Source: Candidatus Bathyarchaeota archaeon
GTDB taxonomy: Archaea; Thermoproteota; Bathyarchaeia; 40CM-2-53-6; CAVXDP01
Assembly (NCBI GenBank): GCA_963760485.1
Contig: CAVXDP010000015.1
Coordinates: 137,389 to 201,388, forward strand
Direction: 5' to 3'
DNA: 64,000 bases
Part shown: positions 1-64,000 of the stretch, in pieces
How positions within the stretch are numbered: the first letter of the stretch is position 1
How the letters are laid out: the number at the start of each line of letters is the position of its first letter
Translations under genes and position numbers: made by a program
The notes under the pieces: generated by a model
Told to the model about the DNA's origin: nothing
The model's database searches: none
What the model saw: only the letters and a program-made list of their open reading frames with translations

Positions 1-289
1 TTAAGGTATGCGTCTTTGTTTAGTCTTGTGTAGAGACGCGGCTCCAAACTTACAGAGGCATTTGATGGAGACGCGACTGTTTTGACGGGAAAGTGGCTTA
101 CCGAGAGCATTGCTAAGAAGATGAGAAATCCAACTACGAGCGCTGTCTTTGGTGTTGCCATGGCGTTTTCAGTGGAGACTACTAGCTTATCATTTCTCTA
201 TTAACGGTTTTCCAAATTCATCGTACGGACGTTATTGTGCCATTGCATGGCAAACACTGATCCAATGATAGAGAAAAACGAACTGAGTT

Positions 290-455
290 TGGCGCCGGGA
301 GAGGGATTTGAACCCTCGAGGCCCGTAAGGGCCACGGGCTCTCTGTCTTCAGACTCAAGGCCCGCGCCTCTAGACCCCAACTTTTCTTGGGTTAGTCCAC
401 TCGGCCCACGGGATACATGATCTGCTCAAGCATTATCCCGGCAGATCGTCCCGGC
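290..455 (-). tRNA. Class II (long variable arm) tRNA, Ser/Leu-like, apparently carrying multiple introns; CCA encoded
   Basis: On the minus strand there is a T-arm GAGGG-TTCAAAT-CCCTC followed by acceptor 3' strand TCCCGGC, G73 and CCA (plus 290-300). The matching 5' acceptor strand GCCGGGA is at plus 449-455. A GCCGAGTGG D-arm motif and a GGCCC/GGGCC variable-arm hairpin are present. The gene is about 166 nt, which implies 2-3 introns. Exact intron boundaries were not resolved by eye. Confidence 0.5.
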
Positions 456-499
456 GCTTCCAGAAAAAATGTAAGCGACATTGCTCAATCTTAAAGTCT

Positions 500-1004
500 T
501 TGTTGAACTCCCAAAAGGATTTGAAGAACGATTGGCGAGATGTGCAAGGCTGGTATGCCGTGTCAAGGTCACCGGAGAAACGATTTGAATTCCTAGAACA
601 TACATCAGATGCTTACGTAGCGGCGTATGGAAAATCGTTGGAAGAAGCTTTTGAAAACGCTGCCTCTTGCAATGTTCGAACTCATGACCGATACCTCCAA
701 CGTTGAACCTAGAACAGCTGACTCATTTCAGATGGAAGCCCACGATGAATATGCTCTACTCTACAAGTGGCTTGAGACACTGCTAGTGAAGTTTGAGACT
801 GACATGAGACTCTACTCACGTTTCAATGTTGTCGCAATTGACAAACGTAACGGAGCGTTTACCCTTGAAGCCAAAACCTATGGAGAGACATATTCGCCTG
901 AGAAGCATCGGCCGAGAGTTGAGGTCAAAGCGGTCACATATCATAGGATGGAGATAAAAACCGAACCAAGTTTGGTTACGGTCCGTTACATTCTAGATCT
1001 CTAG
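500..1004 (+). CDS. Archease (RtcB activator), read in two frames (500..706 and 627..1004), consistent with a single-base indel near 660-668
   Basis: Frame A carries the archease N-terminus KRFEFLEHTSDAYVAAYGKSLEEAFENAA. Frame B continues with LAMFELMTD...VKAVTYHRMEIK, the archease C-terminus. Removing one T from gcctcttgc restores ENAALAMFELMTD. The gene sits immediately upstream of rtcB. Confidence 0.7.
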
Positions 1005-1118
1005 AGTTCTTGCTCCGATCTTCCTAGATGGGTCCAATCATCAAGGCCTCTGATTGATAGAAGTTTAAATGTGCCATACAAATTAGTTACGAGACCAATC
1101 AGGATTTGAAGGGATGAA

Positions 1119-2603
1119 TTGTTGAGTGATGGGGGCGGTTCTGCCCGATCTTCTGAAAGAGTTCCATTAAGGAAGATATCAAATTACATTTGGGAAATAC
1201 CTCAATCCTACAAGTCAGGAATGCGTGTTCCTGGGCGAATCTATAGTGATGAACAGCTTCTTGAGAAGATGAAAAGTGACCAGACAATAGAGCAATGCTC
1301 CAATGTTGCTCACCTTCCAGGAATCTACAATTGGGCTGTAACGCTCCCAGACGGCCACGAAGGATACGGTTTTCCAATAGGAGGTGTCGCTGCCACAGAC
1401 TATGATGAGGGGGTTGTGAGTCCTGGAGGTGTAGGATACGACATAAACTGTGGAGTAAGGCTATTAAGAACAAACCTTGAGGAAAAAGATGTTCATCCCG
1501 TTATGTCTCAGCTTTTGGAAGCCTTCTTCAACAATGTCCCATCTGGATTGGGAAGTCGAGGCAAGATAAGAGTCAGCCCAATCGAACTGGACAAAGTGGT
1601 GTCAGATGGCGTTCAGTGGGCTGTGGACAAAGGGTATGGTTGGCCAGAAGATTCAGCGCACTGCGAAGAAAATGGATGCATGGAATCTGCTGACCCGTCT
1701 AGAGTCTCATCCTCAGCTAAGGCACGTGGATGTTCTCAACTAGGGAGCCTCGGAAGCGGAAATCACTTCCTAGAGATAGAGAAAGTTGACAAAATCTTCA
1801 ATCCAAGTGTAGCGAAAAGCTTCGGTATAGAAAAACCGGGGCAGGTATTGATTCTAATTCATACTGGAAGTCGAGGTTTCGGTCATCAGATATGTAGTGA
1901 CTATCTGGTTGTCATGGAGAGGTCCGTTCGCAAATATGATCTGAGACTCCCAGACCGTCAACTTGCTTGTGCACCTTTGAAAAGCAAGGAAGCGGAAGAC
2001 TATCTTCCAGCGATGGCTTCAGCCTGCAACTTTGCGTGGGTCAATAGACAGATGATTACCCACTGGACTCGAGAAGCCTTTGAGAAGGTTTTGGGAAGGT
2101 CAGCCGAGGCGATGAACATGCACGTCACATACGATGTTGCCCATAATATCGCAAAGATAGAAGAGCATGAAATCGATGGAAAGACAGTGAAAGTCTGCGT
2201 CCATCGAAAGGGAGCCACGCGAGCATTTCCCCCTGGCAACGCAAATATTCCATCTGACTATAGAGAGGTTGGCCAGCCAGTGCTACTTCCCGGAAGTATG
2301 GGGACCTCGTCTTGGGTTCTAGTCGGAACAAAAAAGGCGATGGAACTCAGTTTCGGATCCACAGCTCACGGTGCCGGGCGCGTTCTAAGTAGATCGGCGG
2401 CCAAGCGAAGATTCTGGGGTGCCGATGTAAAGAAGAACTTGGAAGACCAGGGGATAATGATTAGAGCAGCTGATATGGCGGTTGTAAGTGAGGAGGCACC
2501 ACAGGCCTACAAGGACGTGGACAGGGTGGTAAACGTGAGTCATGAACTCGGAATAGCGACAAAGGTCGTAAGGCTCGTTCCCCTTGGAGTAACGAAAGGT
2601 TAG
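1119..2603 (+). CDS. rtcB: RNA-splicing ligase RtcB (tRNA ligase)
   Basis: The 494-aa product has RtcB hallmarks: MRVPGRIY, GYGFPIGGVAATD, NCGVRLL, and His-rich metal sites (HTGSRGFGHQ, HNIAKIEEHE). It is adjacent to archease. Confidence 0.9.
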   Translation: MLSDGGGSARSSERVPLRKISNYIWEIPQSYKSGMRVPGRIYSDEQLLEKMKSDQTIEQCSNVAHLPGIYNWAVTLPDGHEGYGFPIGGVAATDYDEGVVSPGGVGYDINCGVRLLRTNLEEKDVHPVMSQLLEAFFNNVPSGLGSRGKIRVSPIELDKVVSDGVQWAVDKGYGWPEDSAHCEENGCMESADPSRVSSSAKARGCSQLGSLGSGNHFLEIEKVDKIFNPSVAKSFGIEKPGQVLILIHTGSRGFGHQICSDYLVVMERSVRKYDLRLPDRQLACAPLKSKEAEDYLPAMASACNFAWVNRQMITHWTREAFEKVLGRSAEAMNMHVTYDVAHNIAKIEEHEIDGKTVKVCVHRKGATRAFPPGNANIPSDYREVGQPVLLPGSMGTSSWVLVGTKKAMELSFGSTAHGAGRVLSRSAAKRRFWGADVKKNLEDQGIMIRAADMAVVSEEAPQAYKDVDRVVNVSHELGIATKVVRLVPLGVTKG

Positions 2604-2630
2604 TACTTACTGGTACTAAGCTAAGCGTCT

Positions 2631-3704
2631 TCACCATATCGTCCGCTTCAGCTTTGATATACCATCTATGGGAGTGGGATCGATTCCCCTAGCAATCGCC
2701 AAATAGACCGAGACATAGTCGCCCATGTAGATAGCGGTTAGTAGTCTTGCCAGTCTGTTTGACCCCGTTCCAACGATTTCTGAAATGTTTTTTATCCCAA
2801 GATTCTTGAGGTATTCTAGGGTTCCCTGAACGATTCGACTCTCCTTCTCATCTTGATTGTCATCTCTGATAAAGATGAATGAGCACCTCCAGAGATCAGA
2901 GGCAAGTTCAGGCCAACTCTCAACCTCGTTATGGCAAATCTCGGGAATAGTATCGAATTTTGAATGGACTTTGCTGTTCTCGTTTAGTTGGTTCTTGAAT
3001 CGTCGGGCAGTGCTTCTCATACGTTCAAGTGAATAGATTATGGGAAACCTGTTGACGAGTCTCAAAGCCATTCTCTTGGCGGGGTTGCCCTCGGTGTCTC
3101 CGGAAATATCTAGTGCCTGCCTGAGTGCTTTCAAATCATCTACAGCGGATTCTATATCCCCGAAATCCCGAATAATTCCGTACTCCAGCAAGATCGAGCT
3201 AACGGCACCAAAAATCCGTGGAAACGCAGCTCTCGGAGGGATGCCTGCTTCAACTCGCGTAATAGGGATGTCATGTTTCCTAGACAATTCTTCTAGTCTT
3301 CCTCCCGAAGTCACTGCGTGAACAAGGCAACGTTTACTTCTAGCTTCGTCGAATTGGCCGAGTGTTTCTCTAGTTTCTCCAGAGTAGCTTATGGCTATCA
3401 CAAGCGTATTCTGATCTGCGAATTTCGGTAGGCGAAGTCCTCTATTCACAACTATAGGAATCGGAACATTCTCCAACAACCAGTCCGAGATGACGTCACC
3501 TGCAATTGAGGATCCGCCCTGGCCAGCGACAATGACCTTTTCTGGCATTGCATGGTTCTTGGTTCCAGCTTCACTTGACTGGTAGCTCCTGATCGTGACT
3601 TGCAGATCTTCAGGGAGATGTTGAATATTCGATAGCATATGAGAGCGATCGATACTTCTCATCCGTGATAAGTCGTCGAGTATGCTTGACATGTCATTTT
3701 CCAC
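2631..3704 (-). CDS. SIS-domain sugar-phosphate isomerase, likely a bifunctional phosphoglucose/phosphomannose isomerase
   Basis: The 357-aa product has an SIS fold signature (VIVAGQGGSSIAGD ... AISYSGET); its length and architecture resemble archaeal PGI/PMI. Confidence 0.55.
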   Translation of the reverse strand: MENDMSSILDDLSRMRSIDRSHMLSNIQHLPEDLQVTIRSYQSSEAGTKNHAMPEKVIVAGQGGSSIAGDVISDWLLENVPIPIVVNRGLRLPKFADQNTLVIAISYSGETRETLGQFDEARSKRCLVHAVTSGGRLEELSRKHDIPITRVEAGIPPRAAFPRIFGAVSSILLEYGIIRDFGDIESAVDDLKALRQALDISGDTEGNPAKRMALRLVNRFPIIYSLERMRSTARRFKNQLNENSKVHSKFDTIPEICHNEVESWPELASDLWRCSFIFIRDDNQDEKESRIVQGTLEYLKNLGIKNISEIVGTGSNRLARLLTAIYMGDYVSVYLAIARGIDPTPIDGISKLKRTIW

Positions 3705-3938
3705 GATTCATGGTGTCTTCTAGATCTAATGTAAGCTTTTTCACCAATCAACAATGAAGGCGAACAATAGAAACAAGGAGAGGATCAAAATGTCTGTGCC
3801 TCTTCTGGAGGTTGATTGAAGAAACCTTAAAATGGTTGATTCTTCGTTGTAGACTGGCTTTCCTCGAGAGTTCCAAGCGAAAGCTCCAAGCAACGAGCTT
3901 GGTCCATCGCTATCAGAATTTCTAGGGGTAAGATTTCA

Positions 3939-4946
3939 ATGGGTCACAGAAAGATACATGGTCCTAAGAGAGGTTCTCTCGCCTACTTGCCTAGGGGACG
4001 AGCTGCAAGTGTTGTTGGTAGAATAAGACACTGGCCTACAGTCGACGGGAAACCTTCTCTTCTTGCGTTTCTTGGGGTGAAAGCGGGAATGACGCATGTT
4101 CTCGCAACGGACAGTAGAAAAGGTTCTATGACATTCGGGAAGGAAATCGTGATTCCAGCCACGGTAATAGAAACCCCGCCTGTGGTGGTGGCTGGAGTTA
4201 GAGCATACGTGGATACTGTAAACGGTATCAGATCGTATGGCGAGGCATGGGCTAGCAATCCTCTGAAGGACTTGGGCAGAGTACTGACACTTGCCAAGGA
4301 GTATCCCACAGAATCTTCTTTGAAGAAGATTGAGGACGTATTAGAGAAGGTTGTGGAGGTCAGGGCTATCCTTGCGACTCAACCGAGACTTACAAAGATT
4401 GGCAAGAAAAGCCCAGACATTTTGGAAGTCAAGGTGGGAGGCGGAACGACAAAGGAATGTTTCGAGTACGCCAAGAGCCTTCTTGGAAAAGAAGTGAAAT
4501 TCCAAGATGCATTCAAGGAAGGTCAGATGGTTGACGCGATCGCAGTGACCAAGGGAAAAGGAATTCAGGGACCTGTGAAACGGTGGGGTGTTAGTAAACT
4601 TTTTCACAAATCGAGAAAGACCGTACGTGGTACTGGAACACTCGGTGCTTGGCATCCTCACTACGTTATGTACTCAGTCCCACGGGCCGGGCAGATGGGT
4701 TTCATGCAGAGAACAGAGTATAACAAACAGATCCTCAAGATTGGAGAGAAGGGCGTGGACATCACTCCAAAAGGCGGATTCATCAGATACGGCATCGTTG
4801 GTGGAGGATACGTCCTTCTAAGAGGAAGTGTTCCAGGGCAACTCAAGCGGGTGATCACCTTAAGAAGGGCTGCTAGACCCCCAACCTTGGAGACAGAGCC
4901 GAAAAAGTTCGAGTACGTTAGCCTAGGATCTACACACGTGAAATAG
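3939..4946 (+). CDS. rpl3: 50S ribosomal protein L3
   Basis: The 335-aa product is L3-like (FLGVKAGMTHV ... GKGIQGPVKRWGV), and it is first in the L3-L4-L23-L2-S19-L22 gene order. Confidence 0.9.
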   Translation: MGHRKIHGPKRGSLAYLPRGRAASVVGRIRHWPTVDGKPSLLAFLGVKAGMTHVLATDSRKGSMTFGKEIVIPATVIETPPVVVAGVRAYVDTVNGIRSYGEAWASNPLKDLGRVLTLAKEYPTESSLKKIEDVLEKVVEVRAILATQPRLTKIGKKSPDILEVKVGGGTTKECFEYAKSLLGKEVKFQDAFKEGQMVDAIAVTKGKGIQGPVKRWGVSKLFHKSRKTVRGTGTLGAWHPHYVMYSVPRAGQMGFMQRTEYNKQILKIGEKGVDITPKGGFIRYGIVGGGYVLLRGSVPGQLKRVITLRRAARPPTLETEPKKFEYVSLGSTHVK

Positions 4947-4949
4947 TAG

Positions 4950-5753
4950 GTGTACATCTTGTCCGGACACTTGGTGAAAGTCTACGATATTGATGGGAAG
5001 GAGACAAGAGAGATCAGCCTTCCAAAGATCTTCTCGGTCGACTTCAGGCCAGATGTCATAAGGAAAGTCGTGGTCGCCCTTCAGTCACATTCACTTCAGC
5101 CAAAGGGTCGAAATCTTATGGCTGGGAAAAGAACCACAGCAGAGTCACTCGGCGTCGGGCATGCCTTGGCAAGGGTGCCGCGTGTCAAAGGAGAGCGTTA
5201 CCCGCGGTCTGGCAATGCGGCTTTTGCTCCGAACACCGTTAAGGGTCGAGTAACCCATCCGCCGAAAGCTGAAAAGACTATCAGAAAAAGGATCAATCGA
5301 AAAGAACGTTTGATGGCTTTGTTCTCAGCCGTAGCTGCAACGGGGTCGAAAGATCTTGTTCAGAAGCGTGGGCATGTTGTGGATGAAGTTCAGACTTTTC
5401 CGTTGGTAGTTACAGATGATATTCAGAATCTCTCTCGAACATCAGATGTTCGAAGCCTGTTGACAAGAATTGGAGTAGTCGATGACTTGGAGAGGGCTCG
5501 AGACAGAGAGAAGAGCCTATCAGGCAAGAGTAGAATGCGCGGCAGAGCGAAACGGTTTGGAGTGGGACCTTTGCTGGTCGTTGGAGAGGACAAGGGATTG
5601 GGAAAGGCGGCGCGCAATCTCACGGGTGTTGATGTGGTTGAAGCGAAGAACTTAAACGTTCAACTCCTCGCGCCAGGTACAGACGCCGGAAGGCTCACAG
5701 TTTGGTCCGAATCAGCTCTAAAGATACTGGACCAATTCCATTCGAAGGTGTGA
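4950..5753 (+). CDS. rpl4: 50S ribosomal protein L4
   Basis: The 267-aa product has the L4 N-terminus VKVYDIDGKETREISLP; its position follows L3. Confidence 0.85.
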   Translation: MYILSGHLVKVYDIDGKETREISLPKIFSVDFRPDVIRKVVVALQSHSLQPKGRNLMAGKRTTAESLGVGHALARVPRVKGERYPRSGNAAFAPNTVKGRVTHPPKAEKTIRKRINRKERLMALFSAVAATGSKDLVQKRGHVVDEVQTFPLVVTDDIQNLSRTSDVRSLLTRIGVVDDLERARDREKSLSGKSRMRGRAKRFGVGPLLVVGEDKGLGKAARNLTGVDVVEAKNLNVQLLAPGTDAGRLTVWSESALKILDQFHSKV

Positions 5754-5757
5754 GAAA

Positions 5758-6027
5758 TTGGGAAAGATGACAAGTCGTGAAGTGATCGTTCATCCACTGA
5801 TCTCAGAGGATACCATTACGTTGATTGAAGCCGAAAACAAGATAACGTTTATCGTCAGCATCAAGGCTGATAAGCACGATATCAAGAGGGCTGTAAGAGA
5901 ACTCTACGAGGTAGACGTGGTCCAAGTTACTACTTGCATAACGCCGGACGGACGCAAGAAGGCCTATGTAAGACTCGCTCCTGAGAACAAGGCAGCAGAC
6001 TTGGCCGTAAAACTAGGTGTACTATAG
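5758..6027 (+). CDS. rpl23: 50S ribosomal protein L23
   Basis: The 89-aa product matches the L23 family and sits between L4 and L2. Confidence 0.85.
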   Translation: MGKMTSREVIVHPLISEDTITLIEAENKITFIVSIKADKHDIKRAVRELYEVDVVQVTTCITPDGRKKAYVRLAPENKAADLAVKLGVL

Positions 6028-6038
6028 AGGGGTTAGAT

Positions 6039-6782
6039 ATGGGAAAACGGATAATGGTTAGGAGAAGAGGCAGGGGAACATCTGTCTTCAGGGCTCATAC
6101 TTATGGGAGAATCAGCGAAGCTTCTTATCCACCACTTCCAATCGGCACGTCCGAGACTGTGAAAGGAGTAGTTGAGGATATCTTTCATGAACCGGCCAGA
6201 GGTACGCCATTGGCACTAATCAGATTTGAGAATCGTGAAGTATTCTACATTCCAGCACCAGAGGGGCTGAGCACTCAGAGAGACGTGGTCTTCGGTCCAA
6301 CTGCCAATGTGGAAATTGGAAACATTAAACCAATCAGCTCAATCCCAGAAGGCACCATGATATGCAATATTGAATTTCGCCCCGGCGACGGTGGAAAGAT
6401 TGCGAGAGCTTCGGGAACATACGCGACAGTGGTTGCACATACGCCTATAGGAACCGAGTTGAAATTGCCTTCTGGAAAATCCATTTACATCGGGGATCAA
6501 TGTCGCGCGATGATTGGAGTTGTAGCCGCAGCGGGTAGAACTGAGAAACCATTTCTCAAAGCTGGGTCGGTCGAGTTTCTCATGTCCTCGAGAGGTAGAA
6601 GATGGCCAGTTGTCAAGGGACAAGCTATGATTTCAGCCTCACACCCGTACGGAGGAGGTAGACACAAACACGCTGGAAAGCCAACTACAGTAGGCAGAGA
6701 TACTCCGCCGGGCAGAAAAGTTGGATTAATAGCTGCGAGACAGTCAGGAAGAGCAAAGAGAAGAATGCGAATCGCGAGATAA
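6039..6782 (+). CDS. rpl2: 50S ribosomal protein L2
   Basis: The 247-aa product has L2 motifs (GRNSRG-like GGGRHKHAGKP, SGRAKRR). Confidence 0.9.
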   Translation: MGKRIMVRRRGRGTSVFRAHTYGRISEASYPPLPIGTSETVKGVVEDIFHEPARGTPLALIRFENREVFYIPAPEGLSTQRDVVFGPTANVEIGNIKPISSIPEGTMICNIEFRPGDGGKIARASGTYATVVAHTPIGTELKLPSGKSIYIGDQCRAMIGVVAAAGRTEKPFLKAGSVEFLMSSRGRRWPVVKGQAMISASHPYGGGRHKHAGKPTTVGRDTPPGRKVGLIAARQSGRAKRRMRIAR

Positions 6783-6832
6783 AAATTTGAAAGACTTAAC
6801 TAGATCATTCGGAACTTGATGAGATGATATAG

Positions 6833-7238
6833 ATGCCTAAAGAATTCTTATTTCAGAGGATACAACCTCGAACAACTCCAACAGACATCGATGGACGACT
6901 TCATAAGACTACTTCCGGCAAGACAGCGTCGATCATTACTAAGAGGACTTACTGATGATCAGAAGAAACTGCTGGAACACATCAGACAAGTGAGACGCGC
7001 ATCCGAAAAAGACAAGAAATCCCCGATAAGGACACAATGCCGAGATATGATAATCCTTCCCGAAATGGTGGGGTTGACTATACTAGTCCACAACGGCAAA
7101 GAGTTCGCTCAGGTTGACATAACGCCAGCGATGATCGGGCACTATCTCGGTGAATTCTCCAGCCCAATCAAGAAGGTATCCCATGGAACTCCAGGAATCG
7201 GAGCATCTAGGAGCTCAATGTACGTTCCATTGAAGTAG
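6833..7238 (+). CDS. rps19: 30S ribosomal protein S19, with its N-terminus in a different frame from the body (single-base indel near 6848-6856)
   Basis: ATG at 6833 gives MPKEFLF, which matches the S19 N-terminus MPKEF.YRGY. The body [32 protein letters not shown]...GHYLGEFS is offset by +1 after tttc. The ORF track starts only at the internal Met at 6891. Confidence 0.8.
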
Positions 7239-7302
7239 TCCAGTACCACCTTTTCTATTTGATGACGAGCACCAGAGCGATCTTGTTGTTCATGGATTAA
7301 GC

Positions 7303-7554
7303 CTAATTTGACTTCTTCTTTGCGACACTGTAAGCAAGGTATCCACACACTGAAGCAATGACTAGGATAGTCAAAGATAGCATAGGTGCAAAGGTTGTCT
7401 TCACCGCAGCACCTGCATTCGCCTTGACACTTGTTTCCCTAAGAATCTCATATGTGGCAGGCGTGGTAACGTGTGGAATCACCTGAAAGTAGGTGAAGGT
7501 CAAAACAACGGCCAGAAGTAGCCCAAATGCTGCGTATCCAGCTTCCCTTTTCAA
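7303..7554 (-). CDS. Small membrane protein (two predicted TM helices), hypothetical
   Basis: The 83-aa ORF has hydrophobic segments. It is inserted on the opposite strand between rps19 and rpl22. Confidence 0.3.
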   Translation of the reverse strand: MKREAGYAAFGLLLAVVLTFTYFQVIPHVTTPATYEILRETSVKANAGAAVKTTFAPMLSLTILVIASVCGYLAYSVAKKKSN

Positions 7555-7626
7555 ATTCTCCCTCCCTCTTCTTTCAATTCAAATCGGCTCATTTAATTCT
7601 AGACTCTAGAACGACAAGTTCACTTT

Positions 7627-8088
7627 CTAGAACAGCTTCTCCTTCCAAATTCTTACAGTCTCAAATATCGACGTGGCCGATGCGATCAAGCCGAAGATCA
7701 CTGCCATCGTGTCTGGAACCAATGAGAGCCATAACGATCCCATCAGATACAACATGAGCGAGGCCGAGAAGAAAACGGCGTAGAAGAGATAGCGTGGTAG
7801 AACAAGCTTCCCGAACTTTAGAAAGAGGCGGAGTGTACCAACTTTGACCTGTTCAATGAGACGATACTGGCCGTACTCGTCCTTTTGGATAACGCCTAAT
7901 TCCCTTAGTTTTTCAAGATGATGAAGGGCTGTGCTTGGGCTTGCAAGCCCACAGGCTCTCTGGACCTCTCTGACCCCAACAGACTTCTGAGATTTGAAGA
8001 CTTGCCAGTATATTCGAAGTGTGGTTCCACGAAGTTCCGCCTCTACCCTTTGAAGCCCTTCTTTATTCTCCGACATTTTGCCACACAC
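7627..8088 (-). CDS. Membrane-anchored winged-helix transcriptional regulator (wHTH N-terminus plus two C-terminal TM helices)
   Basis: The N-terminus has a wHTH-like segment LRIYWQVFKSQKSVGVREVQRACGLASPSTALHHLEKLRELGVI; the C-terminal portion is hydrophobic. It lies opposite-strand inside the ribosomal-protein cluster. Confidence 0.45.
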   Translation of the reverse strand: MCGKMSENKEGLQRVEAELRGTTLRIYWQVFKSQKSVGVREVQRACGLASPSTALHHLEKLRELGVIQKDEYGQYRLIEQVKVGTLRLFLKFGKLVLPRYLFYAVFFSASLMLYLMGSLWLSLVPDTMAVIFGLIASATSIFETVRIWKEKLF

Positions 8089-8276
8089 TGCTCCATTAGC
8101 ATACTATACTCGTGGAATTCTAGGATAGTCGTGTTCTGACCATATCAAAAGCCTTTTTATTACCCAGTATTCTTCTAGAACGCAACTTCGAAAGTGGATA
8201 AGGTAAAACGTCATGCCAGAATGGGGTTACTCGGTCAAGGGGCTGGATCCCGATAAGAGTGTGAAATGCGCAGGTC

Positions 8277-8681
8277 GTGAACTCAAAATATCACCCAAGG
8301 CCGACCGTGGAAATCTGTCACACAATAAGAGGGATGAAAATCGCTGAGGCAAAGACCCTGCTCGAAGAAGTGATCAAGAAGAAACGGGCTATAGCCTACA
8401 GGCGATACAAGAAAGAGGTTTCTCACAAGAGCCTGCCAGAAAGATGGTACGCAGGGAAATACCCCGTAAAGGCCGCAGATCGAATTTTGATGTTACTGAA
8501 CGAACTTGAGGCCAATGCCGAGTACAAAGGCCTTGATTTGGAGAACCTACGAATTATTCACGCAGCATCTCATAGGGGACGAAAGATTAGGGGTTACACT
8601 CCTCGAGGTTTCGGTAGGGCTTCTCCATCCTATGAGACACTAACTCACGTTGAACTTGTAGGATACGAGGCTTCTTCGTAA
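8277..8681 (+). CDS. rpl22: 50S ribosomal protein L22
   Basis: The 134-aa product is L22-like (KAIAYRRYKK ... ILMLLNELEANAEYKGLDLENLRI...ASHRGRKIRG). Confidence 0.85.
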   Translation: MNSKYHPRPTVEICHTIRGMKIAEAKTLLEEVIKKKRAIAYRRYKKEVSHKSLPERWYAGKYPVKAADRILMLLNELEANAEYKGLDLENLRIIHAASHRGRKIRGYTPRGFGRASPSYETLTHVELVGYEASS

Positions 8682-10214
8682 TTAGTTCCCTTATTGACCG
8701 AGCAAGATGTCACTAGGTCCTCTGTATCCCTCTTTGGAAGGTCAAGGTCTCTATGGGCCCAGATACCTTCCTTAAGTAGCTTTGGCGCTCGCAACCTAGA
8801 TGAAATGGGCTTATTTCGAAGGATTTTACTTTGACTTCCTTTGTGAATTTGCTTCTTTTAACCTAATGAGCTAGTTTCAGGATGTTTGCTTGCTTGCCCG
8901 TTATGTAAGGATCCAGAAGACGTACCTTAGACCTTTCAATGCAGTGATATTACAGAAGGTCTTTAGAGGCTTGCATCCAGCAGTATGAAGAATCCATAAG
9001 AACGTCTTGTAGAACGCAAGAAGCAGCAGAAGAAGGAACGCATCGTGCTTTGCTAAGGCTTTGCTTATGTTCTATCGTTCCTTGAAGGGCCTTTATCTGC
9101 TTCTATTGTGAAAGAGCTAGGCATATCAAGGCATAGTAGAAGAGAGCATAAGCAAAGAAGTCAAACGCTTTCAGCATACTCCTAAGTCAGTACAGTCTGC
9201 CATCTACTAGTATCATATTTTCTGGCCTTTGTCTGCTTGTAACCATATGCTATGATCATTGTACTGGAATGATGTTCTTTGAATGCTCTTGGTAGCACAA
9301 GAGCATCTCATGTGAGTTCCTTTGATGGTCTCAGAGAGTAGAAAGAGCTAATTGTCGCAAAATGAGATTTTTAGACAAATTTACAAAGGAGCTGTAAGCC
9401 AGTTTTGGCTATTTACCTCATTTCTCGCTTATTTGTTCCTGTAGACCTTTCGCTTAGAGAGGTTCAGTCCAAAATGAGCCTCATGAGCCTATCTAGAGAC
9501 TTCAGTCGAAGGAGAGGTTCCAGAGGCGCGTCCTGCTTGTTCGGAGGAGGAAAAGAGCGTATTGGTGATGGTTTCTAATGTCCTTCGAGGGCTTTGCGGC
9601 AATCTGGTTATTCTTCAAGGGTCTTCTGGTGCTTCTTCGGCTTTCTTAGAGCTTGATGTCTTCTTTGCAGGCTCTCTGAATCCTTGCTAAGGAGCTTTGC
9701 TGTCTTCTTGAGCCTCTTCTTCTAAGGGATAGATATTCATGATAATAGTTCTTGGTGAAGCCTTCAGAGTGTACTAGAAGCCTAGTTCTCCTGCTCACCT
9801 ACGTTTTCACTGCCTGTCATCGCCTTCATCACTGCTTATCATCACTTTCACCAATGCTCATCACTGCCCTCGTCACTGTCTTCGGGCTTGTGTACACATT
9901 TGCCTGTATCCGTCACTCGAAGTTGACTATTAGACGCCTAGCACTTGTTGTGGTTGAACTTTGAACCTCTGTGGTGGTTAAGCTTGTAGTTATGCCAGTA
10001 CCGACAATCGTCCCAGCCTGTGAGAAACCTGATCGAGGCTCCGCAGTCACAGACTCCCCAGATGCTGCAGTTAGCAATCGACGGAGTCCACGTACAGGTT
10101 CCAGGCGTAGCGCTTGACCATCTCATCGTTTGTGTTTTTCTCCTTCAGTCGTTCCCATTGCCCGGTAGCATCAAAAACTTGAACTGGAATACGGTAATCT
10201 AATAGCTCTTCAAA

Positions 10215-11072
10215 ATGACTTTCGCTGCAGCTAATGGGAAGGAAAAAGTAATGAGTTTACCACCGTCGACATGGCAAGAGCATTGGTTCGAACATAATCA
10301 ACTAGTGAAACTCAAGTACTATGACGATTTTGTTGCAGTGTACTTCGATGACGACATGAGAGAAGCAGAGTCTTCTTGGCTCTATCAATACATGAGCACT
10401 CTTGCACAATATACAAAGTCACACTATGGCGATATTCGTTCGGATAGACTATACGCCATCTTCCACAAGGGGAAATACGGAGGAGGTCACCCCTCATACT
10501 ACTACGATGGAAGCCATGACTTCAGAAATGTGATTGATTGCGGGTCTGATAATTGGCAGGCTCCATCTACTTCTAGTCCATCTTGGCAATTTGATGGTCC
10601 TTCTCATGAAGTGGCTCACATAATCGAGTCTACGGTACACGGAAAACACAACTCTCCATGTTTTGGTCTATGGAATGATAGCAAGTGGGCAGAATTCTTC
10701 CAATATGGCTTCTACAAAGACATCGGTATGACGACATATGCTCAGACTAAATACAACGAATTCATGTCAAAATCTGATGATTATCCTCGGCCGGGCACTC
10801 AATGGTTCAGAAAGTGGTTTTCAATCCTCTATTCTACTTATGGAGGATCCAAGTGCATGAGAGAGTTCTATCATATGATAGATCAGTATTGGCCATATCA
10901 AAACAAGTCGATGAATTGGGGAGAGTTAATTCATTTCATGAGCGCAGCTGTTGGAACTGATCTAAAGTTTCCAGCTGAAGCTGCATTTGGCTGGTCTAGT
11001 GAATGGGAAGATCAATACCAACAAGCCATGCTCGTCTACAAATTTACTACTACGCCTGACGGCTCAACGTGA
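10215..11072 (+). CDS. HExxH-motif protein, a putative zinc metallopeptidase with no signal peptide; first cargo gene of the island
   Basis: The 285-aa ORF contains SHEVAHIIESTVHGKH (HExxH). After the stop at 11070, a second frame stays open to a TAA embedded in repeat A (11237-11239), so the true 3' end is uncertain. Confidence 0.45.
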   Translation: MTFAAANGKEKVMSLPPSTWQEHWFEHNQLVKLKYYDDFVAVYFDDDMREAESSWLYQYMSTLAQYTKSHYGDIRSDRLYAIFHKGKYGGGHPSYYYDGSHDFRNVIDCGSDNWQAPSTSSPSWQFDGPSHEVAHIIESTVHGKHNSPCFGLWNDSKWAEFFQYGFYKDIGMTTYAQTKYNEFMSKSDDYPRPGTQWFRKWFSILYSTYGGSKCMREFYHMIDQYWPYQNKSMNWGELIHFMSAAVGTDLKFPAEAAFGWSSEWEDQYQQAMLVYKFTTTPDGST

Positions 11073-11216
11073 CTGGGCCTTATCATCATGATGATGGGGT
11101 TCGGCTTACCGCTATTCCTGCTCTCGCTGAATGGTCTGATGCCTTAACGGGTAAGAACGCCGAAAAATTCTACAAATTCCAGAGTATACCAGTACTCATC
11201 CACTGTCTCCATATGG

Positions 11217-11259
11217 AGAGAACAGTTTAACCCCGACGATAACGTGGGACAAGATCCCA
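11217..11259 (+). repeat. Island repeat copy A: conserved box GAGAACAGTTTAACCCCGACGATAACG plus hairpin TGGGA-CAAGA-TCCCA
   Basis: Direct sequence reading: a 5-bp perfect stem immediately after the conserved box. Confidence 0.8.
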
Positions 11260-11337
11260 GTCGAGGCGCTATTTCGGCTTTTGACCTGTATTGCCATGTT
11301 CTTTTGGTCGCGGTACGAAGGTATTCCTTAGATCTGT

Positions 11338-11445
11338 CTAATATGAGTCTCGCATGTCTGATTTCCTCAGCCTGATGTTGCAGAAGGGGCATATTGGCTG
11401 GTAATCAGAGAACTGAGTCTTACATCGATCGCAATACCAACCCAT
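11338..11445 (-). CDS. Mini-ORF (35 aa) with CxxC...CxxC zinc-ribbon spacing (MGWYCDRCKTQFSDYQPICPFCNIRLRK...)
   Basis: Hand-translated; it lies 41 nt downstream of the RHH ORF on the same strand. It is below the ORF-track size cutoff. Weak. Confidence 0.2.
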   Translation of the reverse strand: MGWYCDRCKTQFSDYQPICPFCNIRLRKSDMRDSY

Positions 11446-11486
11446 TAGATGACCCTTCCACTGGATTGAAACAAGTGCGCATGCAT

Positions 11487-11630
11487 CTATTTTTCCTTGG
11501 CAACCCACGTTTTTACGGATTCTTCGACAGCTCTAGATAGGTCGCCCTTTTTCCCACCAAATCTCTCAATAGTCTTAAACCTTAACTTCTTTTCCAGCTC
11601 ATCAGAGAGTTCCACACTGATTCGACCCAT
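11487..11630 (-). CDS. Ribbon-helix-helix (CopG/Arc/MetJ-like) small protein, 47 aa
   Basis: Hand-translated: MGRISVELSDELEKKLRFKTIERFGGKKGDLSRAVEESVKTWVAKEK. The ISVxLxDEL N-terminal beta-strand and following helices are typical of RHH antitoxins/regulators. It is below the ORF-track size cutoff. Confidence 0.4.
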   Translation of the reverse strand: MGRISVELSDELEKKLRFKTIERFGGKKGDLSRAVEESVKTWVAKEK

Positions 11631-12310
11631 TCCAATCACCAACATCAATCTTTATGCAGGATTTGCAGACGTCAGGCGTTCTTCCAGTAAGCAAAATCGT
11701 GGATGCCCGCTGTTGCTTTTCTTGTTATCATTTTCATTCACCCAACGTTTGCTTACCCACCTATCCATATATGTGCTTACCAGCCTATAAGGATATTGGT
11801 TTAATGGTCATCGGGGTTAAACTACAGTTCCTCAACTCACGAGTGTGCAATATACGGCGCCTAAGAGATCTAATGCGATTCGCTAGGGCCTGTTGTTTTC
11901 TGCTCTCTTTCTTTCTCTCATCTTCTATCTATCAGGATCGTAAGGGTGCTTCGGGCTGGTTTCCAAAATAATAATCTGGATTAGAAGGAATAGGTATTGT
12001 ACAAGCGGGTTATAGAAATATCATAGAAGGTGGAAGACGTGAAACATCGAAAGCATGAGAAAGCTCAATCCTACGACAGAATGGGTTACCTCGTATTATT
12101 CAAGGATGGAACAATTCTACCACTTGTGGACAAACCCAACGCCAAAGAAATCGAGCAAATCTTCTGTTAGACTAGAGTCACCATTATTCTGCTAACCCGT
12201 TTGTATGTAAGTCCGGGCCGGCCGAGACAACAACAGATTGTCTGTGAATCCTCTTCTTCAATGTAACATGAGATCTGTAATGTGAGGGACGGCAAGATTA
12301 TATTGGGAAG

Positions 12311-12760
12311 GTGCAAGCGTGCTTTTCCAAGGTATGCATCTTGGCTAAGGAACCAATCTATAAAAGAACGCTTTTGGACCTGGCAGCCGCTTTCTTTCTG
12401 ATAGGCGGAGTCGTCGCCCTAGCTAGTACAATCGTTATGATTCCTATCGCTACAGTCTATCCATTCACACTGAGAGCAGTGACTTTCGTTACACTGGTCG
12501 TACTGGTTGTAGGCATTATTTGTGCCGTGGAAGCTCTGGAATGCTACAGCTTTGCGTCCAAGAGACTACTGCTAAAGGCTGGGATGAGGGGTATAATCGT
12601 TGGAGCAATCCTCCTCAGTCTAAGCGTAGGCCTGATAGGAATACAAGATGTCAGAACCCAGCTGGTGGCCGGAAGCGCGATTCTGATGATAATAGGCGGA
12701 GTGATATGCTATATCTACAGGGAGCCAACGATTGACTTCCACGCTAAAAAGGAGAAGTAG
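12311..12760 (+). CDS. Integral membrane protein (about 4 TM helices), hypothetical
   Basis: The 149-aa ORF is strongly hydrophobic; the start codon is uncertain (GTG at 12311). Confidence 0.35.
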   Translation: MQACFSKVCILAKEPIYKRTLLDLAAAFFLIGGVVALASTIVMIPIATVYPFTLRAVTFVTLVVLVVGIICAVEALECYSFASKRLLLKAGMRGIIVGAILLSLSVGLIGIQDVRTQLVAGSAILMIIGGVICYIYREPTIDFHAKKEK

Positions 12761-12791
12761 AAAAGCATTCTCTGAAACGCTAGGACAACCA

Positions 12792-13511
12792 ATGGCGATT
12801 ATATCTATGAAAAACAAACGCGGGATACTGTCTTTATGTATAATTATTTTGTTCATTTTGGGATCGCTAAACCTCAGTCTCATAGTTGCAGCCGTGTCCA
12901 GTGGCGAATGTTACACAACCAAACGAACTTACCAGTATGGTGAGAATGTGATTGTCAATATCGCCACGTCAACGGGGATCAACAATACCAGAGTGTTGAT
13001 CTATCTCCCAAACGAAGAGGTTAACACCTTTACTATCGGCAGACTTGGCACTGGCGCATGGCAGTTTTCAATAGGTCCCGCGGGGTCTCCAATTGGCCAA
13101 AGGATGGTAGTGTTGTTGGACGGTTCAACAACTCTTTCAACAACCTACTATACGGTTGTTCAATCCTCTTCAACAACTACCATAACCGTTGCTACGGCAA
13201 CAAGAACATTGACGGGAACCGTTACGCAAACCTACACAGTCACCCGATTCACAACAACTTTTCAAACAACAACCGAATATCAGACATCAACAGTATCCAG
13301 AACTAAGACCGAATCCTCTACGGTGACGATGCAGACCACGACGGTCACAACCCAGTATCAGACGCTATCCACGTCCAGTACCGTTACGCAGATGTACACG
13401 ATCATTTTGCCAATACTGGGTCCAATGACTCTTGTTTACACATTGTTAGCAGTGATAGTCCTTCTCATCTTTGCCATAGTATTTGTAGCTTCGAAAATGG
13501 CCAAAAAATAG
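12792..13511 (+). CDS. Secreted/surface protein with signal peptide, Thr-rich stalk and C-terminal TM anchor
   Basis: The product starts MAIISMKNKRGILSLCIIILFILGSLNLSLIVAA (signal-like). It has a long T/V/Q-rich low-complexity tract (TVTQTYTVTRFTTTFQTTTEYQTSTVS...) and a C-terminal hydrophobic helix with a KK tail. Confidence 0.5.
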   Translation: MAIISMKNKRGILSLCIIILFILGSLNLSLIVAAVSSGECYTTKRTYQYGENVIVNIATSTGINNTRVLIYLPNEEVNTFTIGRLGTGAWQFSIGPAGSPIGQRMVVLLDGSTTLSTTYYTVVQSSSTTTITVATATRTLTGTVTQTYTVTRFTTTFQTTTEYQTSTVSRTKTESSTVTMQTTTVTTQYQTLSTSSTVTQMYTIILPILGPMTLVYTLLAVIVLLIFAIVFVASKMAKK

Positions 13512-13900
13512 TTGCTCATAGAGATGGCATCTTCGGATTCGCTAAGGTGTTGGGTCGTGAGAAGAGAATAGTTCTACTTTGTTTTTCTCGGTTGGCAAGC
13601 AAACTGGCGAGTGCAAGATACTCTCTGTCAGTATCGCTTACCAGTCTTCTTCACTGGGTTGTTCGTCCTCTTCTTCCACGTCTTTTTCTTCGTCCATTCT
13701 GATTATCACCGAAACGAGCGACCATCCCTTCTAGCTAATAATACTTATGATTACTAAGCATGGGCTTTTTCCGGGTGAACAAACTTTCAACAAGAGTAGC
13801 ACGTTTTCTAGGACACCAATTCGATGAGAGAAAACAAATCGCTGAAAGAATGGCTGAGTTCTATGATAAGCGAAGTGCAGTGGTACACGGTGAGAATGTT

Positions 13901-13944
13901 GAAAAGCAGTTTAACCCCGACGTTATCGTTGGTTAAGATCCCAA
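13901..13944 (+). repeat. Island repeat copy B: GAAAAGCAGTTTAACCCCGACGTTATCG plus hairpin TTGG-TTAAGATC-CCAA
   Basis: Direct reading. The stem sequence differs from copy A but pairing is retained. Confidence 0.75.
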
Positions 13945-14045
13945 TCCTCTTGGGTAACGTTTTGCCAGGTTGGTTTCGGTTAGCATCAGACGATCTCTCA
14001 CTCAACAGAGCAAACTCAATTGTAGCCAGCATCGAATTGAGTTGG

Positions 14046-14066
14046 TTTATCCCCGACGATATATCC
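14046..14066 (+). repeat. Island repeat partial copy B': TTTATCCCCGACGATATATCC
   Basis: Direct reading. It shares the CCCCGACGATA core, lies about 100 bp after copy B, and is preceded by the 7-bp inverted repeat CTCAATT...AATTGAG. Confidence 0.5.
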
Positions 14067-14134
14067 GATTAAAGAGATCTAATCATTTGATATGATCCTG
14101 ACGCAGCTCTTAAGTTAGGGACAACGAAACCAAT

Positions 14135-14608
14135 GTGTGGCGAATATGTTTGGTCAAAGAGGGAGATAAGGCTCCGGACTTCACTTTGCAGGCAGATGAT
14201 GGACGTGAAGTGTCACTCAAAGATTATCAAGGTAAGAAAGTAGTTCTCTATTTCTATCCAAAAGATGACACTCCTGGTTGTACTCGTGAAGCTGCTGAGT
14301 TTAGGGACACAATAAAAGAGTTGGAGAACGAGAACGCTGTAATAGTCGGCGTGAGCAAAGACAGTGTTGAATCCCATAAGAAATTCAAGGAAAAGTATGG
14401 GCTACCTTTTACATTGCTTAGCGATCCTGAAGCCAAAGTCTTAAGACTCTATGAGGTTTGGAAAAAGAAAAGCCTCTATGGTCGCGAGATGATGGGTACA
14501 GAGCGAACCACCTTCCTGATAGATGAGAAGGGGATAGTCAAGAAAGTATATCGGAAGGTGAAGGTTGAAGGACACGCAAAAGCCTGTCTGATGGACTTGA
14601 AGTCTTGA
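14135..14608 (+). CDS. bcp: Peroxiredoxin, Bcp/PrxQ-type thiol peroxidase
   Basis: It has KAPDFTL, YFYPKDDTPGCTREA (peroxidatic Cys) and the AhpC/TSA fold. The true start is probably TTG at 14150 (MVKEGDKAPDF). Confidence 0.8.
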   Translation: MWRICLVKEGDKAPDFTLQADDGREVSLKDYQGKKVVLYFYPKDDTPGCTREAAEFRDTIKELENENAVIVGVSKDSVESHKKFKEKYGLPFTLLSDPEAKVLRLYEVWKKKSLYGREMMGTERTTFLIDEKGIVKKVYRKVKVEGHAKACLMDLKS

Positions 14609-14723
14609 TGCGTAGAGCGCCTAACTTGTCGTAGGTTTCCATCTTCTTCTTCGACTATATGCCCATTCAATCTGATCCGGTGCAGTCCAGAAGCATATAC
14701 CTGCGCAATCACAGCATGTATAC

Positions 14724-15044
14724 TCAGCGAAACCAATGTTGAAGTTCGATGACATTGCCCTCGGGGTCAGTAACGTAGACGATTCTAGCCTTACCTGCAC
14801 CATCGATCTCCGTGGTAACGATTTTTCCAACATCGCTGCCACCTGCTGCAATCACTGCATCATGTGCTTGGTCCACATCATCTACTGCAAACGCAATGTG
14901 GCCAAAACCGGGGCGATTGACAGCGGTTCCAGGCTTTTCGGTCTCAACATCGTACTGAAAAATCTCGATCGTTGGACCAGTGTTACCGTAACCCGGCGCA
15001 CGCAAGTGTGCGCCACGAATATGAGCAGATCTTATGCTTGTCAC
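14724..15044 (-). CDS. Glyoxalase/bleomycin-resistance (VOC) family protein
   Basis: The 106-aa product has HIAFAVDDVDQAHDAVIAAGG ... DPEGNVIELQ, typical of the VOC superfamily. Confidence 0.7.
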   Translation of the reverse strand: MTSIRSAHIRGAHLRAPGYGNTGPTIEIFQYDVETEKPGTAVNRPGFGHIAFAVDDVDQAHDAVIAAGGSDVGKIVTTEIDGAGKARIVYVTDPEGNVIELQHWFR

Positions 15045-15284
15045 GTCATCCAGCCACTGACCTGAGAGATCACGCTCAGGCGGAACTAGTGCGCAGCCAA
15101 AGACCTCAATGTAAAACTTGGCAAGACGTTTCCAATCTTGCGCAACGATGTTCGTGTGAACAAATCTAGCATTTGAAACAGTTCCCGTTTTCTACTCCTC
15201 CTCAACCACTACCATATGGACTGAACTGGGATCTAGACGATGTTCATGTATTACTCCTGTACACGATTGAAAACGTTTTGTCCC

Positions 15285-15321
15285 GAAAAACAGTTTAACC
15301 CAGACGATAACGTGAGATAGG
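15285..15321 (+). repeat. Island repeat copy C: GAAAAACAGTTTAACCCAGACGATAACGTGAGATAGG, with a degenerate hairpin
   Basis: Direct reading. The box has C to A at one position and the downstream hairpin is lost. Confidence 0.65.
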
Positions 15322-15431
15322 TGCAGGAACCAGTTGGTATCAGTTGGCGGGTAATGCTTACGCGCCATTCGGAGCCGTCTTAACAGAAAGCACAGGTGAC
15401 TTGATATTCGGAATCAACTTCACCCAGTTGA

Positions 15432-18400
15432 ACCCCCAAGCAACGGATCAGTACTTTATACTATGGTCTAACGATTTATCTGCCACCGGAATTCAAGCCG
15501 CCAGTGGACTGGGCAACGGCTGACACTTCGAATATTATTACGACCATTACAAACGATTACAGCGTCATCTACGTTTGGAAGGCCGATGTGAAAGATCCCT
15601 TCGGACCGGGCTGGTGGGTTATCTACATACGTGCCCCCGGCGGTGGAGAATCCTCACACTCCATTATGATTTTCTCGCATGATAACGGATACAAGGAATG
15701 GTACTATGTTCGTGTGAACGGTATGACTGCGCCTAAGATTGCTGGTCGATACTTTTTCAAAATGTTCCTTGGCGAAAGCTATCCAATCATGAATGCGGTT
15801 AATCGTGACGGTTCCACCGTGAACCCGGACAGATTGCCGGTGCTGAACACGATGCCTGCGGAGAACTGGCCTGTAATGCTTGTGAAAGGTGAAGTTGATC
15901 CAGGCATTATTGAAGGGACAATTCGCTACGGTGCATGGAACCAAGCATTATACAATAAACCAATTCAACTTCCAGGCCGAGTTCGTGCGGTTGGAGTTGC
16001 AGATGACCCCTATACTGGTGCTAGTACAGGTCGTGCAGTTGAAGCTCGTGGATACTTTAACGCCTCAGCGAAAGGTCACTATGAGGTTGAAGGTGTAGCT
16101 CCAGGGGTCTATGACATTTATGCGAGTGCAGCTGGATACCCGGAAATGAAAGTTGCAAGCGGTGTAAAGATTATTGCAGGTAAAAGTTTCCACATGGATT
16201 TTCTATTGCAACCAGGTCCAATCATTACAGGTGTAATCTATAGCAAACACAGCTTCGGAGAAGTTAGCATGGTCGAGTACACGTCCAGTAACAGTAGAAA
16301 TCTATGACAGCAACGAATGGCCAGTAGCGAAACCAGGTTATGGCTGGGATTCTGCTGGAAATATCATTTGAACAGGGAACAGGCGAAGTATGGACTGATA
16401 TGGGTTACAAAGTTGTTAATGCACACCTGAAGAGTTTCTCACCAATCAATTTGACCCAAGCACCATTCACAAGTTATGTAGACTGGAAACGTAATCTATG
16501 ATCCAGCTAAAGGCTACGCTGATCTTCTGCACCCTGGCACTGTTTCGTTTTCTAGTCTAAGGGAATGTTCCTGGTGGACAACCTAAGCTAGTTGCATTTC
16601 CATGGGAGGGTCCCAAGAATCCATCGAGTTGCTTTACCATCAAGTTTCCTGGGGTCATGAATGAGTACTCTGATATTCCAGATGATCTAACGTCTCAGAA
16701 AGATAATTATGGCTTGTTCAATGGGGTTGGTCCAGCGCAGTACTGGTGGGTTGACAAACTAGGCCAATGGACGAATGGTGGCGGATCAAATAGTTTCCGT
16801 TATCAATTTGGAATCAAAGGATACTACGGTGCACCAATGGAATTCGACGGTCACATGCCACAAGTCTGTGCAAGCTGGGTTAACGGGTTGACCGCAGGCA
16901 CATACTACCTCCGTTCATGGATCAATGGCTACGTCCAAACTGATGTTAGCGGCACATACGTAGATTATCCATTCAGTGTCGCGGCACAGGAATGGGCTGG
17001 TGACATTAACACTCCAATGGACCTTGAAACGTCAAGCTGGATCAACAAGACTGTACACTTCCACGATTTGCCAGGCACCTTGCAGACAAGTCCGATTCGC
17101 GGACCAGATCCCTACAGGTACATGATCGCTGAAGCATACGACGCAGACAATGTGCTTGTTGCAATGAACTTTACACAGGTTCCAGTGAAAGACCGATACG
17201 GCAATCTAGTGAGTGACTGGAACATTACATTGAACGGATTCGGAATGGCAGGGCCGGTCTACATTATTCCGTCTGATTTATGGGTTGACTGAAGTGATTC
17301 TCGATGGTATTCCACCGGGCATGAAGTTCTTCCTGTACAGGTATAGGCATATCCGTGATTATGGCATGATGCCAGGCACTTACACGATCCGCGTCTACAT
17401 GAGAGGCTATGTGCAACAAGAATTTGAGATGGCTTCAATTAGTTTGAGCCAAAGTCCAGCGATAATCAGCAACCACATGTATCGTGGAGCAGGAATCAAC
17501 ATGACTATCTACTCAATTGACTGGGAGCATCCACGCGTCGACAGGCCATGGAACTTTCCATGGCGATGACATAAGAGTTCACGTGTTCAATGAGGCAGGA
17601 GACGACATGGGCCTACGTCAGATGGTGGGATGGGACGACAGGCCAACTATAGATACTTGGGTTGTGCCCAACACAGACTCAGCGGTAGCACAGTAGTTCC
17701 AAGCAAGGATTGGCCTGCACCAGCCCGGCTAGTAAGCTCAAGTTCAACGGTTCAACAGTTCTAGAAGTTTATGGACCGGACACGGGTGGTGGCTGGTTCC
17801 CATTCCGCTCTTAACTTTACACTTCCAATCTTAACGGCCCTGGCAGTACAGATGCGGGGACTGGTATATGGCTTGAATTCGGTTATTATAGAAGCGGGTT
17901 CTTGACAAGTCCAAACCTGTACAGAACTGCTGATCTGAAGACAAGGGTTGCCTTAGAAACTGGTACATACGACGCTTAAGGCGTGGACGCTTGGTTACGT
18001 CCAGAAGAAGGATATCACAGTCTACGCGCAGAAAGGATCACAGGCAGATACCAAGCTCAACCTAGTCATAGGCGTGAACATGACGGTTAACATCAAATTC
18101 AAGAAGGAAGGCATCTTCACACACGTACCATTTGACCAATCCTTTAGGATAAGAGTCTTCGACGATAACAATGGGCTAGTTGCCACATGGTACACCAGCT
18201 ATCTTCGATGATAGTACCTTCTACCATGGCGTGCTTCCACGATGCGGTCAACAGAGCCTACGGTGGATTCATGGAAAGGGGACCAGTGACATAATTCTGA
18301 GCGACGAATGAAGACTTTGGTCAGAGACAGCACCACCGACCTACAGGTTGTACTGGCTGGAAACTACTACTACTTCGAAATCAACAGCTATGGCTATGTT

Positions 18401-19062
18401 CCATTTGAAGAAAGAAACTATGCTCTATCCAGGGCTAATGGAATCGATGGGTGGCCGAATTATCAGGGTACTTGGCGCATCGAGGTTGATGCAGTCAACC
18501 TGGTACTATAGCGACAAGTGGTTCCCAGCTCCTCCAGGCCTGCTACTTGGTGAAAGCTACCACATAATCAACGGCGTCGAAGGACCGTACAACGGCATGT
18601 GGAAGTATAACCATCTTGGCCCATGGGAACAGAAGATGGTTGTTACAGTGCCAAATGCTCACTTGGGAGCTGAAGCAAGCGTCGTCTTCGAACTAGACCA
18701 ACGAGGCCTAGTCTCAGGACAAATCGCAGGATTCAGTTGGAGTGACGAACTCCGTCCAACAAGTTGGGCAACAATCACAGGCAGCTGGTGCAGGCGGGAC
18801 CTTCACAGTCTACTCGGCAGACGGATACTATGACATGTACCTTCCAGCAGGCAGCTACGAATTCAGCGTCATGGAAAGCCCAGGACACGCAGCAAAGAGC
18901 GCAAGCATAACCGTCAGTACAGGCCAACAAGTGACAGGATATAGCTTCTACTTAGAAAGAACCAACGTTCCAATTCCAGAATTCGGACCAGTCATAGCAC
19001 TAGTAGCAGCACTCGGAGCATCACTGTACGTGCTACGGAGAAACCGCAAAAAGGGCAACTAG
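15432..19062 (+). pseudogene. Giant surface protein (about 1200 aa if joined) with a PEF-CTERM-like C-terminal sorting tail. It is fragmented across at least six ORFs in three frames: 15504..16307, 16657..17292, 17285..17569, 18308..18511, 18348..18833 and 18742..19062
   Basis: Coding-like translation hops between frames, with stretches of 350 and 740 nt lacking any long ORF. The C-terminus is ...NVPIPEFGPVIALVAALGASLYVLRRNRKKGN (PEF, then TM helix, then basic tail). The disruption density is several-fold higher than in neighbouring genes. Genuine decay or mis-assembly of a hypervariable gene cannot be distinguished from sequence alone. Confidence 0.4.
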
Positions 19063-19191
19063 GCCCTTGCCTCTCTTTTTTCTTTCTTCAGCTCAAATTG
19101 GTTTCTGAAAAACATACTTTCTGAAGCGAAACTGGTTGTCTCTACGTTAAGATCGAGGAAAGTCTGACTTACCGGCCCGTATTGAAGCGCT

Positions 19192-19234
19192 GAGAACAGT
19201 TTAACCCCGACGATATCATGGGATAACATCCCAT
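19192..19234 (+). repeat. Island repeat copy D: GAGAACAGTTTAACCCCGACGATATC plus hairpin ATGGGA-TAAC-ATCCCAT
   Basis: Direct reading. It has a 6-bp perfect stem and lies about 130 bp after the PEF-CTERM gene end. Confidence 0.8.
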
Positions 19235-19929
19235 CGGCCCCCTCATCGCTAGGAATGATTCTAACAGGTAAGAGTGGCGATTTCAATCCTCTGAAACTAC
19301 CACACGATTACGTACCTCACCTGAATTTCCACTGCAGACGCGACAATTTCCTCTGCAGAAAAAGGCTCGTGATGGAGTATTAGCCTAGCTCCAAAGCCGC
19401 TGGGAGCGCCTTCAGACATAGCGTTCAGAGCAATTCCACCAGAAACAGAAAACGAAGCATGAACTGAAACTGGAAGTTCGATGCTTATCGTGCAATCCCC
19501 AATTCATTACTTTGCCTCTTTGATAATGTACTCTACAGCAGACAAGAAGCTATCTGCAACAGCTGTTGGTTCTACTTCCTTTTCTTGGAGTTCTGCAAGG
19601 TATTTGTTTCCGTGTCCAGTAAGAGGCTGTTTTGCACCCGGCATTCTTGCCCATAACAATGTCAGAAAGGTGATCGCCGATAGCTCATGACCCTACTGAT
19701 TCAATTCCGTACAGTGTAACTATTTTGTCGTTGCGTTTAGTGCTGGGGGGCGTTTGAGGCCGATAGATTTCTGACTGCTACTCGATACAGAGTTTTACGT
19801 AATGATACATAATTTTAGTTTAGAGCTAGGCGCCGAAGCCTTCTCGGCTTATATACAACAGAAACCTATACAATTTTTTAAACTAAACCTAACCATTAGT
19901 TGTCTTTGCTTTACTTCTGAGGGATCCAG

Positions 19930-22197
19930 TTGCAGTCCACAAGTAGAATAAGCGTAGAAGTGTTTGACGCAGCCTCCGCTCCGGTGCGTATGCAGATTCT
20001 CAAGCTTCTATCTTCGAAAGGGGCGTTTGCCTACACAGAGATAATGTCGTCGATAAAGCTGGATCCGATTAGAGATGCTGGAAAATTCGTCTACCATCTT
20101 AAGAGTCTCGTGGAAGCAGGGCTTTTAGACATTGACAAGGAGACAAAGAAGTACTCAATAACTGAACTGGGAAAGATGGTTGTCGGTTTTGGTAGAGATG
20201 TGGAGGAGTATGTCGCTGTCAAAAAGGGGAGATTACTCGTTAGAACCTCACGTTTCTCCATTGAGGAGTTTGACCGAGACAAGATCAGGGTTTCTCTTGT
20301 TCGCGAGGCAGGCGTCCCACATGAACTTGCGCAGGACTTGGCGGTAGAGGTTGAGGAGCGTCTTCTAAAGTCTAAGACTAGGTACCTCACGGCGCCTCTT
20401 ATACGTGAACTGATAAACTCAATCTTGGTTGAGAAGAAACTCGAGGATTACCGCCATAAACTGACAAGGCTTGGTATGCCAGTCTACGACGTTACTCAAC
20501 TAATGAATGAATCAAGCGATCGATTGCTTGACGTCAACTCGGTCAAGGAATCTGCAGGTTCATCTGTTCTGGAAGAATACGTATTGCTGAATGGGATTCC
20601 GCGAGATGTTGCGGACGCTCATCTCTCAGGCCAACTGTATCTCGGATTTTTAGATGATTGGATCTTGAAACCCGAGGAAGTTCAACATGATCTTCGCTTC
20701 TTCTTCAAGAAAGGATCAGCTATCTTCAATCCTCCACACAGTTTTCAGTCAGGCCTTGCAATATTAGAAAGAGTATCCAACCTTTGCTCTGCGGAAGTCT
20801 CTGGTGATCAATCATTCGATATGTTCAACGTATTCTTCGCGCCGTTCGTGGAGGGCATGAGAAAGGACAAGGTGTCTGAAACTCTCCAGGTCTTCTTTAA
20901 TGGGCTGAATAGATGGCTCGGCTCCAACATATCGAGGTTTCCCATCTCGTTTGGAATAGAACTTGCGGTTCCAAGCTATTTGGAGAAAGTTGATGCCGTT
21001 GGAATCGATGGGAAAATAACTGGAACCTATGGGGACTTTCGAAACGAGACCAAAGCATTGGCTGAAGCGATTATTGATGCAATCCATGATATCGCATCTC
21101 ACCAACTACTGCTCAATCCACGTTTTGTCTTCAAAATAAGGAAAAAGATGTTGAATGACCCAAACTTCGAGCCCTTGATCTCGAGTATCTATAGCTTGGC
21201 TGGGAAATATGCACTGCCGAATCTTGTTATCCTCGAAGACAATACCCGATTATCTTGCACTTCCAGTGGCCTAAAGCTTGGTGACGATTGGAAGGGAGAT
21301 TGGCAAACAAGCTGCATTCGGACGGGGAACCTTGGCACAGTGTTCCTCAACCTACCCAGAATCGCCTATGAAGCTCACAGAGACGACGAGCATATGTTCA
21401 AGATACTCTCAGATACCATGAAGATAACTGTGGAAGCCTTCAAATCAAAACGTGTAGCTATCGGTGACAGGATGAAACAGGGACTCCTTCCAGTACTATC
21501 AAACACATTTGACAGTTCTCCATATTTCTTTCAAAACAATGGATCATATTCGATGAGTTACGTTGGATTGACCGAGGCAGTAAAGTACCACACAGGAGGC
21601 GAACTGTACAAAGACGACAGTGCAATGAAGTTTGCATCAACAATCCTGTCGAAGATAACTCAGGAGGCGAAAACAATTTCCGAGGAATTGGAAATGCGCC
21701 TGCAAATCGCGCAAAGACCTGGTGATGACGCCGCAACTAGACTCGCTGAACTCGACATGGAGAAGTATGGTCGAGCCACGACTGTGGTTGAGGGTACCCG
21801 CAGTCACCCTTGCTACACGGAGCTTACGGTTCTACCCGCGTCAGTTAAGATTCTGATTCGAGACAGAGCACGAGTAGAGAGCAGGTTCCAAGCAGCGACC
21901 CCGGGAGGACACTTGCTTCCTGTGAATCTAACGCCCAAAGAGCATGACTCACGAACTATTCATAAGCTTAGTTCAGAGGTCCTATCTGAGAATATCCTGT
22001 GTTTCACCTACGCAAACACCTTCTCTTATTGTAGGGGCTGCGGAGATTATGCCGTAGGAATCACTTCAAAATGCCCCAGATGCAACTCCACATTGATCAC
22101 CCACGTAGGACGATGCTCTGCAACTTACGAACCGTTCGCCATATGGCCCGAGGCGAAAAGAAGGACTGTTGAGAAAAGGGTTTGCTATCCCTCATAG
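19930..22197 (+). CDS. NrdD-like (class III anaerobic ribonucleotide reductase family) protein with N-terminal ArsR-like wHTH, ATP-cone and C-terminal Zn ribbon. No recognisable glycyl-radical RxCGY motif
   Basis: The N-terminus has a wHTH (ILKLLSSKGAFAYTEIMSSIKLD...YHLKSLVEAGLL). An ATP-cone follows (VRTSRFSIEEFDRDKIRVSLVREAG...). An NrdD-like HLSGQLYLGFLDD segment is present, and the C-terminus has CRGC...CPRC. Where RVCGY is expected the sequence reads GRCSATYEP, and the protein ends ...EKRVCYPS. Confidence 0.55.
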   Translation: MQSTSRISVEVFDAASAPVRMQILKLLSSKGAFAYTEIMSSIKLDPIRDAGKFVYHLKSLVEAGLLDIDKETKKYSITELGKMVVGFGRDVEEYVAVKKGRLLVRTSRFSIEEFDRDKIRVSLVREAGVPHELAQDLAVEVEERLLKSKTRYLTAPLIRELINSILVEKKLEDYRHKLTRLGMPVYDVTQLMNESSDRLLDVNSVKESAGSSVLEEYVLLNGIPRDVADAHLSGQLYLGFLDDWILKPEEVQHDLRFFFKKGSAIFNPPHSFQSGLAILERVSNLCSAEVSGDQSFDMFNVFFAPFVEGMRKDKVSETLQVFFNGLNRWLGSNISRFPISFGIELAVPSYLEKVDAVGIDGKITGTYGDFRNETKALAEAIIDAIHDIASHQLLLNPRFVFKIRKKMLNDPNFEPLISSIYSLAGKYALPNLVILEDNTRLSCTSSGLKLGDDWKGDWQTSCIRTGNLGTVFLNLPRIAYEAHRDDEHMFKILSDTMKITVEAFKSKRVAIGDRMKQGLLPVLSNTFDSSPYFFQNNGSYSMSYVGLTEAVKYHTGGELYKDDSAMKFASTILSKITQEAKTISEELEMRLQIAQRPGDDAATRLAELDMEKYGRATTVVEGTRSHPCYTELTVLPASVKILIRDRARVESRFQAATPGGHLLPVNLTPKEHDSRTIHKLSSEVLSENILCFTYANTFSYCRGCGDYAVGITSKCPRCNSTLITHVGRCSATYEPFAIWPEAKRRTVEKRVCYPS

Positions 22198-22206
22198 AAC
22201 CGTCGT

Positions 22207-23394
22207 CTATCGGGTAGCCGCTAGCGCTACGACCGCCAGAATCGCCATTATTCCTCCATACATGAAAGTTACGTTTGGAGAGATAGCACTCCAAAGAAGT
22301 CCAGCGATAATGCTTGCAGGCAAATCGGCAATTCCATTGATGGTATGCAACGTGCCGTAGCCGGTACCTCGAAGGTCAGCTTGAACAAGGTCGGCGGTGT
22401 ACGCTCTCTCTAGGGTGTCAACAGAAGCCGAAAAGAAACCAGCAAGAACAAACAATCCAGCAATCATGAAGATATCACTGGTTACAAACATGAACCCGAA
22501 ACACGCTAACCCAAACGCAAAGTAACCAACACCTAGCAGTACACGCTTACCAATCCTATCGCTCAATACACCTATTGGAAGAGATGACGCCGCGTAGATT
22601 ACGTTCATCAATGCATAAAGGAGGATTGTGATTTGTAAAGCGGCGATGCTGCCAAACTTCGGAGTCAACAGGATATTTGTATTCAATATGAAGAAGGCGT
22701 TACTGAAATTACCCAGACCAAATACTAGCACGGCCAGCAACAACTTCTTGAATTTGCTCGGGAAAGTTTTCATCCCTACATCCAGCCGAAGTTCTTTGAC
22801 AGGGGCCTTCGATTTTTCTTGAACGAAGAATAGTAGGATCGCTACGGAGATTAAACCTGGAACTAGCGACCAAGCGAAGACGCCGCGATAAAGATAGACT
22901 GGAAGGAGGACAAAAGCCAGTGCGGGGCCTACAACAGCACCCGCAGTGTCTAATGCACGATGAAGGCCGAACGTACGTCCCGTTCTAGAAGATGAGGTTG
23001 AATCTGCAATCAAAGCATCCCTCGGTGCCGTTCTAATCCCTTTGCCAACCCTGTCAAAGAACCTGAGGCCTAGTACCTGAGGCCAACTGTTGGAGATAGC
23101 AATAAGTGGTTTAACTGAGGTTGAGAGACCGTATCCTAGCGTAGTAAGAGGTTTTCGTTTGCCTGTTCGATCACTTAACCAGCCAGATACAACTTTCAGT
23201 AGACTAGATGTTGAGTCACTTACTCCTTCAATTGTGCCTAGTATCGCAGCAGAAGCTCCCAGTTCGGAGACAAGGAACATAGGTAGAATCGCAACGATCA
23301 TCTCTGTACTGATATCCGTGAAGAGACTGACTAGGCCCAGTGCAAGAACGTTCATCGATACTCCAAGAACCATGTTGTTCCTAGAATTGGACAA
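22207..23394 (-). CDS. MFS (major facilitator superfamily) transporter
   Basis: The 395-aa product has 12 predicted TM helices and MFS-like loop motifs (GWLSDRTGKRKPL; DRIGKRV). Confidence 0.75.
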   Translation of the reverse strand: MSNSRNNMVLGVSMNVLALGLVSLFTDISTEMIVAILPMFLVSELGASAAILGTIEGVSDSTSSLLKVVSGWLSDRTGKRKPLTTLGYGLSTSVKPLIAISNSWPQVLGLRFFDRVGKGIRTAPRDALIADSTSSSRTGRTFGLHRALDTAGAVVGPALAFVLLPVYLYRGVFAWSLVPGLISVAILLFFVQEKSKAPVKELRLDVGMKTFPSKFKKLLLAVLVFGLGNFSNAFFILNTNILLTPKFGSIAALQITILLYALMNVIYAASSLPIGVLSDRIGKRVLLGVGYFAFGLACFGFMFVTSDIFMIAGLFVLAGFFSASVDTLERAYTADLVQADLRGTGYGTLHTINGIADLPASIIAGLLWSAISPNVTFMYGGIMAILAVVALAATR

Positions 23395-23522
23395 GCTAGT
23401 CTAACAACCCAGTTACGTTGAGAAACTCGTCTTCAATAAAACTTTATTCGAACCAACGGTTCCTATGAGACGAGAAGGCGGGTGAGGGGTCTTCCACCTG
23501 TTCCGCCCTAGAAATCCCGGAG

Positions 23523-24053
23523 TTGGAAGGATCATTGAGAACGAAATCGATAATGTTGACGGCTGCCTTTGCAGCTCTCTACGCAGTTATTGTTTTCATA
23601 TTCTCGGGAATAAGTTTCGCAGTCTTTCAGGTGCGCGTCGCCGACGCATTGATCCCACTTTCAATCATTTTTGGATGGCCGGTGGTGTGTGGAGTTACTA
23701 TAGGCTGTGCGATAGCAAACGTAGTTAGTCCACTTCCGAGTATTGCAGCGGACATAACTTTCGGTTCTGTTGCTAACTTCATTGCAAGCCTACTCGCTTG
23801 GAGAATCAGCTTGTTGAAACGAGGGAGAGTCGGCGAGCTGTTCGGATGTCTTGTGTCCATTGTGATCGTTACATTCGTCGTAGGAACATACTTGGCTGTC
23901 ATTACTGCAATGAGTTATTGGGTATGGTGGGCTGCAATTGGCGTCGGCTCAATCGTAAGCATAGGATTCCTTGGATTCGCACTTGTCAGTATCCTGAGAG
24001 GCCTAAGAACTCGAAATCCGTCTGCCAAAGCAATTTGTCGATCTAAAGTTTGA
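23523..24053 (+). CDS. Small polytopic membrane protein, possibly an ECF-transporter S component
   Basis: The 176-aa product has 5-6 TM helices. Resemblance to QueT/ECF S components is by pattern only. Confidence 0.35.
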   Translation: MEGSLRTKSIMLTAAFAALYAVIVFIFSGISFAVFQVRVADALIPLSIIFGWPVVCGVTIGCAIANVVSPLPSIAADITFGSVANFIASLLAWRISLLKRGRVGELFGCLVSIVIVTFVVGTYLAVITAMSYWVWWAAIGVGSIVSIGFLGFALVSILRGLRTRNPSAKAICRSKV

Positions 24054-24103
24054 TCAACTACTACTGTAGATCCTCAAAGTAACCAGATTGCTAGGATGAA
24101 CGC

Positions 24104-24412
24104 ATGAACAGAATATCGATACTGGTGGACAAGAAGATGGCTGCATATCTCGAGTTGCCGAAGAACATAGGCATCTCGGTGGCGTCGGGGAGAAATGACG
24201 CAGTACGCAGATTCAAAAGGCTGCGTTGTGATAATGACATTTCAATTATCATGGTTTCTAGAAGAGTCTTGGATTGGATAGAACAGCCCCTGTCGATGTG
24301 CACTGAGCAAGGCGGATGTCCGTTTGTTGTATCTCTTATCAACAAGGGTGGCCCAAGGACCCAGGCTAGACATGTTTCAAGGTTACTGGGAAAAATTGTT
24401 GAATCAACCTAG
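24104..24412 (+). CDS. V-type ATPase subunit F-like paralog
   Basis: ISILVDKKMAAYLEL...IGISVAS...DISIIMVSRRVLDWIEQ aligns with the bona fide AtpF at 63410 (VAIIADKYLATGFRLAGV...YDIIIMTEKLAMALKRE). It stands alone next to the P-type ATPase. Confidence 0.4.
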   Translation: MNRISILVDKKMAAYLELPKNIGISVASGRNDAVRRFKRLRCDNDISIIMVSRRVLDWIEQPLSMCTEQGGCPFVVSLINKGGPRTQARHVSRLLGKIVEST

Positions 24413-27194
24413 GGTCGCCGGCTAGTTCTCTTTTTGTCAACAGATATACTTGAAGCGGTGATTCGAGTCAGGTGCTTTCGAACCTCCTCGGCTACTAGTG
24501 GAAGAGGCGCGAGTAGGAGGAGAACCGCCCAGTTTTGGATTGTTAGTGGATACGTTCCAAAAATGGTCTGGAGAGGAGGAAGGTAGACGATTCCAGATAA
24601 TATTATGATTTGGGATGCAATCCCGAACCAGATCCACTTGTTACTGAAGGGCTTCACCTCTGAAATTGACGTTCTTCCAGTTCTACACGCAAACAGGTTC
24701 GCAGATTGCGCCACGACGATTCCAGCAAGGGTCATCGTGGTCCCCTGCCGATAAACTGGGTTATCTGAAGCTAGTCCCAACCCAAATCTCCATCCTCCAG
24801 CAATCCAAACAAGGAAACAACCAGTCAAGGACACTAGAGACACGAATATTCCAAGGAAAAGAGATCTTGCGATCGTTTTGGAATCGAAGAGTCTTTCTTT
24901 TGGACTTCGTGGAGGTCTATTCATGATGTGAGGTTCTGGGGGTTCGATGCTCAAGGCCAATGATGGAATGACCTCTATACCCAAATCGATTGCAAGAACT
25001 TGAGTGACAAGTAGTGGGAGTGGGATTCCGACTAGGACAAAAAGCAGGTAAGGTATCAGTTCGGCCCAGTTGTGCGCGAAGACATACGTTATGAACTTTC
25101 GTATGTTGTCATAGATTGCTCTGCCGCCTTCGATAGCCTTTGAGATCGATGCAAAACTATCGTCAAGCAAGATCATATCCGCAGATTCTCTTGCAACATC
25201 GGTGCCAGCCACACCCATCGCTACACCTATGTCCGCTTTCTTCAAAGAGGGCGCGTCGTTGGCTCCATCACCTGTGACCGCGACAATCTCTCCCATCGAC
25301 TTGAGTAGGGACACGATCCGCATCTTGTGTTCTGGCGTTGCTCTTGCAAAGATTATTTCTCCGGCATCAATCTGCCTGATCAAGTCGGGCTCAGTGAGTT
25401 TGTCCAGTTGGGCTCCAGTCAATACCGTACATTTTTCCGTCTCAACGATCCCTACTTGTCGGGCTATCGTGAGTGCGGTAGGTCCATAATCTCCCGTAAT
25501 CAAGATGACCCTTATGCCCGCCTTCTTCGCGTCCATGACGGCTTTTCTAACCTCGGGTCTGGGCGGGTCTAGGATTCCAAGAAGACCAATGAATACAAGA
25601 TCTGTTTCAACGGTATCGACATTCCATTCATGCAAGTCGGGTGGTAGTTTCCGATAGGCCACTGCCAGAACGCGGAGACCCTCCTCACCAAGTCTCCTTT
25701 TTTCAAGATTTATCTGATCAATATCTTCCTGAGCTAATGGGTGCACCTCAGACCCGTCAAGAACATGGGAACAGACATTGAGTGTCTCTTTTGGAGCTCC
25801 TTTGACGTAGGCGATGTTGCCGTCCTTTGTCTTGTGAATTGAAGACATCCTTTTTCTTATGGATTCGAATGGCAAGAGTTTGACTAATGGTGCATCAACT
25901 AGTTCGTTCTGCACGTTCAAATCCATCTTCAACGCCAATGTCAGAAGCGAGCCTTCAGTCGGGTCTCCAAGTACTCGCCACTGGCCACTTGTATCCGTAG
26001 GTGGAATCAGTTTCGAACTATTGCAGAGCGACGATGCCTTGAGGAGTATTTCTACACCTTTTCTCTCGCCGAGCTCTAGTTTCCGATCTCCAATGAGTAG
26101 TTCTCCTGATGGGCCGTAACCCTCGCCGGTCACGTCAATCGTTTCACCATCTATCCAGATCTTCTTGACTGTCATTTCTCCTTTGGTTATTGTTCCCGTC
26201 TTGTCGGTGCAGATCACTGTGGTGCTGCCGAGAGTCTCCACTGCTGAAAGCCTCTTGACTAGAACATTCTGCCGGGCGAGTCGAACAACTCCGAGGGCTA
26301 GCGCGGTTGACACAGTAACCTGCAAACCCTCTGGAACACATGCAACCATGACGCCTATCATGAAAAGGAATCCTGTTAGTGCATTCATGTGGAACCAGAG
26401 TGTATCCACCATGAAGAATAGTACCCCAACAGTGATCGCGATCACAAAGTCGATCTTGCGGCGTGCGATATCTGGTTCTGAAGTGGACTAACCGTATCTT
26501 CTATTGACTCGCTCATACCGGCAATTTTTCCAAATTGAGTTCTCATTCCGGTGTCATACACAACCGCTCTTCCAAAGCCCGACGCCACGGTGACTCCCAT
26601 GAACACAAGGTTCGTTACGTCGAGCCAACTTGCGGTTTCTGCCTGCATGGGATCAGCGTCTCTGGGTTGCGCCTCCGACTCTCCTGTTAGGGCGACGTTA
26701 TTCGTAGAGAGATCAAAAGCTTCCACAACACGTGCGTCTGCTGGAACGCGATCACCTTCATTTAGAATCAGTAAGTCTCCAGGGGCGATATCCTCAGCCT
26801 GGATTACCTTGGTTTCACCGTCCCTTACAACAGTCGCACGAAAAGGCAGGAATCTTTTAAGGGCCTTTACCGCCCTTTCAGCACGATATTCTTGAACGAA
26901 ACTCAATATTGCATTTAGAATAACCACCACAAGAACTGAAATGCCAAACTCAACCATGCCAGTTACGAAAGCCAAAATAGCGGCTATTATCAGGAGAGCG
27001 CTAAAGAGATCTTTGAACTGAGAAAGAAACTTGTTGAGAGCTGCTGCCCGCTTTGGTTCAGACAGCCGGTTCGGGCCGTACTCCTGCAGTCTCTTTTGAG
27101 CTTCGTCTTCTGTTAATCCTGTTGATCTTGTCTCTAACCTCTTGAGTACATCTGAAACCGGCCATGTATAGATTGGCAAAGAGTCCTTCACCAC
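24409..27194 (-). CDS. P-type cation-transporting ATPase (about 925 aa), split into two ORFs (26442..27194 N-terminal, 24409..26445 C-terminal), consistent with a single-base indel near 26445-26470
   Basis: The N-terminal ORF carries TGES (NVALTGESEAQP) and the TPLQ-like SPLQNQI segment. The C-terminal ORF carries PEGL, DKTGTIT, TGDGANDAPSL and GVAGTDVA. The ORFs overlap by 4 nt in different frames. Confidence 0.8.
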
Positions 27195-27377
27195 TCAAGG
27201 AAGGGAACCAGTTAGACTTCAGACGCGCTACCCTCGCAAGGAAAACGGGAACTCAAACTGGCTTTAAAAGTCTCTGTCTGAGAAACCGTGAAGGAAGCTT
27301 CTGGCAATAGGTCAGTGCGGCAGCTCAAGGATATCACGGAGAACATCGCGTCTCTGTCTGTCGCACGAGCACTTAGC

Positions 27378-27800
27378 TTACCTGCCCTTGTATCGTTTTC
27401 TTTCCGAGTAACCCGAGGATGGAGATTGCGCCTCCGATAGAGAGGATGGCTGAAACTTGAACATGAACGATGCGTTGGCTGTTGAGAAGAGTGCCACTGC
27501 TATGCCTTCGAGGAAGCCAGTAAGTGCTCTGAGGGTGTTTGTACTCTCTCTCAAGGTATACGCTTGGCTGAGCCAATCTAGAGGAGCAGGCAAGGCGAGT
27601 AACAGGCATATCAGCAGTTGATATTGTAGGGAAAGATCCAGAAAGGCTGATGGCTCAATAATCCAGACTAAGGCGATGAATAGAACAAATCCTATGACTG
27701 TTCCACTGCATCGCGCACAGATATTGAGCCGTCTACTGCCGAGAGGTACTGTTATCCAATGGCCATGTCGTATTAGGATGTTCCAATCGAACTGTCCCAT
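27378..27800 (-). CDS. DUF2085-like membrane protein (CxRCxG motif followed by TM helices)
   Basis: The 140-aa product has ICARCSGTVIGFVLFIALV. Family assignment is from memory and tentative. Confidence 0.3.
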   Translation of the reverse strand: MGQFDWNILIRHGHWITVPLGSRRLNICARCSGTVIGFVLFIALVWIIEPSAFLDLSLQYQLLICLLLALPAPLDWLSQAYTLRESTNTLRALTGFLEGIAVALFSTANASFMFKFQPSSLSEAQSPSSGYSERKRYKGR

Positions 27801-27807
27801 CTAGTGG

Positions 27808-28362
27808 TCACTTTAGCTTCTGACCACAGTATGGGCATGTGACAAAGTCTGGCAGAACAGGTTTTCCGCATCCAGTGCATGGTTTACCAGCGACAAAAGG
27901 CTGCTTAATCGGCAATGATGCCCGGAACATCTGTACCCGTGCCCTTGCGGGCAACTGATAGTTGACCCTTATTGAAGTTCCTCCTTCCTCGGTTTCGGTG
28001 AACTCAAAAGATGTTTCGCCTTCGAGTGGGTCAGAAAGCCGGTACAGGCGGGGTGGCAATGATTGTGTTACAGTGAATCTTTCCTTCGGAACTTTTCTTA
28101 GAGAGAAGCGCGAAGGTTTGGTTGTCTCTATGCTCTGTGTTCGCCAATTCTCGACTTCTTTTTTCACGAGTTCGAAAGCTTCATCTGGTTTGTAGGATGT
28201 GAACCAGATATCGCTTTCGCCAGAGGTGGTCGGTCCAGCGGCACCGCGTTGACCTCTTTTCATCAACATTGGCATCATACAGCAGAGAAGCAGCGGGATA
28301 ATCAGCAAAAGCATTTGCAGATTACCTCCGGGCGCTGCTTGAAGCGTGGTTACAGGAAGCAT
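27808..28362 (-). CDS. Membrane-anchored protein with C-terminal zinc ribbon (CTGCGK...CPYCGQ)
   Basis: The 184-aa product has an N-terminal hydrophobic/Cys-rich segment and a C-terminal CxxC...CxxC. Confidence 0.35.
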   Translation of the reverse strand: MLPVTTLQAAPGGNLQMLLLIIPLLLCCMMPMLMKRGQRGAAGPTTSGESDIWFTSYKPDEAFELVKKEVENWRTQSIETTKPSRFSLRKVPKERFTVTQSLPPRLYRLSDPLEGETSFEFTETEEGGTSIRVNYQLPARARVQMFRASLPIKQPFVAGKPCTGCGKPVLPDFVTCPYCGQKLK

Positions 28363-28512
28363 TCATTTCACCTATATACTGTTTAGGAGCGTACCCTACC
28401 ACGGACCTAGATAATAGCTTTCGCTTTCCTATGTTTTGATAATCGAGAAATTGCTTCAGAGACTCTCTTGTGGCAACCACAAGATCGTGACGTATCTGTG
28501 ATATCGAAAAGT

Positions 28513-28815
28513 CTATTCGACCTTGATTCTTATGGCTGAAAGCTTCTTTTCTTTGAGTGGGACTTTGATGTCGAGGAGACCGTTCTTGAAAGATGCCTTT
28601 GCCTTTTCTGGATCGATCTTTTCTGCGGAATGTATGTGCCCCAAGAACTCTATGTCCTCTTTCTCCGCTCTCACGTAGATGACATCGTCGCGCATTCTCA
28701 AGTCAATGTTCTGCTTATCGACTCCAGGGAGGTCAACAGTTACGAGCAGATTCTCCTCGTTGTCATCGAGACAGGCGAAGCTGTCAGGTTGAACTCTAGG
28801 TTTCCTATGTGTCAC
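28513..28815 (-). CDS. Small heat-shock protein (Hsp20/alpha-crystallin family)
   Basis: The 100-aa product has an alpha-crystallin domain pattern (VDLPGVDKQNIDL...FKNGLLDIKVP). Confidence 0.75.
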   Translation of the reverse strand: MTHRKPRVQPDSFACLDDNEENLLVTVDLPGVDKQNIDLRMRDDVIYVRAEKEDIEFLGHIHSAEKIDPEKAKASFKNGLLDIKVPLKEKKLSAIRIKVE

Positions 28816-28876
28816 ACTGAATTACCACTGGTTGATTCTTTGGTGAGATGATGTAGGTTGGTACAGAAAATACGAT

Positions 28877-29107
28877 TCAGGTTTTCAGTTCTCCCACAAT
28901 CGGAACACGTTCCAAAACTTCTTCACCATGAGGTGCATCCTTGAAAATTTCAGTAAGATCTGCGCCGGCTAGATGCTCAAAGTGCATCCCAGAATCCCAG
29001 AGGCTACTTTGAGTAACATCGTAGACTTTTCCATTGTAGGCTACGTAGGCAGGCCTTCCATCCTTGCCATCGAATTGTTTCAACTCCTCAACCGTGAACT
29101 GTCTCAT
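28877..29107 (-). CDS. Cytochrome b5-like heme/steroid-binding domain protein
   Basis: The 76-aa product has FTVEELKQFDGKDGRPAYVAYNGKVYDVT, a cyt-b5-like fold signature. Confidence 0.55.
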   Translation of the reverse strand: MRQFTVEELKQFDGKDGRPAYVAYNGKVYDVTQSSLWDSGMHFEHLAGADLTEIFKDAPHGEEVLERVPIVGELKT

Positions 29108-29178
29108 CAGACCTCCATCTCCAACGCGAATTTTTCATGGCCTAGTGATCTATATCTCCTTTTCTCAATGCGAATTCG

Positions 29179-30399
29179 CTACGCTAATCCACTCAGCAGC
29201 TTCTCTCTAATATCGCTTACATTAGCTTCCATTCTAATCAGTTTCTCAATTCTATCTGCATCCCGCGTGTAGCCAAGGAGTAATGCTCCTACCATTTTGT
29301 CTCCTTTTAGCACGAATTTTCTATATGCATTCTTCTCATTCACGTCGCAAGAAAGAACCTCGTAGTCAGCTGATGGTGGTGATGTCGTTCCAATAGATGT
29401 TAGAGTAAAATCATAGATCTTCTCTGAGTTTGAGCAGACTCCTCCACAGAACGTTTCATGAATCCCAGATATGTTCGATCCAGCGATAGTGCCTTGCTCA
29501 ACAGCGTTGTTCCAACTCGTGTTTAGCCTGTAATCTTTGTATACGACATCATAAGCTTGGGCAACATCGCCTGCTGCATAGATTTCTTCGATATTTGTTT
29601 GCATTCTATCATTGACAACAATTCCTTTATCGATTCTTATTCCGCTATCTTTCAAGAAATCAACGTTTGGTGTAATGCCTATAGATACACCAACTAATTG
29701 GCACGTTATCTCGGTTCCACTTGTTGTGACTACTCCGGAGACAGCGTCGCTTTGCCCAACAAATCTTTCTACTTCTGTGTTGAAGTCGACTTCAATCCCT
29801 TCTTGCTCTAACCTCTTGGCAATGATGTCTGAAGCTATCTGATCGAGCATAGCCGGCCATAGTCTGTCACCTCTGACAAGCAGGTTCACGTCCAATCCTC
29901 TTTCTCGTAGAGACTGTGCCAGATTCAATCCGAGCAAACCGCCACCAACCACGACTGCCCGTTTTGTTCTAGCGACAAACTCTACCATTGTCCGAGCATC
30001 TTCAAGCGTTCGAGTAGTCATTATGCCTTTCAGATTTGAGCCCAGCCATCTTGGCCTTAATGGTTTTCCACCAACCGCTAGTAACAAATTGTCATATGAG
30101 ATCTCTCTGTTGTCGTCCAGCAGAATCAGCTTCTCCTTGGGAAGAACCTTCGTCACAGTTTTCCCAAGGGTTTGCACGACAGCTTTCTCCTCGTAGAAAC
30201 TAGGGGGGTACACCCTTAGATTCTCGGATTTGCATTTGCCAGCTATGAACCTGGAAAGTAGCCTTCGATAGTAGTAGAGCTGTTTTTCATCGGAGATGAC
30301 GTTTATTCTGGATTCAGAATCATGCTTTCTAATAATTTCAGCAGCTCGAATCCCAGCAGGCCCATTACCAACAATTACATGATTTGTCAAGCTAGTCAT
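29179..30399 (-). CDS. FAD-dependent pyridine-nucleotide-disulfide oxidoreductase (NADH oxidase/CoA-disulfide reductase-like)
   Basis: It has an N-terminal GNGPAG dinucleotide fold, a second Rossmann motif VVGGGLLG and AAGDVA near the C-terminal part. Confidence 0.7.
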   Translation of the reverse strand: MTSLTNHVIVGNGPAGIRAAEIIRKHDSESRINVISDEKQLYYYRRLLSRFIAGKCKSENLRVYPPSFYEEKAVVQTLGKTVTKVLPKEKLILLDDNREISYDNLLLAVGGKPLRPRWLGSNLKGIMTTRTLEDARTMVEFVARTKRAVVVGGGLLGLNLAQSLRERGLDVNLLVRGDRLWPAMLDQIASDIIAKRLEQEGIEVDFNTEVERFVGQSDAVSGVVTTSGTEITCQLVGVSIGITPNVDFLKDSGIRIDKGIVVNDRMQTNIEEIYAAGDVAQAYDVVYKDYRLNTSWNNAVEQGTIAGSNISGIHETFCGGVCSNSEKIYDFTLTSIGTTSPPSADYEVLSCDVNEKNAYRKFVLKGDKMVGALLLGYTRDADRIEKLIRMEANVSDIREKLLSGLA

Positions 30400-30436
30400 C
30401 GCTATTCGATTCTTGGAGACTGCGTATCTTCATCAC

Positions 30437-31006
30437 TTATGACAAGTGAACGCTCATCGAGAGGGCCTCGTCAACTACTCTCCAGTCAACTTCAGTTTCG
30501 ATGCAACCATCGCGTGACAGTGCTACACCCTGGCTTATCGCACCGAATCTCTCGCAGACGAAACCTCCCAATACCAGCTCCTTAAAACACGCGACTCCAA
30601 GACATGCCAAAGGTCTTTCTCGCTTGAGAATGGATCCCACCATGCTACCGCCCGAGAGAACGTAGGCACCTTTGTATCCTAGTTCCAGGGCCCTTGAGAT
30701 AACCCGATGGATTCCACATCTTCCACATTTCTTGCAGACATAACCAGACTCACTCAAAGAGGCTGGGCATTCTCTGGACCTTAGACACTGAGGAAGGAAG
30801 AGTATCCTTTTTTGGAATGGTATTCTGGCAAATGGTGTCTTAGTAGTCGCATTCTTTGTCTTGACGTATACTTCCAGAAGTCTCGTTTCGTCTATGCCGA
30901 TTTTCGCGGCTATCTTCTCGATCTTTGTGAGAGCAATGGCACCGATTCTATGCTCAGCAAGTTTCTCTATCAAGAGCATTGCAGAAGCTTCTTCATTCAG
31001 TGCCAT
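30437..31006 (-). CDS. Cys-rich DUF116-like protein
   Basis: The 189-aa product has CLRSRECP ... CKKCGRCGIH ... several conserved Cys. Family call from memory is tentative. Confidence 0.4.
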   Translation of the reverse strand: MALNEEASAMLLIEKLAEHRIGAIALTKIEKIAAKIGIDETRLLEVYVKTKNATTKTPFARIPFQKRILFLPQCLRSRECPASLSESGYVCKKCGRCGIHRVISRALELGYKGAYVLSGGSMVGSILKRERPLACLGVACFKELVLGGFVCERFGAISQGVALSRDGCIETEVDWRVVDEALSMSVHLS

Positions 31007-31126
31007 TTTGGATTCATCGCCCTCTGCTAAGAGGTATGACCATTAGGAATATCAAGCCTTTGAATATCGATGGTCCATGGTCCAATTATTCAGTGAACAT
31101 TCATTTCCAGCATTTGTTTGCTAGGT

Positions 31127-32476
31127 CTACTTGGTCGATCTTGTTATTCTAACGTTGTCCACGTAGAAGTGGGACAAGAGTATTGGAATATCCACTTCCC
31201 ACCACTTGACCCACAGTCGATCCTTTGAAATTGCCATTATTGACTGCAAGATTCGCAGCATGTTGTCGCTCATCCTAAGGCCTTTTACTGGACCAGCCAA
31301 TTCGCCGTTTGATATCGTAAAGATTCCATCTCTACATATAGTTGAAAAGTCTCCTGTCTGGTAGTTCTGGAAGCGCGTGTACCAGTTATTCGTAACGTAA
31401 ATTCCGTTTCGAACCTCTTCAAACAATTCCTCTTTTGAATAGTTTCCAGGCTCAACCATCAGGTTCGACGGTACAGGTACAATTCCAGAGTCACCACCAT
31501 AGTATCCATGTCCTGTCAAGTCTGCGTCGAATTTCTTGGCAGTGTAGGAACTGTGAAGCAGAGTTCTCAGCTGACCATCCTGAATGATTGTTGTGGGTTT
31601 GGTTGGAAAACCTTCGTCGTCGAAGGCGTGGGAACCTGGGCCTCCGGGGAACTGTTGATCATCTATCAGAGTAAAGGTGTCTGAGGCAACTCTCTGTCCA
31701 AGTTTGTCGGGGAAATATGACATGCCAATCTCAACGGCATAGGCTGAGGCTGATAGTGCTGTCGTGTTCAGCAAGTTGGCCATTATCGACGGTCCTAGGA
31801 CCGCTCGATAGACTCCTTCTTTGCCTTCCTTGGGTGCAATCGCCATCTTCGCTATAGTGCCCGCTTCTCTTCCCGCTATTTCAGGATTGAAATCCTGGAA
31901 TGTTGTTGAGCACGATACTCCTTGTCCACTGGAATCATCTTCAACAAAGGCCCTCACAGTAAGTTCGAGTAGTGTCCCCTTCTCTCTTCCTTCGTTTCCC
32001 GTTGACGTTCTCAGCATTCGATTCCATTCAGTAGCCGCCAGTACTCCAGATACTCTTTTTGCACCTGCATCGAGCGCCGAATTGATCGAGGCTGCAACTG
32101 CATCTGTCAACTCATCAGTCGATGATGGCACTCTTGGATCGTAGTTGTTCTGAATTGTGCTGTACGTGAATGGTCCTTGAGGGAGTCTTGAATCTACATC
32201 TCCGGGTTTCATGAGTCTTATTGTCTTTGTTAGAGTTTCCATTGCGGACGTGATGGCTTCGGGAGTTGGATCTTCAATGGTACATCCGGTTCTTCTGGGG
32301 CCCATACTCATGTAGATTGTCGGGGTGATCGTGTTCCAGGCTTGGAGCACAGTAATCGAATTGTTACTGAATCTGAGCATCCGTTTGTTCTCTTCGACGA
32401 CTATAGCGCAGACGTCTGAGGCTCCAGCCTTCTCTCCCTGAGAGACAATTAATGCTGCAATTTCATTAGAGTTCAA
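31127..32476 (-). CDS. pmbA: PmbA/TldE-family metalloprotease component
   Basis: The 449-aa product belongs to the TldD/PmbA family (C-terminal GxxxG/HSSYT-like region) and is paired with the tldD fragments upstream. Confidence 0.7.
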   Translation of the reverse strand: MNSNEIAALIVSQGEKAGASDVCAIVVEENKRMLRFSNNSITVLQAWNTITPTIYMSMGPRRTGCTIEDPTPEAITSAMETLTKTIRLMKPGDVDSRLPQGPFTYSTIQNNYDPRVPSSTDELTDAVAASINSALDAGAKRVSGVLAATEWNRMLRTSTGNEGREKGTLLELTVRAFVEDDSSGQGVSCSTTFQDFNPEIAGREAGTIAKMAIAPKEGKEGVYRAVLGPSIMANLLNTTALSASAYAVEIGMSYFPDKLGQRVASDTFTLIDDQQFPGGPGSHAFDDEGFPTKPTTIIQDGQLRTLLHSSYTAKKFDADLTGHGYYGGDSGIVPVPSNLMVEPGNYSKEELFEEVRNGIYVTNNWYTRFQNYQTGDFSTICRDGIFTISNGELAGPVKGLRMSDNMLRILQSIMAISKDRLWVKWWEVDIPILLSHFYVDNVRITRSTK

Positions 32477-32478
32477 GG

Positions 32479-33931
32479 TTAAAGCCCTCCAAGTCTCAGT
32501 CTTCTAAGCCTGATTTCGGGTCCCCCAGTCCACACAGGTGCTCCCTGCTGGGGGTCTCCTTTTCCACAAGTCGCTGCTTGAAAATCAACAGTCTTTGACA
32601 CAGCGTCCACGCTGCTATAAAGGCTGTGGGTGGTAACCTCAAGTACAGGGTTCCTGATTGGTCGAGTAACCTCTCCATTTTGGATCAGGTAGGCTTCGAG
32701 GCCGACATATCGCTGGTTGTACCTCCTATCGTCGATGTTCCATTCCATGAATGTCTTGATGTAGACTCCTGACTTTAGTTCGTCAAAGAGTTCTTCTCGA
32801 GTATAATTGCCTGGTTTCATGTACGTGTTTGCCATCCTGATAATGGGTTCTCGACTGTACGCAACGGCTCGTGCGGCACCGTTGCTTTTCACCCCCATCT
32901 CAGCTGGCCGTTTCACGGTTGTGTAGGAAACTTCTGATTACGCCTTTCTCAATCAGCACTCGTTCTCCAGTGCTCACCCCTTCATCATCGTAAAGGTAAT
33001 AGCCAAACGACCTTGGCAGGGTAGGGTCATCTACGATAGTAACGTGATCGCTACCGATTCTTGTACCGATCATTTCAGGCTTCAGATAGGATTCTCCTGC
33101 CTGCGCTGCTTCTCGTCCCAGTATTCTGTCTGCCTCTTGCGGATGGCCGCATGACTCGTGGCATATGATCCCGACAACCTCAGATCCCAGAATGAGGTCA
33201 GTTTCACCCTTAGGTGGGGCTGAGCCTTCTTCGAGAATCTTGCCCAAAGTTTTCGCTTCGTCAGAAACTAGTTTCGGGGGATCCCATTCCTGTACAGCTT
33301 CCCAGCCTCTGCTTTCTCCAACATGTGTCCATCTCTGAAGTGTTCCTTTGCCAGGCTTTGAAGCTGTGAGAAAATACCAGAGGCTGATTCGAGGGACTCT
33401 TCCATGGATCCTTGTACCTTCGCTATTTACGTAGAACTTTTCCTGTCTGTCATGTGAAAGTGTCATATACCGGGAGGGTAAATCGACACCTACTTTCTGT
33501 GGATCGAGCATATGCTCGACTTCAAGAAGAAGATCGAACTTCTCTTCTGGGCTTATGTCTTCAGGAGAAGATGCAGCTTTCACTTCCCAGCTCGTTTGAA
33601 CAGTCTTCTCAATTGAAAGTTTCACAGGGTTCTTGACGAGGCGTGAGGCAGAACGTGCCATATTGTATGCGAGTTTCACAAGATCTTCTACGTCGACTTT
33701 CGTTAGTTTATCTGTTGAAGCAAATCCTAGAGCTCCGTTAACTAGGATGCGAACTCCGATGCCAACAGCTTTGGATAATTGAAAAGTGTCCGGGATACCG
33801 TTCTTCAACGTGTAGGTGTTCTCTACGTCGCTCTGAATTCTTGCTTCAACATAATCAGCACCGAGATCTAATCCTCTTCGAATAACGTTCTCCGCCAAGT
33901 CTTCCATTCTTAGACGGTCACCATCGCTCAA
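32479..33931 (-). CDS. tldD: TldD-family metalloprotease, split into 32900..33931 (N-terminal) and 32479..32916 (C-terminal), consistent with an indel in a C5 homopolymer near 32905-32912
   Basis: The N-terminal ORF (343 aa) ends ...FLHNRETAS; the C-terminal ORF (145 aa) starts ...EMGVKSNGAARAVAYSREPIIRMANT. Together they span about 488 aa, which is TldD length. The overlap is 17 nt and falls in a ccccc run. Confidence 0.7.
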
Positions 33932-34931
33932 TCTCTAATTTGGTAGAAGCTGTTTCCACAATTACTCTACGATCGTTTGTAACCCTGCCAACAACTTGTG
34001 ATCCCTTAATGATGGTGAGTGTCTTTCTTTCATCCGCCCTTGGAACCACCATCAAGAATCCAGTTCCCATGTTGAAGGTTCGGTACATCTCTCTGTCAGT
34101 GACTTTCCCTTGTCTCTGTATGAGTTTGAAAATCTCTTGCGGTTGGAATAGATCATCAAGATAGAAACCCACATTCGCTCTAGTTCCGATTCTCTTCAGT
34201 TTCGAGTATGCGCCTCCTGTTATGTGTGCCATTCCGTGAACGTGTACTCTGGATCTCAAGAGCTCCATTATCGGTTTCACGTAGATGCGTGTCGGAGTTA
34301 GAAGCATTTCAGCGACGTGTCGACTAAACTTCTTAAGAAGGATTTTTCTGGCAAGGGTCAAGCCGTTACTGTGTATTCCAGTACTTGAGAGACCAATTAT
34401 TGAATCTCCAACTTCTATTCTGGTGCCGTCGACAATTCTGTCTTTTCTAACCACTCCAATGCTCGTCGCTGAGAGGTCGAAACCCTCTATGACATCAGGC
34501 ATAATAGCGGTCTCGCCTGAAACGATCGCTACACCAGATTCTAGAGCGCCTCGGCGAAGCCCTTTCATCACGCCTTCGATTAGTCTTTCGTTGGGTTTCT
34601 CCAATGCAAGATAATCCACAAGTGCAACTGGTTCAGCCCCAACGCATATGATGTCGTTAACGTTCATCGCTACACAGTCGATTCCCACACCTTCATATTC
34701 TCCCAACATGAGCGCTACGAGAACCTTCGTTCCTACTCCATCGCTGTGAAGTGCCAGTGCTTGTCCCTTGCCTATGTCTATCAAACCGGCATAGTGCCCT
34801 CTAATGTCCAGTACCTTGCCAAATCTTCCTTTTCGTGTTGAGAAAGTCTCGGAGGCGATTTTGTCGATATCTCCGTGAATCTTCTTGACCTTTCTAATGT
34901 CAACGCCCGCTTTTGCATATGTGAAGCTCAT
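33918..34931 (-). CDS. purM: Phosphoribosylformylglycinamidine cyclo-ligase (AIR synthetase)
   Basis: The 337-aa product matches the PurM family (GVDIRK..., GIDCVAMNVNDI). Confidence 0.9.
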   Translation of the reverse strand: MSFTYAKAGVDIRKVKKIHGDIDKIASETFSTRKGRFGKVLDIRGHYAGLIDIGKGQALALHSDGVGTKVLVALMLGEYEGVGIDCVAMNVNDIICVGAEPVALVDYLALEKPNERLIEGVMKGLRRGALESGVAIVSGETAIMPDVIEGFDLSATSIGVVRKDRIVDGTRIEVGDSIIGLSSTGIHSNGLTLARKILLKKFSRHVAEMLLTPTRIYVKPIMELLRSRVHVHGMAHITGGAYSKLKRIGTRANVGFYLDDLFQPQEIFKLIQRQGKVTDREMYRTFNMGTGFLMVVPRADERKTLTIIKGSQVVGRVTNDRRVIVETASTKLEIERW

Positions 34932-34956
34932 TACTGGGTCAGCTACTGCCGCATTG

Positions 34957-35388
34957 TCATATAGAGGTCTGATTTTTCAACTCGAGAATTCTTTGTGCGA
35001 AGTAGGCTGCGTTCTCGGCGTTATCTATGCCAACGCACGCCACGGGGATGCCTTTCGGCATCTGGACAATTGAGAGCAGGGAGTCCAATCCGCCTACAGC
35101 CTTGTTGACTGGAACGCCGACTACAGGCTTCTTAGTTCTGGCGGCGATGTATCCTGGAAGATGAGCTGCCAGACCGGCTATCGCGATGTAGACGTCTGCG
35201 TCGGAGGATGCTAGGTAAGACTCGAGATCCTTGTAGTTCCTGTGGCATGAGAGGATTTTCGTCTCATAATTCACCGTGAGTTCCCTAAGAACTCCTTCAG
35301 CTTTCCCGGCAATTTCCAGGTCGCTTTTCGAACCGATTATGATCGATACTTTTCCATTCATCTCATTTTCCCCCTTGACGTTATTCAA
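34957..35388 (-). CDS. purE: N5-carboxyaminoimidazole ribonucleotide mutase
   Basis: The 143-aa product has PurE motifs (IIGSKSD..., AGLAAHLPG). Confidence 0.85.
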
Positions 35389-36353
35389 CTCTGTCTATTA
35401 CGTGCTTTTCCAACATTCCAGAGTTCCTTCAGGTCGTATTTGATACTGACTTTCTCCTGTTTTGCTGTTGCGATGAGAGTGTTGTGAAGTAGAATAGCAA
35501 CCGTCATAGGTCCAACTCCTCCCGGAACGGGGGTGATGTATGACGCCTTTTCGAGAACACCGTCGAAGTCCACGTCGCCGTAGGTCCTTCCGTCAATCTT
35601 CGATGAGCCAACATCAATTATGACAACTCCATCTTTCACCATGTCTTTTGTAACAATGAAATCTGGTCTATTCCCAACGGCACTCACTAGGATGTCGGCG
35701 TCTCTAGTGTATTTTTCAAGGTTCTTTGTCCTTGAATGGCATATGGTAACTGTTGCGTCAGCGTTCAGGAGTAAGATGTCGGTACTCAGAAAAAGCAGCT
35801 GTAGTGGGTCCAGAGTTGATAGAAGAAATGAAAGTGGTTTTCCAACCAGATTGCTACGGTTTATGATCACTGCATGTTTTCCATCTAGACTTATCTTGTA
35901 ATGTGTGAGAAGTGTCATAATGCCCTTGGGCGTGCATGGCACCAGCTCATATTTTCTGTACGATAAGTGACCGGCGTTTATTGGGTGAAGTCCGTCAACG
36001 TCTTTGTAAGGGGCTATCTTCTCAATCAGGTCTTCTCCGTTGAGTCCCATTGGGAGCGGCAGCTGAACCAATATGCCGTGAACGGACAGGTCATTGTTCA
36101 AGGTCTCTATGAATTTGTACAATTCCTCTGCGTGGGTGGTTGCTGGAAGTTGATAGTCTCTTGATTGGATACCAACCTCTTGGCAACCCAAGTGCTTTAT
36201 TTTCAGATAGGTCTTGGAGGCTGGATCGTCCCCGACTAGAATTGTTGCTAAACAGGGATTGACCGCTTTCTCTTTGAGTGATTTGACTTCGAGTTTTATG
36301 TTATCTCTAATTTCCTGTGCAAGTCGTTTACCATCCATTATGGTTGCTGTCAT
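35385..36353 (-). CDS. folD: Bifunctional methylene-THF dehydrogenase/methenyl-THF cyclohydrolase
   Basis: The 322-aa product matches the FolD family ([14 protein letters not shown]..., VQLPLP). It is embedded in the pur operon. Confidence 0.85.
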
Positions 36354-37114
36354 AGAATGTCCTCTATCCGCTTTCCTTCTTTCAGCAGCTCCTCTGTTTG
36401 AAAGTGGATGTAGGCCTTCTCTCTAGTCTCCCACAACTTGTCCCAGTTCTCGCCGTAGTCTACTCCTACAGTCTTCCCTTCAACCTTCAGCCGTCCATCA
36501 ACGTGGAGTTGAATTGCCTTTGAGTAGATTCTATGTTCATAGATGAGGATTCTTTCCGATAACGTATCTGGTGTATCACTCGGTTTGACAGGGACAGTAT
36601 GTTGCAGGATTATTGGTCCACCATCGACATCGTTGGTGACATAATGGATTGTGCATCCAGACTCCTTTTCTCCTGCTTTCAAGACAGCCTCGTGAACGTG
36701 ATGTCCATACATTCCCGGGCCTCCATATTTCTGAATGTTTCTTGCGGGGTGAATATTCATTATCTGCAATCGGTATTCGTCGACGATGTACGGACCTAGG
36801 ACTTGCATGAATCCTGCAAGAGCGATCACGTCGACCTTATGATCCCTCAGTGCTTTCACAGCTTTCCTGTCGAATACCTCTCTTTCTCTCTCTTTCGCTT
36901 CCGGGCTGGCGAACTTTTTTCCAAAAAGTCCTTCGATGAACAAGGTCGGTATTCCGTTACGTTGCGCTCTCTGGATCGAGTAGGCTTTGCTATTGTTACT
37001 GATCAAGATACCAATCTTGACATTCCGTAATACATCAAGCTTAATGTGATCTACGATAGACTGAAAGTCGGATCCTTTGCCAGAAGCAAACACACCTAGA
37101 ACATGTGTTGTCAT
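36350..37114 (-). CDS. purN: Phosphoribosylglycinamide formyltransferase with a C-terminal extension of about 55 aa
   Basis: The PurN core is present (GVFASGKGSDFQ..., NIHPA). The 254-aa product is longer than the usual length of about 200 aa. Confidence 0.7.
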   Translation of the reverse strand: MTTHVLGVFASGKGSDFQSIVDHIKLDVLRNVKIGILISNNSKAYSIQRAQRNGIPTLFIEGLFGKKFASPEAKEREREVFDRKAVKALRDHKVDVIALAGFMQVLGPYIVDEYRLQIMNIHPARNIQKYGGPGMYGHHVHEAVLKAGEKESGCTIHYVTNDVDGGPIILQHTVPVKPSDTPDTLSERILIYEHRIYSKAIQLHVDGRLKVEGKTVGVDYGENWDKLWETREKAYIHFQTEELLKEGKRIEDIL

Positions 37115-38562
37115 CTTAGCTTTCTCACATGTTCGATTCTCTTCTGTATCAACTGGTCAGTTCCAACATCTTTTCTATGGCGTAGGTTTCCTTTCACGTG
37201 ACTCGTCACCTTCTCTGAAATCTTCTCTGCTTCGCTGATTGTGTCAGCGAACCCAGTTAGTGCCACAGTTCTTGACGTGGTTGTGACGATTTGACTATTG
37301 ATCATGTCAACACTTGCGTAGAAGACTTGGGCGCCGTCTTTTCGAATTGCTTTTTCGTCGACGACAATTGGGTCTCCGGGTTTCACGTTCTCTGGATAGT
37401 CTGCTGGAACAAGATACTTACATACTGTAGCTTTAGACTCGAACTCACCTGACTTGGTCATGTTTCCATCAGCGATCCCACAGTAAAGCTCCAGTGGATC
37501 AGTGTCCAGCAGCGGAAGTACGTTCATGCTTTCGGGGTCTCCAAATCTGGCGTTGAACTCTACAACGTTCACTCCAAAATCCTTCTTGACGTTACCTCGG
37601 CCTAAGAGGAACTGTCCGTAGAGGATTCCTTTGTAGGGGATGCCTATTTCCCTCTTCAGCGCGTCCACAGTTTTCTTCATTATTTCCAAGCTGTCTTCAA
37701 ATTCCTGACGAGTAAGGAATGGCAAGAGATGGTTCTTGTCACTGTAACTTCCCATTCCTCCGGTGTTTGGGCCTACATCTCCATCGTATGCTCTCTTGTG
37801 GTCTTGGACACATGGCATCGGCTTCAGATTTTTTCCATCTACAAAAGCCTGGAGTGTATACTCCTCACCGTCAAGTCTCTCTTCTATGACTACTTTGCCG
37901 ATTCCGCCTGGTTTCTGGTCGAGAATTTTCTGCACGTATCGACTTGCTTCTTCACGGTTCTTGAGATGTTCTCCGACTATTTGAACGCCCTTTCCTCCGG
38001 TTAGCCCTGCGGGCTTTATTACGGCTTCACCAATTGAATTGATAGACTCAGATGCCTCATGTGGATTCGAGCATACTTCGAAATGTGGAAGACCCGGGAT
38101 GGAATACTTCTTCATCAATTCTCGGCAGAAGGCTTTGTCTCCTTCAATCATGGCCAGACGTTTCCTAGGACCTACGCACCTGATTCCCTTGTCTTCCAGT
38201 GTATCAACTACACCGCTGACTAACGGTGCTTCGGGTCCAACAATGGCGATATCAACCCTGTTCTGAAGAGCAAAGTCTGTTACGAAACTACTGTCAGTTA
38301 TCTTTCCTACGACGTACTTTTTTGAGCGTGTCATGATCCCGGGGTTTCGTCCGCTCATTATCGAGAATAGCCGCGCCTTCTCGTTTCTTGCCACGCTTTC
38401 AGCGATCGCGTGTTCTCTTGCACCAGATCCGACTAGCAGGACGTTTATCACTATTTCATCTCCCAGTATCGGATTCGTTCGTTTGACTTCTTTCCCTTCA
38501 TCTGGTCCGATAACTCTTGCGCGAGCGGAGTTGGATATTCTCCCGTTAGGCATCCAAGGCAT
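37111..38562 (-). CDS. purD: Phosphoribosylamine-glycine ligase (GAR synthetase); the real start is likely near 38450 (INVLLVGSGAREHA)
   Basis: The PurD ATP-grasp domain is present. The ORF as drawn overlaps the purF 3' end, and the first 38 residues are probably not translated. Confidence 0.8.
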   Translation of the reverse strand: MPWMPNGRISNSARARVIGPDEGKEVKRTNPILGDEIVINVLLVGSGAREHAIAESVARNEKARLFSIMSGRNPGIMTRSKKYVVGKITDSSFVTDFALQNRVDIAIVGPEAPLVSGVVDTLEDKGIRCVGPRKRLAMIEGDKAFCRELMKKYSIPGLPHFEVCSNPHEASESINSIGEAVIKPAGLTGGKGVQIVGEHLKNREEASRYVQKILDQKPGGIGKVVIEERLDGEEYTLQAFVDGKNLKPMPCVQDHKRAYDGDVGPNTGGMGSYSDKNHLLPFLTRQEFEDSLEIMKKTVDALKREIGIPYKGILYGQFLLGRGNVKKDFGVNVVEFNARFGDPESMNVLPLLDTDPLELYCGIADGNMTKSGEFESKATVCKYLVPADYPENVKPGDPIVVDEKAIRKDGAQVFYASVDMINSQIVTTTSRTVALTGFADTISEAEKISEKVTSHVKGNLRHRKDVGTDQLIQKRIEHVRKLR

Positions 38563-39914
38563 AACTCTTGGTCGCTATAGCCTATGGCATGCAATAGTCC
38601 CTCTAACGTCTGGTAACGGAGTCTGTCGGCTTTCACGAGTTTCTCTATCTCTGGAATCGATCTCTCAAATGCGACTAGTTCTTTGTGTGTTGCTATGTCG
38701 ATTCCATAGAAGCATGGTGATACTATGGGTGGACACGTGATCCACAGTTCAACTTTCTTGGCCCCCGCATTCTTCACCAAGCTTACGATCTTTTCTGATG
38801 TTGTTCCTCTCACGATACTGTCATCAACTAGGACCACTTTCTTGTCCTTTAGGACAGACCTGACGGGGTTAAGTTTCACGGCGACCGAATTCGATCTAGT
38901 TTTCTGTTCAGGCATTATGAATGTTCTCCCTATGTACCGATTCTTGATCAAGCCTTCGGCAACGTAGATTCCTGTTTCTCGGGAGATTCCCTCAGCAGCG
39001 GGGCGAGCGGTATCTGGAACGGGGACTATGACATCCGCGTCTGTACTGTACGTTTTCGCTAGGTTTCTTCCAAGGTTTATTCGAACGCTGTAAACATCCT
39101 TGCCGTTTAGGGTTGAGTCTGGTCGGCTAAAATAGACATACTCAAACATACAATGAGCTTTGCGTGTGCAGGGGCACACGTCCTTTCTCCATGTATCATG
39201 GTCCGAGCTGGACAGCACAAGTTGACCCGGTTGAACATCCGAGATTGACGTGATACCATTCACATTTAGGGCGACGCTTTCCGATGCCATCATAGTCAAG
39301 TTTTCGTTTTGGCCATAGCAGAGTGGTCTGAATCCGTATGGGTCTCGGAAAGCGAATACTTCCCCCTCACCCGTTACGGCTGTTATTGAGTAGGCCCCCT
39401 CCATTTGTGACATGCATTCACTGACAGCAGTCTCAAGATCCTTTGTCGCCATGAGCGCTTTCACGAGCGTCTTCAGTATTATCTCACTATCTGATTCTGA
39501 TGAGAGGAAGATGCCTGATGAGAGTAACTTTTTTCCAAGAGCGATTTTGTTGACTAGGTTGCCGTTATGACATAGTGCTATTCCATTCTTCTGATAGTCG
39601 ACGAAGAAGGGTTGAGCGAATCCATCAATTGAGAAAGCTCCGTTGCGAATGTCTTCTGAAGCTGATTTGCCAACTGTCGAATAACGAGTATGGCCGATTC
39701 CAATACTCCCTCTAAGGTGTGCGAAGTTTTCCAGTCCGGGCACTAGGCCAAGTTTCTTCTCATGATAGAACTTGTCTCCGTCATGCGTGTAGATGCCTGC
39801 GGCCTCTTGACCTCTATGTTGCAGCGCGAGAAGTGAGAGCCAGATATTCTCAACAACGTCGCCGCTCTTCTTTACCGCACCAACAACTCCACAACTCTCT
39901 CTCAGAGGTTTCAT
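38451..39914 (-). CDS. purF: Amidophosphoribosyltransferase
   Basis: The 487-aa product has an N-terminal CGV nucleophile region and a PRTase domain (VLVDDSIVRGTT). Confidence 0.85.
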   Translation of the reverse strand: MKPLRESCGVVGAVKKSGDVVENIWLSLLALQHRGQEAAGIYTHDGDKFYHEKKLGLVPGLENFAHLRGSIGIGHTRYSTVGKSASEDIRNGAFSIDGFAQPFFVDYQKNGIALCHNGNLVNKIALGKKLLSSGIFLSSESDSEIILKTLVKALMATKDLETAVSECMSQMEGAYSITAVTGEGEVFAFRDPYGFRPLCYGQNENLTMMASESVALNVNGITSISDVQPGQLVLSSSDHDTWRKDVCPCTRKAHCMFEYVYFSRPDSTLNGKDVYSVRINLGRNLAKTYSTDADVIVPVPDTARPAAEGISRETGIYVAEGLIKNRYIGRTFIMPEQKTRSNSVAVKLNPVRSVLKDKKVVLVDDSIVRGTTSEKIVSLVKNAGAKKVELWITCPPIVSPCFYGIDIATHKELVAFERSIPEIEKLVKADRLRYQTLEGLLHAIGYSDQELCLGCLTGEYPTPLAQELSDQMKGKKSNERIRYWEMK

Positions 39915-42097
39915 TCAACAAGTCTCCCGATCGACTTTGAGTAAGCCCTAGTCATTTCTTCGAGCGTACAGGATATTCTGCTATTTCGAGTGACAATGTC
40001 GAGACGATCGTTTCTGACGTCGCCCACCTTTGTTGCGGGGATTCTATGTTTGGTGAAGAATTTCAGAGCGTCGCTACAAGTCTTTGTTGAGATAACGAAT
40101 CTTCCACTCGATTCGGAGAAGAGGAGTTCATCATCTTTCAAGGTGTGTTGTATTCCTTTCAGGTCTATGGCCGCGCCAATACCTCCGTTGATACACATCT
40201 CCGCTAGGGCGACTCCCAAGCCTCCACCAGATACATCATGGCATGAGTTGACGTATCCGAGTCTTATCGATGCCAGCATCGCGCGCAAGATTCGCTTCTC
40301 AAGTCCAAGATCAATAGGTGCTAAAGTCACATCGCTGGCATTGACGAATCGATAGTATTCTGATCCTCCTAGATCGCGTTTTGTCTTCCCAACAACAATT
40401 ATAGAGTCCCCATCCCTGAAACCTGAAGTCGTTATGTGCTTCTTCTTGTTGATGAGTCCAAAGACCAGTATGACGGGTGTTGGCTTTATTGCGGTTCGAG
40501 TTTCCGTATCCTCATTGTAGAAACTAACTTTTCCTCCAATGCATGGGAGAGAAAGCTTCTTGCAGGTGTCGGATATCCCCTTCATTGTCTGAACGAACGT
40601 CCAGAACACTTCGGGGTTATTTGGATCTCCGAATTGGCAATGGTCAAGCATGGCGATTGGTTCTGCACCGACCGCGACGATGTTTCTACATGCTTCCGCA
40701 ACACAGTCTGCGGCTCCTGTGTAGGGATCTACGTGACATCGACTTGAATTTCCATCCGCTTTTATCGCGACAAACTTTCCATTTGGCAGTCTCAGGACTG
40801 CCGCGTCGCCTTGTCCCGGTTTAACAACAGTCCTGACACCTACTTCATGATCGTATTGTCTATAGACCCACTCTTTGCTCGCAATGTTCGGTGAGGCTAG
40901 AAGCCCCATCAGGATTTTGGCAAGATTTTTCGGTTGCTTCGGTTTCTCTCCAACACGCTTCTTGGGTTTCTTCAGTTTTCGCCATATTATTGGTGCGTTT
41001 GCAAGGAATTCTGTCGGGAGGCGTGCAAGTTCTCTCCCTTTCTCCATTACGACTATCTGTCTTTGTTTGATTACTTCTCCAATCTTTCTGTAAGGGATCT
41101 CGAATTTTTCAAATATGTCGGATATCTCTCGCTCGTGATCTTTTCCAACGATGAATACCATTCTTTCTTGGGATTCGGATATCATGATCTCGGTTGGTGT
41201 CAAGCCCATTTCGCGCAAGTGAACTTTGGAGATATCAATTTGGATTCCGGTCTTCCCCTTGTCAGCCATCTCAGATATTCCGCAGGTAAGGCCTCCTCCG
41301 CCGAGATCTTTCAATCCATGGACGTAGCCGGTGGCGGTGGCCTCAAGTGTCGCTTCCATAATCAGTTTCTTTGTGAATGGGTCCGGTATCTGGACGGCTG
41401 ATCTGTCATCTTCGCTTTTGTCCGTCAGCACTCTTGAGGCAAACGTGACTCCATGAATTCCGTCTCGGCCAGTGGATCCTCCGACAAGGATAACGGAATC
41501 TCCGGGTTTACTGGCCTTTGCGAGAACTATGTCGGCTCTCTTCCCCACACCTAAAGCTATGACATCCACGAGGCAGTTCTTTTCAAAAGACTCGTCGAAT
41601 TCAACTTCACCGGCTACTGTTGGCACACCTATACAGTTCCCATAGTCCGCGATTCCACGAACAACGTTTTTGAAAAGCCATCTTGAATGCAGACTTTCGT
41701 CTATCCGCCCGAACCTCAAAGAATCGAGGAATGCTATGGGCCTAGTCCCCATGCACAGAATGTCTCTAACGACACCGCCGATCCCCGTAGCAGCTCCACC
41801 ATAAGGGTCGATCGCACTTGGGTGATTGTGGCTTTCAATATGAGCTGTTGCCACGTATCCATTGCCTATGTCAACCACGCCCGAATCATACCCGGGACCG
41901 AGTATGACTCTCTTGCCTTTGGTAGGCAAGAGTTTCAGATACGGCTTTGATGACTTGTAACTACAATGCTCACTCCATTCAGCGTCTATCATCATCCATT
42001 CGAGGCCATTAGGTTCCCTTCGAAGGTATCTTCTTGCATACTCAACCTCTTCCTTCGTTAGGGTAACTTCAACTTCTGCAAAAGTCATTTGAGCCAA
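39911..42097 (-). CDS. purL: Phosphoribosylformylglycinamidine synthase II (large subunit)
   Basis: The 728-aa product has the duplicated AIRS-like PurL domains. Confidence 0.9.
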   Translation of the reverse strand: MAQMTFAEVEVTLTKEEVEYARRYLRREPNGLEWMMIDAEWSEHCSYKSSKPYLKLLPTKGKRVILGPGYDSGVVDIGNGYVATAHIESHNHPSAIDPYGGAATGIGGVVRDILCMGTRPIAFLDSLRFGRIDESLHSRWLFKNVVRGIADYGNCIGVPTVAGEVEFDESFEKNCLVDVIALGVGKRADIVLAKASKPGDSVILVGGSTGRDGIHGVTFASRVLTDKSEDDRSAVQIPDPFTKKLIMEATLEATATGYVHGLKDLGGGGLTCGISEMADKGKTGIQIDISKVHLREMGLTPTEIMISESQERMVFIVGKDHEREISDIFEKFEIPYRKIGEVIKQRQIVVMEKGRELARLPTEFLANAPIIWRKLKKPKKRVGEKPKQPKNLAKILMGLLASPNIASKEWVYRQYDHEVGVRTVVKPGQGDAAVLRLPNGKFVAIKADGNSSRCHVDPYTGAADCVAEACRNIVAVGAEPIAMLDHCQFGDPNNPEVFWTFVQTMKGISDTCKKLSLPCIGGKVSFYNEDTETRTAIKPTPVILVFGLINKKKHITTSGFRDGDSIIVVGKTKRDLGGSEYYRFVNASDVTLAPIDLGLEKRILRAMLASIRLGYVNSCHDVSGGGLGVALAEMCINGGIGAAIDLKGIQHTLKDDELLFSESSGRFVISTKTCSDALKFFTKHRIPATKVGDVRNDRLDIVTRNSRISCTLEEMTRAYSKSIGRLVE

Positions 42098-42750
42098 CTC
42101 AACATCGACTCGAACATTTTTCTCCCATCTTCAGATCCAAGAATGGATTCACTCGCTCTTTCTGGATGAGGCATCAAGCCGACAACATTTCTATCCTCAT
42201 TACAGATTCCAGCAATGTCATCGATTGCGCCGTTCGGATTTCCACCCGAGTATCTGAATACAACCTGATCATTTCGATGAAGGGCCTTCAACATCTCCTC
42301 GTCAACGAAGTACCTTCCCTCGTTGTGTGCTATGGGCATTCTAACGGTCTGCCCCATTTCGTAGAGTCTCGTGAAGGCTGAATTATTTGTTTCAACCTTC
42401 AACGTCGTCCATTTGCAGAGGAACTTCAAACCAGAATTTCTTAGAAGCGCTCCCGGAAGCAGTGATGACTCCACGAGAATTTGGAATCCGTTACAGATTC
42501 CGAGAATTGGTTTCTTCTGTTTCACCATTTCTTTGATCGAAACCATGGCTGGCGAGTAGGCTGCGATTATTCCCGCTCTCAGATGATCACCGTAACTGAA
42601 ACCTCCGGGCAAAATTGCCGCGTCATACTCAGAATCTTTGAAGTCCTTATGCCATATGAGGTCGGCTTGGACTCTCACAACATTTCTAAGAACGTGTAGA
42701 GTGTCTAGATCACAGTTGCTTCCGGGGAATTGAATAACGGCTACTTTCAT
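42085..42750 (-). CDS. purQ: Phosphoribosylformylglycinamidine synthase I (glutaminase subunit)
   Basis: The 221-aa product has a class I glutamine amidotransferase triad (GICNGFQ, HPE). Confidence 0.85.
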   Translation of the reverse strand: MKVAVIQFPGSNCDLDTLHVLRNVVRVQADLIWHKDFKDSEYDAAILPGGFSYGDHLRAGIIAAYSPAMVSIKEMVKQKKPILGICNGFQILVESSLLPGALLRNSGLKFLCKWTTLKVETNNSAFTRLYEMGQTVRMPIAHNEGRYFVDEEMLKALHRNDQVVFRYSGGNPNGAIDDIAGICNEDRNVVGLMPHPERASESILGSEDGRKMFESMLSWLK

Positions 42751-43046
42751 GTTTTGCCCCTAATTTCAATCTTGCAGGAGTGAGCTACAGGATTAAAGAT
42801 TCGGAGATCATTGCACATCGCGAAAACCTTCTGTCGAGCCTCTTCTTCGCTGGTAGCTTCGATCTGAACTCTCAACAGTTTTCCAGTACGGACTTCCTTA
42901 ACGCAATCGTAACCGCTCTTGTGCATAAGATCCTTCATAATGGTCTCGCCTTCTGGATCCTTTGCTTGGGGTTTGTTTCCAATGACAATTTCAACCATGT
43001 ACACTATCTTCACCACAAATTCTTTTGAGGGGTTCAAGATAGGCAA
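42747..43046 (-). CDS. purS: PurS subunit of FGAM synthase (start probably internal, near 42998)
   Basis: A PurS-like segment (VEIVIGNKPQAKDPEGETI...) of about 80 aa lies between purC and purQ. Confidence 0.65.
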   Translation of the reverse strand: MPILNPSKEFVVKIVYMVEIVIGNKPQAKDPEGETIMKDLMHKSGYDCVKEVRTGKLLRVQIEATSEEEARQKVFAMCNDLRIFNPVAHSCKIEIRGKT

Positions 43047-43719
43047 GTTCCATGATTTTCGGCATGTCCTTCCTGAAACGGTCTTTGTCGAGAATCTCGA
43101 AACTGTTCTTGTCCCAAAGTCTCATGGAATCAGTGCTCAATTCGTCTCCGACGACGAGTTTTCCTTCGCTGTCTCTTCCAAATTCAAGTTTGAAATCAGC
43201 AAGTAGCATTGCTCGTTCAGAGAGAAATCTCTCTAGTAGAGATGCCGTTCTAAGCGCTGCATCCTCCATTTCAGAGATCTCTTGGTCTGTTGCCAATCCC
43301 AGAGCTCTAATGTGGTACCGGTTAAGCATGGGGTCGTGTAATGCATCATCTTTCAGGTAAAATTCTACGACCGGGGGGTTGAGTTTTTGGCGGTATTGAA
43401 AGTATTTTCCCAAACCTACTAGATGACCAGCGGCTAGAATTCTACATACAACCTCGATGGGGATCATTTTCAGTTTCTTGGCGATCAGCTGGTTCGGGCC
43501 TGTTTGCTTGATAAGATGTGTTCTAATCCCGTTTTCTTCAAGAAGTTTGAGTAGGCGGACCGAGATAGCGGTGTTCACACGGCCTTTTCCAACCAGAACG
43601 TCATGCTTCGCTCCATCGCCACCTGTTACGTCGTCCTTGAAGTACAAGATTACTTGGTCCGGATCCTCCGCTGGTTCGATAATCTTCGTCTTGCCCTCAG
43701 AGAGTTTTCTTGAAGGCAT
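42991..43719 (-). CDS. purC: SAICAR synthetase
   Basis: The 242-aa product matches the PurC family (GKTKIIEP..., LYFKDDVTGGDG). Confidence 0.85.
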   Translation of the reverse strand: MPSRKLSEGKTKIIEPAEDPDQVILYFKDDVTGGDGAKHDVLVGKGRVNTAISVRLLKLLEENGIRTHLIKQTGPNQLIAKKLKMIPIEVVCRILAAGHLVGLGKYFQYRQKLNPPVVEFYLKDDALHDPMLNRYHIRALGLATDQEISEMEDAALRTASLLERFLSERAMLLADFKLEFGRDSEGKLVVGDELSTDSMRLWDKNSFEILDKDRFRKDMPKIMELAYLEPLKRICGEDSVHG

Positions 43720-43899
43720 AACTATAGCTCCGAACCAGCTTCGTAGTGTGGGCTCTTAAACTATTCTACACAAATTTGAGGAATTTTGAATCGATTAATT
43801 TACACGAAAATGATAAGCACCCACCAAACTCGATCGGAGCATTAGAATCGGCAGTCACCATAGTTGGTCTCTCAGATCATTCGCACTCTCTGGGGTGTG

Positions 43900-44560
43900 A
43901 ATGCAATGTCGACTACGACATTCACCATAGACATCCAGGTCTCCCCAGTACACCCGACTGACTTGATGGATTTCATACGTCAGTTCTACATTCTTCCTAA
44001 TCGAGAACTACGGTACATCTAGAAAGGGACGATTGATAATCAGCAGACAAGTTTGATCTGTCTACTCCTAGGATCGTCATTTCGAACAAGTTGCCGAACG
44101 CGGCCGCCACGGGACCAAACCTAAGTCATGGAACCGTGCTGATAACTACCGGCCTACTAGTCCAGTTGGAGGATGACCAAATACTTGGCGTCGCAGGGCA
44201 TGAGATGGATCATTTGAAAGGTCGCGATCTACTGTGGCTATTCGGATTAATGTCATCAGAATTCTTGCTTCGGCCATAACGTACTTCTTCCATTATTCAT
44301 GTTCTCGCCATTTCTTTACTTGATAATGGCTATGGAATCGTTTATTTCATAGCGAAATTCTTTGAAGCCTGAGCTGACCTTTATTCCGCAGTCGTTATGG
44401 GCCAACCATACATCATCGCGGAGGCGCTGCGGAAGATAGGACTTAGTAGACTCCAGTTAGAGAAGTATCCGCAATCTAGGATCATGGCGCGGTTGGCTTT
44501 GGCGCGATCGAAATGACGTCGCGCAGGAATTGGCTGTGACCTTTCATTAAATTCTAAAAA
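43900..44560 (+). pseudogene. HtpX-like M48 zinc metalloprotease remnant spread across several frames
   Basis: Frame 1 (44091..44279) reads PNAAATGPNLSHGTVLITTGLLVQLEDDQILGVAGHEMDHLKGRDLL, which matches M48 PNAFATG...TTGLL..L.DDEL.GVLAHELGHIKNRD. Flanking segments continue in other frames with stops. At least two frame breaks lie within about 600 nt. Confidence 0.4.
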
Positions 44561-44606
44561 ATGCTTATTTATCGGCCTAAACGTGCTTAGCCTTGGTCCC
44601 GCGAAT

Positions 44607-44776
44607 CCCGCGGTAAGACGTGAGAAACGTCCCGTAAGCTCAGCCTGGTAGAGCTTCCGGCTGTAGACCTGTGCCTAAGGCATGGGCCAACCAGCCTGCT
44701 AGGCGAACAATGGAAACCGGAGTCTGGCTTTGTGCCAGCTGGAACGTCGCCTGTTCAAATCAGGCCCGCGGGACCA
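44607..44776 (+). tRNA. tRNA-Tyr (anticodon GTA) with apparently three introns (after position 9, canonical 37/38 of about 50 nt, and in the variable region); CCA encoded
   Basis: The acceptor CCCGCGG (44607-13) pairs with CCGCGGG (44766-72), followed by A73 and CCA. There is a perfect D-arm GCTC-AGCCTGGT-AGAGC. The anticodon stem TCCGG...CCGGA has loop CTGTAGA (GTA), and the T-arm is GCCTG-TTCAAAT-CAGGC. Total length is about 170 nt. Confidence 0.55.
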
Positions 44777-44786
44777 CATAGTTGTC

Positions 44787-45680
44787 TCAGCAAGGGGTCG
44801 AATGCACTTCACCAACCTCTTCATAACCCGCAGTCTCCAGCTGTATCGTAGTATGCTTTATTCCATGTCTCTCCTTGATCCTGTCTTTCAACTCGTTCAG
44901 CGTTTTTCCAGTATTCTCATACCCATTTCTGGTGACGACAACGTGAGCGCTCAGATAATGAACATACGAAGTTATGCTCCAAATGTGAGCGTCATGCGCG
45001 TCAACCACGCCTGAAACAGACTTCAGAGTCTTGATGACGTCCTCAAGTCTGATATTGGATGGTGCCCCCTCCATCAGAATATGTACGACTTCTCTCAGCA
45101 TCTTTGAAGTACTGTAAACAATAACTGCTCCAATTATTACGCTCACAACCGGATCTATTACATACCACCCTGTGAAGAACATGATTATACCCGCCACGAC
45201 AACTCCTAGAGAGGAAAGAGCATCCCCAACAACATGGATGAAAGCGGACTTTACGTTGATGTTGAAAATACTCTTTGACAAGAACGTAATAGATACAAGG
45301 TTTGCAGCCAATCCAATGAGAGCAATGATCAACATGCCCCCCACTTCAACTTCATGTGGGTACATAATCCTTTCAAACGCTTGATAGAAAATGTACAAGG
45401 AAACAATGACTAGGGTCACGCCGTTAGCCAAAGCGGAGAGGACTTCAACCCTATAATATCCGAAAGTTTTGTCCAGCGTTGGAGATCTTAATGCCATCCT
45501 ACCTGCCAAGAAGCAGAGAAACAGAGATAGAAGATCAGTGAACATGTGCCAAGCATCGCTCATCAGAGCGAGGCTGCCATACCATAACCCCCCAGCAATC
45601 TCAACGGCCATGATCACGCTCGTCGCTATAATTGCTATTCCCAGATTCTTCTGCTCAGCACTATGAGATTCGCTTACCAT
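44787..45680 (-). CDS. Cation diffusion facilitator (CDF) family metal efflux transporter
   Basis: The 297-aa product has six TM helices and a CDF signature (HMFTDLLSL..., C-terminal cytoplasmic domain with HIWSIT). Confidence 0.8.
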   Translation of the reverse strand: MVSESHSAEQKNLGIAIIATSVIMAVEIAGGLWYGSLALMSDAWHMFTDLLSLFLCFLAGRMALRSPTLDKTFGYYRVEVLSALANGVTLVIVSLYIFYQAFERIMYPHEVEVGGMLIIALIGLAANLVSITFLSKSIFNINVKSAFIHVVGDALSSLGVVVAGIIMFFTGWYVIDPVVSVIIGAVIVYSTSKMLREVVHILMEGAPSNIRLEDVIKTLKSVSGVVDAHDAHIWSITSYVHYLSAHVVVTRNGYENTGKTLNELKDRIKERHGIKHTTIQLETAGYEEVGEVHSTPC

Positions 45681-45838
45681 ATTGAGGTCGTTCCTTAGAT
45701 CATCAACGGTAGTATATCAATAGAACGAGGTGAGACGTGGTTTACTCAGACTTGGTTTCTTGCAGACTCTGAATTACGGTGGTTCAACTTGACGATTGCA
45801 ACGGGAAACGTTGATATCAGACTTCGAGTCAACAATGA

Positions 45839-46798
45839 GTGGCGAATGAAGATTTGAAGAAGTGTTATGTGATCTTCATAGCAGTCCTTCTTGCAGTCCT
45901 GTCGTCTAGCGTTGTAGTTCCGAGTCACGCGGAGACTGTTACCAAGAACTTTACGCTAAAAGACTTTGATGTTACCCTAACATTTCCGAAGACTGCTAAT
46001 CCAGGTGACTCTGTTCCAGTTTCAGTGAATGCCGTAGCGAAAAGCTCGATAAATGTCGTTGACCTCTCAATTCAGGTACTCGCTTATGTTGAAGGTGGGG
46101 ACCTTCAATCGATTGGCAGTGCGTCGTTGGTGACAGGTCAGTCTCAATACCAATACCAGTATGTGTACAAGGGGAACACACTTCATAAGGAACTTTCCGT
46201 GACCGTCCCTTCGAATATTCTAAGAGGCGCTTTGGTAGCAGTCATTTCTGAGACTACACGCTCCACAGGTTACGCCTACTATTCGTACTACCCCTACTAC
46301 AATCAATACTACTACGACGGAAACACTCAGAATTACCAGTATTACTGGTACTACCCTTACTACTACACATACTACTACCCCGAGACTTATTATAATGAAT
46401 ATGTGGAGTCGAAGACCCTTCCCTGCACCTATATCCTCGCCACCACGCCAGAATATGTTAAACTCAAGTCTGACTACGACAAACTCTCCTCGGACTATGA
46501 TAAGCTGTCTTCTCAATACCAACAGGCCACAGAGCAGAACAAAGATCTTAACGACAGACTTTCCATGACAACCCAGGAACTAAACACCGCAATGATCCTT
46601 GCGGTCATCTTTGTGGCAACAACAGTGATTCTGGCAGCCTATCTATTATACACGCGTAGGAGAACCACGGTAATTTCAGCTGCTGGTGCACCCATTTCAA
46701 GCACGCCAGCTGCGGGCGTGCCAACTGCAGCGCCACCAGAGAAAGTCACAGCGGCACATGAAAAGAAAGAGGTTCCGAAGAAAGCGCCAGAAACCTAG
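45839..46798 (+). CDS. Type I membrane/surface protein with an extreme Tyr-rich low-complexity tract and a coiled-coil
   Basis: It has a signal-like N-terminus (CYVIFIAVLLAVLSSSVVVPSHA) and the tract YAYYSYYPYYNQYYYDGNTQNYQYYWYYPYYYTYYYPETYYNEY. A heptad-like repeat SDYDKLSSDYDKLSSQYQQ follows, then a TM helix and a basic/Pro-Ala-rich cytoplasmic tail. Confidence 0.5.
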   Translation: MANEDLKKCYVIFIAVLLAVLSSSVVVPSHAETVTKNFTLKDFDVTLTFPKTANPGDSVPVSVNAVAKSSINVVDLSIQVLAYVEGGDLQSIGSASLVTGQSQYQYQYVYKGNTLHKELSVTVPSNILRGALVAVISETTRSTGYAYYSYYPYYNQYYYDGNTQNYQYYWYYPYYYTYYYPETYYNEYVESKTLPCTYILATTPEYVKLKSDYDKLSSDYDKLSSQYQQATEQNKDLNDRLSMTTQELNTAMILAVIFVATTVILAAYLLYTRRRTTVISAAGAPISSTPAAGVPTAAPPEKVTAAHEKKEVPKKAPET

Positions 46799-47163
46799 AG
46801 TAGACAACATAGTTTTTGGCTCCTGGGGATCATTATCGGAGATACGAAACGAAAAACTCATATGGAATAGCCTATCTGCTCCATGCGATGGCCGCCGTAA
46901 CGTAGAGTGAACGAGCAAAATTCGTTCCCGCGGACCTTGGTTAGCGTACAGGCCTGAAAGGAAACGGCAAACGCCGACCTTGGCCAATGGAGCCTGGAAA
47001 GCGACCATGTAAGTGGTGCTTGGGCAAAGGCCGGGTTCAAATCACCAGTTCACTGGTGGGAAAATCCCGGCGGCGGCCCTCAAGATATTTCTTTTGAACA
47101 CGGTATTCATTCCACTCGATATCTCAAGAAAGCTTTAATGAGTCATTTTCCATTCCAGATGCT

Positions 47164-47277
47164 GGGCCGGTAGTTCAGTCTGGCATACCTGTCGAAGGGC
47201 CAAGGAACGTCCGGTTTGCAAGGTTCAGCTTAACCCAACAAGCCGGAAGGTCGCGGGTTCAAATCCCGCCCGGTCCA
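47164..47277 (+). tRNA. tRNA-Ala (anticodon TGC) with apparently two introns (in the D-loop and next to the anticodon loop)
   Basis: The acceptor GGGCCGG pairs with CCGGTCC, including a G3:U70 pair (Ala identity element). The T-arm is GCGGG-TTCAAAT-CCCGC. The anticodon stem TCCGG...CCGGA has loop TTTGCA(A). The D-stem GTTC...GAAC is separated by an insert of about 20 nt. Total length is 114 nt. Confidence 0.5.
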
Positions 47278-48643
47278 TAATTCTGCTATTTAGGGTGTCG
47301 GAAAATTCAGTCGCCCACACACCGAGGCTTGAGTCTTTAGGTCCTAAACCCTTATCCCTTTAGCACCTACGGCACAACAGAACATACATCTCCACGATTT
47401 GTTGACAGCGTAGAATACCTAGGTGGCATCGTAAAAGACTAGGACAGAACGTGGGGAATCTTATCTTCGCTCTGCTTCTAAACCCATCAACGTATGCGAG
47501 TCTAGCTTAAACTTTCGCATTATCACATCATCTGCAATCTAAATGATTACTATCATCATCAGTAAGATCACTGCGACAACTACGACTAGCACCCCAAGCA
47601 TGTTTCCAACAACAAACGCATTGATGCCTCCAAGAAACTCGTGATTTCTTGAACAATAGCCAAGGCCAAGCCAAGGACTACTCGAATCAAAATCTCTAGG
47701 TAAAGACGCACCGCAGTACCGACAGTTCTTGTAGGGAACTTTCTCCCATTCAAATCACCATTCTGCAATCTAAACCGCCACATTCTCGACAGTAGGGCAA
47801 AACGCTTCCACCTTATGGTAGTAGTCATTCCCGAACTTAATTATTTATGATGTGCTGGTCTATTGCGGTGACGGATTTGGGTCTTCAATCTGTCTACGAT
47901 TGGATCATTCAACTTGGGTCTACCAGCTGTTGTCGCAGGGATAGTAGCTTCTTTGGTCAATTGGTTTCTTGAAGGATGGAAGTTCAAACGTGAGCAAGGA
48001 ACCATTGACTTGAAGGAAAGGATAGATAAGTTCTACTCTCCATTGATTTTCCATTTTGAAAATATGAGATCTTGGGGCATATTCGTGAAATCCCTTCAGG
48101 GTTACACATAGTCCAGAGAACATCTTAAGGTGAAAACTGGAGAGTGGTATGACATAATGAGGTCAGGGATGAGATTTGCTAACCCAAAGGTTGTTGAGCT
48201 ATTATATAAGTGGCAGCCCCTTGCAATTGCTTCAAGCCAACCTGATCTCTACCCACAGTTCAGAATGGAAGATTTTATACGATGTACCAAAGAGCTGCAT
48301 GAAACATTGAAAGCTGATCGTGAACAATTGATGAAACAATATTGGAAGGTAATTGGGTAAGGCGACCAACGAACCGAAGGCTAGCACCAAGAAAAACGAG
48401 TTTAGAAGTAACGGAACTTGAATTCTAGTCTAGATGGCTTTGTGAATTTAAGTGCTTAAGGTGTTGTCGATTTAAGTCAAAGGCATACTGACGCGTTAAA
48501 GAGTGGAAAAACAATTTTCTGCCAGGCTATGCTATATGTGAAAAAGCGAGTCTGTTGAGTTCAAGAATTATCAATGGCGCAAGACTGCTGAATGTGCATA
48601 ATACTAGCCTCTGTCGTCGACGCTTGGTCCTATCTTGCTCTCA

Positions 48644-49879
48644 TTAAGATAGGGTCTTCCTTGCTTTCGCACCAAGAATCGTAGAGAAGAACCGACTCTT
48701 GAGAAGCTCGGGATGACTCGGAGCTAGCCTCGTGAGTTTTACTACAGAGAATTGACATCTGAATAGTTCAAGGAACTCCTTACCCGACAGAGATTCTAGC
48801 ATTGACATCTCCTTGTCCCATTGCTCATCGGACAGTTCAAGCCATTTCTTCTGGACATCAAGCCCAACCTGAAAGTTGTTCCATACATCTCTCTTCCATA
48901 TTTCTTCATATTTTTCAGGTCGGACTCTCTTTGCATCGCCGTTGTCGACCACTTGTTTCGCAGTCTCTCCCGCAATTCTGCCAAACTTCATTGCGAATCT
49001 AATTCCTTCAAGAACAAGGGGATTCAGATGTCCGGCTGAGTCACCGACAAGCAACACACGCTCTCCGATGGTGAGGCCTCTCGGTCCTTCGTTTGGAACT
49101 ACTCCCGAATGGAACTCTAGTGGACAAATCCTTCCCAGCCTCTTCAGTGGGCCAGGTCTCTTCTCCAGCAAGTTCATGAGTCGTTCATAGGGATCCTCGT
49201 TTGACTGAGGTCTTCCAACTCCAACGCCAATCCTAACTTTGTTTCTACCCAAGGGAAAAATCCACGCATATCCTGCAGGAGAAAAAGCCCGGCCTACCAT
49301 CAACTCCCACTTTTCTATTTCGACATTTTCGGCGTACACTTCGTATTCTGCGCCAATTCCAAATCTGTTGTATCTGCTTGCCAGGCCCAAACTGGTACCT
49401 ACTATGGTCGAAAAGCCGCTTGCATCAATCACAAGCTCTCCACGGAAATCTATGGAGCCTCGTGGTGATTTTGCAGTGACCTTCACAGAATTCTTTTCAT
49501 TCTCATACAATGCAGCATTGACTTCTGTTCGGAGAAATATCTTAGCGCCCAGTTCTGCAGCTTTTTCTGCCAGATGTATGTATAGTTTCCTGACATCCAA
49601 GACACATGCTTCAGGTTCAGTCGTCTCAAAGACATGTTCTCTACTGAGTGAGGATATTCCGTATCGCCTGATCGGGTTGTAGAACCCATGCGGAAGATCT
49701 AGTCCCTCTGTGAGCCAAGTCACGCCACTGGTTCGGATGCTATTCGCTATGCAAGGTTCTTTCTCAATTACAGCTACTCTCAGACCCTCTTTCGCAGCTG
49801 CACCTGCGGCGGATAGACCGGCAGGGCCTCCTCCAACTACTATTGCATCAAAGTCGTATGTTGCATGTGCCATAAGTTG
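48644..49879 (-). CDS. Geranylgeranyl reductase family FAD-dependent oxidoreductase (digeranylgeranylglycerophospholipid reductase-like)
   Basis: It has an FAD fold DAIVVGGGPAGLSAAGAAAK, and GDSAG near the C-terminal part; length and motifs are GGR-like. The start is taken at MAHATYDF, and the upstream part of ORF 48644..50011 is probably not translated. Confidence 0.8.
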   Translation of the reverse strand, partial: QLMAHATYDFDAIVVGGGPAGLSAAGAAAKEGLRVAVIEKEPCIANSIRTSGVTWLTEGLDLPHGFYNPIRRYGISSLSREHVFETTEPEACVLDVRKLYIHLAEKAAELGAKIFLRTEVNAALYENEKNSVKVTAKSPRGSIDFRGELVIDASGFSTIVGTSLGLASRYNRFGIGAEYEVYAENVEIEKWELMVGRAFSPAGYAWIFPLGRNKVRIGVGVGRPQSNEDPYERLMNLLEKRPGPLKRLGRICPLEFHSGVVPNEGPRGLTIGERVLLVGDSAGHLNPLVLEGIRFAMKFGRIAGETAKQVVDNGDAKRVRPEKYEEIWKRDVWNNFQVGLDVQKKWLELSDEQWDKEMSMLESLSGKEFLELFRCQFSVVKLTRLAPSHPELLKSRFFSTILGAKARKTLS

Positions 49880-50266
49880 ACCGCCAAAACACGGATAATG
49901 TTTTTGGGTACTTATGCCTATGCGGGAGGGTTGAAGGGTTGAAGAAAGGACCAGCTCTAGTGATACCAAGCCGTTCGGCAATTTCGCTAGTGCTTCTAGG
50001 GTTTGTATCACTCATCAAAATGAGGAATTTGTCTCTGGTGGCAAAAGGTCGGCTCATTGAGTTCTTTTCCGCTCTTGTTGCTCTTATCTCATGAACCCGA
50101 TTCTAACCCGAGATGCTCACGGAGCTCTCGGATGAGGGCTCTTACGCAACCGCAGAACTAGCCCGGTCCACCAATTTATTGACATCCAATCGACTGCAAT
50201 TTCCAGAGGTGTAGTACTCGTGGATCCGTTCAAATATCGACTGGTGAGAGCCTGCAAGTGGTCTTG

Positions 50267-51151
50267 TTATCTTACAACTTTCTTCAGGTCTATCTCTAGA
50301 ATGTCCGTTGCCCCAGTCTTCTTGAGAAGAGGTATGAGCTGTACCACTTGATCTTCTTCTACTGCTACCTCTACAGCATAACCGGGTTCTTTTTCCCCGT
50401 GAAGACGTGATATTGTAGGGCTCTTCATAGCAGGAAGGACTTTTGTCACGCTCACTAACATCTTCTCCGGAACATTCATCTTAAGTAGTTTCAGACCTCG
50501 TGCTTCAATGACGCCTCGAATAAGTGAGACGATATCTTCGATCTTGTCTCTTTTCCAAGGATCCTCCAGGCTCTGTCTATTGGCAACTAGCACAGCAGTT
50601 GATGAGAATAGAATGTGAGCTATGTCCCAACCGTTTTGTCTGAGTGTGGCACCTGTTTCTGAATTGTCAATGATAAGGTCTGCAACTTCGACAAACGTCT
50701 CTGTTGCTCCGTAAGACCTGATGAACCTCCATGGCATGTTATGCAAGTGTTCTTGGCATAGTTCCTTAGTGAGGTTCTCATACTCGGATGCGGCGATAAC
50801 ACGGCTACGACCAAATTCTACAAGCTTGTTAGTGAGGTCTCTGAACGTTGCTCCAGGATCTTCCAGATCCGGTTTTATGCCGTAGCGCTGTGGAATGGCT
50901 GCTACAACATCAACCTTACCGACTCCTAAGTCCAGAAACTGAGTTACATCAGATCCCAGTTCCATGATCCAATCTATTCCAGTTATTCCTATGTCGTACT
51001 TTCCTTCCTCAACGAGAGGGCCAATGTTCTGGGCTCTGTAGAGTCGCATCTCTAAATCTGGGTCTCGAGACTTGACAGTGTAAGATCTTTCATCGCTAAG
51101 TTTCGAACCGTAGCCGGCTTGTTCCAACAAGGAGGATATAGAGTTCCACAA
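50267..51151 (-). CDS. hisG: ATP phosphoribosyltransferase (long form)
   Basis: It has DIGITGIDW, the PRPP-binding region (DLIIDNSETGATLRQNG), and a C-terminal regulatory domain. Confidence 0.75.
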   Translation of the reverse strand: MWNSISSLLEQAGYGSKLSDERSYTVKSRDPDLEMRLYRAQNIGPLVEEGKYDIGITGIDWIMELGSDVTQFLDLGVGKVDVVAAIPQRYGIKPDLEDPGATFRDLTNKLVEFGRSRVIAASEYENLTKELCQEHLHNMPWRFIRSYGATETFVEVADLIIDNSETGATLRQNGWDIAHILFSSTAVLVANRQSLEDPWKRDKIEDIVSLIRGVIEARGLKLLKMNVPEKMLVSVTKVLPAMKSPTISRLHGEKEPGYAVEVAVEEDQVVQLIPLLKKTGATDILEIDLKKVVR

Positions 51152-51233
51152 GTGGCCTTTCGGTAGAGCTCGCCCTTAGTACAACCAAATCCTATCGACC
51201 CATGGATATTCGTATGTTAGCCTCTGCCAAGTC

Positions 51234-52460
51234 TCAATCGGTTCTTATCGGTGTTCCGGTATGATAGTATTTTCCTTCAGCCAGTAATGGCCAACCCGAA
51301 CGTACTCCGAAGATGCGACGTACTTTGGCTTCCAGAAAAGAGTATACTTGAAGTGCGCCATCGATTATGAAGTAGGGTAGAACGTAAGGGATCAACCCTG
51401 ACTTCCGCACCTTCATCAAGCCATAAGCCATCACGATGTTGCTGATGACAAATGGAAAGATTGTCAGAAGTCTTCCTAAGTCCGTCAATATACCCGGTCC
51501 GAGACTCGCAGTCAAAATAACGATGTACAAGACATACAGAAATGACAGGAACGTAGACGATTGTAGAGTCAATGGGAGCAAACCCACGACATGTTTCATT
51601 CTGCCAGTTCTTCCCAGCAAATCTCCAGTGTTGAATTGATACCATCTTCTGCGCTGTTTCATATATTCCCTAGGGTCCTCAACTTCTTCCTGCCAAAGGT
51701 TTGCATCAACTGCATCTATTAGCCAATTTCTTCTATAGAGTCTCATCGTCATTTCTGTGTCTTCAACGATGCTCGTTCCATGACTCTTTCCAACACTTTC
51801 CCACGCGCTTCTTCGCAGCGCATAGTTAGCCCCACTGATCAAATTAAACTGAGAAAGCCTGAACCTGCCAGTTCTTCCAAATATGACTATGTTCGTCATC
51901 CATTCATCTTCTATGGCCCGGAATCGGGTGAAGATGTTCTTGAAGTAGTTTCCACAGTGTATGGCTCCAACTACTCCTCCAACCCGAAGATCTCTGAAAG
52001 GTTGAACCATCTTCTTAGCCCAATCACGCTCGCATACTCCATCTGGGTCCGTAAGGAGTATGAACTCTCCGACAGCAAGCGTTTCTATGGCTTTGTCAAG
52101 TACTGGAGCTTTGAATTCAAAATGTTTCTCAGGTCTGAAATATCTGATGAGGCCATTCTTCTCATACCTCCTGCAGATATCTTCAGTCTCATCCGAGGAG
52201 CAATTGTCGTAGATTATGATCTCCATCTTGTCTTTAGGGTAAGCCTGGTCCAGAAAGTTCAGTATCTTTCTCTCTATGACATTGCCGGATTGCCAGGCAT
52301 ACGACATCAGAGTGACCGATGGAAAATAGCTGCAATCAACTTTCTTTTTCCTAAAATTCAATGCTATTATGAGAGACCATAGGGTTACAGCGTACATCAT
52401 GGTTACGATCACCATTTTTAGAAGATTTACAACAAGAAACGTTAGCTCAAGAGGGCTCAA
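51234..52460 (-). CDS. Membrane-bound family-2 glycosyltransferase
   Basis: It has an N-terminal TM segment, a GT-A fold with DNCSSD and DPDGV (D-x-D-like) motifs, and C-terminal TM helices. Confidence 0.7.
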   Translation of the reverse strand: MSPLELTFLVVNLLKMVIVTMMYAVTLWSLIIALNFRKKKVDCSYFPSVTLMSYAWQSGNVIERKILNFLDQAYPKDKMEIIIYDNCSSDETEDICRRYEKNGLIRYFRPEKHFEFKAPVLDKAIETLAVGEFILLTDPDGVCERDWAKKMVQPFRDLRVGGVVGAIHCGNYFKNIFTRFRAIEDEWMTNIVIFGRTGRFRLSQFNLISGANYALRRSAWESVGKSHGTSIVEDTEMTMRLYRRNWLIDAVDANLWQEEVEDPREYMKQRRRWYQFNTGDLLGRTGRMKHVVGLLPLTLQSSTFLSFLYVLYIVILTASLGPGILTDLGRLLTIFPFVISNIVMAYGLMKVRKSGLIPYVLPYFIIDGALQVYSFLEAKVRRIFGVRSGWPLLAEGKYYHTGTPIRTD

Positions 52461-52483
52461 TTCATGCTGTACCCCGGCAGTCC

Positions 52484-52906
52484 TTACATCAATCCCTTTC
52501 TTTTTAAGAAGTTTCTAAGGGTCTTTGTCAACTTGTAGTTCTTCAATTCCTTGATGTCGACCCAACGAGCGTCAAGACTATCTGATGACGCTCTTAAGCG
52601 ACCAGAGATTGGGCGACCCCAAAAATCGACAATAACATAATGATATTGAATCTTATCTCTCGAGTCTCGGGTTATGTAATCCACTACACCAAAAATACCG
52701 TCGATCTTGACCTTCAGACCCGTCTCCTCCCTTACCTCTCTCAAGGCTGCGTCTTGCACCTTTTCGCCAAGTTCCACGAGTCCTCCTGGGATTCCCCATA
52801 GCCCTCTTCCCGGTTCACCTGCTCTCTTAACTAGAAGTAGGCTCTTGCCTTTTCTAACGACGACGCTTGCTCCGACCAACGGACTTGTGGGGTACTTTCT
52901 TGTCAA
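52484..52906 (-). CDS. Nudix hydrolase
   Basis: It has the Nudix box GGLVELGEKVQDAALREVREETGL. Confidence 0.75.
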   Translation of the reverse strand: MTRKYPTSPLVGASVVVRKGKSLLLVKRAGEPGRGLWGIPGGLVELGEKVQDAALREVREETGLKVKIDGIFGVVDYITRDSRDKIQYHYVIVDFWGRPISGRLRASSDSLDARWVDIKELKNYKLTKTLRNFLKRKGLM

Positions 52907-53013
52907 GCAGCTATCTCCGGATGTATCTGTATTTCTATCCTGCTAGAAAATATGATTTTGTGGTTTCAGGCAAGGTTTCAACAAATTCTATGCTATTCTG
53001 AAGTATCTGTTGA

Positions 53014-53361
53014 CTATATTGGATTTGAGACTTGCTGCTGGCTAGAATATGAAGCGATAAATTCCCAAGCAAATCTATCAGCGTACTTCTCTGTTCCCTT
53101 GTGTTTTCCACTTGTGCTTCTCAAATGATGATAGAATTCGTGAAGAATGACATGAGGATTGTTCAGTCCATCACTTGAAGAGATGTAGATGGTGTTTTTT
53201 GAGTGAACGTAGACACCCAGGCTTGTGCGTGACCTCTTTACCCTTCCAACTTTCAGGTTTGGAGGGCGAATCGAGTATTTTTCGCTGAGAATTCTTAGAG
53301 CGGTCTCGGGTTTCTTCTGAAGAATGAGTGCCACTATCCTTGCTTTGAACTCGGTATCCAA
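53014..53361 (-). CDS. Small HExxH-motif protein (putative metallopeptidase-like), hypothetical
   Basis: The 115-aa product contains HEFYHH. Confidence 0.3.
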   Translation of the reverse strand: MDTEFKARIVALILQKKPETALRILSEKYSIRPPNLKVGRVKRSRTSLGVYVHSKNTIYISSSDGLNNPHVILHEFYHHLRSTSGKHKGTEKYADRFAWEFIASYSSQQQVSNPI

Positions 53362-53423
53362 AGGTTATGCGATCTCTTCCTTGTTTTGATTTGCTCTAGC
53401 ATAAAAAATGGATCATATCTCTT

Positions 53424-53894
53424 GTGAACTCTTATATGGTGGAGCAATTTTCAGGGATGATTTGGTGTCAGACTGTGGACGTCGTTACAAGTCGGATAAG
53501 TTTCCAGACTAGAGCAGAAACTGATATGGTCGATATTACGGATAGACTGGCAAAGAATATCAGAGATTCAGGTTTGAAAGATGGCATCGCAACCATATTT
53601 GTTCCAGGTTCTACTGGAGCTCTTACGACAATTGAATACGAACCGGGGTTGCTCAAGGATTTTCCGGATATGCTTGACAGAGTGGCTCCAAGAAACATAG
53701 AATATGAGCATGAGAGAAGATGGCATGATGGAAATGGGCATTCGCATGTTAGGGCGTCTCTAATAGGCCCAAGCATAACCATTCCTTTCGAAAATGGAAA
53801 GCCAACTCTAGGGACTTGGCAACAGATAGTTTTCCTTGAACTTGATGCACGAGGTAGATCCAGACAACTCATTGTTCAAGTCATGGGGAAATAA
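53424..53894 (+). CDS. YjbQ/UPF0047-family protein (secondary thiamine-phosphate synthase-like)
   Basis: The 156-aa product has VDITD..., THSHVRASLIGPS..., the characteristic YjbQ pattern. Confidence 0.7.
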   Translation: MNSYMVEQFSGMIWCQTVDVVTSRISFQTRAETDMVDITDRLAKNIRDSGLKDGIATIFVPGSTGALTTIEYEPGLLKDFPDMLDRVAPRNIEYEHERRWHDGNGHSHVRASLIGPSITIPFENGKPTLGTWQQIVFLELDARGRSRQLIVQVMGK

Positions 53895-53914
53895 GCTTCG
53901 TGAAGCTTTCACCA

Positions 53915-54688
53915 TCAGGCTTTGATCATCTGCTTGGTCGTCCGTGAAATTCCGGGCTGAAAAGCGCGGGCGCTGATCCCCTTCAGATGTGGGCCGATGC
54001 TTGATATCACGCCAGGCGCGTCGGTCCCCAGCTTACATATGAGAGCGTGAGCCGTTAGGCTCGGCGATTCAATGTCAGCTATATCTCTTCTAAGCCCTGA
54101 TCGTTCCACAGTATCTTCTAAGTCGCCTCTAGAACATCCAATTAGAATCACTCTATCAAAGGGAAAACGAATCCAATCGTTGAAATAGGAAACTTGTCGA
54201 TCACTGAGCTCAACATCGATTTTTCGGGAACCCATGTCTATGCCAGTCACTCTAACTTCGATGGGAAAACCTTCTTGCAAACAGAAGCGCTTGGATATTT
54301 CTCGAACAGACACTTTTTCACCGTCAGCGAGTTGACTCCGCATCGCATGCAGTGGGTACAGTGCATCAGTCTGACTCGACGATCGTAGACATATGTCCAC
54401 GTAGATCCCGTATCCAACCGTCGAATCTACGACGATGCCGCGAATGTTGTCTCCTTCCTTCAGCTCCGAAATGTCGGTTTTGGCGATTCCATACTTCCTC
54501 TTGAAGATCTCTGCTAACACCTCTGAATCGGCTCCCGAAAAGTCCACATAGACCCAGCCATACTTATCGAAGCCTATGTTATGGAGATCCACGGACAAGT
54601 CCTTGGTGAGCTTTTCGAATTCTTCTCTGAAGATCCTCAAAGCTGCGTCTCTGTTGATTCGACGAAAGTTTTCGAGCAGATAAATCAT
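53915..54688 (-). CDS. Conserved hypothetical protein (archaeal DUF-type, about 257 aa)
   Basis: It is a long ORF with no recognisable catalytic motif. Confidence 0.3.
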   Translation of the reverse strand: MIYLLENFRRINRDAALRIFREEFEKLTKDLSVDLHNIGFDKYGWVYVDFSGADSEVLAEIFKRKYGIAKTDISELKEGDNIRGIVVDSTVGYGIYVDICLRSSSQTDALYPLHAMRSQLADGEKVSVREISKRFCLQEGFPIEVRVTGIDMGSRKIDVELSDRQVSYFNDWIRFPFDRVILIGCSRGDLEDTVERSGLRRDIADIESPSLTAHALICKLGTDAPGVISSIGPHLKGISARAFQPGISRTTKQMIKA

Positions 54689-55221
54689 AGATAATCTGAA
54701 CCCATCATCTTAGCAATCTCTTCGTGGAGTCTCCTAAGCCTCTCAATCGACGGGTGGGTTGGTCCCAAGGTGTTCGCAAGTTCGTTGATGGCATCTTCAA
54801 AACTCATTCTCCGATGGCCCTTTGTTATCTTGTCAGCGTAGGCTACGATCTTTTCCTCTGGGGTTGTTTGCAGATAGTCTTTAGGGGGAAGGCCCAGTCT
54901 GAGTGCCTCTGATCTTGGGATGCCTGCACCCACATGATTCTCAACTATTCTTATCAGATCTTCAGGCATACCATTTTCGCGGGCTAGCTGGGCTCCAACG
55001 ACGGCGTGCGATATTTCGTGTGTACGTGACCGGCCAATATCATGCAGTAATGCGCCTACCTCGACCAGCCTTCTGTTGACAGTGACACCATTGGATTCAC
55101 ATTTTGAAGCTATCTGCAGGGCAACTTCAGAAACGAAGCTCACATGTTCTAGAACTTGCTGAGGACAACCAACCTTGTGAAGGAGTTTCAAAGCTTCATC
55201 TCGAGATGGGACCTCAATCAA
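54685..55221 (-). CDS. HD-domain phosphohydrolase
   Basis: It has HDIGR ... H..D metal-binding motifs. Confidence 0.7.
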   Translation of the reverse strand: MIEVPSRDEALKLLHKVGCPQQVLEHVSFVSEVALQIASKCESNGVTVNRRLVEVGALLHDIGRSRTHEISHAVVGAQLARENGMPEDLIRIVENHVGAGIPRSEALRLGLPPKDYLQTTPEEKIVAYADKITKGHRRMSFEDAINELANTLGPTHPSIERLRRLHEEIAKMMGSDYL

Positions 55222-55720
55222 TCATTTCTTCCTCAATCTGCTTGATGCGTGTTGCCAGAAATTGAACGATCTTGTCGTTACTCGTACTCTTCAGTTGCTC
55301 ACTGCACTGTATGCATCGAAAAGTGGATTCCATGGCTTCCTCAAATGTCATACGAACGGTCTTACATTTCGGACAGATGAAAAATTCGTGAGCCAACTCA
55401 AAACCGTATCTAGCTTTCACCTTCTCTAGAGTCCGTCTCTTTCTGTTTCGTATGAACGCATCAAGCTGATCAGGTTGAAGCTTCCAATAGAAGATATACC
55501 ACCCTGTCTTTTCATCTTGAACTCTCTTAGCTGATACAAGTGCATGATCATAGAGCTTATACAGGATTTTCCTTATTGTGTTGAGTCTAATGTTCGATTC
55601 GTTTGCTATCGTTTCATCAGTAGCCTCCTTGAGCTTCATGAGGGTTTTCACAATAACAAGTGCCTCTTCCCCTCCGAAGAAAGGAGCTATCTTCACGTAC
55701 TCATTATCAAGAATTGACAA
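55214..55720 (-). CDS. tfe: Transcription factor E (TFE/TFIIE-alpha homolog)
   Basis: It has an N-terminal winged helix and a C-terminal Zn ribbon (CPKC...CIQC); length and layout match archaeal TFE. Confidence 0.7.
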   Translation of the reverse strand: MSILDNEYVKIAPFFGGEEALVIVKTLMKLKEATDETIANESNIRLNTIRKILYKLYDHALVSAKRVQDEKTGWYIFYWKLQPDQLDAFIRNRKRRTLEKVKARYGFELAHEFFICPKCKTVRMTFEEAMESTFRCIQCSEQLKSTSNDKIVQFLATRIKQIEEEMID

Positions 55721-55848
55721 ATGACCGTGGCCTCTGCGTCGAACCTTTCTCGAAAGAACCGAGAGAGATTTCTCATAATTCTTAACAATCTTAAACCTAA
55801 AAACCTTTGTAGCTTATTTCATTCCAGTGTCAAGAATCGTGCTTAGGG

Positions 55849-56445
55849 TCAATCTTGTTTAGCCCTCTGGCATTCGATCACGCGCTTGCCACGAGGTGAC
55901 GGAACCAAATGCAACTTTCCGTTTTCAAAGATTCGACTCAGTGATCTTCCTTGATAGAGTCTATCTAGGAAAATAGCCAAAGCCGCTACCTCAGAGTGGG
56001 GTTGATTTCCAATGGCGACGTTGAAGTCAGAAAAGTCCTCGGAATAGAATTCTGGGGGAACTTTTTGGCTTCCAACCAAGATTAGTATCTTCTTTGAAGA
56101 ACGCTTTATTTCTTCAAGAATGTTGCTTGTCTCAAGGTTTTCTCCGTACATTGTCAGATGCACGATGATTCCTCCAGTTTTCTTCCATTCCTGTACGGTC
56201 GCTTTCCATGATTTTCCAGATTCGACGAAGAATTGTCCTCCCCAATTGTCAACAACACGTGCTATAGTTGACTTGAGAGCAGTGTCTTCAACGTCAGAGA
56301 GAATGAACCCTTTAGCTCCCAATGCACGGGCTGTAAGAGCAACGTGCGCTGTAACTCTGAAATCTCTTGGTCTATGTCCCCATCGAAGCACGAAAACTTC
56401 AGGAGCTAGTTCTACCATTGAAACAGACGCTCGATCTAGCCTCAA
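55849..56445 (-). CDS. tRNA (cytidine56-2'-O)-methyltransferase aTrm56 (SPOUT)
   Basis: It has LRWGHRPRDFRVTAHVALTARALGAKG ... DNWGGQFF, matching the aTrm56 N-terminal pattern. Confidence 0.65.
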   Translation of the reverse strand: MRLDRASVSMVELAPEVFVLRWGHRPRDFRVTAHVALTARALGAKGFILSDVEDTALKSTIARVVDNWGGQFFVESGKSWKATVQEWKKTGGIIVHLTMYGENLETSNILEEIKRSSKKILILVGSQKVPPEFYSEDFSDFNVAIGNQPHSEVAALAIFLDRLYQGRSLSRIFENGKLHLVPSPRGKRVIECQRAKQD

Positions 56446-56456
56446 AATTGGGGTGG

Positions 56457-56976
56457 TCAGCTTTCTTTGGTTTGTTTTCGCTCCTTCTTGAACTGAATAA
56501 CGTCTCCTATGGTTAACTCTGGAGTCTCACTGAGAGTTTGTTTAGGTGCATCTGGTTCAGCTGCCGGAATCATGAGTTTCATTCTCAGAACGTGTTCAAG
56601 TGTACGAGAAAGTTGAAGGTTGGGAATCATCTTTTCCAATTCAATCTTCTGAATGATCGAAAGTCTTTCCTTGGCCAGCTTGGCCAAATCCTCTTGGCTT
56701 AACCCAAGCTTCTCTCTGGCTTTTCGAATTCGATTGGCGTAATCGTCGCGAAGTTCTAGTTCAGTATACCCCTTTGGAAGAGAGCCCGTTTGCATCTTAG
56801 GTCTGGCTTTCATCGGTCTAGAGATAGGTCGCTCAGGCGCCTTCGAAGGAGCCTACCGGTTGCCAGTAATCTTCACCATGAGTTGAACATTTGGGGCAGA
56901 CGACCAGGCGAGCTCCCTCAACGACGACGTGAGCCGGAGGGCCTCTTATCGGATTGCCACAGATTTCGCAGTTCAC
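56457..56976 (-). CDS. Archaeal MBF1 (multiprotein bridging factor 1; Zn ribbon plus XRE-type HTH), split by an apparent frameshift near 56815-56845
   Basis: Hand translation of 56976..56831 gives VNCEICGNPIRGPPAHVVVEGARLVVCPKCSTHGEDYWQPV, the MBF1 zinc ribbon. The HTH part (LGLSQEDLAKLAKERLSIIQKIE) is in ORF 56457..56813, in a different frame. Confidence 0.6.
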
Positions 56977-57054
56977 TTGGGTCGACCTTCCTTATCCGGT
57001 TGACTTCGTCAAATCTGGTATGACATAACTGAAGTGTTTAAGTTGTTATAAAAC

Positions 57055-57600
57055 ATGAATGGATCGGTCGCTCTAATGAAGAGAGCAGATTATAGGGAAC
57101 TCGCGAAGCTTAGAAGCGTTGGGAACTACCAATTTGGCAAAGGCGCCGGTAACGCTCTGTTTCCCAGCAGAATTCTTCTAACTCATTCCAGAAAGACGGG
57201 AAGGGTTCGGCTAGTATATCTTGATGGAAAATTGTTGGCGACTCTTCGACCTCGAGATGGTCAACTGGCTCTCACGTTAGAAGGTGCAAGGCTTCTTCTG
57301 AGTAAGTGCAAGTCTCTCCCTGCATACGTTACAGTAAGAAACGATGTTAGGGAGTTCATTAAGAAAGGTCGAAATGCATTTGCAAAGCACGTGATTCATG
57401 TCGACAAGAAACTGCGCCCGGAAGACGAAGCACTGGTTCTGGATGAGGATAGGAATCTACTTGCTGTTGGAAGGGCAGCATTGAGTGGAGAAGAGATTAT
57501 GGCTTTCAAATTCGGAGTTGGGGTTCGTATCAGGAGGGGAATCGAAGAGAACAGAAAGAGCGAGGCCGAGTCTACGAAAGGTCATTTGCCCGCAGATTGA
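57055..57600 (+). CDS. PUA-domain-like RNA-binding protein (tentative)
   Basis: The 181-aa product has a C-terminal segment resembling a PUA fold (EALVLDEDRNLLAVGRAALSGEEI). Weak. Confidence 0.3.
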   Translation: MNGSVALMKRADYRELAKLRSVGNYQFGKGAGNALFPSRILLTHSRKTGRVRLVYLDGKLLATLRPRDGQLALTLEGARLLLSKCKSLPAYVTVRNDVREFIKKGRNAFAKHVIHVDKKLRPEDEALVLDEDRNLLAVGRAALSGEEIMAFKFGVGVRIRRGIEENRKSEAESTKGHLPAD

Positions 57601-57609
57601 GGTGATGTC

Positions 57610-58389
57610 GTGAGAGTAGGTTTCGTTCAAATGAATTCCAAAATGTTGCAAGTGGAAGACAATGTCGACAGGGCTCTCCGAACCCTCCAAAGAATGAAGG
57701 CAGACCTAGTTGTTCTTCCAGAATTGTTCAACACAGGGTACAATTTCGCAAACAGAAGAGAAGTTGACAAAGTGTCGGAGAATATTCCTGATGGATTCAC
57801 AACGGAAAAACTGCTAGAAACATCACGTGAATTGGGGATGATCATCGTTGCGGGCCTGGCGGAGAAATCAAATGGAAACTACTACAATTCCGCGGTGGTA
57901 GTAGGTGAGAAATATCTTGGAAAGTATAGGAAGATTCACTTATTCTCCAGAGAGAAGAAACTCTTCACCAAAGGGAGAGAATTCAAAGTCTTTGGAAACA
58001 TTGGAATCATGATATGTTTTGACTGGGTCTTTCCAGAGAGTGCTAGAATTCTAATGTTGAAAGGCGCGGAGGTAATAGCGCACCCCGCGGCTCTAGTACT
58101 ACCATATTGTCCTGATTCTATGAAGACTCGAAGCCTTGAAAACAGAGTTTTTACCATTACAGCCGACAGAATCGGCGTGGAAAGAGGTTTGAGATTCATA
58201 GGCAGTTCGCAGATAGTCGATCCTACGGGAAGGATAATCTTCAGGGCGACCGAGACGGAAGAACAGTCCGTAGTAAGAACCATACAACTCAAAGACGCGA
58301 GAAAGAAGAAGTTCTCACGGTTCAACAGTATCCTTGAAGACCGCGTAACCGAGGCTTATCACGATCTCGCTAAACGATCCTTGCGCTAA
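57610..58389 (+). CDS. Carbon-nitrogen hydrolase (nitrilase superfamily)
   Basis: It has the E-K-C triad context (LVVLPELF...; CFDWVFPE). Confidence 0.8.
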   Translation: MRVGFVQMNSKMLQVEDNVDRALRTLQRMKADLVVLPELFNTGYNFANRREVDKVSENIPDGFTTEKLLETSRELGMIIVAGLAEKSNGNYYNSAVVVGEKYLGKYRKIHLFSREKKLFTKGREFKVFGNIGIMICFDWVFPESARILMLKGAEVIAHPAALVLPYCPDSMKTRSLENRVFTITADRIGVERGLRFIGSSQIVDPTGRIIFRATETEEQSVVRTIQLKDARKKKFSRFNSILEDRVTEAYHDLAKRSLR

Positions 58390-58421
58390 GCTTTTAGTAG
58401 CAGCACCCGGATCAGCTCAGA

Positions 58422-58809
58422 ATGGTTGGTGTTGGAATGTCTTACAAAGCTCTGAGGTCTGTCCGAGGCATGCCGTCAGGGAGACAGGCTGCTCGGATGA
58501 TGCAACGTATGGGAATGAACTTCGACGAGGTTAGTGGTGTAACGCGCGTTACAATAGAAACCAACGAAAAGAAGATTCTGATTGATGAACCCAGCGTTGT
58601 AACGGTCACCGCGCAAGGCCAGACAATGTATCAAGTCACAGGAGGAACCATGAGAGAAGAAGTTCTGAAGGCGGCCATTCCAGAAGTCGACATCAAGCTT
58701 GTTATCGGAACAGACTGGGAAGACCGCTGAAGAAGCTAGAAAAGCTCTTGAGGACACGGGCGGTGACCTGGCTAAAGCGATCTTGTTACTAAAGTCTGGA
58801 ACAACCTGA
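58422..58809 (+). CDS. Nascent polypeptide-associated complex protein (NAC alpha) with its UBA-like C-terminus in a different frame (indel near 58700-58725)
   Basis: The NAC domain ...MMQRMGMNFDEVSGVTRVTIETNEKKILIDEPSVV... ends at a stop at 58730. The +1 frame continues AEEARKALEDTGGDLAKAILLLKSGTT (UBA-like) to a stop at 58807. Confidence 0.65.
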
Positions 58810-58945
58810 TCAATGCGGATCGACTCTCAAAGCTTCTCAGTGGGACATTGAGAATCCGAGTGCAGATCTCCAGTTCTGGAAGACTGCTATACAATAGCTT
58901 TATTTTCAATCGTTCCAAATCATCTTTCGAGTGGAGAACTGATAC

Positions 58946-60130
58946 TTGACGTACCTGATCGGTGAAGCTCTCGTTGGGCGAGAACCTGAAATTGCGCATA
59001 TAGATCTCTTGGTCGGTGACAGAGATGGTCCGGTCGGTCAGGCTTTTGCAAGTGGATTAGCGAATCTATCCGCCGGTCACACACCATTATTGGCTGTTAT
59101 CCGACCGAACCTTCCATCCAAACCGTATACCCTAATTGTTCCCAAAGTTACGGTCAAAGATTTTGAGCAGATTCAGAAAATCTTTGGTCCTGCACAGGCC
59201 GCCGTTGCCAAGGCTGTAGCAGACGCTGTTGAGGAGGGAATTGTACCGAAGGACAAGGCTGATGATTGGGTCATCGTCTGCAGCGTGTTTGTGCACCCAG
59301 AAGCGAAAGACTTCAGAAAGATATACCACTACAACTACGGAGCAACGAAGCTTGCACTTAAGAGAGCTATGACAAACTCGCCTAGCCTTGAAAAGATCAT
59401 GTACGATAAGGATAGAGCTCAACATCCTATCATGGACTTCAGGGTACCTAGGCTTTGGATGCCGCCCTACCTTCAGATCGCCCTAGATGTAACGGATATT
59501 GAGAGGGTAAAGAAGATTGTCAGTGAACTTCCTTCCAGTGACAGAATCATCTTAGAAGCTGGGACTCCTCTCATAAAGAAATATGGGGTTAGGGTAATCC
59601 AAGAACTAAGAGAGATTGCAAAGGACATATTCATCGTAGCTGATCTCAAGACTCTGGATGTTGGGCAGGTCGAGGTGGATCTTGCTCATGACGAGACTGC
59701 TGACGCTGTAGTTGCGTCCGGTCTTGCCCCGAGAGATACCCTTGAGAAGTTCAACTATGAAGCAAAGAGATTAGGGATCTACGCTATTATGGACATGATG
59801 GGAGTATCAAACCCGGTCGAAGTGCTGAGTTCGCTTAACGAGCATCCCGACGTGATAATTCTTCACAGGGGCATAGATGAGGAGAAAACTGGAAAGACCA
59901 GATGGGAGCTCATCAAGGAAATCAAGGCGATGTTCAAGGACAAGAAGATATTGATTGCTGTCGCAGGAGGCATAGAGCCAGGCAACGTCGAGGAAGCCCT
60001 CAAAGCAGGAGCAGACATCCTCGTGGTTGGAAGGTACATAACTCAGTCAAAGGACGCCGAAAGAGCTGCGAGAGAGTTTCTGATTCATATGGGTCCAGAC
60101 ATGGACCTGTTCAGAGTGCATGTTGAGTAA
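58946..60130 (+). CDS. Bifunctional formaldehyde-activating enzyme / 3-hexulose-6-phosphate synthase (Fae-Hps fusion)
   Basis: The N-terminus matches the Fae pattern ([46 protein letters not shown]). The C-terminal half is an OMPDC-fold HPS ([11 protein letters not shown]..., [11 protein letters not shown]). Confidence 0.8.
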
Positions 60131-60166
60131 CCCCATATTGACTCTGCACCCTAATCTAAGCTCTAG

Positions 60167-61666
60167 GTGAGTCGGTTGACGCTAGTTCATGAGCAAATGC
60201 GGGTCTTTTTTGAACCGAGGTCTGTCGCTATCGTTGGTGCCTCAAAGGATACAACGAAGGCGGGGCATGTCATACTCAAGAATTTCGTTGAGAACAAGAA
60301 ACGAGGACTCTTCAAAGGGGAAGTGTATCCGGTAAATCCGACGGAGCAGAGTATACTGGGGTTCCAATGTTATTCTTCGATTCTAGAAGTACCGGGGGAA
60401 CTTGACCTAGTAACTGTTGTAGTGCCAGCCAGACTCGTTCCGAAGGTCATGGAAGACGCCGCTAAAAAGGGTGTTAAGGCGATGGTTGTGATCTCATCTG
60501 GATTTGGAGAGATTGGGGAAAAGGATCTGGAGGAAGAAATCAAGAACATAGCGTTTCAGGCTGGAATCAGATTGCTTGGCCCAAACTGCCTGGGTATTTT
60601 CGATTCTCACACAGGCGTTGATATGCTCTTTCTTCCTGAGACTAAGATTCTCTCAACTGGCGACGAGATGGTTGCCACTCCTCGTCCCATGCCAGGTTAC
60701 ATTACAGTTGTCACGCAAAGTGGCGCATTTGGCCCCGCCGCACTTGATTTCCTCACGGGAAGACACCTTGGAATCAGCAAGATGATCAGTTTCGGAAACA
60801 AGGCTGATGTCTCAGAGCCTGAGATCCTATCCTATCTACTTGAAGATGACAGAACGCGGGTCATACTTCAGTATGTTGAGGGTATAAACAAAGGGAGAGA
60901 ATTTCTTGAGGTTGCACGGAAAGTCACCCTTCGTAAACCAATTGTAACACTCAAATCAGGTAGAACCAGTGCAGGTGCCAGAGCGGCAACATCACACACT
61001 GGCGCGCTCAGTGGTTCCGACGTGATATACGATGGTGCATTCAGACAGGCTGGAATAGTACGGGCCAAGGATCTGGAGGAGTTATTTGATGTGGCGAAGG
61101 CTTTCGCTTACCAGCCTCCAGCCCAAGGTGAAAACATCGTAATACTTACGGACGCGGGTGGTCCAGGAGTAATGTGCGCGGATGAGATCGAGTCAAGAGG
61201 CGTGTCCCTAAAACCCCTCTTTAGTGAAACGCTTGAGAAACTCGAAGCTCTGAAGAAGGCTGGAAAGATTCCACCTTTCGCCTCCACCCATAATCCTGTT
61301 GACCTTACGGGTTCAGCCACGTCAGAAATGTTCGAACTTTGTTCGAGGATACTCATAGAAGCGCCCAGCATTCATGGGCTCGTGGTAATAGGACTTCATC
61401 ACGTGCCGGCTTTGAAAGAAGACTACGTCGACAGGATCGGAAGCGTTTCAAAATGCTGCGCTAAGCCTGTCGTTGCATGTGATATTGGAGAAACTGAAAT
61501 GGCACTCTATGTTAGGTCTAGATTCGAGAAGTTTGGGGTGCCTTCTTATGGAACCCCCGAAGACGCGGCTAGGGCGATGTCTGCACTAGTAAGATATGGA
61601 AAGCATCTCAAGGAAAACGGATGCTACGACCAATACATGAAGGAGTATCTGGCACGCTTCACTTAG
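60167..61666 (+). CDS. ADP-forming acyl-CoA synthetase-like protein (CoA-binding and succinyl-CoA-synthetase-like alpha domains)
   Basis: It has a CoA-binding Rossmann motif SVAIVGASKDTTKAGH and NCLGIF, typical of NDP-forming acyl-CoA synthetase alpha subunits. Confidence 0.7.
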   Translation: MSRLTLVHEQMRVFFEPRSVAIVGASKDTTKAGHVILKNFVENKKRGLFKGEVYPVNPTEQSILGFQCYSSILEVPGELDLVTVVVPARLVPKVMEDAAKKGVKAMVVISSGFGEIGEKDLEEEIKNIAFQAGIRLLGPNCLGIFDSHTGVDMLFLPETKILSTGDEMVATPRPMPGYITVVTQSGAFGPAALDFLTGRHLGISKMISFGNKADVSEPEILSYLLEDDRTRVILQYVEGINKGREFLEVARKVTLRKPIVTLKSGRTSAGARAATSHTGALSGSDVIYDGAFRQAGIVRAKDLEELFDVAKAFAYQPPAQGENIVILTDAGGPGVMCADEIESRGVSLKPLFSETLEKLEALKKAGKIPPFASTHNPVDLTGSATSEMFELCSRILIEAPSIHGLVVIGLHHVPALKEDYVDRIGSVSKCCAKPVVACDIGETEMALYVRSRFEKFGVPSYGTPEDAARAMSALVRYGKHLKENGCYDQYMKEYLARFT

Positions 61667-61674
61667 CACCCGTC

Positions 61675-62571
61675 TTATCCGGAAATAAGTTTCAGAAGCC
61701 ATCTGTGTAGGCTTCTGTTTCTGGCAGCTATCAAAGACACACCTGACTCATCTTCCAATCTTTGATCAATTTGATTTCCTTTCAAGTCAGTGAATACTCC
61801 TCCAGTCTCTTCCAAAACAATCTTTGCAGCAGCAAAGTCAACGACACGCATGAAGTTTCGGACATCAATCATCGCGTCAAGCTTACCCGAAGCTACATAA
61901 CAGATTTCCAGAGACGCACTTCCCAATGTTCGAAACCTCGTTGATTGTTGAAGGCCTTCAATCTGTATCGGAAGCTCTTTGGAACCATATGAATAGAAAC
62001 TCACGAGTGGACGATTGAATGGGCGGTTAGGCTTTCGGCGTATCCGTTTACCATCATGATAAGCTCCCCGGCCTCTTGCTGCTGAAAAAACATCTCCGTT
62101 TATCACATCTCTAACTACACCCACCGTGAGATCATCAACGGTCATTCCTGCTTTGAAATGACCCGCAGCAGCTGAAACCGCGTAGAAAGGAATGGAGTTC
62201 ACGAAATTCATTGTGCCGTCCAACGGGTCAAGAACAATCGCTATCTCCGGCTCGTTTCCCAAGATTCTCGGCCGGCTTTCTTCACTAATAAAATAGGCTG
62301 AGAGACCCTTGTCTTGGAGGTAATCTATAGCTTCTTTTTCTGCAACCTCATCAATTTTCCTTGTTACGTCTGTCGGTTTCCTTCGGGTCACCCTTCTAGA
62401 CGAGGCGTCTCTTTGAAGTTTGAGGACGGCTCTCCTAACGCTTGCAGTCAAACCCTCAAGTATCTTGAGGTACTCTGTCTCCCTCACAGGTTTTCCCCTC
62501 GCAACTTCATACTCATTTCGCGACTTTACACTTTCCATAGGAAAGAATTCCCTCAACACTATTCGCTTCAA
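61675..62571 (-). CDS. Inositol monophosphatase / FBPase-family phosphatase
   Basis: It has DPLDGT and WDxAA-like motifs (IVLDPLDGTMNF; VDFAAAKIVLEETGG). Confidence 0.75.
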   Translation of the reverse strand: MKRIVLREFFPMESVKSRNEYEVARGKPVRETEYLKILEGLTASVRRAVLKLQRDASSRRVTRRKPTDVTRKIDEVAEKEAIDYLQDKGLSAYFISEESRPRILGNEPEIAIVLDPLDGTMNFVNSIPFYAVSAAAGHFKAGMTVDDLTVGVVRDVINGDVFSAARGRGAYHDGKRIRRKPNRPFNRPLVSFYSYGSKELPIQIEGLQQSTRFRTLGSASLEICYVASGKLDAMIDVRNFMRVVDFAAAKIVLEETGGVFTDLKGNQIDQRLEDESGVSLIAARNRSLHRWLLKLISG

Positions 62572-62700
62572 AGAGCCGTCTGCAGTGTCATGATGAATAT
62601 CACAAGTGTGTCAATATTCGGCGTGCATCCTCGGAAAATGATCTTTCTTTTGTAAGCAAATCCCTATACGCTTCCAACGACACTCTTCCCACCGATAGCG

Positions 62701-63066
62701 ATGTTTGCTCAGACAACCTGTTCTAGGTGCGGAAACTGGACTGACGTAGGCAATTTCTGTATTCGATGTGGGTCAAGATTATTATCCTACCAACCGATTT
62801 CTCAAGCTCCGTTAGCTCTTCCTTATCAACCGATGGTTCCTGCTATTCAAGGGTTCGCATATCCACCGACTCAGATGGCTCTTCAACCATACAGTCCTTA
62901 TGCTGGTTATGGTGCACCACCTACTCGAATGTACTTGCCTCAACCACCTCAAACATACCTACCTCAAGATCTCGAATGTACATGCCTCAAGCATCTCAAA
63001 TGTACATGCCTCAAGCACCCCCTCCATATGTCCACATGCAGACATACAACCAGCAACTGGGCATAA
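62701..63066 (+). CDS. Small protein with an N-terminal zinc ribbon and a Pro/Gln/Tyr-rich low-complexity tail
   Basis: It has CSRCGNW...CIRCGS followed by YQPISQAPLALPYQP...; the DNA carries a tandem 18-bp duplication (atgtacatgcctcaagca, two copies). Confidence 0.35.
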   Translation: MFAQTTCSRCGNWTDVGNFCIRCGSRLLSYQPISQAPLALPYQPMVPAIQGFAYPPTQMALQPYSPYAGYGAPPTRMYLPQPPQTYLPQDLECTCLKHLKCTCLKHPLHMSTCRHTTSNWA

Positions 63067-63409
63067 CCAGACGATATCTGTGAAGCGGTTTCTTCTTCTG
63101 CCAAGTTTGAGTTTCATGGGTCAGTGTTAGATCACACACTCCTGCGTTGGCCCAAATGAGGCCAACGTTCTCGTACAAACCAACCAGAACTACACATGGG
63201 AACAGGAAGAACGACTAACGACAAAGCGACAAATGCCCATGGATAAGGGCAATCACTCCGTTGCCTTCGAAAAGCAGCGGATAGAATGAAGGCATTGACG
63301 TGGTTTAATCGACATAAAGATAAAGGCTAGTTTTTTAAGTTTGGAGTTGGCTGTTAACGGACAGCCGTATAGGGACCTGCGTCAGTTTGATGCAAGGAGA
63401 CGAGGTGTA

Positions 63410-63760
63410 ATGGCTCAAGACGAACATAAAATGCATCCAAGTGTGGCGATCATAGCTGACAAGTATTTAGCAACAGGGTTCAGACTAGCAGGTGTTGTGG
63501 CATTTCCAGTCCAGAGCCCAAAAGAAGCCTCGGTAACCCTTCAGAAAATGGTTGCAGAAGACAAGTATGACATCATAATCATGACCGAGAAACTTGCTAT
63601 GGCTTTGAAGAGAGAAAGAGAAGCAATTCTAGCAAGAAGAAAGGGACGACCTGTGATGGCAGTTATTCCCGACTTCGAAGGACCTACTGGAGAGCGGATT
63701 CGAGAACTTCACTCTCTCATAAGCCAGTCCGTTGGTGCCGAACTGAAGTTTGAGAGTTGA
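63410..63760 (+). CDS. atpF: V-type ATP synthase subunit F
   Basis: VAIIADKYLATGFRLAGV...YDIIIMTEKLAMAL...PVMAVIPD matches the AtpF family; ATG at 63410. Confidence 0.8.
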   Translation: MAQDEHKMHPSVAIIADKYLATGFRLAGVVAFPVQSPKEASVTLQKMVAEDKYDIIIMTEKLAMALKREREAILARRKGRPVMAVIPDFEGPTGERIRELHSLISQSVGAELKFES

Positions 63761-63768
63761 TTTGAACA

Positions 63769-64000
63769 TTGTCCGTTGAGATTAAGGAACTGCAAGAACT
63801 AATTGCACAAGAAAGAGTAGCGGAAGAGAAGGTTAGGAAAGCGAAAGAAGAAGCTCAAGAAATTGTGAAACAGGCACGTGAAAAAGCAGAATCGATGTTT
63901 GAAACGACAGACTCTGACCCATACCAGCAGCAGTTCAGACAGACCAAGAAAGACGAGACTGAACGAAAGAAAGCAGAGATAACCGAAGAATACAGAAGAA
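63769..64000 (+). CDS. Coiled-coil V-ATPase peripheral-stalk-like subunit (H/E-like), partial at the window end
   Basis: The open frame reads LSVEIKELQELIAQERVAEEKVRKAKEEAQEIVKQAREKAE...; it follows atpF directly. Truncated. Confidence 0.3.
   Translation, partial: MSVEIKELQELIAQERVAEEKVRKAKEEAQEIVKQAREKAESMFETTDSDPYQQQFRQTKKDETERKKAEITEEYRR

What the first reader, a model, noticed from the sequence alone, without database searches (positions are those of the whole stretch)
19930..22197. NrdD-like protein with an N-terminal wHTH plus ATP-cone and no recognisable glycyl-radical motif or nearby activase
The 755-aa protein begins with an ArsR-like winged helix, then an ATP-cone (RFSIEEFDRDKIRVSL...), then a class III RNR-like body and a C-terminal CxxC...CxxC zinc ribbon. 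Downstream of the ribbon, where NrdD carries RxCGY (the radical glycine), this protein reads GRCSATYEP with no Gly, and it terminates as ...EKRVCYPS. No radical-SAM NrdG activase gene is adjacent; the neighbour is an MFS transporter on the other strand. A DNA-binding domain fused to an ATP-cone is the NrdR logic. This could be a catalytically dead NrdD homologue repurposed as a dNTP/ATP-sensing transcription factor, or a divergent RNR using a different radical chemistry.
Basis: partly seen in the sequence, partly recalled or inferred. Interest (0 to 1): 0.65.

Follow-up and report, generated by a model that had tools for sequence, protein, structure and literature searches.

The report
Dead anaerobic RNR turned gene regulator
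This gene encodes a copy of the anaerobic DNA-precursor enzyme (class III ribonucleotide reductase) that has lost every residue needed for catalysis, has gained a DNA-binding head, and sits beside the real reductase genes in many archaea, so it is most likely an undescribed archaeal switch controlling DNA-precursor synthesis rather than an enzyme.

Summary
ORF 19930-22197 (+) encodes 755 aa: an ArsR-type winged helix, an ATP-cone, an NrdD barrel and a 4-Cys zinc ribbon.

The radical Gly is Ala (GCA, 22120-22122).
- the thiyl Cys is Ser
- the universally conserved second Cys is Glu
- the NxN substrate flap is gone
- the HxHD triphosphate motif is gone

No member examined keeps the catalytic set: 206 Bathyarchaeial sequences, 114 cluster representatives and 109 ammonia-oxidiser versions. 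In the last group the glycyl-radical loop is deleted. This is therefore a family trait, not an assembly error.

The winged helix and cone are the best conserved parts. The family spans Bathyarchaeia, Conexivisphaerales, Caldarchaeum and aerobic Nitrososphaeraceae/Nitrosopumilales.

The gene repeatedly sits directly upstream of the genome's real RNR: nrdD, or nrdD-nrdG, in Bathyarchaeia, and B12-dependent nrdJ in Nitrososphaeraceae. A 19-nt promoter element (AACTACAATTTTTTAAACA) is almost exclusive to this gene and to canonical nrdD promoters.

Best reading: an autoregulated, probably nucleotide-sensing transcription factor of RNR genes, an archaeal analogue of NrdR built from a dead NrdD. Loss of catalysis is shown by sequence. 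DNA binding and ligand sensing are inferred. I found no description in the literature held.

The parts
19866..19884 (+). Conserved 19-nt promoter element CTATACAATTTTTTAAACT. The family consensus is AACTACAATTTTTTAAACA. It is a BRE/TATA-like T6A3C core with a 5' (A/C)TACA box, and its T6 starts 56 nt before the start codon.
   Evidence: It is the only match in the window. A PWM from 52 distinct 19-mers (position counts from 63 non-redundant promoters) scores >=23 bits almost only upstream of family genes and canonical nrdD. tRNA promoters in the same genomes look different.
19852..19873 (+). Direct repeat TATACAA (19852-19858 and 19867-19873), 15 nt apart. The second copy forms the 5' box of the promoter element. 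Candidate operator half-sites.
   Evidence: Read directly. Analogous TACA(A/G)-N7-TACA(A/G) repeats occur in canonical nrdD promoters.
19919..19924 (+). Shine-Dalgarno-like GAGGGA, 5 nt before the TTG start.
   Evidence: Read. GGAGG/GGCGG-like motifs sit at the same place in homologous loci.
19930..22197 (+). Complete ORF, 755 aa: wHTH + ATP-cone + inactivated NrdD barrel + Zn ribbon + degenerate glycyl-radical tail.
   Evidence: AF2 model: pLDDT 84.4, pTM 0.82. Foldseek top hits are all NrdD structures, with target-normalised TM 0.72-0.75 for the best superpositions.
19957..20223 (+). ArsR-type winged helix-turn-helix, aa 10-98, with topology a1-a2-a3-aR-b-b-a5. The recognition helix carries the invariant D49-A-G-K-F-V-Y-H-L57.
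   Evidence: Pfam DUF7347 33.2 bits and HTH_20 26.1 bits. NCBIfam HTH_metalloreg E = 1.2e-4. DSSP of the model. Invariant columns. Mean column identity 0.79.
20239..20469 (+). ATP-cone, aa 104-180. It is the 'VRTSR...E.F...KI' variant shared with canonical archaeal NrdD cones.
   Evidence: Pfam ATP-cone 26.7 bits against a cutoff of 25.8. It is the most conserved segment, at 0.85. About half of 120 canonical archaeal NrdDs match the cone pattern used, nearly all of them as VRTS[RK].
20512..20520 (+). Former NxN substrate flap. It now reads S195-S196-D197; the family has [A/T/S]-x-[E/D].
   Evidence: ENxN in 0/120 family members against 119/120 canonical sequences. The role of the flap is taken from PMC11226230.
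20638..20649 (+). Former HxHD triphosphate-binding motif. It now reads Y237-L-G-F240; the family has H-I-x-N.
   Evidence: HxH[DE] in 0/120 family members against 118/120 canonical sequences. The role of the motif is taken from PMC4493059.
20677..20679 (+). Glu250 in place of the Cys that is conserved in all known RNRs (E. coli NrdD C175, T. maritima C125).
   Evidence: Glu in 186/206 members, Cys in 0/206. Statement of universal conservation: PMC4493059.
21256..21279 (+). Finger loop C443-TSSGLKL-450. Ser446 (21265-21267) occupies the thiyl-radical Cys position. Cys443 is not conserved; most members have Tyr there.
   Evidence: the thiyl position is T 159, S 26, D 12, E 4 and Cys 0 of 206.
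20551..22188 (+). NrdD-type ten-stranded alpha/beta barrel and C-terminal domain, aa 208-753. Structural residues are kept and the active site is remodelled (E250, D599, E631 in the window protein; D in most of the family).
   Evidence: Pfam NRDD 238 bits. Of 55 positions conserved across four canonical lineages, about 30 are kept and about 20 are systematically replaced. Foldseek.
22030..22083 (+). Zinc ribbon C701-x2-C704 ... C715-x2-C718.
   Evidence: Invariant in the family.
22111..22134 (+). Degenerate glycyl-radical loop R728-C-S-A-T-Y-E-P735. Ala731 (GCA, 22120-22122) replaces the radical Gly and Thr732 replaces the conserved Tyr.
   Evidence: the position is A 91, S 49, Y 43, G 13 (inside a different motif, with no Cys partner), and N/F/C/V for the rest.

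Best explanation
The gene encodes a pseudo-enzyme. It is a paralogue of the archaeal class III ribonucleotide reductase NrdD that keeps the fold, the zinc ribbon and the N-terminal ATP-cone. It has lost the glycyl radical site, both catalytic cysteines and the residues that hold the NTP substrate, and it has acquired an N-terminal ArsR-type winged helix.

Proposed mechanism, all inferred:
- A dimer held together by the NrdD barrel binds through its two winged helices to a TACA-box/T-rich element overlapping the BRE/TATA of its own promoter and of the promoter of the cell's real RNR genes. These are nrdD or nrdD-nrdG in Bathyarchaeia and nrdJ in ammonia oxidisers.
- Occupancy is tuned by ATP/dATP bound to the cone, and possibly by a ligand in the remodelled barrel pocket.
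- RNR expression would then follow the nucleotide pool. This is the logic of bacterial NrdR, reached by a different route.

In this window only the regulator and its own promoter element are present. Its target genes lie elsewhere in the genome.

Shown: the architecture, the loss of catalytic and substrate residues across the family, the synteny with RNR genes, and the shared promoter element.
Inferred: DNA binding, repression, and the identity of the ligand.
For: Loss of catalysis
- G->A/S/Y, thiyl C->T/S/D and bottom C->E in 206 members. None has the C/C/G set.
- ENxN 0/120 and HxH[DE] 0/120 in the family, against 119/120 and 118/120 in canonical archaeal NrdD. RxTGY is present in 120/120 canonical sequences.
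- 114 representatives of 50%-identity clusters show very variable or truncated C-termini and never the catalytic set.
- All 109 ammonia-oxidiser-type members end 4-13 residues after the last CxxC, so the loop is deleted.
- The NCBIfam NrdD score is below its cutoff.

Fold retained
- AF2 pLDDT 84.4.
- Foldseek hits are NrdD structures with target-normalised TM 0.72-0.75 for the best superpositions.

The DNA-binding module is the constrained part
- Mean column identity is 0.79 for the wHTH and 0.85 for the cone, against 0.59 for the barrel.
- The recognition helix DAGKFVYHL is invariant.
- NCBI itself names some members 'ArsR family transcriptional regulator'.

Context
- A canonical nrdD lies directly downstream in 13 of 86 Bathyarchaeial loci.
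- L065 and L079 carry regulator-nrdD-nrdG. The NrdG2 model scores 194 bits against a cutoff of 131.
- The tandem arrangement also appears when starting from nrdD, in complete genome CP070683.1 and in L214.
- In Nitrososphaeraceae the gene is 400 nt upstream of nrdJ. TIGR02504 scores 777 bits against a cutoff of 400.
- Other recurring neighbours are pyrB/pyrI (45 of 61 loci) and a nucleoside phosphorylase plus a Bmp nucleoside ABC transporter.

Cis-element
- AACTACAATTTTTTAAACA lies 36-63 nt before the start codon in 57 of 63 non-redundant promoters.
- A PWM scan of 1.55 Mb on both strands gives these hits at >=23 bits: 76 upstream of family genes, 4 upstream of canonical nrdD, 2 just downstream of the family gene, and 1 other. 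The next best hit is below 19 bits.
- The isolated nrdD of complete genome CP070730.1 carries AACTACAAAATTTTATACA, a 16/19 match.
- tRNA promoters in these genomes differ.

Taxonomy
- The family occurs in obligately aerobic ammonia oxidisers (my knowledge of their physiology), where an O2-sensitive glycyl radical enzyme would make little sense.
Against: - No experiment exists. DNA binding, nucleotide binding and the regulatory direction are all inferred.
- The promoter element has no clear dyad symmetry of the kind ArsR-type dimers usually recognise. It could instead be the site of another factor that co-regulates this gene and nrdD, or simply an unusually constrained BRE/TATA.
- The Bathyarchaeial element is absent from the Nitrososphaeraceae locus.
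- Only 13 of 86 Bathyarchaeial loci have nrdD within 10 kb.
- In this window no RNR, pyrB/I or nrdG gene is present, so the link for this particular genome is by homology only.
- The cone lacks the classical KRDG motif and reads RTSR. It passes the Pfam threshold by less than 1 bit here, so ATP/dATP binding is not assured.
- The conserved acidic replacements in the old active site (E250; D599 and position 631, which is Asp in most members and Glu in this protein) could mean a new catalytic or ligand function that I have not identified.
- The nrdJ adjacency rests on one lineage, seen on three near-identical contigs.
Confidence: 0.6

Rival explanations
1. It is a regulator, but of pyrimidine and nucleoside metabolism rather than of RNR genes. 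Targets would be aspartate transcarbamoylase pyrB/pyrI, nucleoside phosphorylase and the nucleoside ABC transporter. The ligand would be something other than ATP/dATP, bound in the remodelled barrel.
For: - pyrB is convergent within 5 kb in 45 of 61 loci, and pyrI is present in 41.
- An OTCace gene also lies 5 kb downstream in the Nitrososphaeraceae locus.
- PNP_UDP_1 is divergent directly upstream, and a Bmp/ABC transporter lies downstream, in 9 loci.
- Close relatives of the window gene have QueT and PyrI next door.
- The window itself has QueT 1.3 kb downstream.
Against: - pyrB-pyrI intergenic regions do not carry the promoter element or any TACA/T-rich box.
- The element is shared with canonical nrdD instead.
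- pyrB is convergent, so it is not co-transcribed.
- Conserved gene order within one class can be inherited without any functional link.
Confidence: 0.15
2. It is a non-catalytic partner subunit. The dead barrel would heterodimerise with active NrdD, or act as a nucleotide buffer or scaffold. The winged helix would serve protein contacts or non-specific DNA tethering, not gene regulation.
For: - NrdD works as a dimer through the barrel helices (PMC4493059).
- The paralogue is often encoded in tandem with nrdD.
- Structural residues of the barrel are kept.
Against: - The family is present where no NrdD exists. In Nitrososphaeraceae the neighbouring RNR is class II.
- The isolated nrdD in CP070730.1 has no paralogue next to it.
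- The most conserved part is the ArsR-type recognition helix.
- A specific cis-element is conserved at its promoter.
Confidence: 0.1
3. It is a 'trigger enzyme'. The remodelled pocket (E250, D599, and Asp at position 631 in most members) would catalyse a new, non-radical reaction on a nucleotide-like substrate, while the winged helix couples that activity to transcription.
For: - The replacements are themselves conserved: E 186/206 and D 197/206.
- The helix N-terminus that binds the alpha/beta phosphates (P597..R604..D609) and the NLPRIA strand are kept.
Against: - The barrel is the least conserved region, at 0.59.
- In the wider family these positions vary widely.
- The C-terminal domain that closes the active site is truncated in many lineages.
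- There is no precedent for a non-radical enzyme on this fold in the literature searched.
Confidence: 0.08
4. It is an active RNR with non-glycyl radical chemistry: an alanyl/seryl 'aminoacyl radical enzyme' version of NrdD, activated by an NrdG encoded elsewhere.
For: - Ala, Ser or Thr can carry the radical in PFL-type enzymes, and that survey excluded class III RNRs (PMC11528403).
- The window protein has Ala at the Gly position.
- T. maritima NrdD crystallises without a Cys at the finger-loop tip (PMC4493059).
Against: - The AAREs first noticed preserved the catalytic Cys, and AAREs are activated by partner activating enzymes. Here there is no Cys at the thiyl or bottom position in 206 of 206 members.
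- The ex-Gly position varies (A/S/Y/G/N/F/C/V).
- The NxN flap and HxHD motif are lost.
- The loop is deleted in whole clades.
- Where an activase is nearby, it accompanies an intact canonical NrdD.
- The family occurs in aerobes.
Confidence: 0.03
5. It is an artefact: an ordinary nrdD damaged by sequencing errors in an error-prone assembly, or a decaying pseudogene.
For: The window does contain frameshifted genes.
Against: - The ORF is intact over 755 codons.
- An identical protein is present in public databases, and 73-80% relatives carry the same motifs.
- 270 GTDB species genomes encode a relative.
- The N-terminal module is strongly conserved.
Confidence: 0.01

Closest known systems
NrdD, catalytic subunit of class III (anaerobic, glycyl-radical) ribonucleotide reductase (Pfam PF13597; TIGR02487)
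   Same: - Clear homologue: Pfam NRDD 238 bits over the whole profile.
- Same ten-stranded barrel with finger loop; Foldseek target-normalised TM 0.72-0.75 to P. copri, T. maritima and T4 NrdD.
- Same 4-Cys zinc ribbon and the same N-terminal ATP-cone variant (VRTSR).
- 30% identity to the Bathyarchaeial canonical NrdD that often lies next to it.
   Different: - Radical Gly, the following Tyr, the thiyl Cys, the bottom Cys, the NxN flap, the second His and the Asp of HxHD, the GQTPF motif and the YxNS motif are all replaced.
- The glycyl-radical domain is variable or deleted in many lineages.
- An extra N-terminal winged helix is present.
- It scores below the NCBIfam equivalog cutoff.
- It occurs in aerobes lacking NrdG.
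It is a relative, not a functional member.
NrdR, the bacterial repressor of RNR operons (Zn-ribbon + ATP-cone)
   Same: - The logic is the same: a DNA-binding domain fused to an ATP-cone.
- The gene is linked to RNR genes of different classes.
[quoted passage not shown]
   Different: - It is not homologous outside the cone.
- DNA binding would be by an ArsR-type wHTH rather than an N-terminal Zn ribbon.
- It carries a 550-residue dead RNR body.
- The cis-element is unrelated to NrdR boxes.
[quoted passage not shown]
It works like NrdR (inferred) but is not a member.
Aminoacyl radical enzymes (AAREs; Fu et al. 2024, PMC11528403)
   Same: A glycyl-radical-enzyme homologue with Ala or Ser where the radical Gly should be.
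   Different: AAREs are activated by partner activating enzymes, and the ones first noticed preserved the catalytic Cys. Here the Cys is gone, the ex-Gly position is unconstrained and no activase partners with the protein.
ArsR/SmtB-type winged-helix regulators with a fused effector domain, and enzyme-derived regulators such as NrtR (Nudix-like domain + wHTH; PMC2330246 abstract)
   Same: - A one-component design: a wHTH plus a ligand-binding domain descended from an enzyme.
- As with NrtR, members are mis-annotated in databases as the ancestral enzyme.
   Different: - The effector domain here is a whole ribonucleotide reductase barrel plus an ATP-cone, which has not been described as a sensor module.
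- The metal sites of ArsR/SmtB were not examined.

Membership tests
Class III RNR catalytic subunit NrdD | Ten-stranded alpha/beta barrel with finger loop (NRDD homology) | tested here: met
   Pfam PF13597 238 bits, profile positions 15-562 of 562. AF2 pLDDT 84.4. Foldseek top 36 hits are all NrdD, with target-normalised TM up to 0.75.
Class III RNR catalytic subunit NrdD | C-terminal glycyl radical fingerprint R-V-x-G-[FWY] | tested here: not met
   The window protein reads R-C-S-A-T. The family has A 91, S 49, Y 43 and G 13 (in a different motif) of 206. Canonical archaeal NrdD has RxTGY in 120/120.
Class III RNR catalytic subunit NrdD | Thiyl-radical Cys at the finger-loop tip (E. coli C384, 'CCR/GCR') | tested here: not met
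   Ser446 in the window protein. The family has T 159, S 26, D 12 and C 0 of 206. No homologous CCR/GCR motif at the finger-loop tip.
Class III RNR catalytic subunit NrdD | Second active-site Cys conserved in all RNRs (E. coli C175, T. maritima C125) | tested here: not met
   Glu250 in the window protein. The family has E 186 and C 0 of 206. Universality is stated in PMC4493059.
Class III RNR catalytic subunit NrdD | NTP-substrate contacts: NxN flap and HxHD triphosphate motif | tested here: not met
   ENxN 0/120 and HxH[DE] 0/120 in the family, against 119/120 and 118/120 in canonical sequences. Roles are taken from PMC11226230 and PMC4493059.
Class III RNR catalytic subunit NrdD | Four-Cys zinc ribbon before the radical loop | tested here: met
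   C701, C704, C715 and C718 are invariant.
Class III RNR catalytic subunit NrdD | Curated equivalog score (TIGR02487 cutoff 326.35 bits) | tested here: not met
   253.8 bits. The ammonia-oxidiser version scores 61.9 bits.
Class III RNR catalytic subunit NrdD | Cognate radical-SAM activase NrdG | tested here: inconclusive
In L065 and L079 an NrdG2 is present, but it follows an intact canonical NrdD.
Class III RNR catalytic subunit NrdD | Ribonucleotide reduction activity and glycyl radical EPR signal | not testable with these tools
   Requires anaerobic biochemistry.
Aminoacyl radical enzymes (AARE) | Ala/Ser/Thr at the Gly position within an otherwise conserved fingerprint | tested here: inconclusive
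   The window protein has Ala. However, the position is unconstrained (A/S/Y/G/N/F/C/V) and the flanking Tyr is lost.
Aminoacyl radical enzymes (AARE) | Conserved catalytic Cys and a partner activating enzyme | tested here: not met
   No Cys. No activase next to the gene in 86 loci, except where it accompanies a canonical NrdD. The criteria are taken from PMC11528403.
NrdR repressor | [quoted passage not shown] | tested here: not met
   The architecture is wHTH + cone + NrdD body, 755 aa. Only the cone is shared.
NrdR repressor | Linked to RNR operons, with conserved boxes in RNR promoters and its own | tested here: met
   This is a functional analogy only. The gene lies in tandem with nrdD, nrdDG or nrdJ. 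It shares a 19-nt element with nrdD promoters. Actual binding has not been tested.
ArsR/SmtB-type wHTH (Pfam HTH_20/HTH_5; DUF7347) | Winged helix with an a1-a2-a3-aR-b-b-a5 topology and an 'HL+xLxxAGL' recognition helix | tested here: met
   DUF7347 33.2 bits against a cutoff of 27.6. HTH_20 26.1 bits against 27, just below. The model's secondary structure is H4-15, H18-30, H35-41, H50-62, E66-69, E74-77, H79-98. The sequence YHLKSLVEAGLL is read.
ArsR/SmtB-type wHTH (Pfam HTH_20/HTH_5; DUF7347) | Sequence-specific DNA binding | not testable with these tools
   Requires EMSA, DAP-seq or similar.
ATP-cone (PF03477) | Profile match above the gathering score | tested here: met
   26.7 bits against 25.8 in the window protein. 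The hit is recorded without a weak or faint mark in the ammonia-oxidiser version.
ATP-cone (PF03477) | Classical V-x-K-R-D-G nucleotide-binding motif; ATP/dATP binding | tested here: inconclusive
   The motif reads V-R-T-S-R. This variant is shared with canonical archaeal NrdD cones. Binding itself cannot be tested here.

The most novel reading that the evidence does not exclude
This family is the missing master regulator of deoxyribonucleotide synthesis in a large part of the Archaea (Bathyarchaeia, Conexivisphaerales, Caldarchaeales and ammonia-oxidising Nitrososphaeria). It would be an exapted, catalytically dead class III RNR that still reads the ATP/dATP (and perhaps dNTP) pool through its cone and its old allosteric sites. 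It would use a fused winged helix to repress its own gene and whichever RNR class the cell uses: nrdDG in anaerobes and nrdJ in aerobes. That makes it a convergent analogue of bacterial NrdR, and the first glycyl-radical-enzyme fold known to serve as a sensor.
Probability: 0.45. Interest if true: 0.85.

Novelty: new variant of a known kind. Interest (0 to 1): 0.75.

Why it matters
1. How archaea control RNR genes is largely unknown. NrdR is described for most bacteria and only some archaea (PMC9110341). This family gives a concrete candidate with a predicted operator. It also has cultivable hosts: Conexivisphaera calida and, from my knowledge that cultured strains exist, Nitrososphaeraceae.

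2. It would be a clear case of a radical enzyme fold being recycled as a sensor domain. That bears on how pseudo-enzymes arise from essential enzymes after duplication.

3. There is a practical consequence. Hundreds of genomes annotate this protein as 'anaerobic ribonucleoside-triphosphate reductase'. Metabolic reconstructions that infer anaerobic dNTP synthesis from it are wrong unless a canonical nrdD is also present. This applies to Bathyarchaeia and even to aerobic ammonia oxidisers.

4. It marks a limit for the new aminoacyl-radical-enzyme idea. A Gly-to-Ala change in a GRE homologue is not enough to call an alanyl radical enzyme.

Tried and rejected
- Looking up the identical protein's contig (P0001) for wider context: not on record.
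- Scanning metagenome contigs for the promoter element to find more regulon members. 115 of 120 hits lacked the family gene, were mostly AT-rich and showed no link to it; only 5 carried the family gene. No new targets were found.
- Looking for the element, or any shared motif, in pyrB-pyrI intergenic regions: none. Those regions have their own 'GGTTAAATAA' box.
- Testing whether the element is simply the generic strong promoter of these genomes: rejected. tRNA promoters differ, and 1.4 Mb of flanking DNA has almost no other copy.
- Rfam on the conserved non-coding stretch after the family gene in L073: no hit.
- Assembly-error explanation for Gly->Ala: rejected by conservation in relatives.
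- AARE reading: rejected, because there is no Cys and the position is variable.
- Searching Bathyarchaeial family loci for a class II RNR: none. Only cone-to-cone matches appeared.
- Literature searches for NrdD + Bathyarchaeota, GRE pseudoenzyme, DUF7347, Thaumarchaeota + anaerobic RNR, and NrdR + archaea found no description of this family. The library holds only open-access papers and preprints, so a description elsewhere cannot be excluded.
- Residue-by-residue mapping of the allosteric specificity site (T. maritima Q161, Q210, Q218) was not achieved, because HMMER aligned the T. maritima chain only from residue 363.

Full report
**1. What is in the window**

ORF 19930-22197 on the + strand starts with TTG and encodes 755 residues. 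A GAGGGA sits 5 nt upstream of the start.

Pfam finds three domains:
- A winged helix at residues 10-86. DUF7347 scores 33.2 bits, above its cutoff. HTH_20 scores 26.1 bits.
- An ATP-cone at residues 104-174, scoring 26.7 bits against 25.8.
- A full-length NRDD domain at residues 208-753, scoring 238 bits.

The curated NCBIfam equivalog for NrdD scores 253.8 bits, below its cutoff of 326. The nearest solved structures by sequence are class III RNRs.

An AlphaFold2 model built on 42 family members is confident, with pLDDT 84.4 and pTM 0.82. Its best Foldseek matches are the P. copri, T. maritima, S. thermophilus and T4 NrdD structures, with target-normalised TM of 0.72-0.75 for the best superpositions. 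The N-terminal 98 residues have the a1-a2-a3-aR-hairpin-a5 layout of ArsR-type regulators. The recognition helix reads ...DAGKFVYHLKSLVEAGLL.

The neighbour on the other strand (22207-23394) is an MFS transporter, followed by a QueT transporter.

**2. Catalytic residues**

I aligned 206 family members with E. coli NrdD, the NrdD of Methanobacterium virus PhiF1 and 12 canonical Bathyarchaeial NrdDs.

| Canonical residue | Window protein | Family (of 206) |
|---|---|---|
| Radical Gly (E. coli G681) | Ala731 | A 91, S 49, Y 43, G 13, others |
| Thiyl Cys (E. coli C384) | Ser446 | T 159, S 26, D 12, E 4, Cys 0 |
| Second Cys (E. coli C175, T. maritima C125) | Glu250 | E 186, Cys 0 |

The 13 members with Gly carry it inside an unrelated motif, AKYAGRLIP, and have Asp or Glu at the thiyl position. 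[quoted passage not shown]

I also examined 55 positions that are identical across four divergent canonical lineages. About 30 survive in the family. These are structural Gly/Pro residues, the four zinc Cys, NLPRIA, R604, Y629 and GG659-660. About 20 are systematically replaced:
- Both Asn of the NxN flap. [quoted passage not shown]
- The second His of the HxHD triphosphate motif (PMC4493059); the window protein also lacks the Asp, reading YLGF.
- The GQTPF and YxNS motifs.
- The Tyr that follows the radical Gly.

Simple motif counts agree:

| Motif | 120 canonical archaeal NrdDs | 120 family members |
|---|---|---|
| RxTGY | 120/120 | none at the radical-loop position |
| QCCR | 106/120 | none at the finger-loop tip |
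| ENxN | 119/120 | 0 |
| HxH[DE] | 118/120 | 0 |

The few regex hits for the Gly and Cys motifs in the family lie elsewhere in the protein, away from the radical loop and the finger-loop tip.

The Ala codon GCA is one base away from Gly, and the assembly does contain frameshifts in other genes. Even so, seven relatives at 73-80% identity read the same GR[CS]SA[TA]YEP. This is not a sequencing error.

**3. Size and spread of the family**

The whole protein finds more than 120 full-length homologues at 45-80% identity with the same architecture. A pattern scan of one genome per GTDB species finds relatives in 270 genomes, and the best 80 are essentially all Bathyarchaeia.

Searching 1.8 billion cluster representatives with only the N-terminal 190 residues gives 801 clusters at E <= 1e-3 and 126 at E <= 1e-30. 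Nearly all are the N-termini of NrdD-like proteins, or fragments of them. Among the 114 representatives of at least 520 aa, C-termini are very variable. Many stop just after, or even before, the zinc ribbon. None has the catalytic set.

Source names place members in the following groups:
- Bathyarchaeia
- Conexivisphaerales, including the cultivated Conexivisphaera calida (WP_174447857.1, 584 aa)
- Candidatus Caldarchaeum
- Nitrososphaeraceae and Nitrosopumilales, as versions of about 702 aa

The last two groups are obligately aerobic ammonia oxidisers (my knowledge). All 109 sequences of that type end 4-13 residues after the last CxxC, so the glycyl-radical loop is simply gone.

Within the Bathyarchaeial alignment the mean column identity is 0.79 for the winged helix and 0.85 for the cone, against 0.59 for the barrel. 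Selection therefore acts most strongly on the DNA-binding/cone module, not on the old enzyme.

**4. Genomic context**

I clustered the ORFs of 89 loci. The findings are as follows.
- 13 of 86 Bathyarchaeial family loci have an intact canonical nrdD directly downstream on the same strand. It carries QCCR, ENAN, HxH[DE] and RITGYY or RVVGYL.
- In L065 and L079 the order is regulator - nrdD - nrdG. The activase passes the NrdG2 equivalog cutoff, at 194 bits against 131.
- Starting instead from canonical Bathyarchaeial NrdDs, two of three long contigs show the same tandem. One of these is the complete genome CP070683.1. The third, complete genome CP070730.1, has nrdD alone.
- In Nitrososphaeraceae the family gene lies 400 nt upstream, on the same strand, of a 907-aa adenosylcobalamin-dependent NrdJ. 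TIGR02504 scores 777 bits against a cutoff of 400.

The gene therefore tracks the cell's real RNR even when the RNR class differs.

Other recurrent neighbours also belong to nucleotide metabolism:
- pyrB, convergent and within 5 kb, in 45 of 61 loci with enough flank, and pyrI in 41.
- In a clade of 9 loci, a divergent nucleoside phosphorylase and a Bmp-type nucleoside ABC transporter.

In this window none of these genes is present. For this genome the functional link rests on homology.

**5. A shared promoter element**

Upstream of the family gene, sequences that have otherwise diverged completely keep AACTACAATTTTTTAAACA. In 57 of 63 non-redundant promoters the T6 run starts 36-63 nt before the start codon. 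In the clade with the shortest spacing, the start codon follows about 25-30 nt after the element. That fits a BRE/TATA with a leaderless transcript.

The window copy is CTATACAATTTTTTAAACT at 19866-19884. It is the only match in 64 kb. It is preceded by a second TATACAA 15 nt upstream.

The element is not the generic promoter of these genomes, because the upstream regions of tRNA genes found in the same DNA show no such element. A PWM scan of 1.55 Mb on both strands gives the following hits at >=23 bits:
- 76 upstream of family genes
- 4 upstream of canonical nrdD (L065/L079 and L214/L215)
- 2 immediately downstream of the family gene (L073/L077)
- 1 other

Nothing else scores above 19 bits.

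Other canonical nrdD promoters carry a close variant. The isolated nrdD of CP070730.1 has AACTACAAAATTTTATACA, a 16/19 match. L213 has AACTACAGAATTTTATACAG. These variants read as a direct repeat, TACA(A/G)-N7-TACA(A/G). A looser pattern hits 53 times in 2 x 1.4 Mb, of which 41 are at these two kinds of promoter.

This is good evidence that the family gene and nrdD are co-regulated. It is compatible with autoregulation. It does not prove which protein binds the element. The element lacks an obvious dyad, and it is not present in the Nitrososphaeraceae locus. There, a different 7-3-7 inverted repeat occurs twice upstream of nrdJ.

**6. Mechanism**

My preferred reading is a one-component regulator. 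The barrel provides the dimer. The two winged helices contact the TACA/T-rich element that overlaps the core promoter. The cone, and possibly a ligand in the remodelled pocket, sets affinity according to the ATP/dATP or dNTP pool. As a result, RNR genes and the regulator's own gene are repressed when deoxynucleotides are plentiful. This is NrdR logic achieved with different parts.

- Shown: architecture, loss of catalytic and substrate-binding residues, distribution, synteny, and the shared element.
- Inferred: DNA binding, the sign of regulation, and the ligand.

Three cautions apply:
- The cone carries RTSR where the classical motif is KRDG. This variant is inherited from canonical archaeal NrdD cones.
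- Conserved acidic residues fill the former active site: Glu250, Asp599, and Asp at position 631 in 197 of 206 members (Glu in the window protein). I cannot explain them.
- I could not map the specificity-site residues.

**7. Rivals**

- An alanyl- or seryl-radical RNR. AAREs exist in the PFL branch and that survey excluded class III RNRs (PMC11528403). This rival fails because the Cys is absent, the position is unconstrained, the substrate motifs are gone and the loop is deleted in whole clades.
- A regulator of pyrimidine/nucleoside genes rather than of RNR. This remains possible at about 0.15.
- A non-DNA-binding partner of NrdD. This is unlikely, because the family thrives where no NrdD exists.
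- A new non-radical enzyme. This cannot be excluded, but it is not favoured by the weak conservation of the barrel.
- An artefact or pseudogene. This is excluded.

**8. Novelty**

I found no paper describing this family, DUF7347, or a wHTH-NrdD fusion in the held library. A 2026 review of glycyl radical enzymes does not mention it in the passages retrieved. Databases label the protein variously as 'anaerobic ribonucleoside-triphosphate reductase', 'ArsR family transcriptional regulator', 'DUF7347 domain-containing protein' or hypothetical.

The general idea of an enzyme homologue turned ligand-sensing transcription factor is known, for example NrtR and the NrdR logic. I therefore rate this a new variant of a known kind rather than categorically new. 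The module itself, a dead ribonucleotide reductase used as a sensor, and its breadth across Thermoproteota would interest RNR and archaeal-transcription specialists. It is directly testable in cultivated hosts.

Noticed in passing
window 24409-27194 (-) and 32479-33931 (-): A P-type cation ATPase is split into two overlapping ORFs (24409-26445 and 26442-27194). A TldD/PmbA peptidase is also split (32479-32916 and 32900-33931). These are frameshifts typical of an error-prone assembly, or real pseudogenes.
   Followed up: partly
window 10215-19062 (+): A string of same-strand ORF fragments with CarboxypepD_reg-like domains. It ends in a hydrophobic anchor (…PIPEFGPVIALVAALGASLYVLRRNRKKGN) that scores just below the PGF-CTERM cutoff (22.5 bits against 24.5). 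It is probably one large frameshifted surface protein with an archaeosortase-type sorting signal.
   Followed up: partly
window 33918-42750 (-): A complete-looking purine biosynthesis gene string on the minus strand. In order of transcription: purQ, purL, purF, purD, purN, folD, purE, purM. It lies 12 kb from the finding and does not carry the promoter element.
   Followed up: partly
window 47164-47277 (+) and 44607-44776 (+): An intron-containing tRNA. Rfam scores it 51 bits, and ARAGORN with the intron option calls tRNA-Leu at 47163-47278. The default ARAGORN run found no tRNA at all. A second intron-containing call (tRNA-Ser, 44607-44776) appears only with the intron option.
   Followed up: partly
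L073 2677-3010 and L077 4972-5300: In two Bathyarchaeial genomes the promoter element sits just downstream of the family gene. About 330 nt of conserved non-coding DNA follows, containing TATACA-N6-TGTATA. There is no nrdD after it and no Rfam match. It may be a relic nrdD promoter or an unknown small RNA.
   Followed up: partly
L217 about 12180-12500: Upstream of nrdJ in Nitrososphaeraceae there are two copies of a 7-3-7 inverted repeat (GAGCTAA-GCT-TTAGCTC, and the near copy AAGCTAGGCTTTAGCTG about 30 nt before the ATG). It is a candidate operator for the ammonia-oxidiser version of the regulator.
   Followed up: no
P0189-P0202 (canonical archaeal NrdD hits, 1137-1172 aa): Several Archaeoglobales-type NrdDs are about 450 residues longer than usual. 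They carry intein/homing-endonuclease domains (PF14890, PF14528, PF05204) inside the reductase.
   Followed up: no
L034 and L038 (same MAG, MFD02248.bin.2.124): One Bathyarchaeial genome carries two copies of the family gene on different contigs, each with the promoter element.
   Followed up: no
L213 3577-5685 (complete genome CP070683.1): This Bathyarchaeial member (702 aa) stops right after the zinc ribbon (…CPECGSTNIVSFKN*). Its own promoter lacks the T6A3C element, while the nrdD just downstream carries the AACTACAGAATTTTATACAG variant.
   Followed up: partly
L075, L090, L091, L077, L073 (upstream of the family gene): A tRNA-Pro gene on the opposite strand lies directly upstream of the family gene in several deep-branching loci. 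This is a conserved divergent arrangement.
   Followed up: no

What the first reader, a model, noticed from the sequence alone, without database searches (positions are those of the whole stretch)
45839..46798. Surface protein with an extreme polytyrosine low-complexity domain
The 319-aa type I membrane protein has a signal peptide, a beta-rich N-domain, then about 45 residues that are more than 50% Tyr (YAYYSYYPYYNQYYYDGNTQNYQYYWYYPYYYTYYYPETYYNEY). A short heptad repeat (SDYDKLSSDYDKLSSQYQQ) follows, then a TM helix and a Pro/Ala/Lys tail. Tyr-rich tracts of this density are rare. They could mediate cross-linking (dityrosine), mineral or surface adhesion, or phase-separation-like assembly in the envelope.
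Basis: seen in the sequence. Interest (0 to 1): 0.5.

Follow-up and report, generated by a model that had tools for sequence, protein, structure and literature searches.

The report
Tyrosine-tipped stalked surface protein of Bathyarchaeia
This is a real, conserved but unstudied membrane-anchored surface protein of uncultured Bathyarchaeia archaea, which holds a loop made more than half of tyrosine on a rigid stalk, probably as a sticky contact surface, though its function is untested.

Summary
ORF 45839..46798 (+) encodes a 319-aa type I membrane protein with 24 Tyr in residues 145-188.

It is not a mis-assembly. An independent assembly gives the same gene length with 13 substitutions and no indel. 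All 90 homologues found first keep a Tyr-rich tract.

AlphaFold2 places the tract as a low-confidence loop at the tip of a long beta-hairpin in an arrestin-like beta-sandwich. An invariant ATTPEY joint connects the sandwich to seven heptads of coiled coil with a Tyr/Leu core. A TM helix and a cytoplasmic tail follow.

Stalk length across 90 of 91 family members is quantised in heptads (41 to 76 residues). Some relatives share the whole scaffold but lack the tract, so the tract is a lineage-specific loop expansion. It is selected for Tyr specifically: Tyr 34% against Phe 0.5%.

Twelve of 13 genome hits are Bathyarchaeia. No Pfam or NCBIfam model, solved relative, conserved operon or paper was found.

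Best reading (inferred): a stalked envelope protein whose outermost Tyr/Ser/Pro loop is a multivalent non-covalent binding patch. Dityrosine cross-linking is disfavoured because the genome looks anaerobic.

Side finding: a tRNA-Phe gene with four putative introns lies just downstream.

The parts
45783..45817 (+). Conserved upstream block TTCAACTTGACGATTGCAACGGGAAACGTTGATAT. It is promoter-like: an A/T-rich GTTGATAT element sits about 25-45 nt before the start codons and is overlapped by the palindrome CAACG-N5-CGTTG.
   Evidence: Nearly identical in orthologue L015, whose protein is only about 63% identical, while the rest of the intergenic region is not alignable. Its role as an archaeal promoter or operator is inferred, not tested.
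45839..46798 (+). Coding sequence of the Tyr-tract protein: 319 aa from GTG 45839. The likely true start is TTG 45854, giving 314 aa beginning MKK.
   Evidence: ORF list and translation. Ninety homologues. Homologue N-termini and the conserved TTG.
45839..45931 (+). Sec-type signal peptide, residues 1-31. Basic n-region (KK), hydrophobic core, then S-H-A|E cleavage-like site.
   Evidence: Seen directly in the sequence. Modelled as an N-terminal helix followed by a low-confidence linker. The same pattern, with A-x-A/Q before the mature N-terminus, recurs across the family.
45932..46276 (+). Beta-sandwich head, residues 32-146. The fold is arrestin-N-like or Ig-like. It includes the family motifs FP/YP..xxPG[DEQ] and P..xxR..L.A...E.
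46271..46402 (+). Tyr-rich tract, residues 145-188, with 24 Tyr in 44 residues. The modelled loop proper is residues 147-181 (nt 46277..46381). The conserved core is YWYYPYYYTYYYP.
   Evidence: Low pLDDT (about 46) between strands 130-146 and 182-199. Core motif conserved in the close clade. YPYY occurs in 75 of 91 members.
46382..46435 (+). Returning strand of the long terminal beta-hairpin, residues 182-199 (..YYNEYVESKTLPCTYIL).
   Evidence: strand E182-199, pLDDT 83-94. The ESKxLPCTY[IV]L motif is conserved.
46439..46456 (+). ATTPEY joint, residues 201-206, between the sandwich and the stalk. It has the form of a helix N-cap.
   Evidence: T203, P204 and E205 are invariant and A201 and Y206 nearly invariant in 45 diverse members. 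The helix starts at residue 204 in both models.
46448..46588 (+). Coiled-coil stalk, residues 204-250, of seven heptads. Position a is Y206, Y213, Y220, Y227, N234, L241, L248. Position d is L209, L216, L223, A230, L237, T244.
   Evidence: Register read from the sequence. Modelled as a single long helix, residues 204-273. Stalk length in 90 of 91 family members takes only the values 41, 48, 55, 62, 69 or 76 residues.
46589..46651 (+). Transmembrane helix, residues 251-271 (AMILAVIFVATTVILAAYLLY), followed by TRRR (positive-inside).
   Evidence: Seen in the sequence. Continuous with the stalk helix in the models.
46652..46795 (+). Cytoplasmic tail, residues 272-319. Basic, then Pro/Ala/Thr/Lys-rich, and predicted disordered.
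   Evidence: pLDDT below 50. Conserved only in the nearest clade (PEK..EKK..PKK) and variable or absent elsewhere.

Best explanation
This is a Sec-secreted, C-terminally membrane-anchored envelope protein of an anaerobic Bathyarchaeia archaeon.

Shown by sequence, models and family comparison:
- One arrestin-like beta-sandwich is joined by an invariant ATTPEY cap to a parallel coiled-coil stalk. The stalk has seven heptads (about 7 nm) and a Tyr/Leu core.
- The stalk runs straight into a TM helix, followed by a short disordered cytoplasmic tail.
- The Tyr tract is a lineage-specific expansion of the loop at the tip of the sandwich's last, unusually long beta-hairpin.

Inferred from strand directions: the returning strand enters the stalk directly, so the loop should sit at the membrane-distal end. 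It would then be the outermost part of the molecule, and oligomerisation through the stalk would cluster two or more loops.

Inferred from composition: the loop acts as a multivalent, non-covalent sticker patch. It would use Tyr hydroxyl hydrogen bonds together with pi and CH-pi stacking, spaced by Ser, Pro, Gly and Asn. The closest analogy is a Tyr/Ser-rich antibody CDR or a FUS-type low-complexity region grafted onto a beta-sandwich. Possible partners are neighbouring copies, other envelope or S-layer components, or external organic and mineral surfaces. My data cannot say which.
For: Reality and conservation:
- Ninety homologues at 24-99% identity all keep the tract.
- An independent assembly has the same gene length.
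- There are 65 cluster representatives at E<=1e-30 and 165 at E<=1e-10.

Architecture:
- Two AlphaFold2 models agree.
- The heptad register is perfect.
- Stalk lengths are quantised in sevens in 90 of 91 members.
- ATTPEY is invariant.

Extracellular location:
- A signal peptide is present and RRR follows the TM helix.
- Cys in the tract occurs as 0 or 2 in 90 of 91 members, which fits disulfides.

Selection on the tract:
- Pooled composition is Tyr 34% against Phe 0.5%, although the two are one transition apart. Lys plus Arg is 2%.
- Tract length is bounded at 41-72 residues.
- The core YWYYPYYY[ST]YYYP is conserved at 50-70% overall identity.
- Pro is preceded by Tyr 304 times.
- TAC codons are enriched in tracts of 15 orthologues: 77% against 62% background, Fisher p=4e-6.

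Insertion nature: full-length relatives have the same scaffold but only a short Tyr-poor hairpin loop (P0112, P0121, P0122, P0125, P0133, P0134). A wider Tyr-less superfamily also exists.
Against: - No direct evidence of expression, localisation, oligomeric state or any binding partner exists.
- The membrane-distal position of the loop is deduced from strand directions, not from coordinates.
- The loop has low model confidence, so it may be structured in a way AlphaFold2 cannot see.
- Some family members do without the tract, so it is not essential to the scaffold's basic role.
- Genomic context gives no functional hint. Synteny with a CDF transporter and the pur operon holds only in the nearest clade.
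- No S-layer gene, glycosyltransferase or modifying enzyme is consistently linked.
Confidence: 0.45

Rival explanations
1. S-layer anchor or pseudoperiplasm spacer, analogous to Sulfolobus SlaB. The stalk would set the distance between membrane and canopy, and the Tyr loop would be the docking surface for a separate S-layer protein.
For: The architecture is the same in order: signal peptide, beta-sandwich, coiled coil, C-terminal TM helix. This is as described for SlaB (PMC6911244). Heptad-quantised stalk lengths fit a spacer role. S-layer proteins have been predicted in Bathyarchaeia (bioRxiv 10.1101/2024.05.28.596244).
Against: There is one sandwich instead of two or three. The window protein does not match the NCBIfam SlaB model. 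A Tyr-less relative scores 16.7 bits against a cut-off of 700, and only over the coiled coil plus TM. No large secreted protein gene lies next to it in the window or in related loci. A 45-residue cytoplasmic tail is not part of the SlaB description I read.
Confidence: 0.2
2. Functionless low-complexity expansion. Codon slippage (TAC TAC) would have inflated an exposed, tolerant loop, so the Tyr richness is a neutral by-product and only the scaffold is functional.
For: The loop is dispensable in some relatives. The N-terminal half of the tract is rich in indels between clades. Model confidence is low. There are weak 9- and 12-nt tandem arrays.
Against: The tract persists in every one of the 90 first-pass homologues across deep divergence. 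Its length is bounded and Phe is almost excluded. Individual Tyr and Trp positions are invariant in the close clade (W170, Y147, Y150, Y175). Length is stable between near-identical strains. Paired Cys appear inside the tract in 18 members.
Confidence: 0.15
3. Transmembrane sensor or regulator. The ectodomain would sense an external cue, and the cytoplasmic tail would control a transcription factor.
For: In eight distant homologue loci, a conserved Tfx-like HTH protein gene of about 155 aa overlaps the start of the gene on the same strand. One Tyr-less relative (P0213) carries a MazE/AbrB-type domain after its TM helix, scoring 46.9 bits against a cut-off of 24.7.
Against: The window protein has no such partner gene; tblastn of the HTH protein against the window finds nothing. 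Its tail is low-complexity and poorly conserved. No recognisable signalling domain is present.
Confidence: 0.1
4. Covalently cross-linked wall component. Tyr residues would be oxidised to dityrosine or quinone cross-links, as in spore coats, extensins or eggshells, to harden the envelope.
For: The Tyr density is extreme and exposed. Known Tyr-rich extracellular proteins such as Bacillus spore-coat proteins are discussed in terms of dityrosine cross-links (PMC7944565, title and abstract only).
Against: The chemistry needs O2 or H2O2 and a peroxidase, laccase or tyrosinase. The window encodes a class III (anaerobic, glycyl-radical) ribonucleotide reductase. Related contigs carry ferredoxin-dependent AOR and glycyl-radical enzymes. 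No oxidase is linked to the gene in any locus.
Confidence: 0.06
5. Membrane-engaging tip. The aromatic loop on a long beta-hairpin would insert into the interfacial region of another membrane (cell-cell contact, vesicles or fusion). This resembles fusion loops of class II fusogens or the stem hairpins of beta-pore-forming toxins.
Confidence: 0.04

Closest known systems
SlaB, the membrane anchor of the Sulfolobales S-layer
   Same: Archaeal (Thermoproteota) protein with an N-terminal Sec signal, beta-sandwich head, coiled-coil stalk and single C-terminal TM helix (PMC6911244).
   Different: SlaB has two or three sandwiches, a longer coiled coil and a Ser/Thr-rich glycosylated linker, and its gene sits next to slaA. 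Here there is one sandwich, a Tyr-rich tip loop, a 45-residue cytoplasmic tail, no slaA-like neighbour and no sequence match to the SlaB model.
p24/TMED (EMP24/GOLD) cargo receptors of eukaryotes
   Same: Same linear plan: signal peptide, beta-sandwich, short coiled coil, TM helix, short cytoplasmic tail. One homologue gives a sub-threshold Pfam hit.
Tyr/Ser-rich antigen-binding loops (antibody CDRs, FN3 monobodies)
   Same: A variable loop dominated by Tyr, Ser and Gly is displayed at the end of a beta-sandwich. Tyr is the main contact residue (general knowledge, not tested here).
   Different: The loop here is 35-70 residues and up to 55% Tyr, far longer and more repetitive. It is germ-line encoded and conserved within clades, and it is anchored on a coiled-coil stalk.
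FUS-type or prion-like low-complexity domains (sticker-and-spacer)
   Same: Tyr stickers separated by Ser, Gly, Asn, Gln and Pro spacers. Very few charged or aliphatic residues. Predicted non-globular.
   Different: This tract is extracellular, short, closed at both ends by a beta-hairpin, much denser in Tyr, and sometimes contains a disulfide pair. No evidence of phase separation or amyloid formation exists.
Tyr-rich cross-linked structural proteins (Bacillus CotC/CotU-type coat proteins, extensins, schistosome eggshell proteins)
   Same: Extracellular and very Tyr-rich.
   Different: Those act through oxidative covalent cross-links. Here the organism appears anaerobic and no oxidase is linked. 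Lys-rich or Gly-rich companion composition is absent.
Arrestin-fold proteins (arrestin N-lobe, Vps26, TXNIP, Bacillus Spo0M)
   Different: Identity is 7-13% with low TM-scores. No Pfam arrestin-type domain is detected. Those proteins are cytoplasmic two-lobed adaptors, not secreted single sandwiches on a stalk.

Membership tests
SlaB (S-layer anchor, Sulfolobales) | Sequence match to the curated SlaB model (NCBIfam NF040788) | tested here: not met
   The window protein gives no hit at E<=0.01. The Tyr-less relative P0226 scores 16.7 bits against a cut-off of 700, over the coiled coil plus TM only.
SlaB (S-layer anchor, Sulfolobales) | Signal peptide, two or three beta-sandwich domains, coiled coil and C-terminal TM helix | tested here: inconclusive
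   The order of elements is the same, but only one sandwich is present. SlaB description from PMC6911244.
SlaB (S-layer anchor, Sulfolobales) | Gene adjacent to the S-layer canopy gene (slaA-like) | tested here: not met
   The neighbours are a CDF transporter, tRNA genes, geranylgeranyl reductase and the pur operon. No large secreted protein gene is nearby in the window or in L014-L018.
SlaB (S-layer anchor, Sulfolobales) | Trimeric stalk that binds the canopy lattice | not testable with these tools
   Needs multimer modelling, cryo-ET or biochemistry.
p24/EMP24/GOLD (PF01105) | Pfam score above the gathering threshold, covering the GOLD domain | tested here: not met
   The window protein has no hit. 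P0005 scores 20.0 bits against 25.9, on profile positions 107-175 only (coiled coil plus TM).
p24/EMP24/GOLD (PF01105) | GOLD-type beta-sandwich as the best structural match | tested here: not met
Arrestin-fold superfamily | Sequence-level domain match (Pfam arrestin_N, Vps26 or Spo0M families) | tested here: not met
   No such family at E<=1 in 20 members.
Arrestin-fold superfamily | Fold similarity of the sandwich | tested here: inconclusive
Sticker-and-spacer or prion-like low-complexity region | Aromatic stickers with polar uncharged spacers and few charges | tested here: met
   Pooled tracts: Tyr 34%, Ser 15%, Pro 8%, Thr 7%, Asn 6%, Gly 5%. Lys plus Arg 2%, Asp plus Glu 5%.
Sticker-and-spacer or prion-like low-complexity region | Self-association, phase separation or amyloid formation | not testable with these tools
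   Needs recombinant protein. AlphaFold2 only reports low confidence.
Dityrosine-cross-linked wall or coat proteins | Oxidative enzyme and oxidant available (peroxidase, laccase or tyrosinase; O2 or H2O2) | tested here: inconclusive
   No such gene lies near the locus in any genome fragment examined. The window carries an anaerobic class III NrdD. Whole genomes were not available.
Bathyarchaeial 'ATTPEY' stalked-sandwich family (defined here; no database model) | Signal peptide, sandwich with PG and R..L.A...E motifs, [LV][ST]Y[IV]xATTPEY joint, heptad stalk, TM helix | tested here: met
   All features are present in the window protein and in the 45- and 91-member alignments.

The most novel reading that the evidence does not exclude
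The Tyr loops of densely packed, stalk-mounted copies interlock non-covalently into a continuous aromatic network, a gel-like or zipper-like 'tyrosine coat'. This coat would itself be the outer wall layer, or the main adhesive interface, of these soil and sediment Bathyarchaeia. That would be a type of archaeal envelope material not described before, built from a low-complexity loop rather than a crystalline S-layer lattice.
Probability: 0.12. Interest if true: 0.75.

Novelty: new variant of a known kind. Interest (0 to 1): 0.45.

Why it matters
Bathyarchaeia are among the most abundant uncultured archaea in sediments, peat and soil, and almost nothing is known about their cell surface. This family provides a concrete, conserved and easily recognised surface protein. 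It has a built-in ruler (a heptad-quantised stalk) and an extreme, Tyr-specific tip.

Three things would follow if the tip mediates self-association or attachment to organic matter:
- It would bear on how these cells build an envelope and stick to detrital particles.
- It would be a natural example of a sticker-type low-complexity sequence working outside the cell.
- It could serve as an epitope or marker for enrichment and imaging.

If the tract is a tolerated expansion, the finding is only a compositional curiosity.

Tried and rejected
- **Mis-assembly or repeat artefact:** rejected.
- **Known domain families:** Pfam and NCBIfam return only sub-threshold or spurious coiled-coil hits such as HALZ, Rab11-FIP3, ZapB and SMC, and no family for the head. 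A PDB sequence search finds only non-significant coiled coils.
- **p24/GOLD homology:** the single EMP24 hit covers only the coiled coil plus TM and is below threshold.
- **Operon-based inference:** no neighbour is conserved across clades. The CDF transporter and pur genes are syntenic only in the nearest clade. An M19 dipeptidase lies upstream in a second clade. A Tfx-like HTH gene lies upstream in a third.
- **Paralogues or other Tyr-rich genes:** none in the window. In 195 kb of related loci there is one unrelated Gly/Tyr-rich ORF, in L012.
- **Viral origin:** no relatives in IMG/VR contigs.
- **Neighbouring tRNA as tRNA-Tyr:** rejected. The two tRNA genes are Phe(GAA) and Ala(UGC).
- **Literature:** no paper links Bathyarchaeia with Tyr-rich proteins, and searches for Tyr-rich archaeal surface proteins found nothing relevant.
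- **AFDB Foldseek library:** unavailable.
- **Minus-strand ORF 46697..47008:** it looked conserved, but this is an artefact of the conserved tRNA-Phe gene on the plus strand.
Full report
**1. The observation**

ORF 45839..46798 (+) is present and translates exactly as quoted. Residues 145-188 contain 24 Tyr in 44 positions. Seven neighbouring genes average 3.2% Tyr, so the probability for a given 45-residue window is about 3e-24. No other stretch in any frame of the 64-kb window reaches even 9 Tyr in 30 residues.

The signal peptide, TM helix followed by RRR, heptads and Pro/Ala/Lys tail are all visible in the sequence.

The start is probably TTG 45854 rather than GTG 45839. Homologues start at the equivalent MKK/LKK, and the TTG is conserved in an orthologue's DNA, preceded by a GGTGG-like element.

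**2. Not an artefact**

An independently assembled ENA contig (L014) matches 2742 nt of the window at 99.1%. Within the gene there are 13 substitutions and no indel. One of the four amino-acid changes is N155Y, inside the tract.

Tandem Repeats Finder sees only two weak arrays of about 30 nt.

A search of 5.8 billion clustered proteins returned 90 homologues at 24-99% identity, all annotated as hypothetical. Every one has a Tyr-rich tract at the same place.

Read coverage and expression could not be examined.

**3. Organism**

Three lines of evidence point to an archaeon:
- The intron-containing tRNA at 47164..47277.
- RtcB, an Fae-Hps fusion and an ADP-forming acetyl-CoA synthetase-like gene.
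- The record titles of genome hits, 12 of 13 of which are Bathyarchaeia or Bathyarchaeota MAGs.

The thirteenth hit is a contig binned as an Acidiferrales bacterium. I could not tell whether it is mis-binned.

A class III anaerobic ribonucleotide reductase in the window indicates an anaerobic lifestyle.

**4. Anatomy**

Two AlphaFold2 runs, with 20 and 91 aligned sequences, agree:
- A signal helix.
- A beta-sandwich spanning residues 33-146 plus a returning strand 182-199. With the deeper alignment its pLDDT is 90-97.
- A low-confidence loop, residues 147-181.
- A single helix, residues 204-273.
- A disordered tail.

The tract is therefore the tip loop of the last, unusually long (17-18 residue) beta-hairpin of the sandwich. 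It is not a separate linker.

The returning strand ends three residues before the helix. By inference, the loop therefore lies at the end of the head farthest from the stalk and membrane.

The joint is A201-T-T-P-E-Y206. T203, P204 and E205 are invariant in 45 diverse members.

From Y206 the sequence keeps a perfect heptad register for seven heptads. Position a is Y, Y, Y, Y, N, L, L and position d is L, L, L, A, L, T. The register runs directly into the TM segment.

Across the 91 aligned members the segment from TPE to the TM start takes only the lengths 41, 48, 55, 62, 69 and 76 residues, apart from one member with no residues in that segment. This is strong evidence for a genuine coiled-coil stalk whose length evolves in whole heptads.

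**5. The fold of the head**

Pfam, NCBIfam and a PDB sequence search give nothing beyond coiled-coil noise.

**6. The tract in the family**

In 91 members the segment between E138 and the LP.TY motif is 41-72 residues (median 61). Tyr makes up 15-48% of it.

| Pooled composition | Share |
|---|---|
| Tyr | 34% |
| Ser | 15% |
| Pro | 8% |
| Thr | 7% |
| Asn | 6% |
| Gly | 5% |
| Trp | 2.5% |
| Phe | 0.5% |
| Lys plus Arg | 2% |

Tyr and Phe codons differ by one transition, so a 68:1 ratio argues for selection on the phenolic hydroxyl rather than on bulk hydrophobicity.

Further signs of constraint:
- Cys occurs as 0 or 2 per tract in 90 of 91 members, with 18 members having exactly two. This fits an extracellular disulfide.
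- YPYY is present in 75 of 91 members, and Pro is preceded by Tyr 304 times.
- In the window's clade the C-terminal half (YWYYPYYY[ST]YYYP) is conserved residue by residue, while the N-terminal half gains and loses short Tyr-rich units.
- Tyr codons in tracts of 15 orthologues are 77% TAC, against 62% in flanking long ORFs (odds ratio 2.0, p=4e-6). This fits translational tuning or a slippage history.

**7. The tract is an optional insertion**

An exhaustive HMM search of 1.84 billion representatives found 526 proteins at E<=1e-3, 165 at E<=1e-10 and 65 at E<=1e-30.

Among the strong hits are full-length members with the same signal peptide, sandwich motifs, APLTYIxATTPEY joint, Gln-rich stalk and TM helix, but only a short Tyr-poor hairpin loop. 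These are P0112, P0121, P0122, P0125, P0133 and P0134.

Weaker hits form a wider Tyr-less group. Examples are P0166, P0168, P0226 and P0184, the last identical in cluster to a 'Thermoproteota archaeon' protein. They share the plan of signal peptide, sandwich, xDYDSLx heptads and TM helix.

An HMM built from the head alone scores these proteins 20-40 bits at colinear positions. This supports, but does not prove, common ancestry of the head.

The window protein therefore sits at the Tyr-rich extreme of a scaffold family in which this loop is the variable element.

**8. Context**

Only the nearest clade shares the divergent CDF transporter and the pur operon. Another orthologue lies after M23 and C39-like peptidase genes. 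A second clade follows an M19 dipeptidase gene. In eight distant loci a conserved Tfx-like HTH protein gene of about 155 aa overlaps the start codon.

No glycosyltransferase, oxidase, S-layer gene or secretion component is consistently linked, so the gene looks monocistronic. A 35-nt block upstream (45783..45817) is conserved with an orthologue whose protein is only about 63% identical, which suggests a conserved promoter or operator.

No relatives occur in viral contigs.

**9. Mechanism**

Shown: a secreted, C-terminally anchored, stalked single-sandwich protein with a Tyr-specific, bounded, conserved-within-clade tip loop.

Inferred:
- The stalk oligomerises in parallel and holds the head about 7 nm off the membrane.
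- The loops cluster at the outer end.
- Their composition makes them a multivalent, non-covalent binding surface.

The Tyr/Ser/Gly/Pro/Asn composition mirrors that of antibody CDRs and FUS-type sticker-spacer sequences. I recall both analogies from general knowledge and did not test them.

I put 0.45 on this reading. Within it I cannot choose between self-association, docking of another envelope layer and attachment to external organic or mineral matter.

Rivals:

| Rival | Confidence | Main points |
|---|---|---|
| SlaB-like S-layer anchor | 0.2 | Architecture matches; membership tests fail |
| Neutral low-complexity expansion | 0.15 | Countered by the selection signatures above |
| Sensor or regulator | 0.1 | HTH neighbour and the MazE-domain relative P0213; nothing comparable in the window protein |
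| Dityrosine cross-linking | 0.06 | Organism looks anaerobic; no oxidase linked |
| Membrane-inserting tip | 0.04 | Weak structural analogies only |

**10. Novelty**

No database family, solved structure or paper describes this family.

In kind, it is a membrane-anchored stalked surface protein, as known from Sulfolobales SlaB. The elaboration is a poly-Tyr tip loop on a heptad-quantised stalk, which is new. I therefore rate it a new variant of a known kind, with interest 0.45.

**11. Side finding**

The 365-nt gap between this gene and the tRNA at 47164 contains a block of about 190 nt. That block is about 90% identical to L001, whose flanking protein is only 62% identical. It recurs in 11 metagenome contigs with compensatory changes. 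It has no Rfam match even at E<=1.

Read by hand, it is a tRNA-Phe(GAA) gene split by four putative introns: in the D-loop, at position 37/38, in the variable region, and at the T-loop/T-stem junction. The in-silico spliced 76-nt sequence is called tRNA-Phe by ARAGORN. A shorter natural variant lacking the third intron also splices to tRNA-Phe.

A review I consulted mentions up to three introns per crenarchaeal tRNA gene (PMC4090602).

The adjacent tRNA is Ala(UGC), with two insertions relative to the Rfam tRNA model that I read as introns, one in the D-loop and one after the anticodon.

Noticed in passing
window 46891..47078 (+): A conserved block of about 190 nt that Rfam (even at E<=1) and ARAGORN miss. 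By hand it reads as a tRNA-Phe(GAA) gene with four putative introns: 46908-46936 in the D-loop, 46960-46990 at position 37/38, 46999-47027 in the variable region, and 47043-47065 at the T-loop/T-stem junction. The spliced sequence is called tRNA-Phe by ARAGORN. Eleven metagenome loci share the block with compensatory changes, and a shorter variant (L019, L023) lacks the third intron. A review I read cites at most three introns per crenarchaeal tRNA gene. Exact boundaries (within 1-2 nt) and bulge-helix-bulge motifs were not checked.
   Followed up: partly
window 47164..47277 (+): tRNA-Ala(UGC), 114 nt, with two insertions relative to the Rfam tRNA model that I read as introns: about 21 nt in the D-loop and about 21 nt after the anticodon. 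It is found by Rfam but not by ARAGORN. It lies downstream of the tRNA-Phe block on the same strand in the window, and in 8 of the other 12 loci that carry the block.
   Followed up: partly
window 46697..47008 (-): A 103-aa minus-strand ORF looked conserved with L001 (57% identity over 88 aa). This is explained by the conserved tRNA-Phe gene and the 3' end of the Tyr-protein gene on the plus strand, so it is not a gene.
   Followed up: yes
window 45783..45817 (+): A 35-nt upstream block (TTCAACTTGACGATTGCAACGGGAAACGTTGATAT) is almost identical in an orthologous locus whose protein is only about 63% identical. It contains the palindrome CAACG-N5-CGTTG next to an A/T-rich element, which suggests a promoter plus an operator.
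   Followed up: partly
L005 5252-5755, L006 5402-5722, L007 5264-5728, L008 5258-5722, L009 5312-5776, L010 5213-5716, L011 1558-2022, L013 1839-2303 (all +): In a distant clade of the family, a conserved protein gene of about 155 aa overlaps the start of the Tyr-protein gene on the same strand. The protein has a weak Tfx/HTH_3-like N-terminus and a C-x2-C-x5-6-C motif. It is absent from the window.
   Followed up: partly
P0213 (448 aa, metagenomic relative): A Tyr-less relative with a long stalk carries a MazE/AbrB (SpoVT-type) domain after its TM helix, on the predicted cytoplasmic side. It scores 46.9 bits against a cut-off of 24.7.
   Followed up: no
P0137 (424 aa); P0106 (434 aa) and locus L013 2300-3661: P0137 has two tandem copies of the sandwich head. 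P0106 and L013 have a tract extended to well over 100 residues, with an added Pro/Thr/Gln-rich segment. The head and the loop are therefore both evolutionarily plastic.
   Followed up: no
window 19930..22197 (+): A class III anaerobic ribonucleotide reductase (NrdD) carries an N-terminal winged-helix-like region (DUF7347/HTH_20) and an ATP-cone.
   Followed up: no
window 24409..26445 (-) and 26442..27194 (-): The 678-aa ORF matches only the hydrolase, Cation_ATPase and C-terminal parts of a P-type ATPase. The 250-aa ORF overlapping its start by 4 nt was not examined. This may be a split or frameshifted ATPase gene.
   Followed up: no
L012 (contig DATIYC010000016.1), including about 2306 (-): This is the one family member found in a MAG labelled bacterial (Candidatus Acidiferrales). 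It sits next to a hydroxyproline dehydratase glycyl-radical enzyme and its activase. The same locus has an unrelated Gly/Tyr-rich ORF (YPYGGHGYGSPYWGYGYGGYPGFG). Whether the contig is mis-binned is unresolved.
   Followed up: partly
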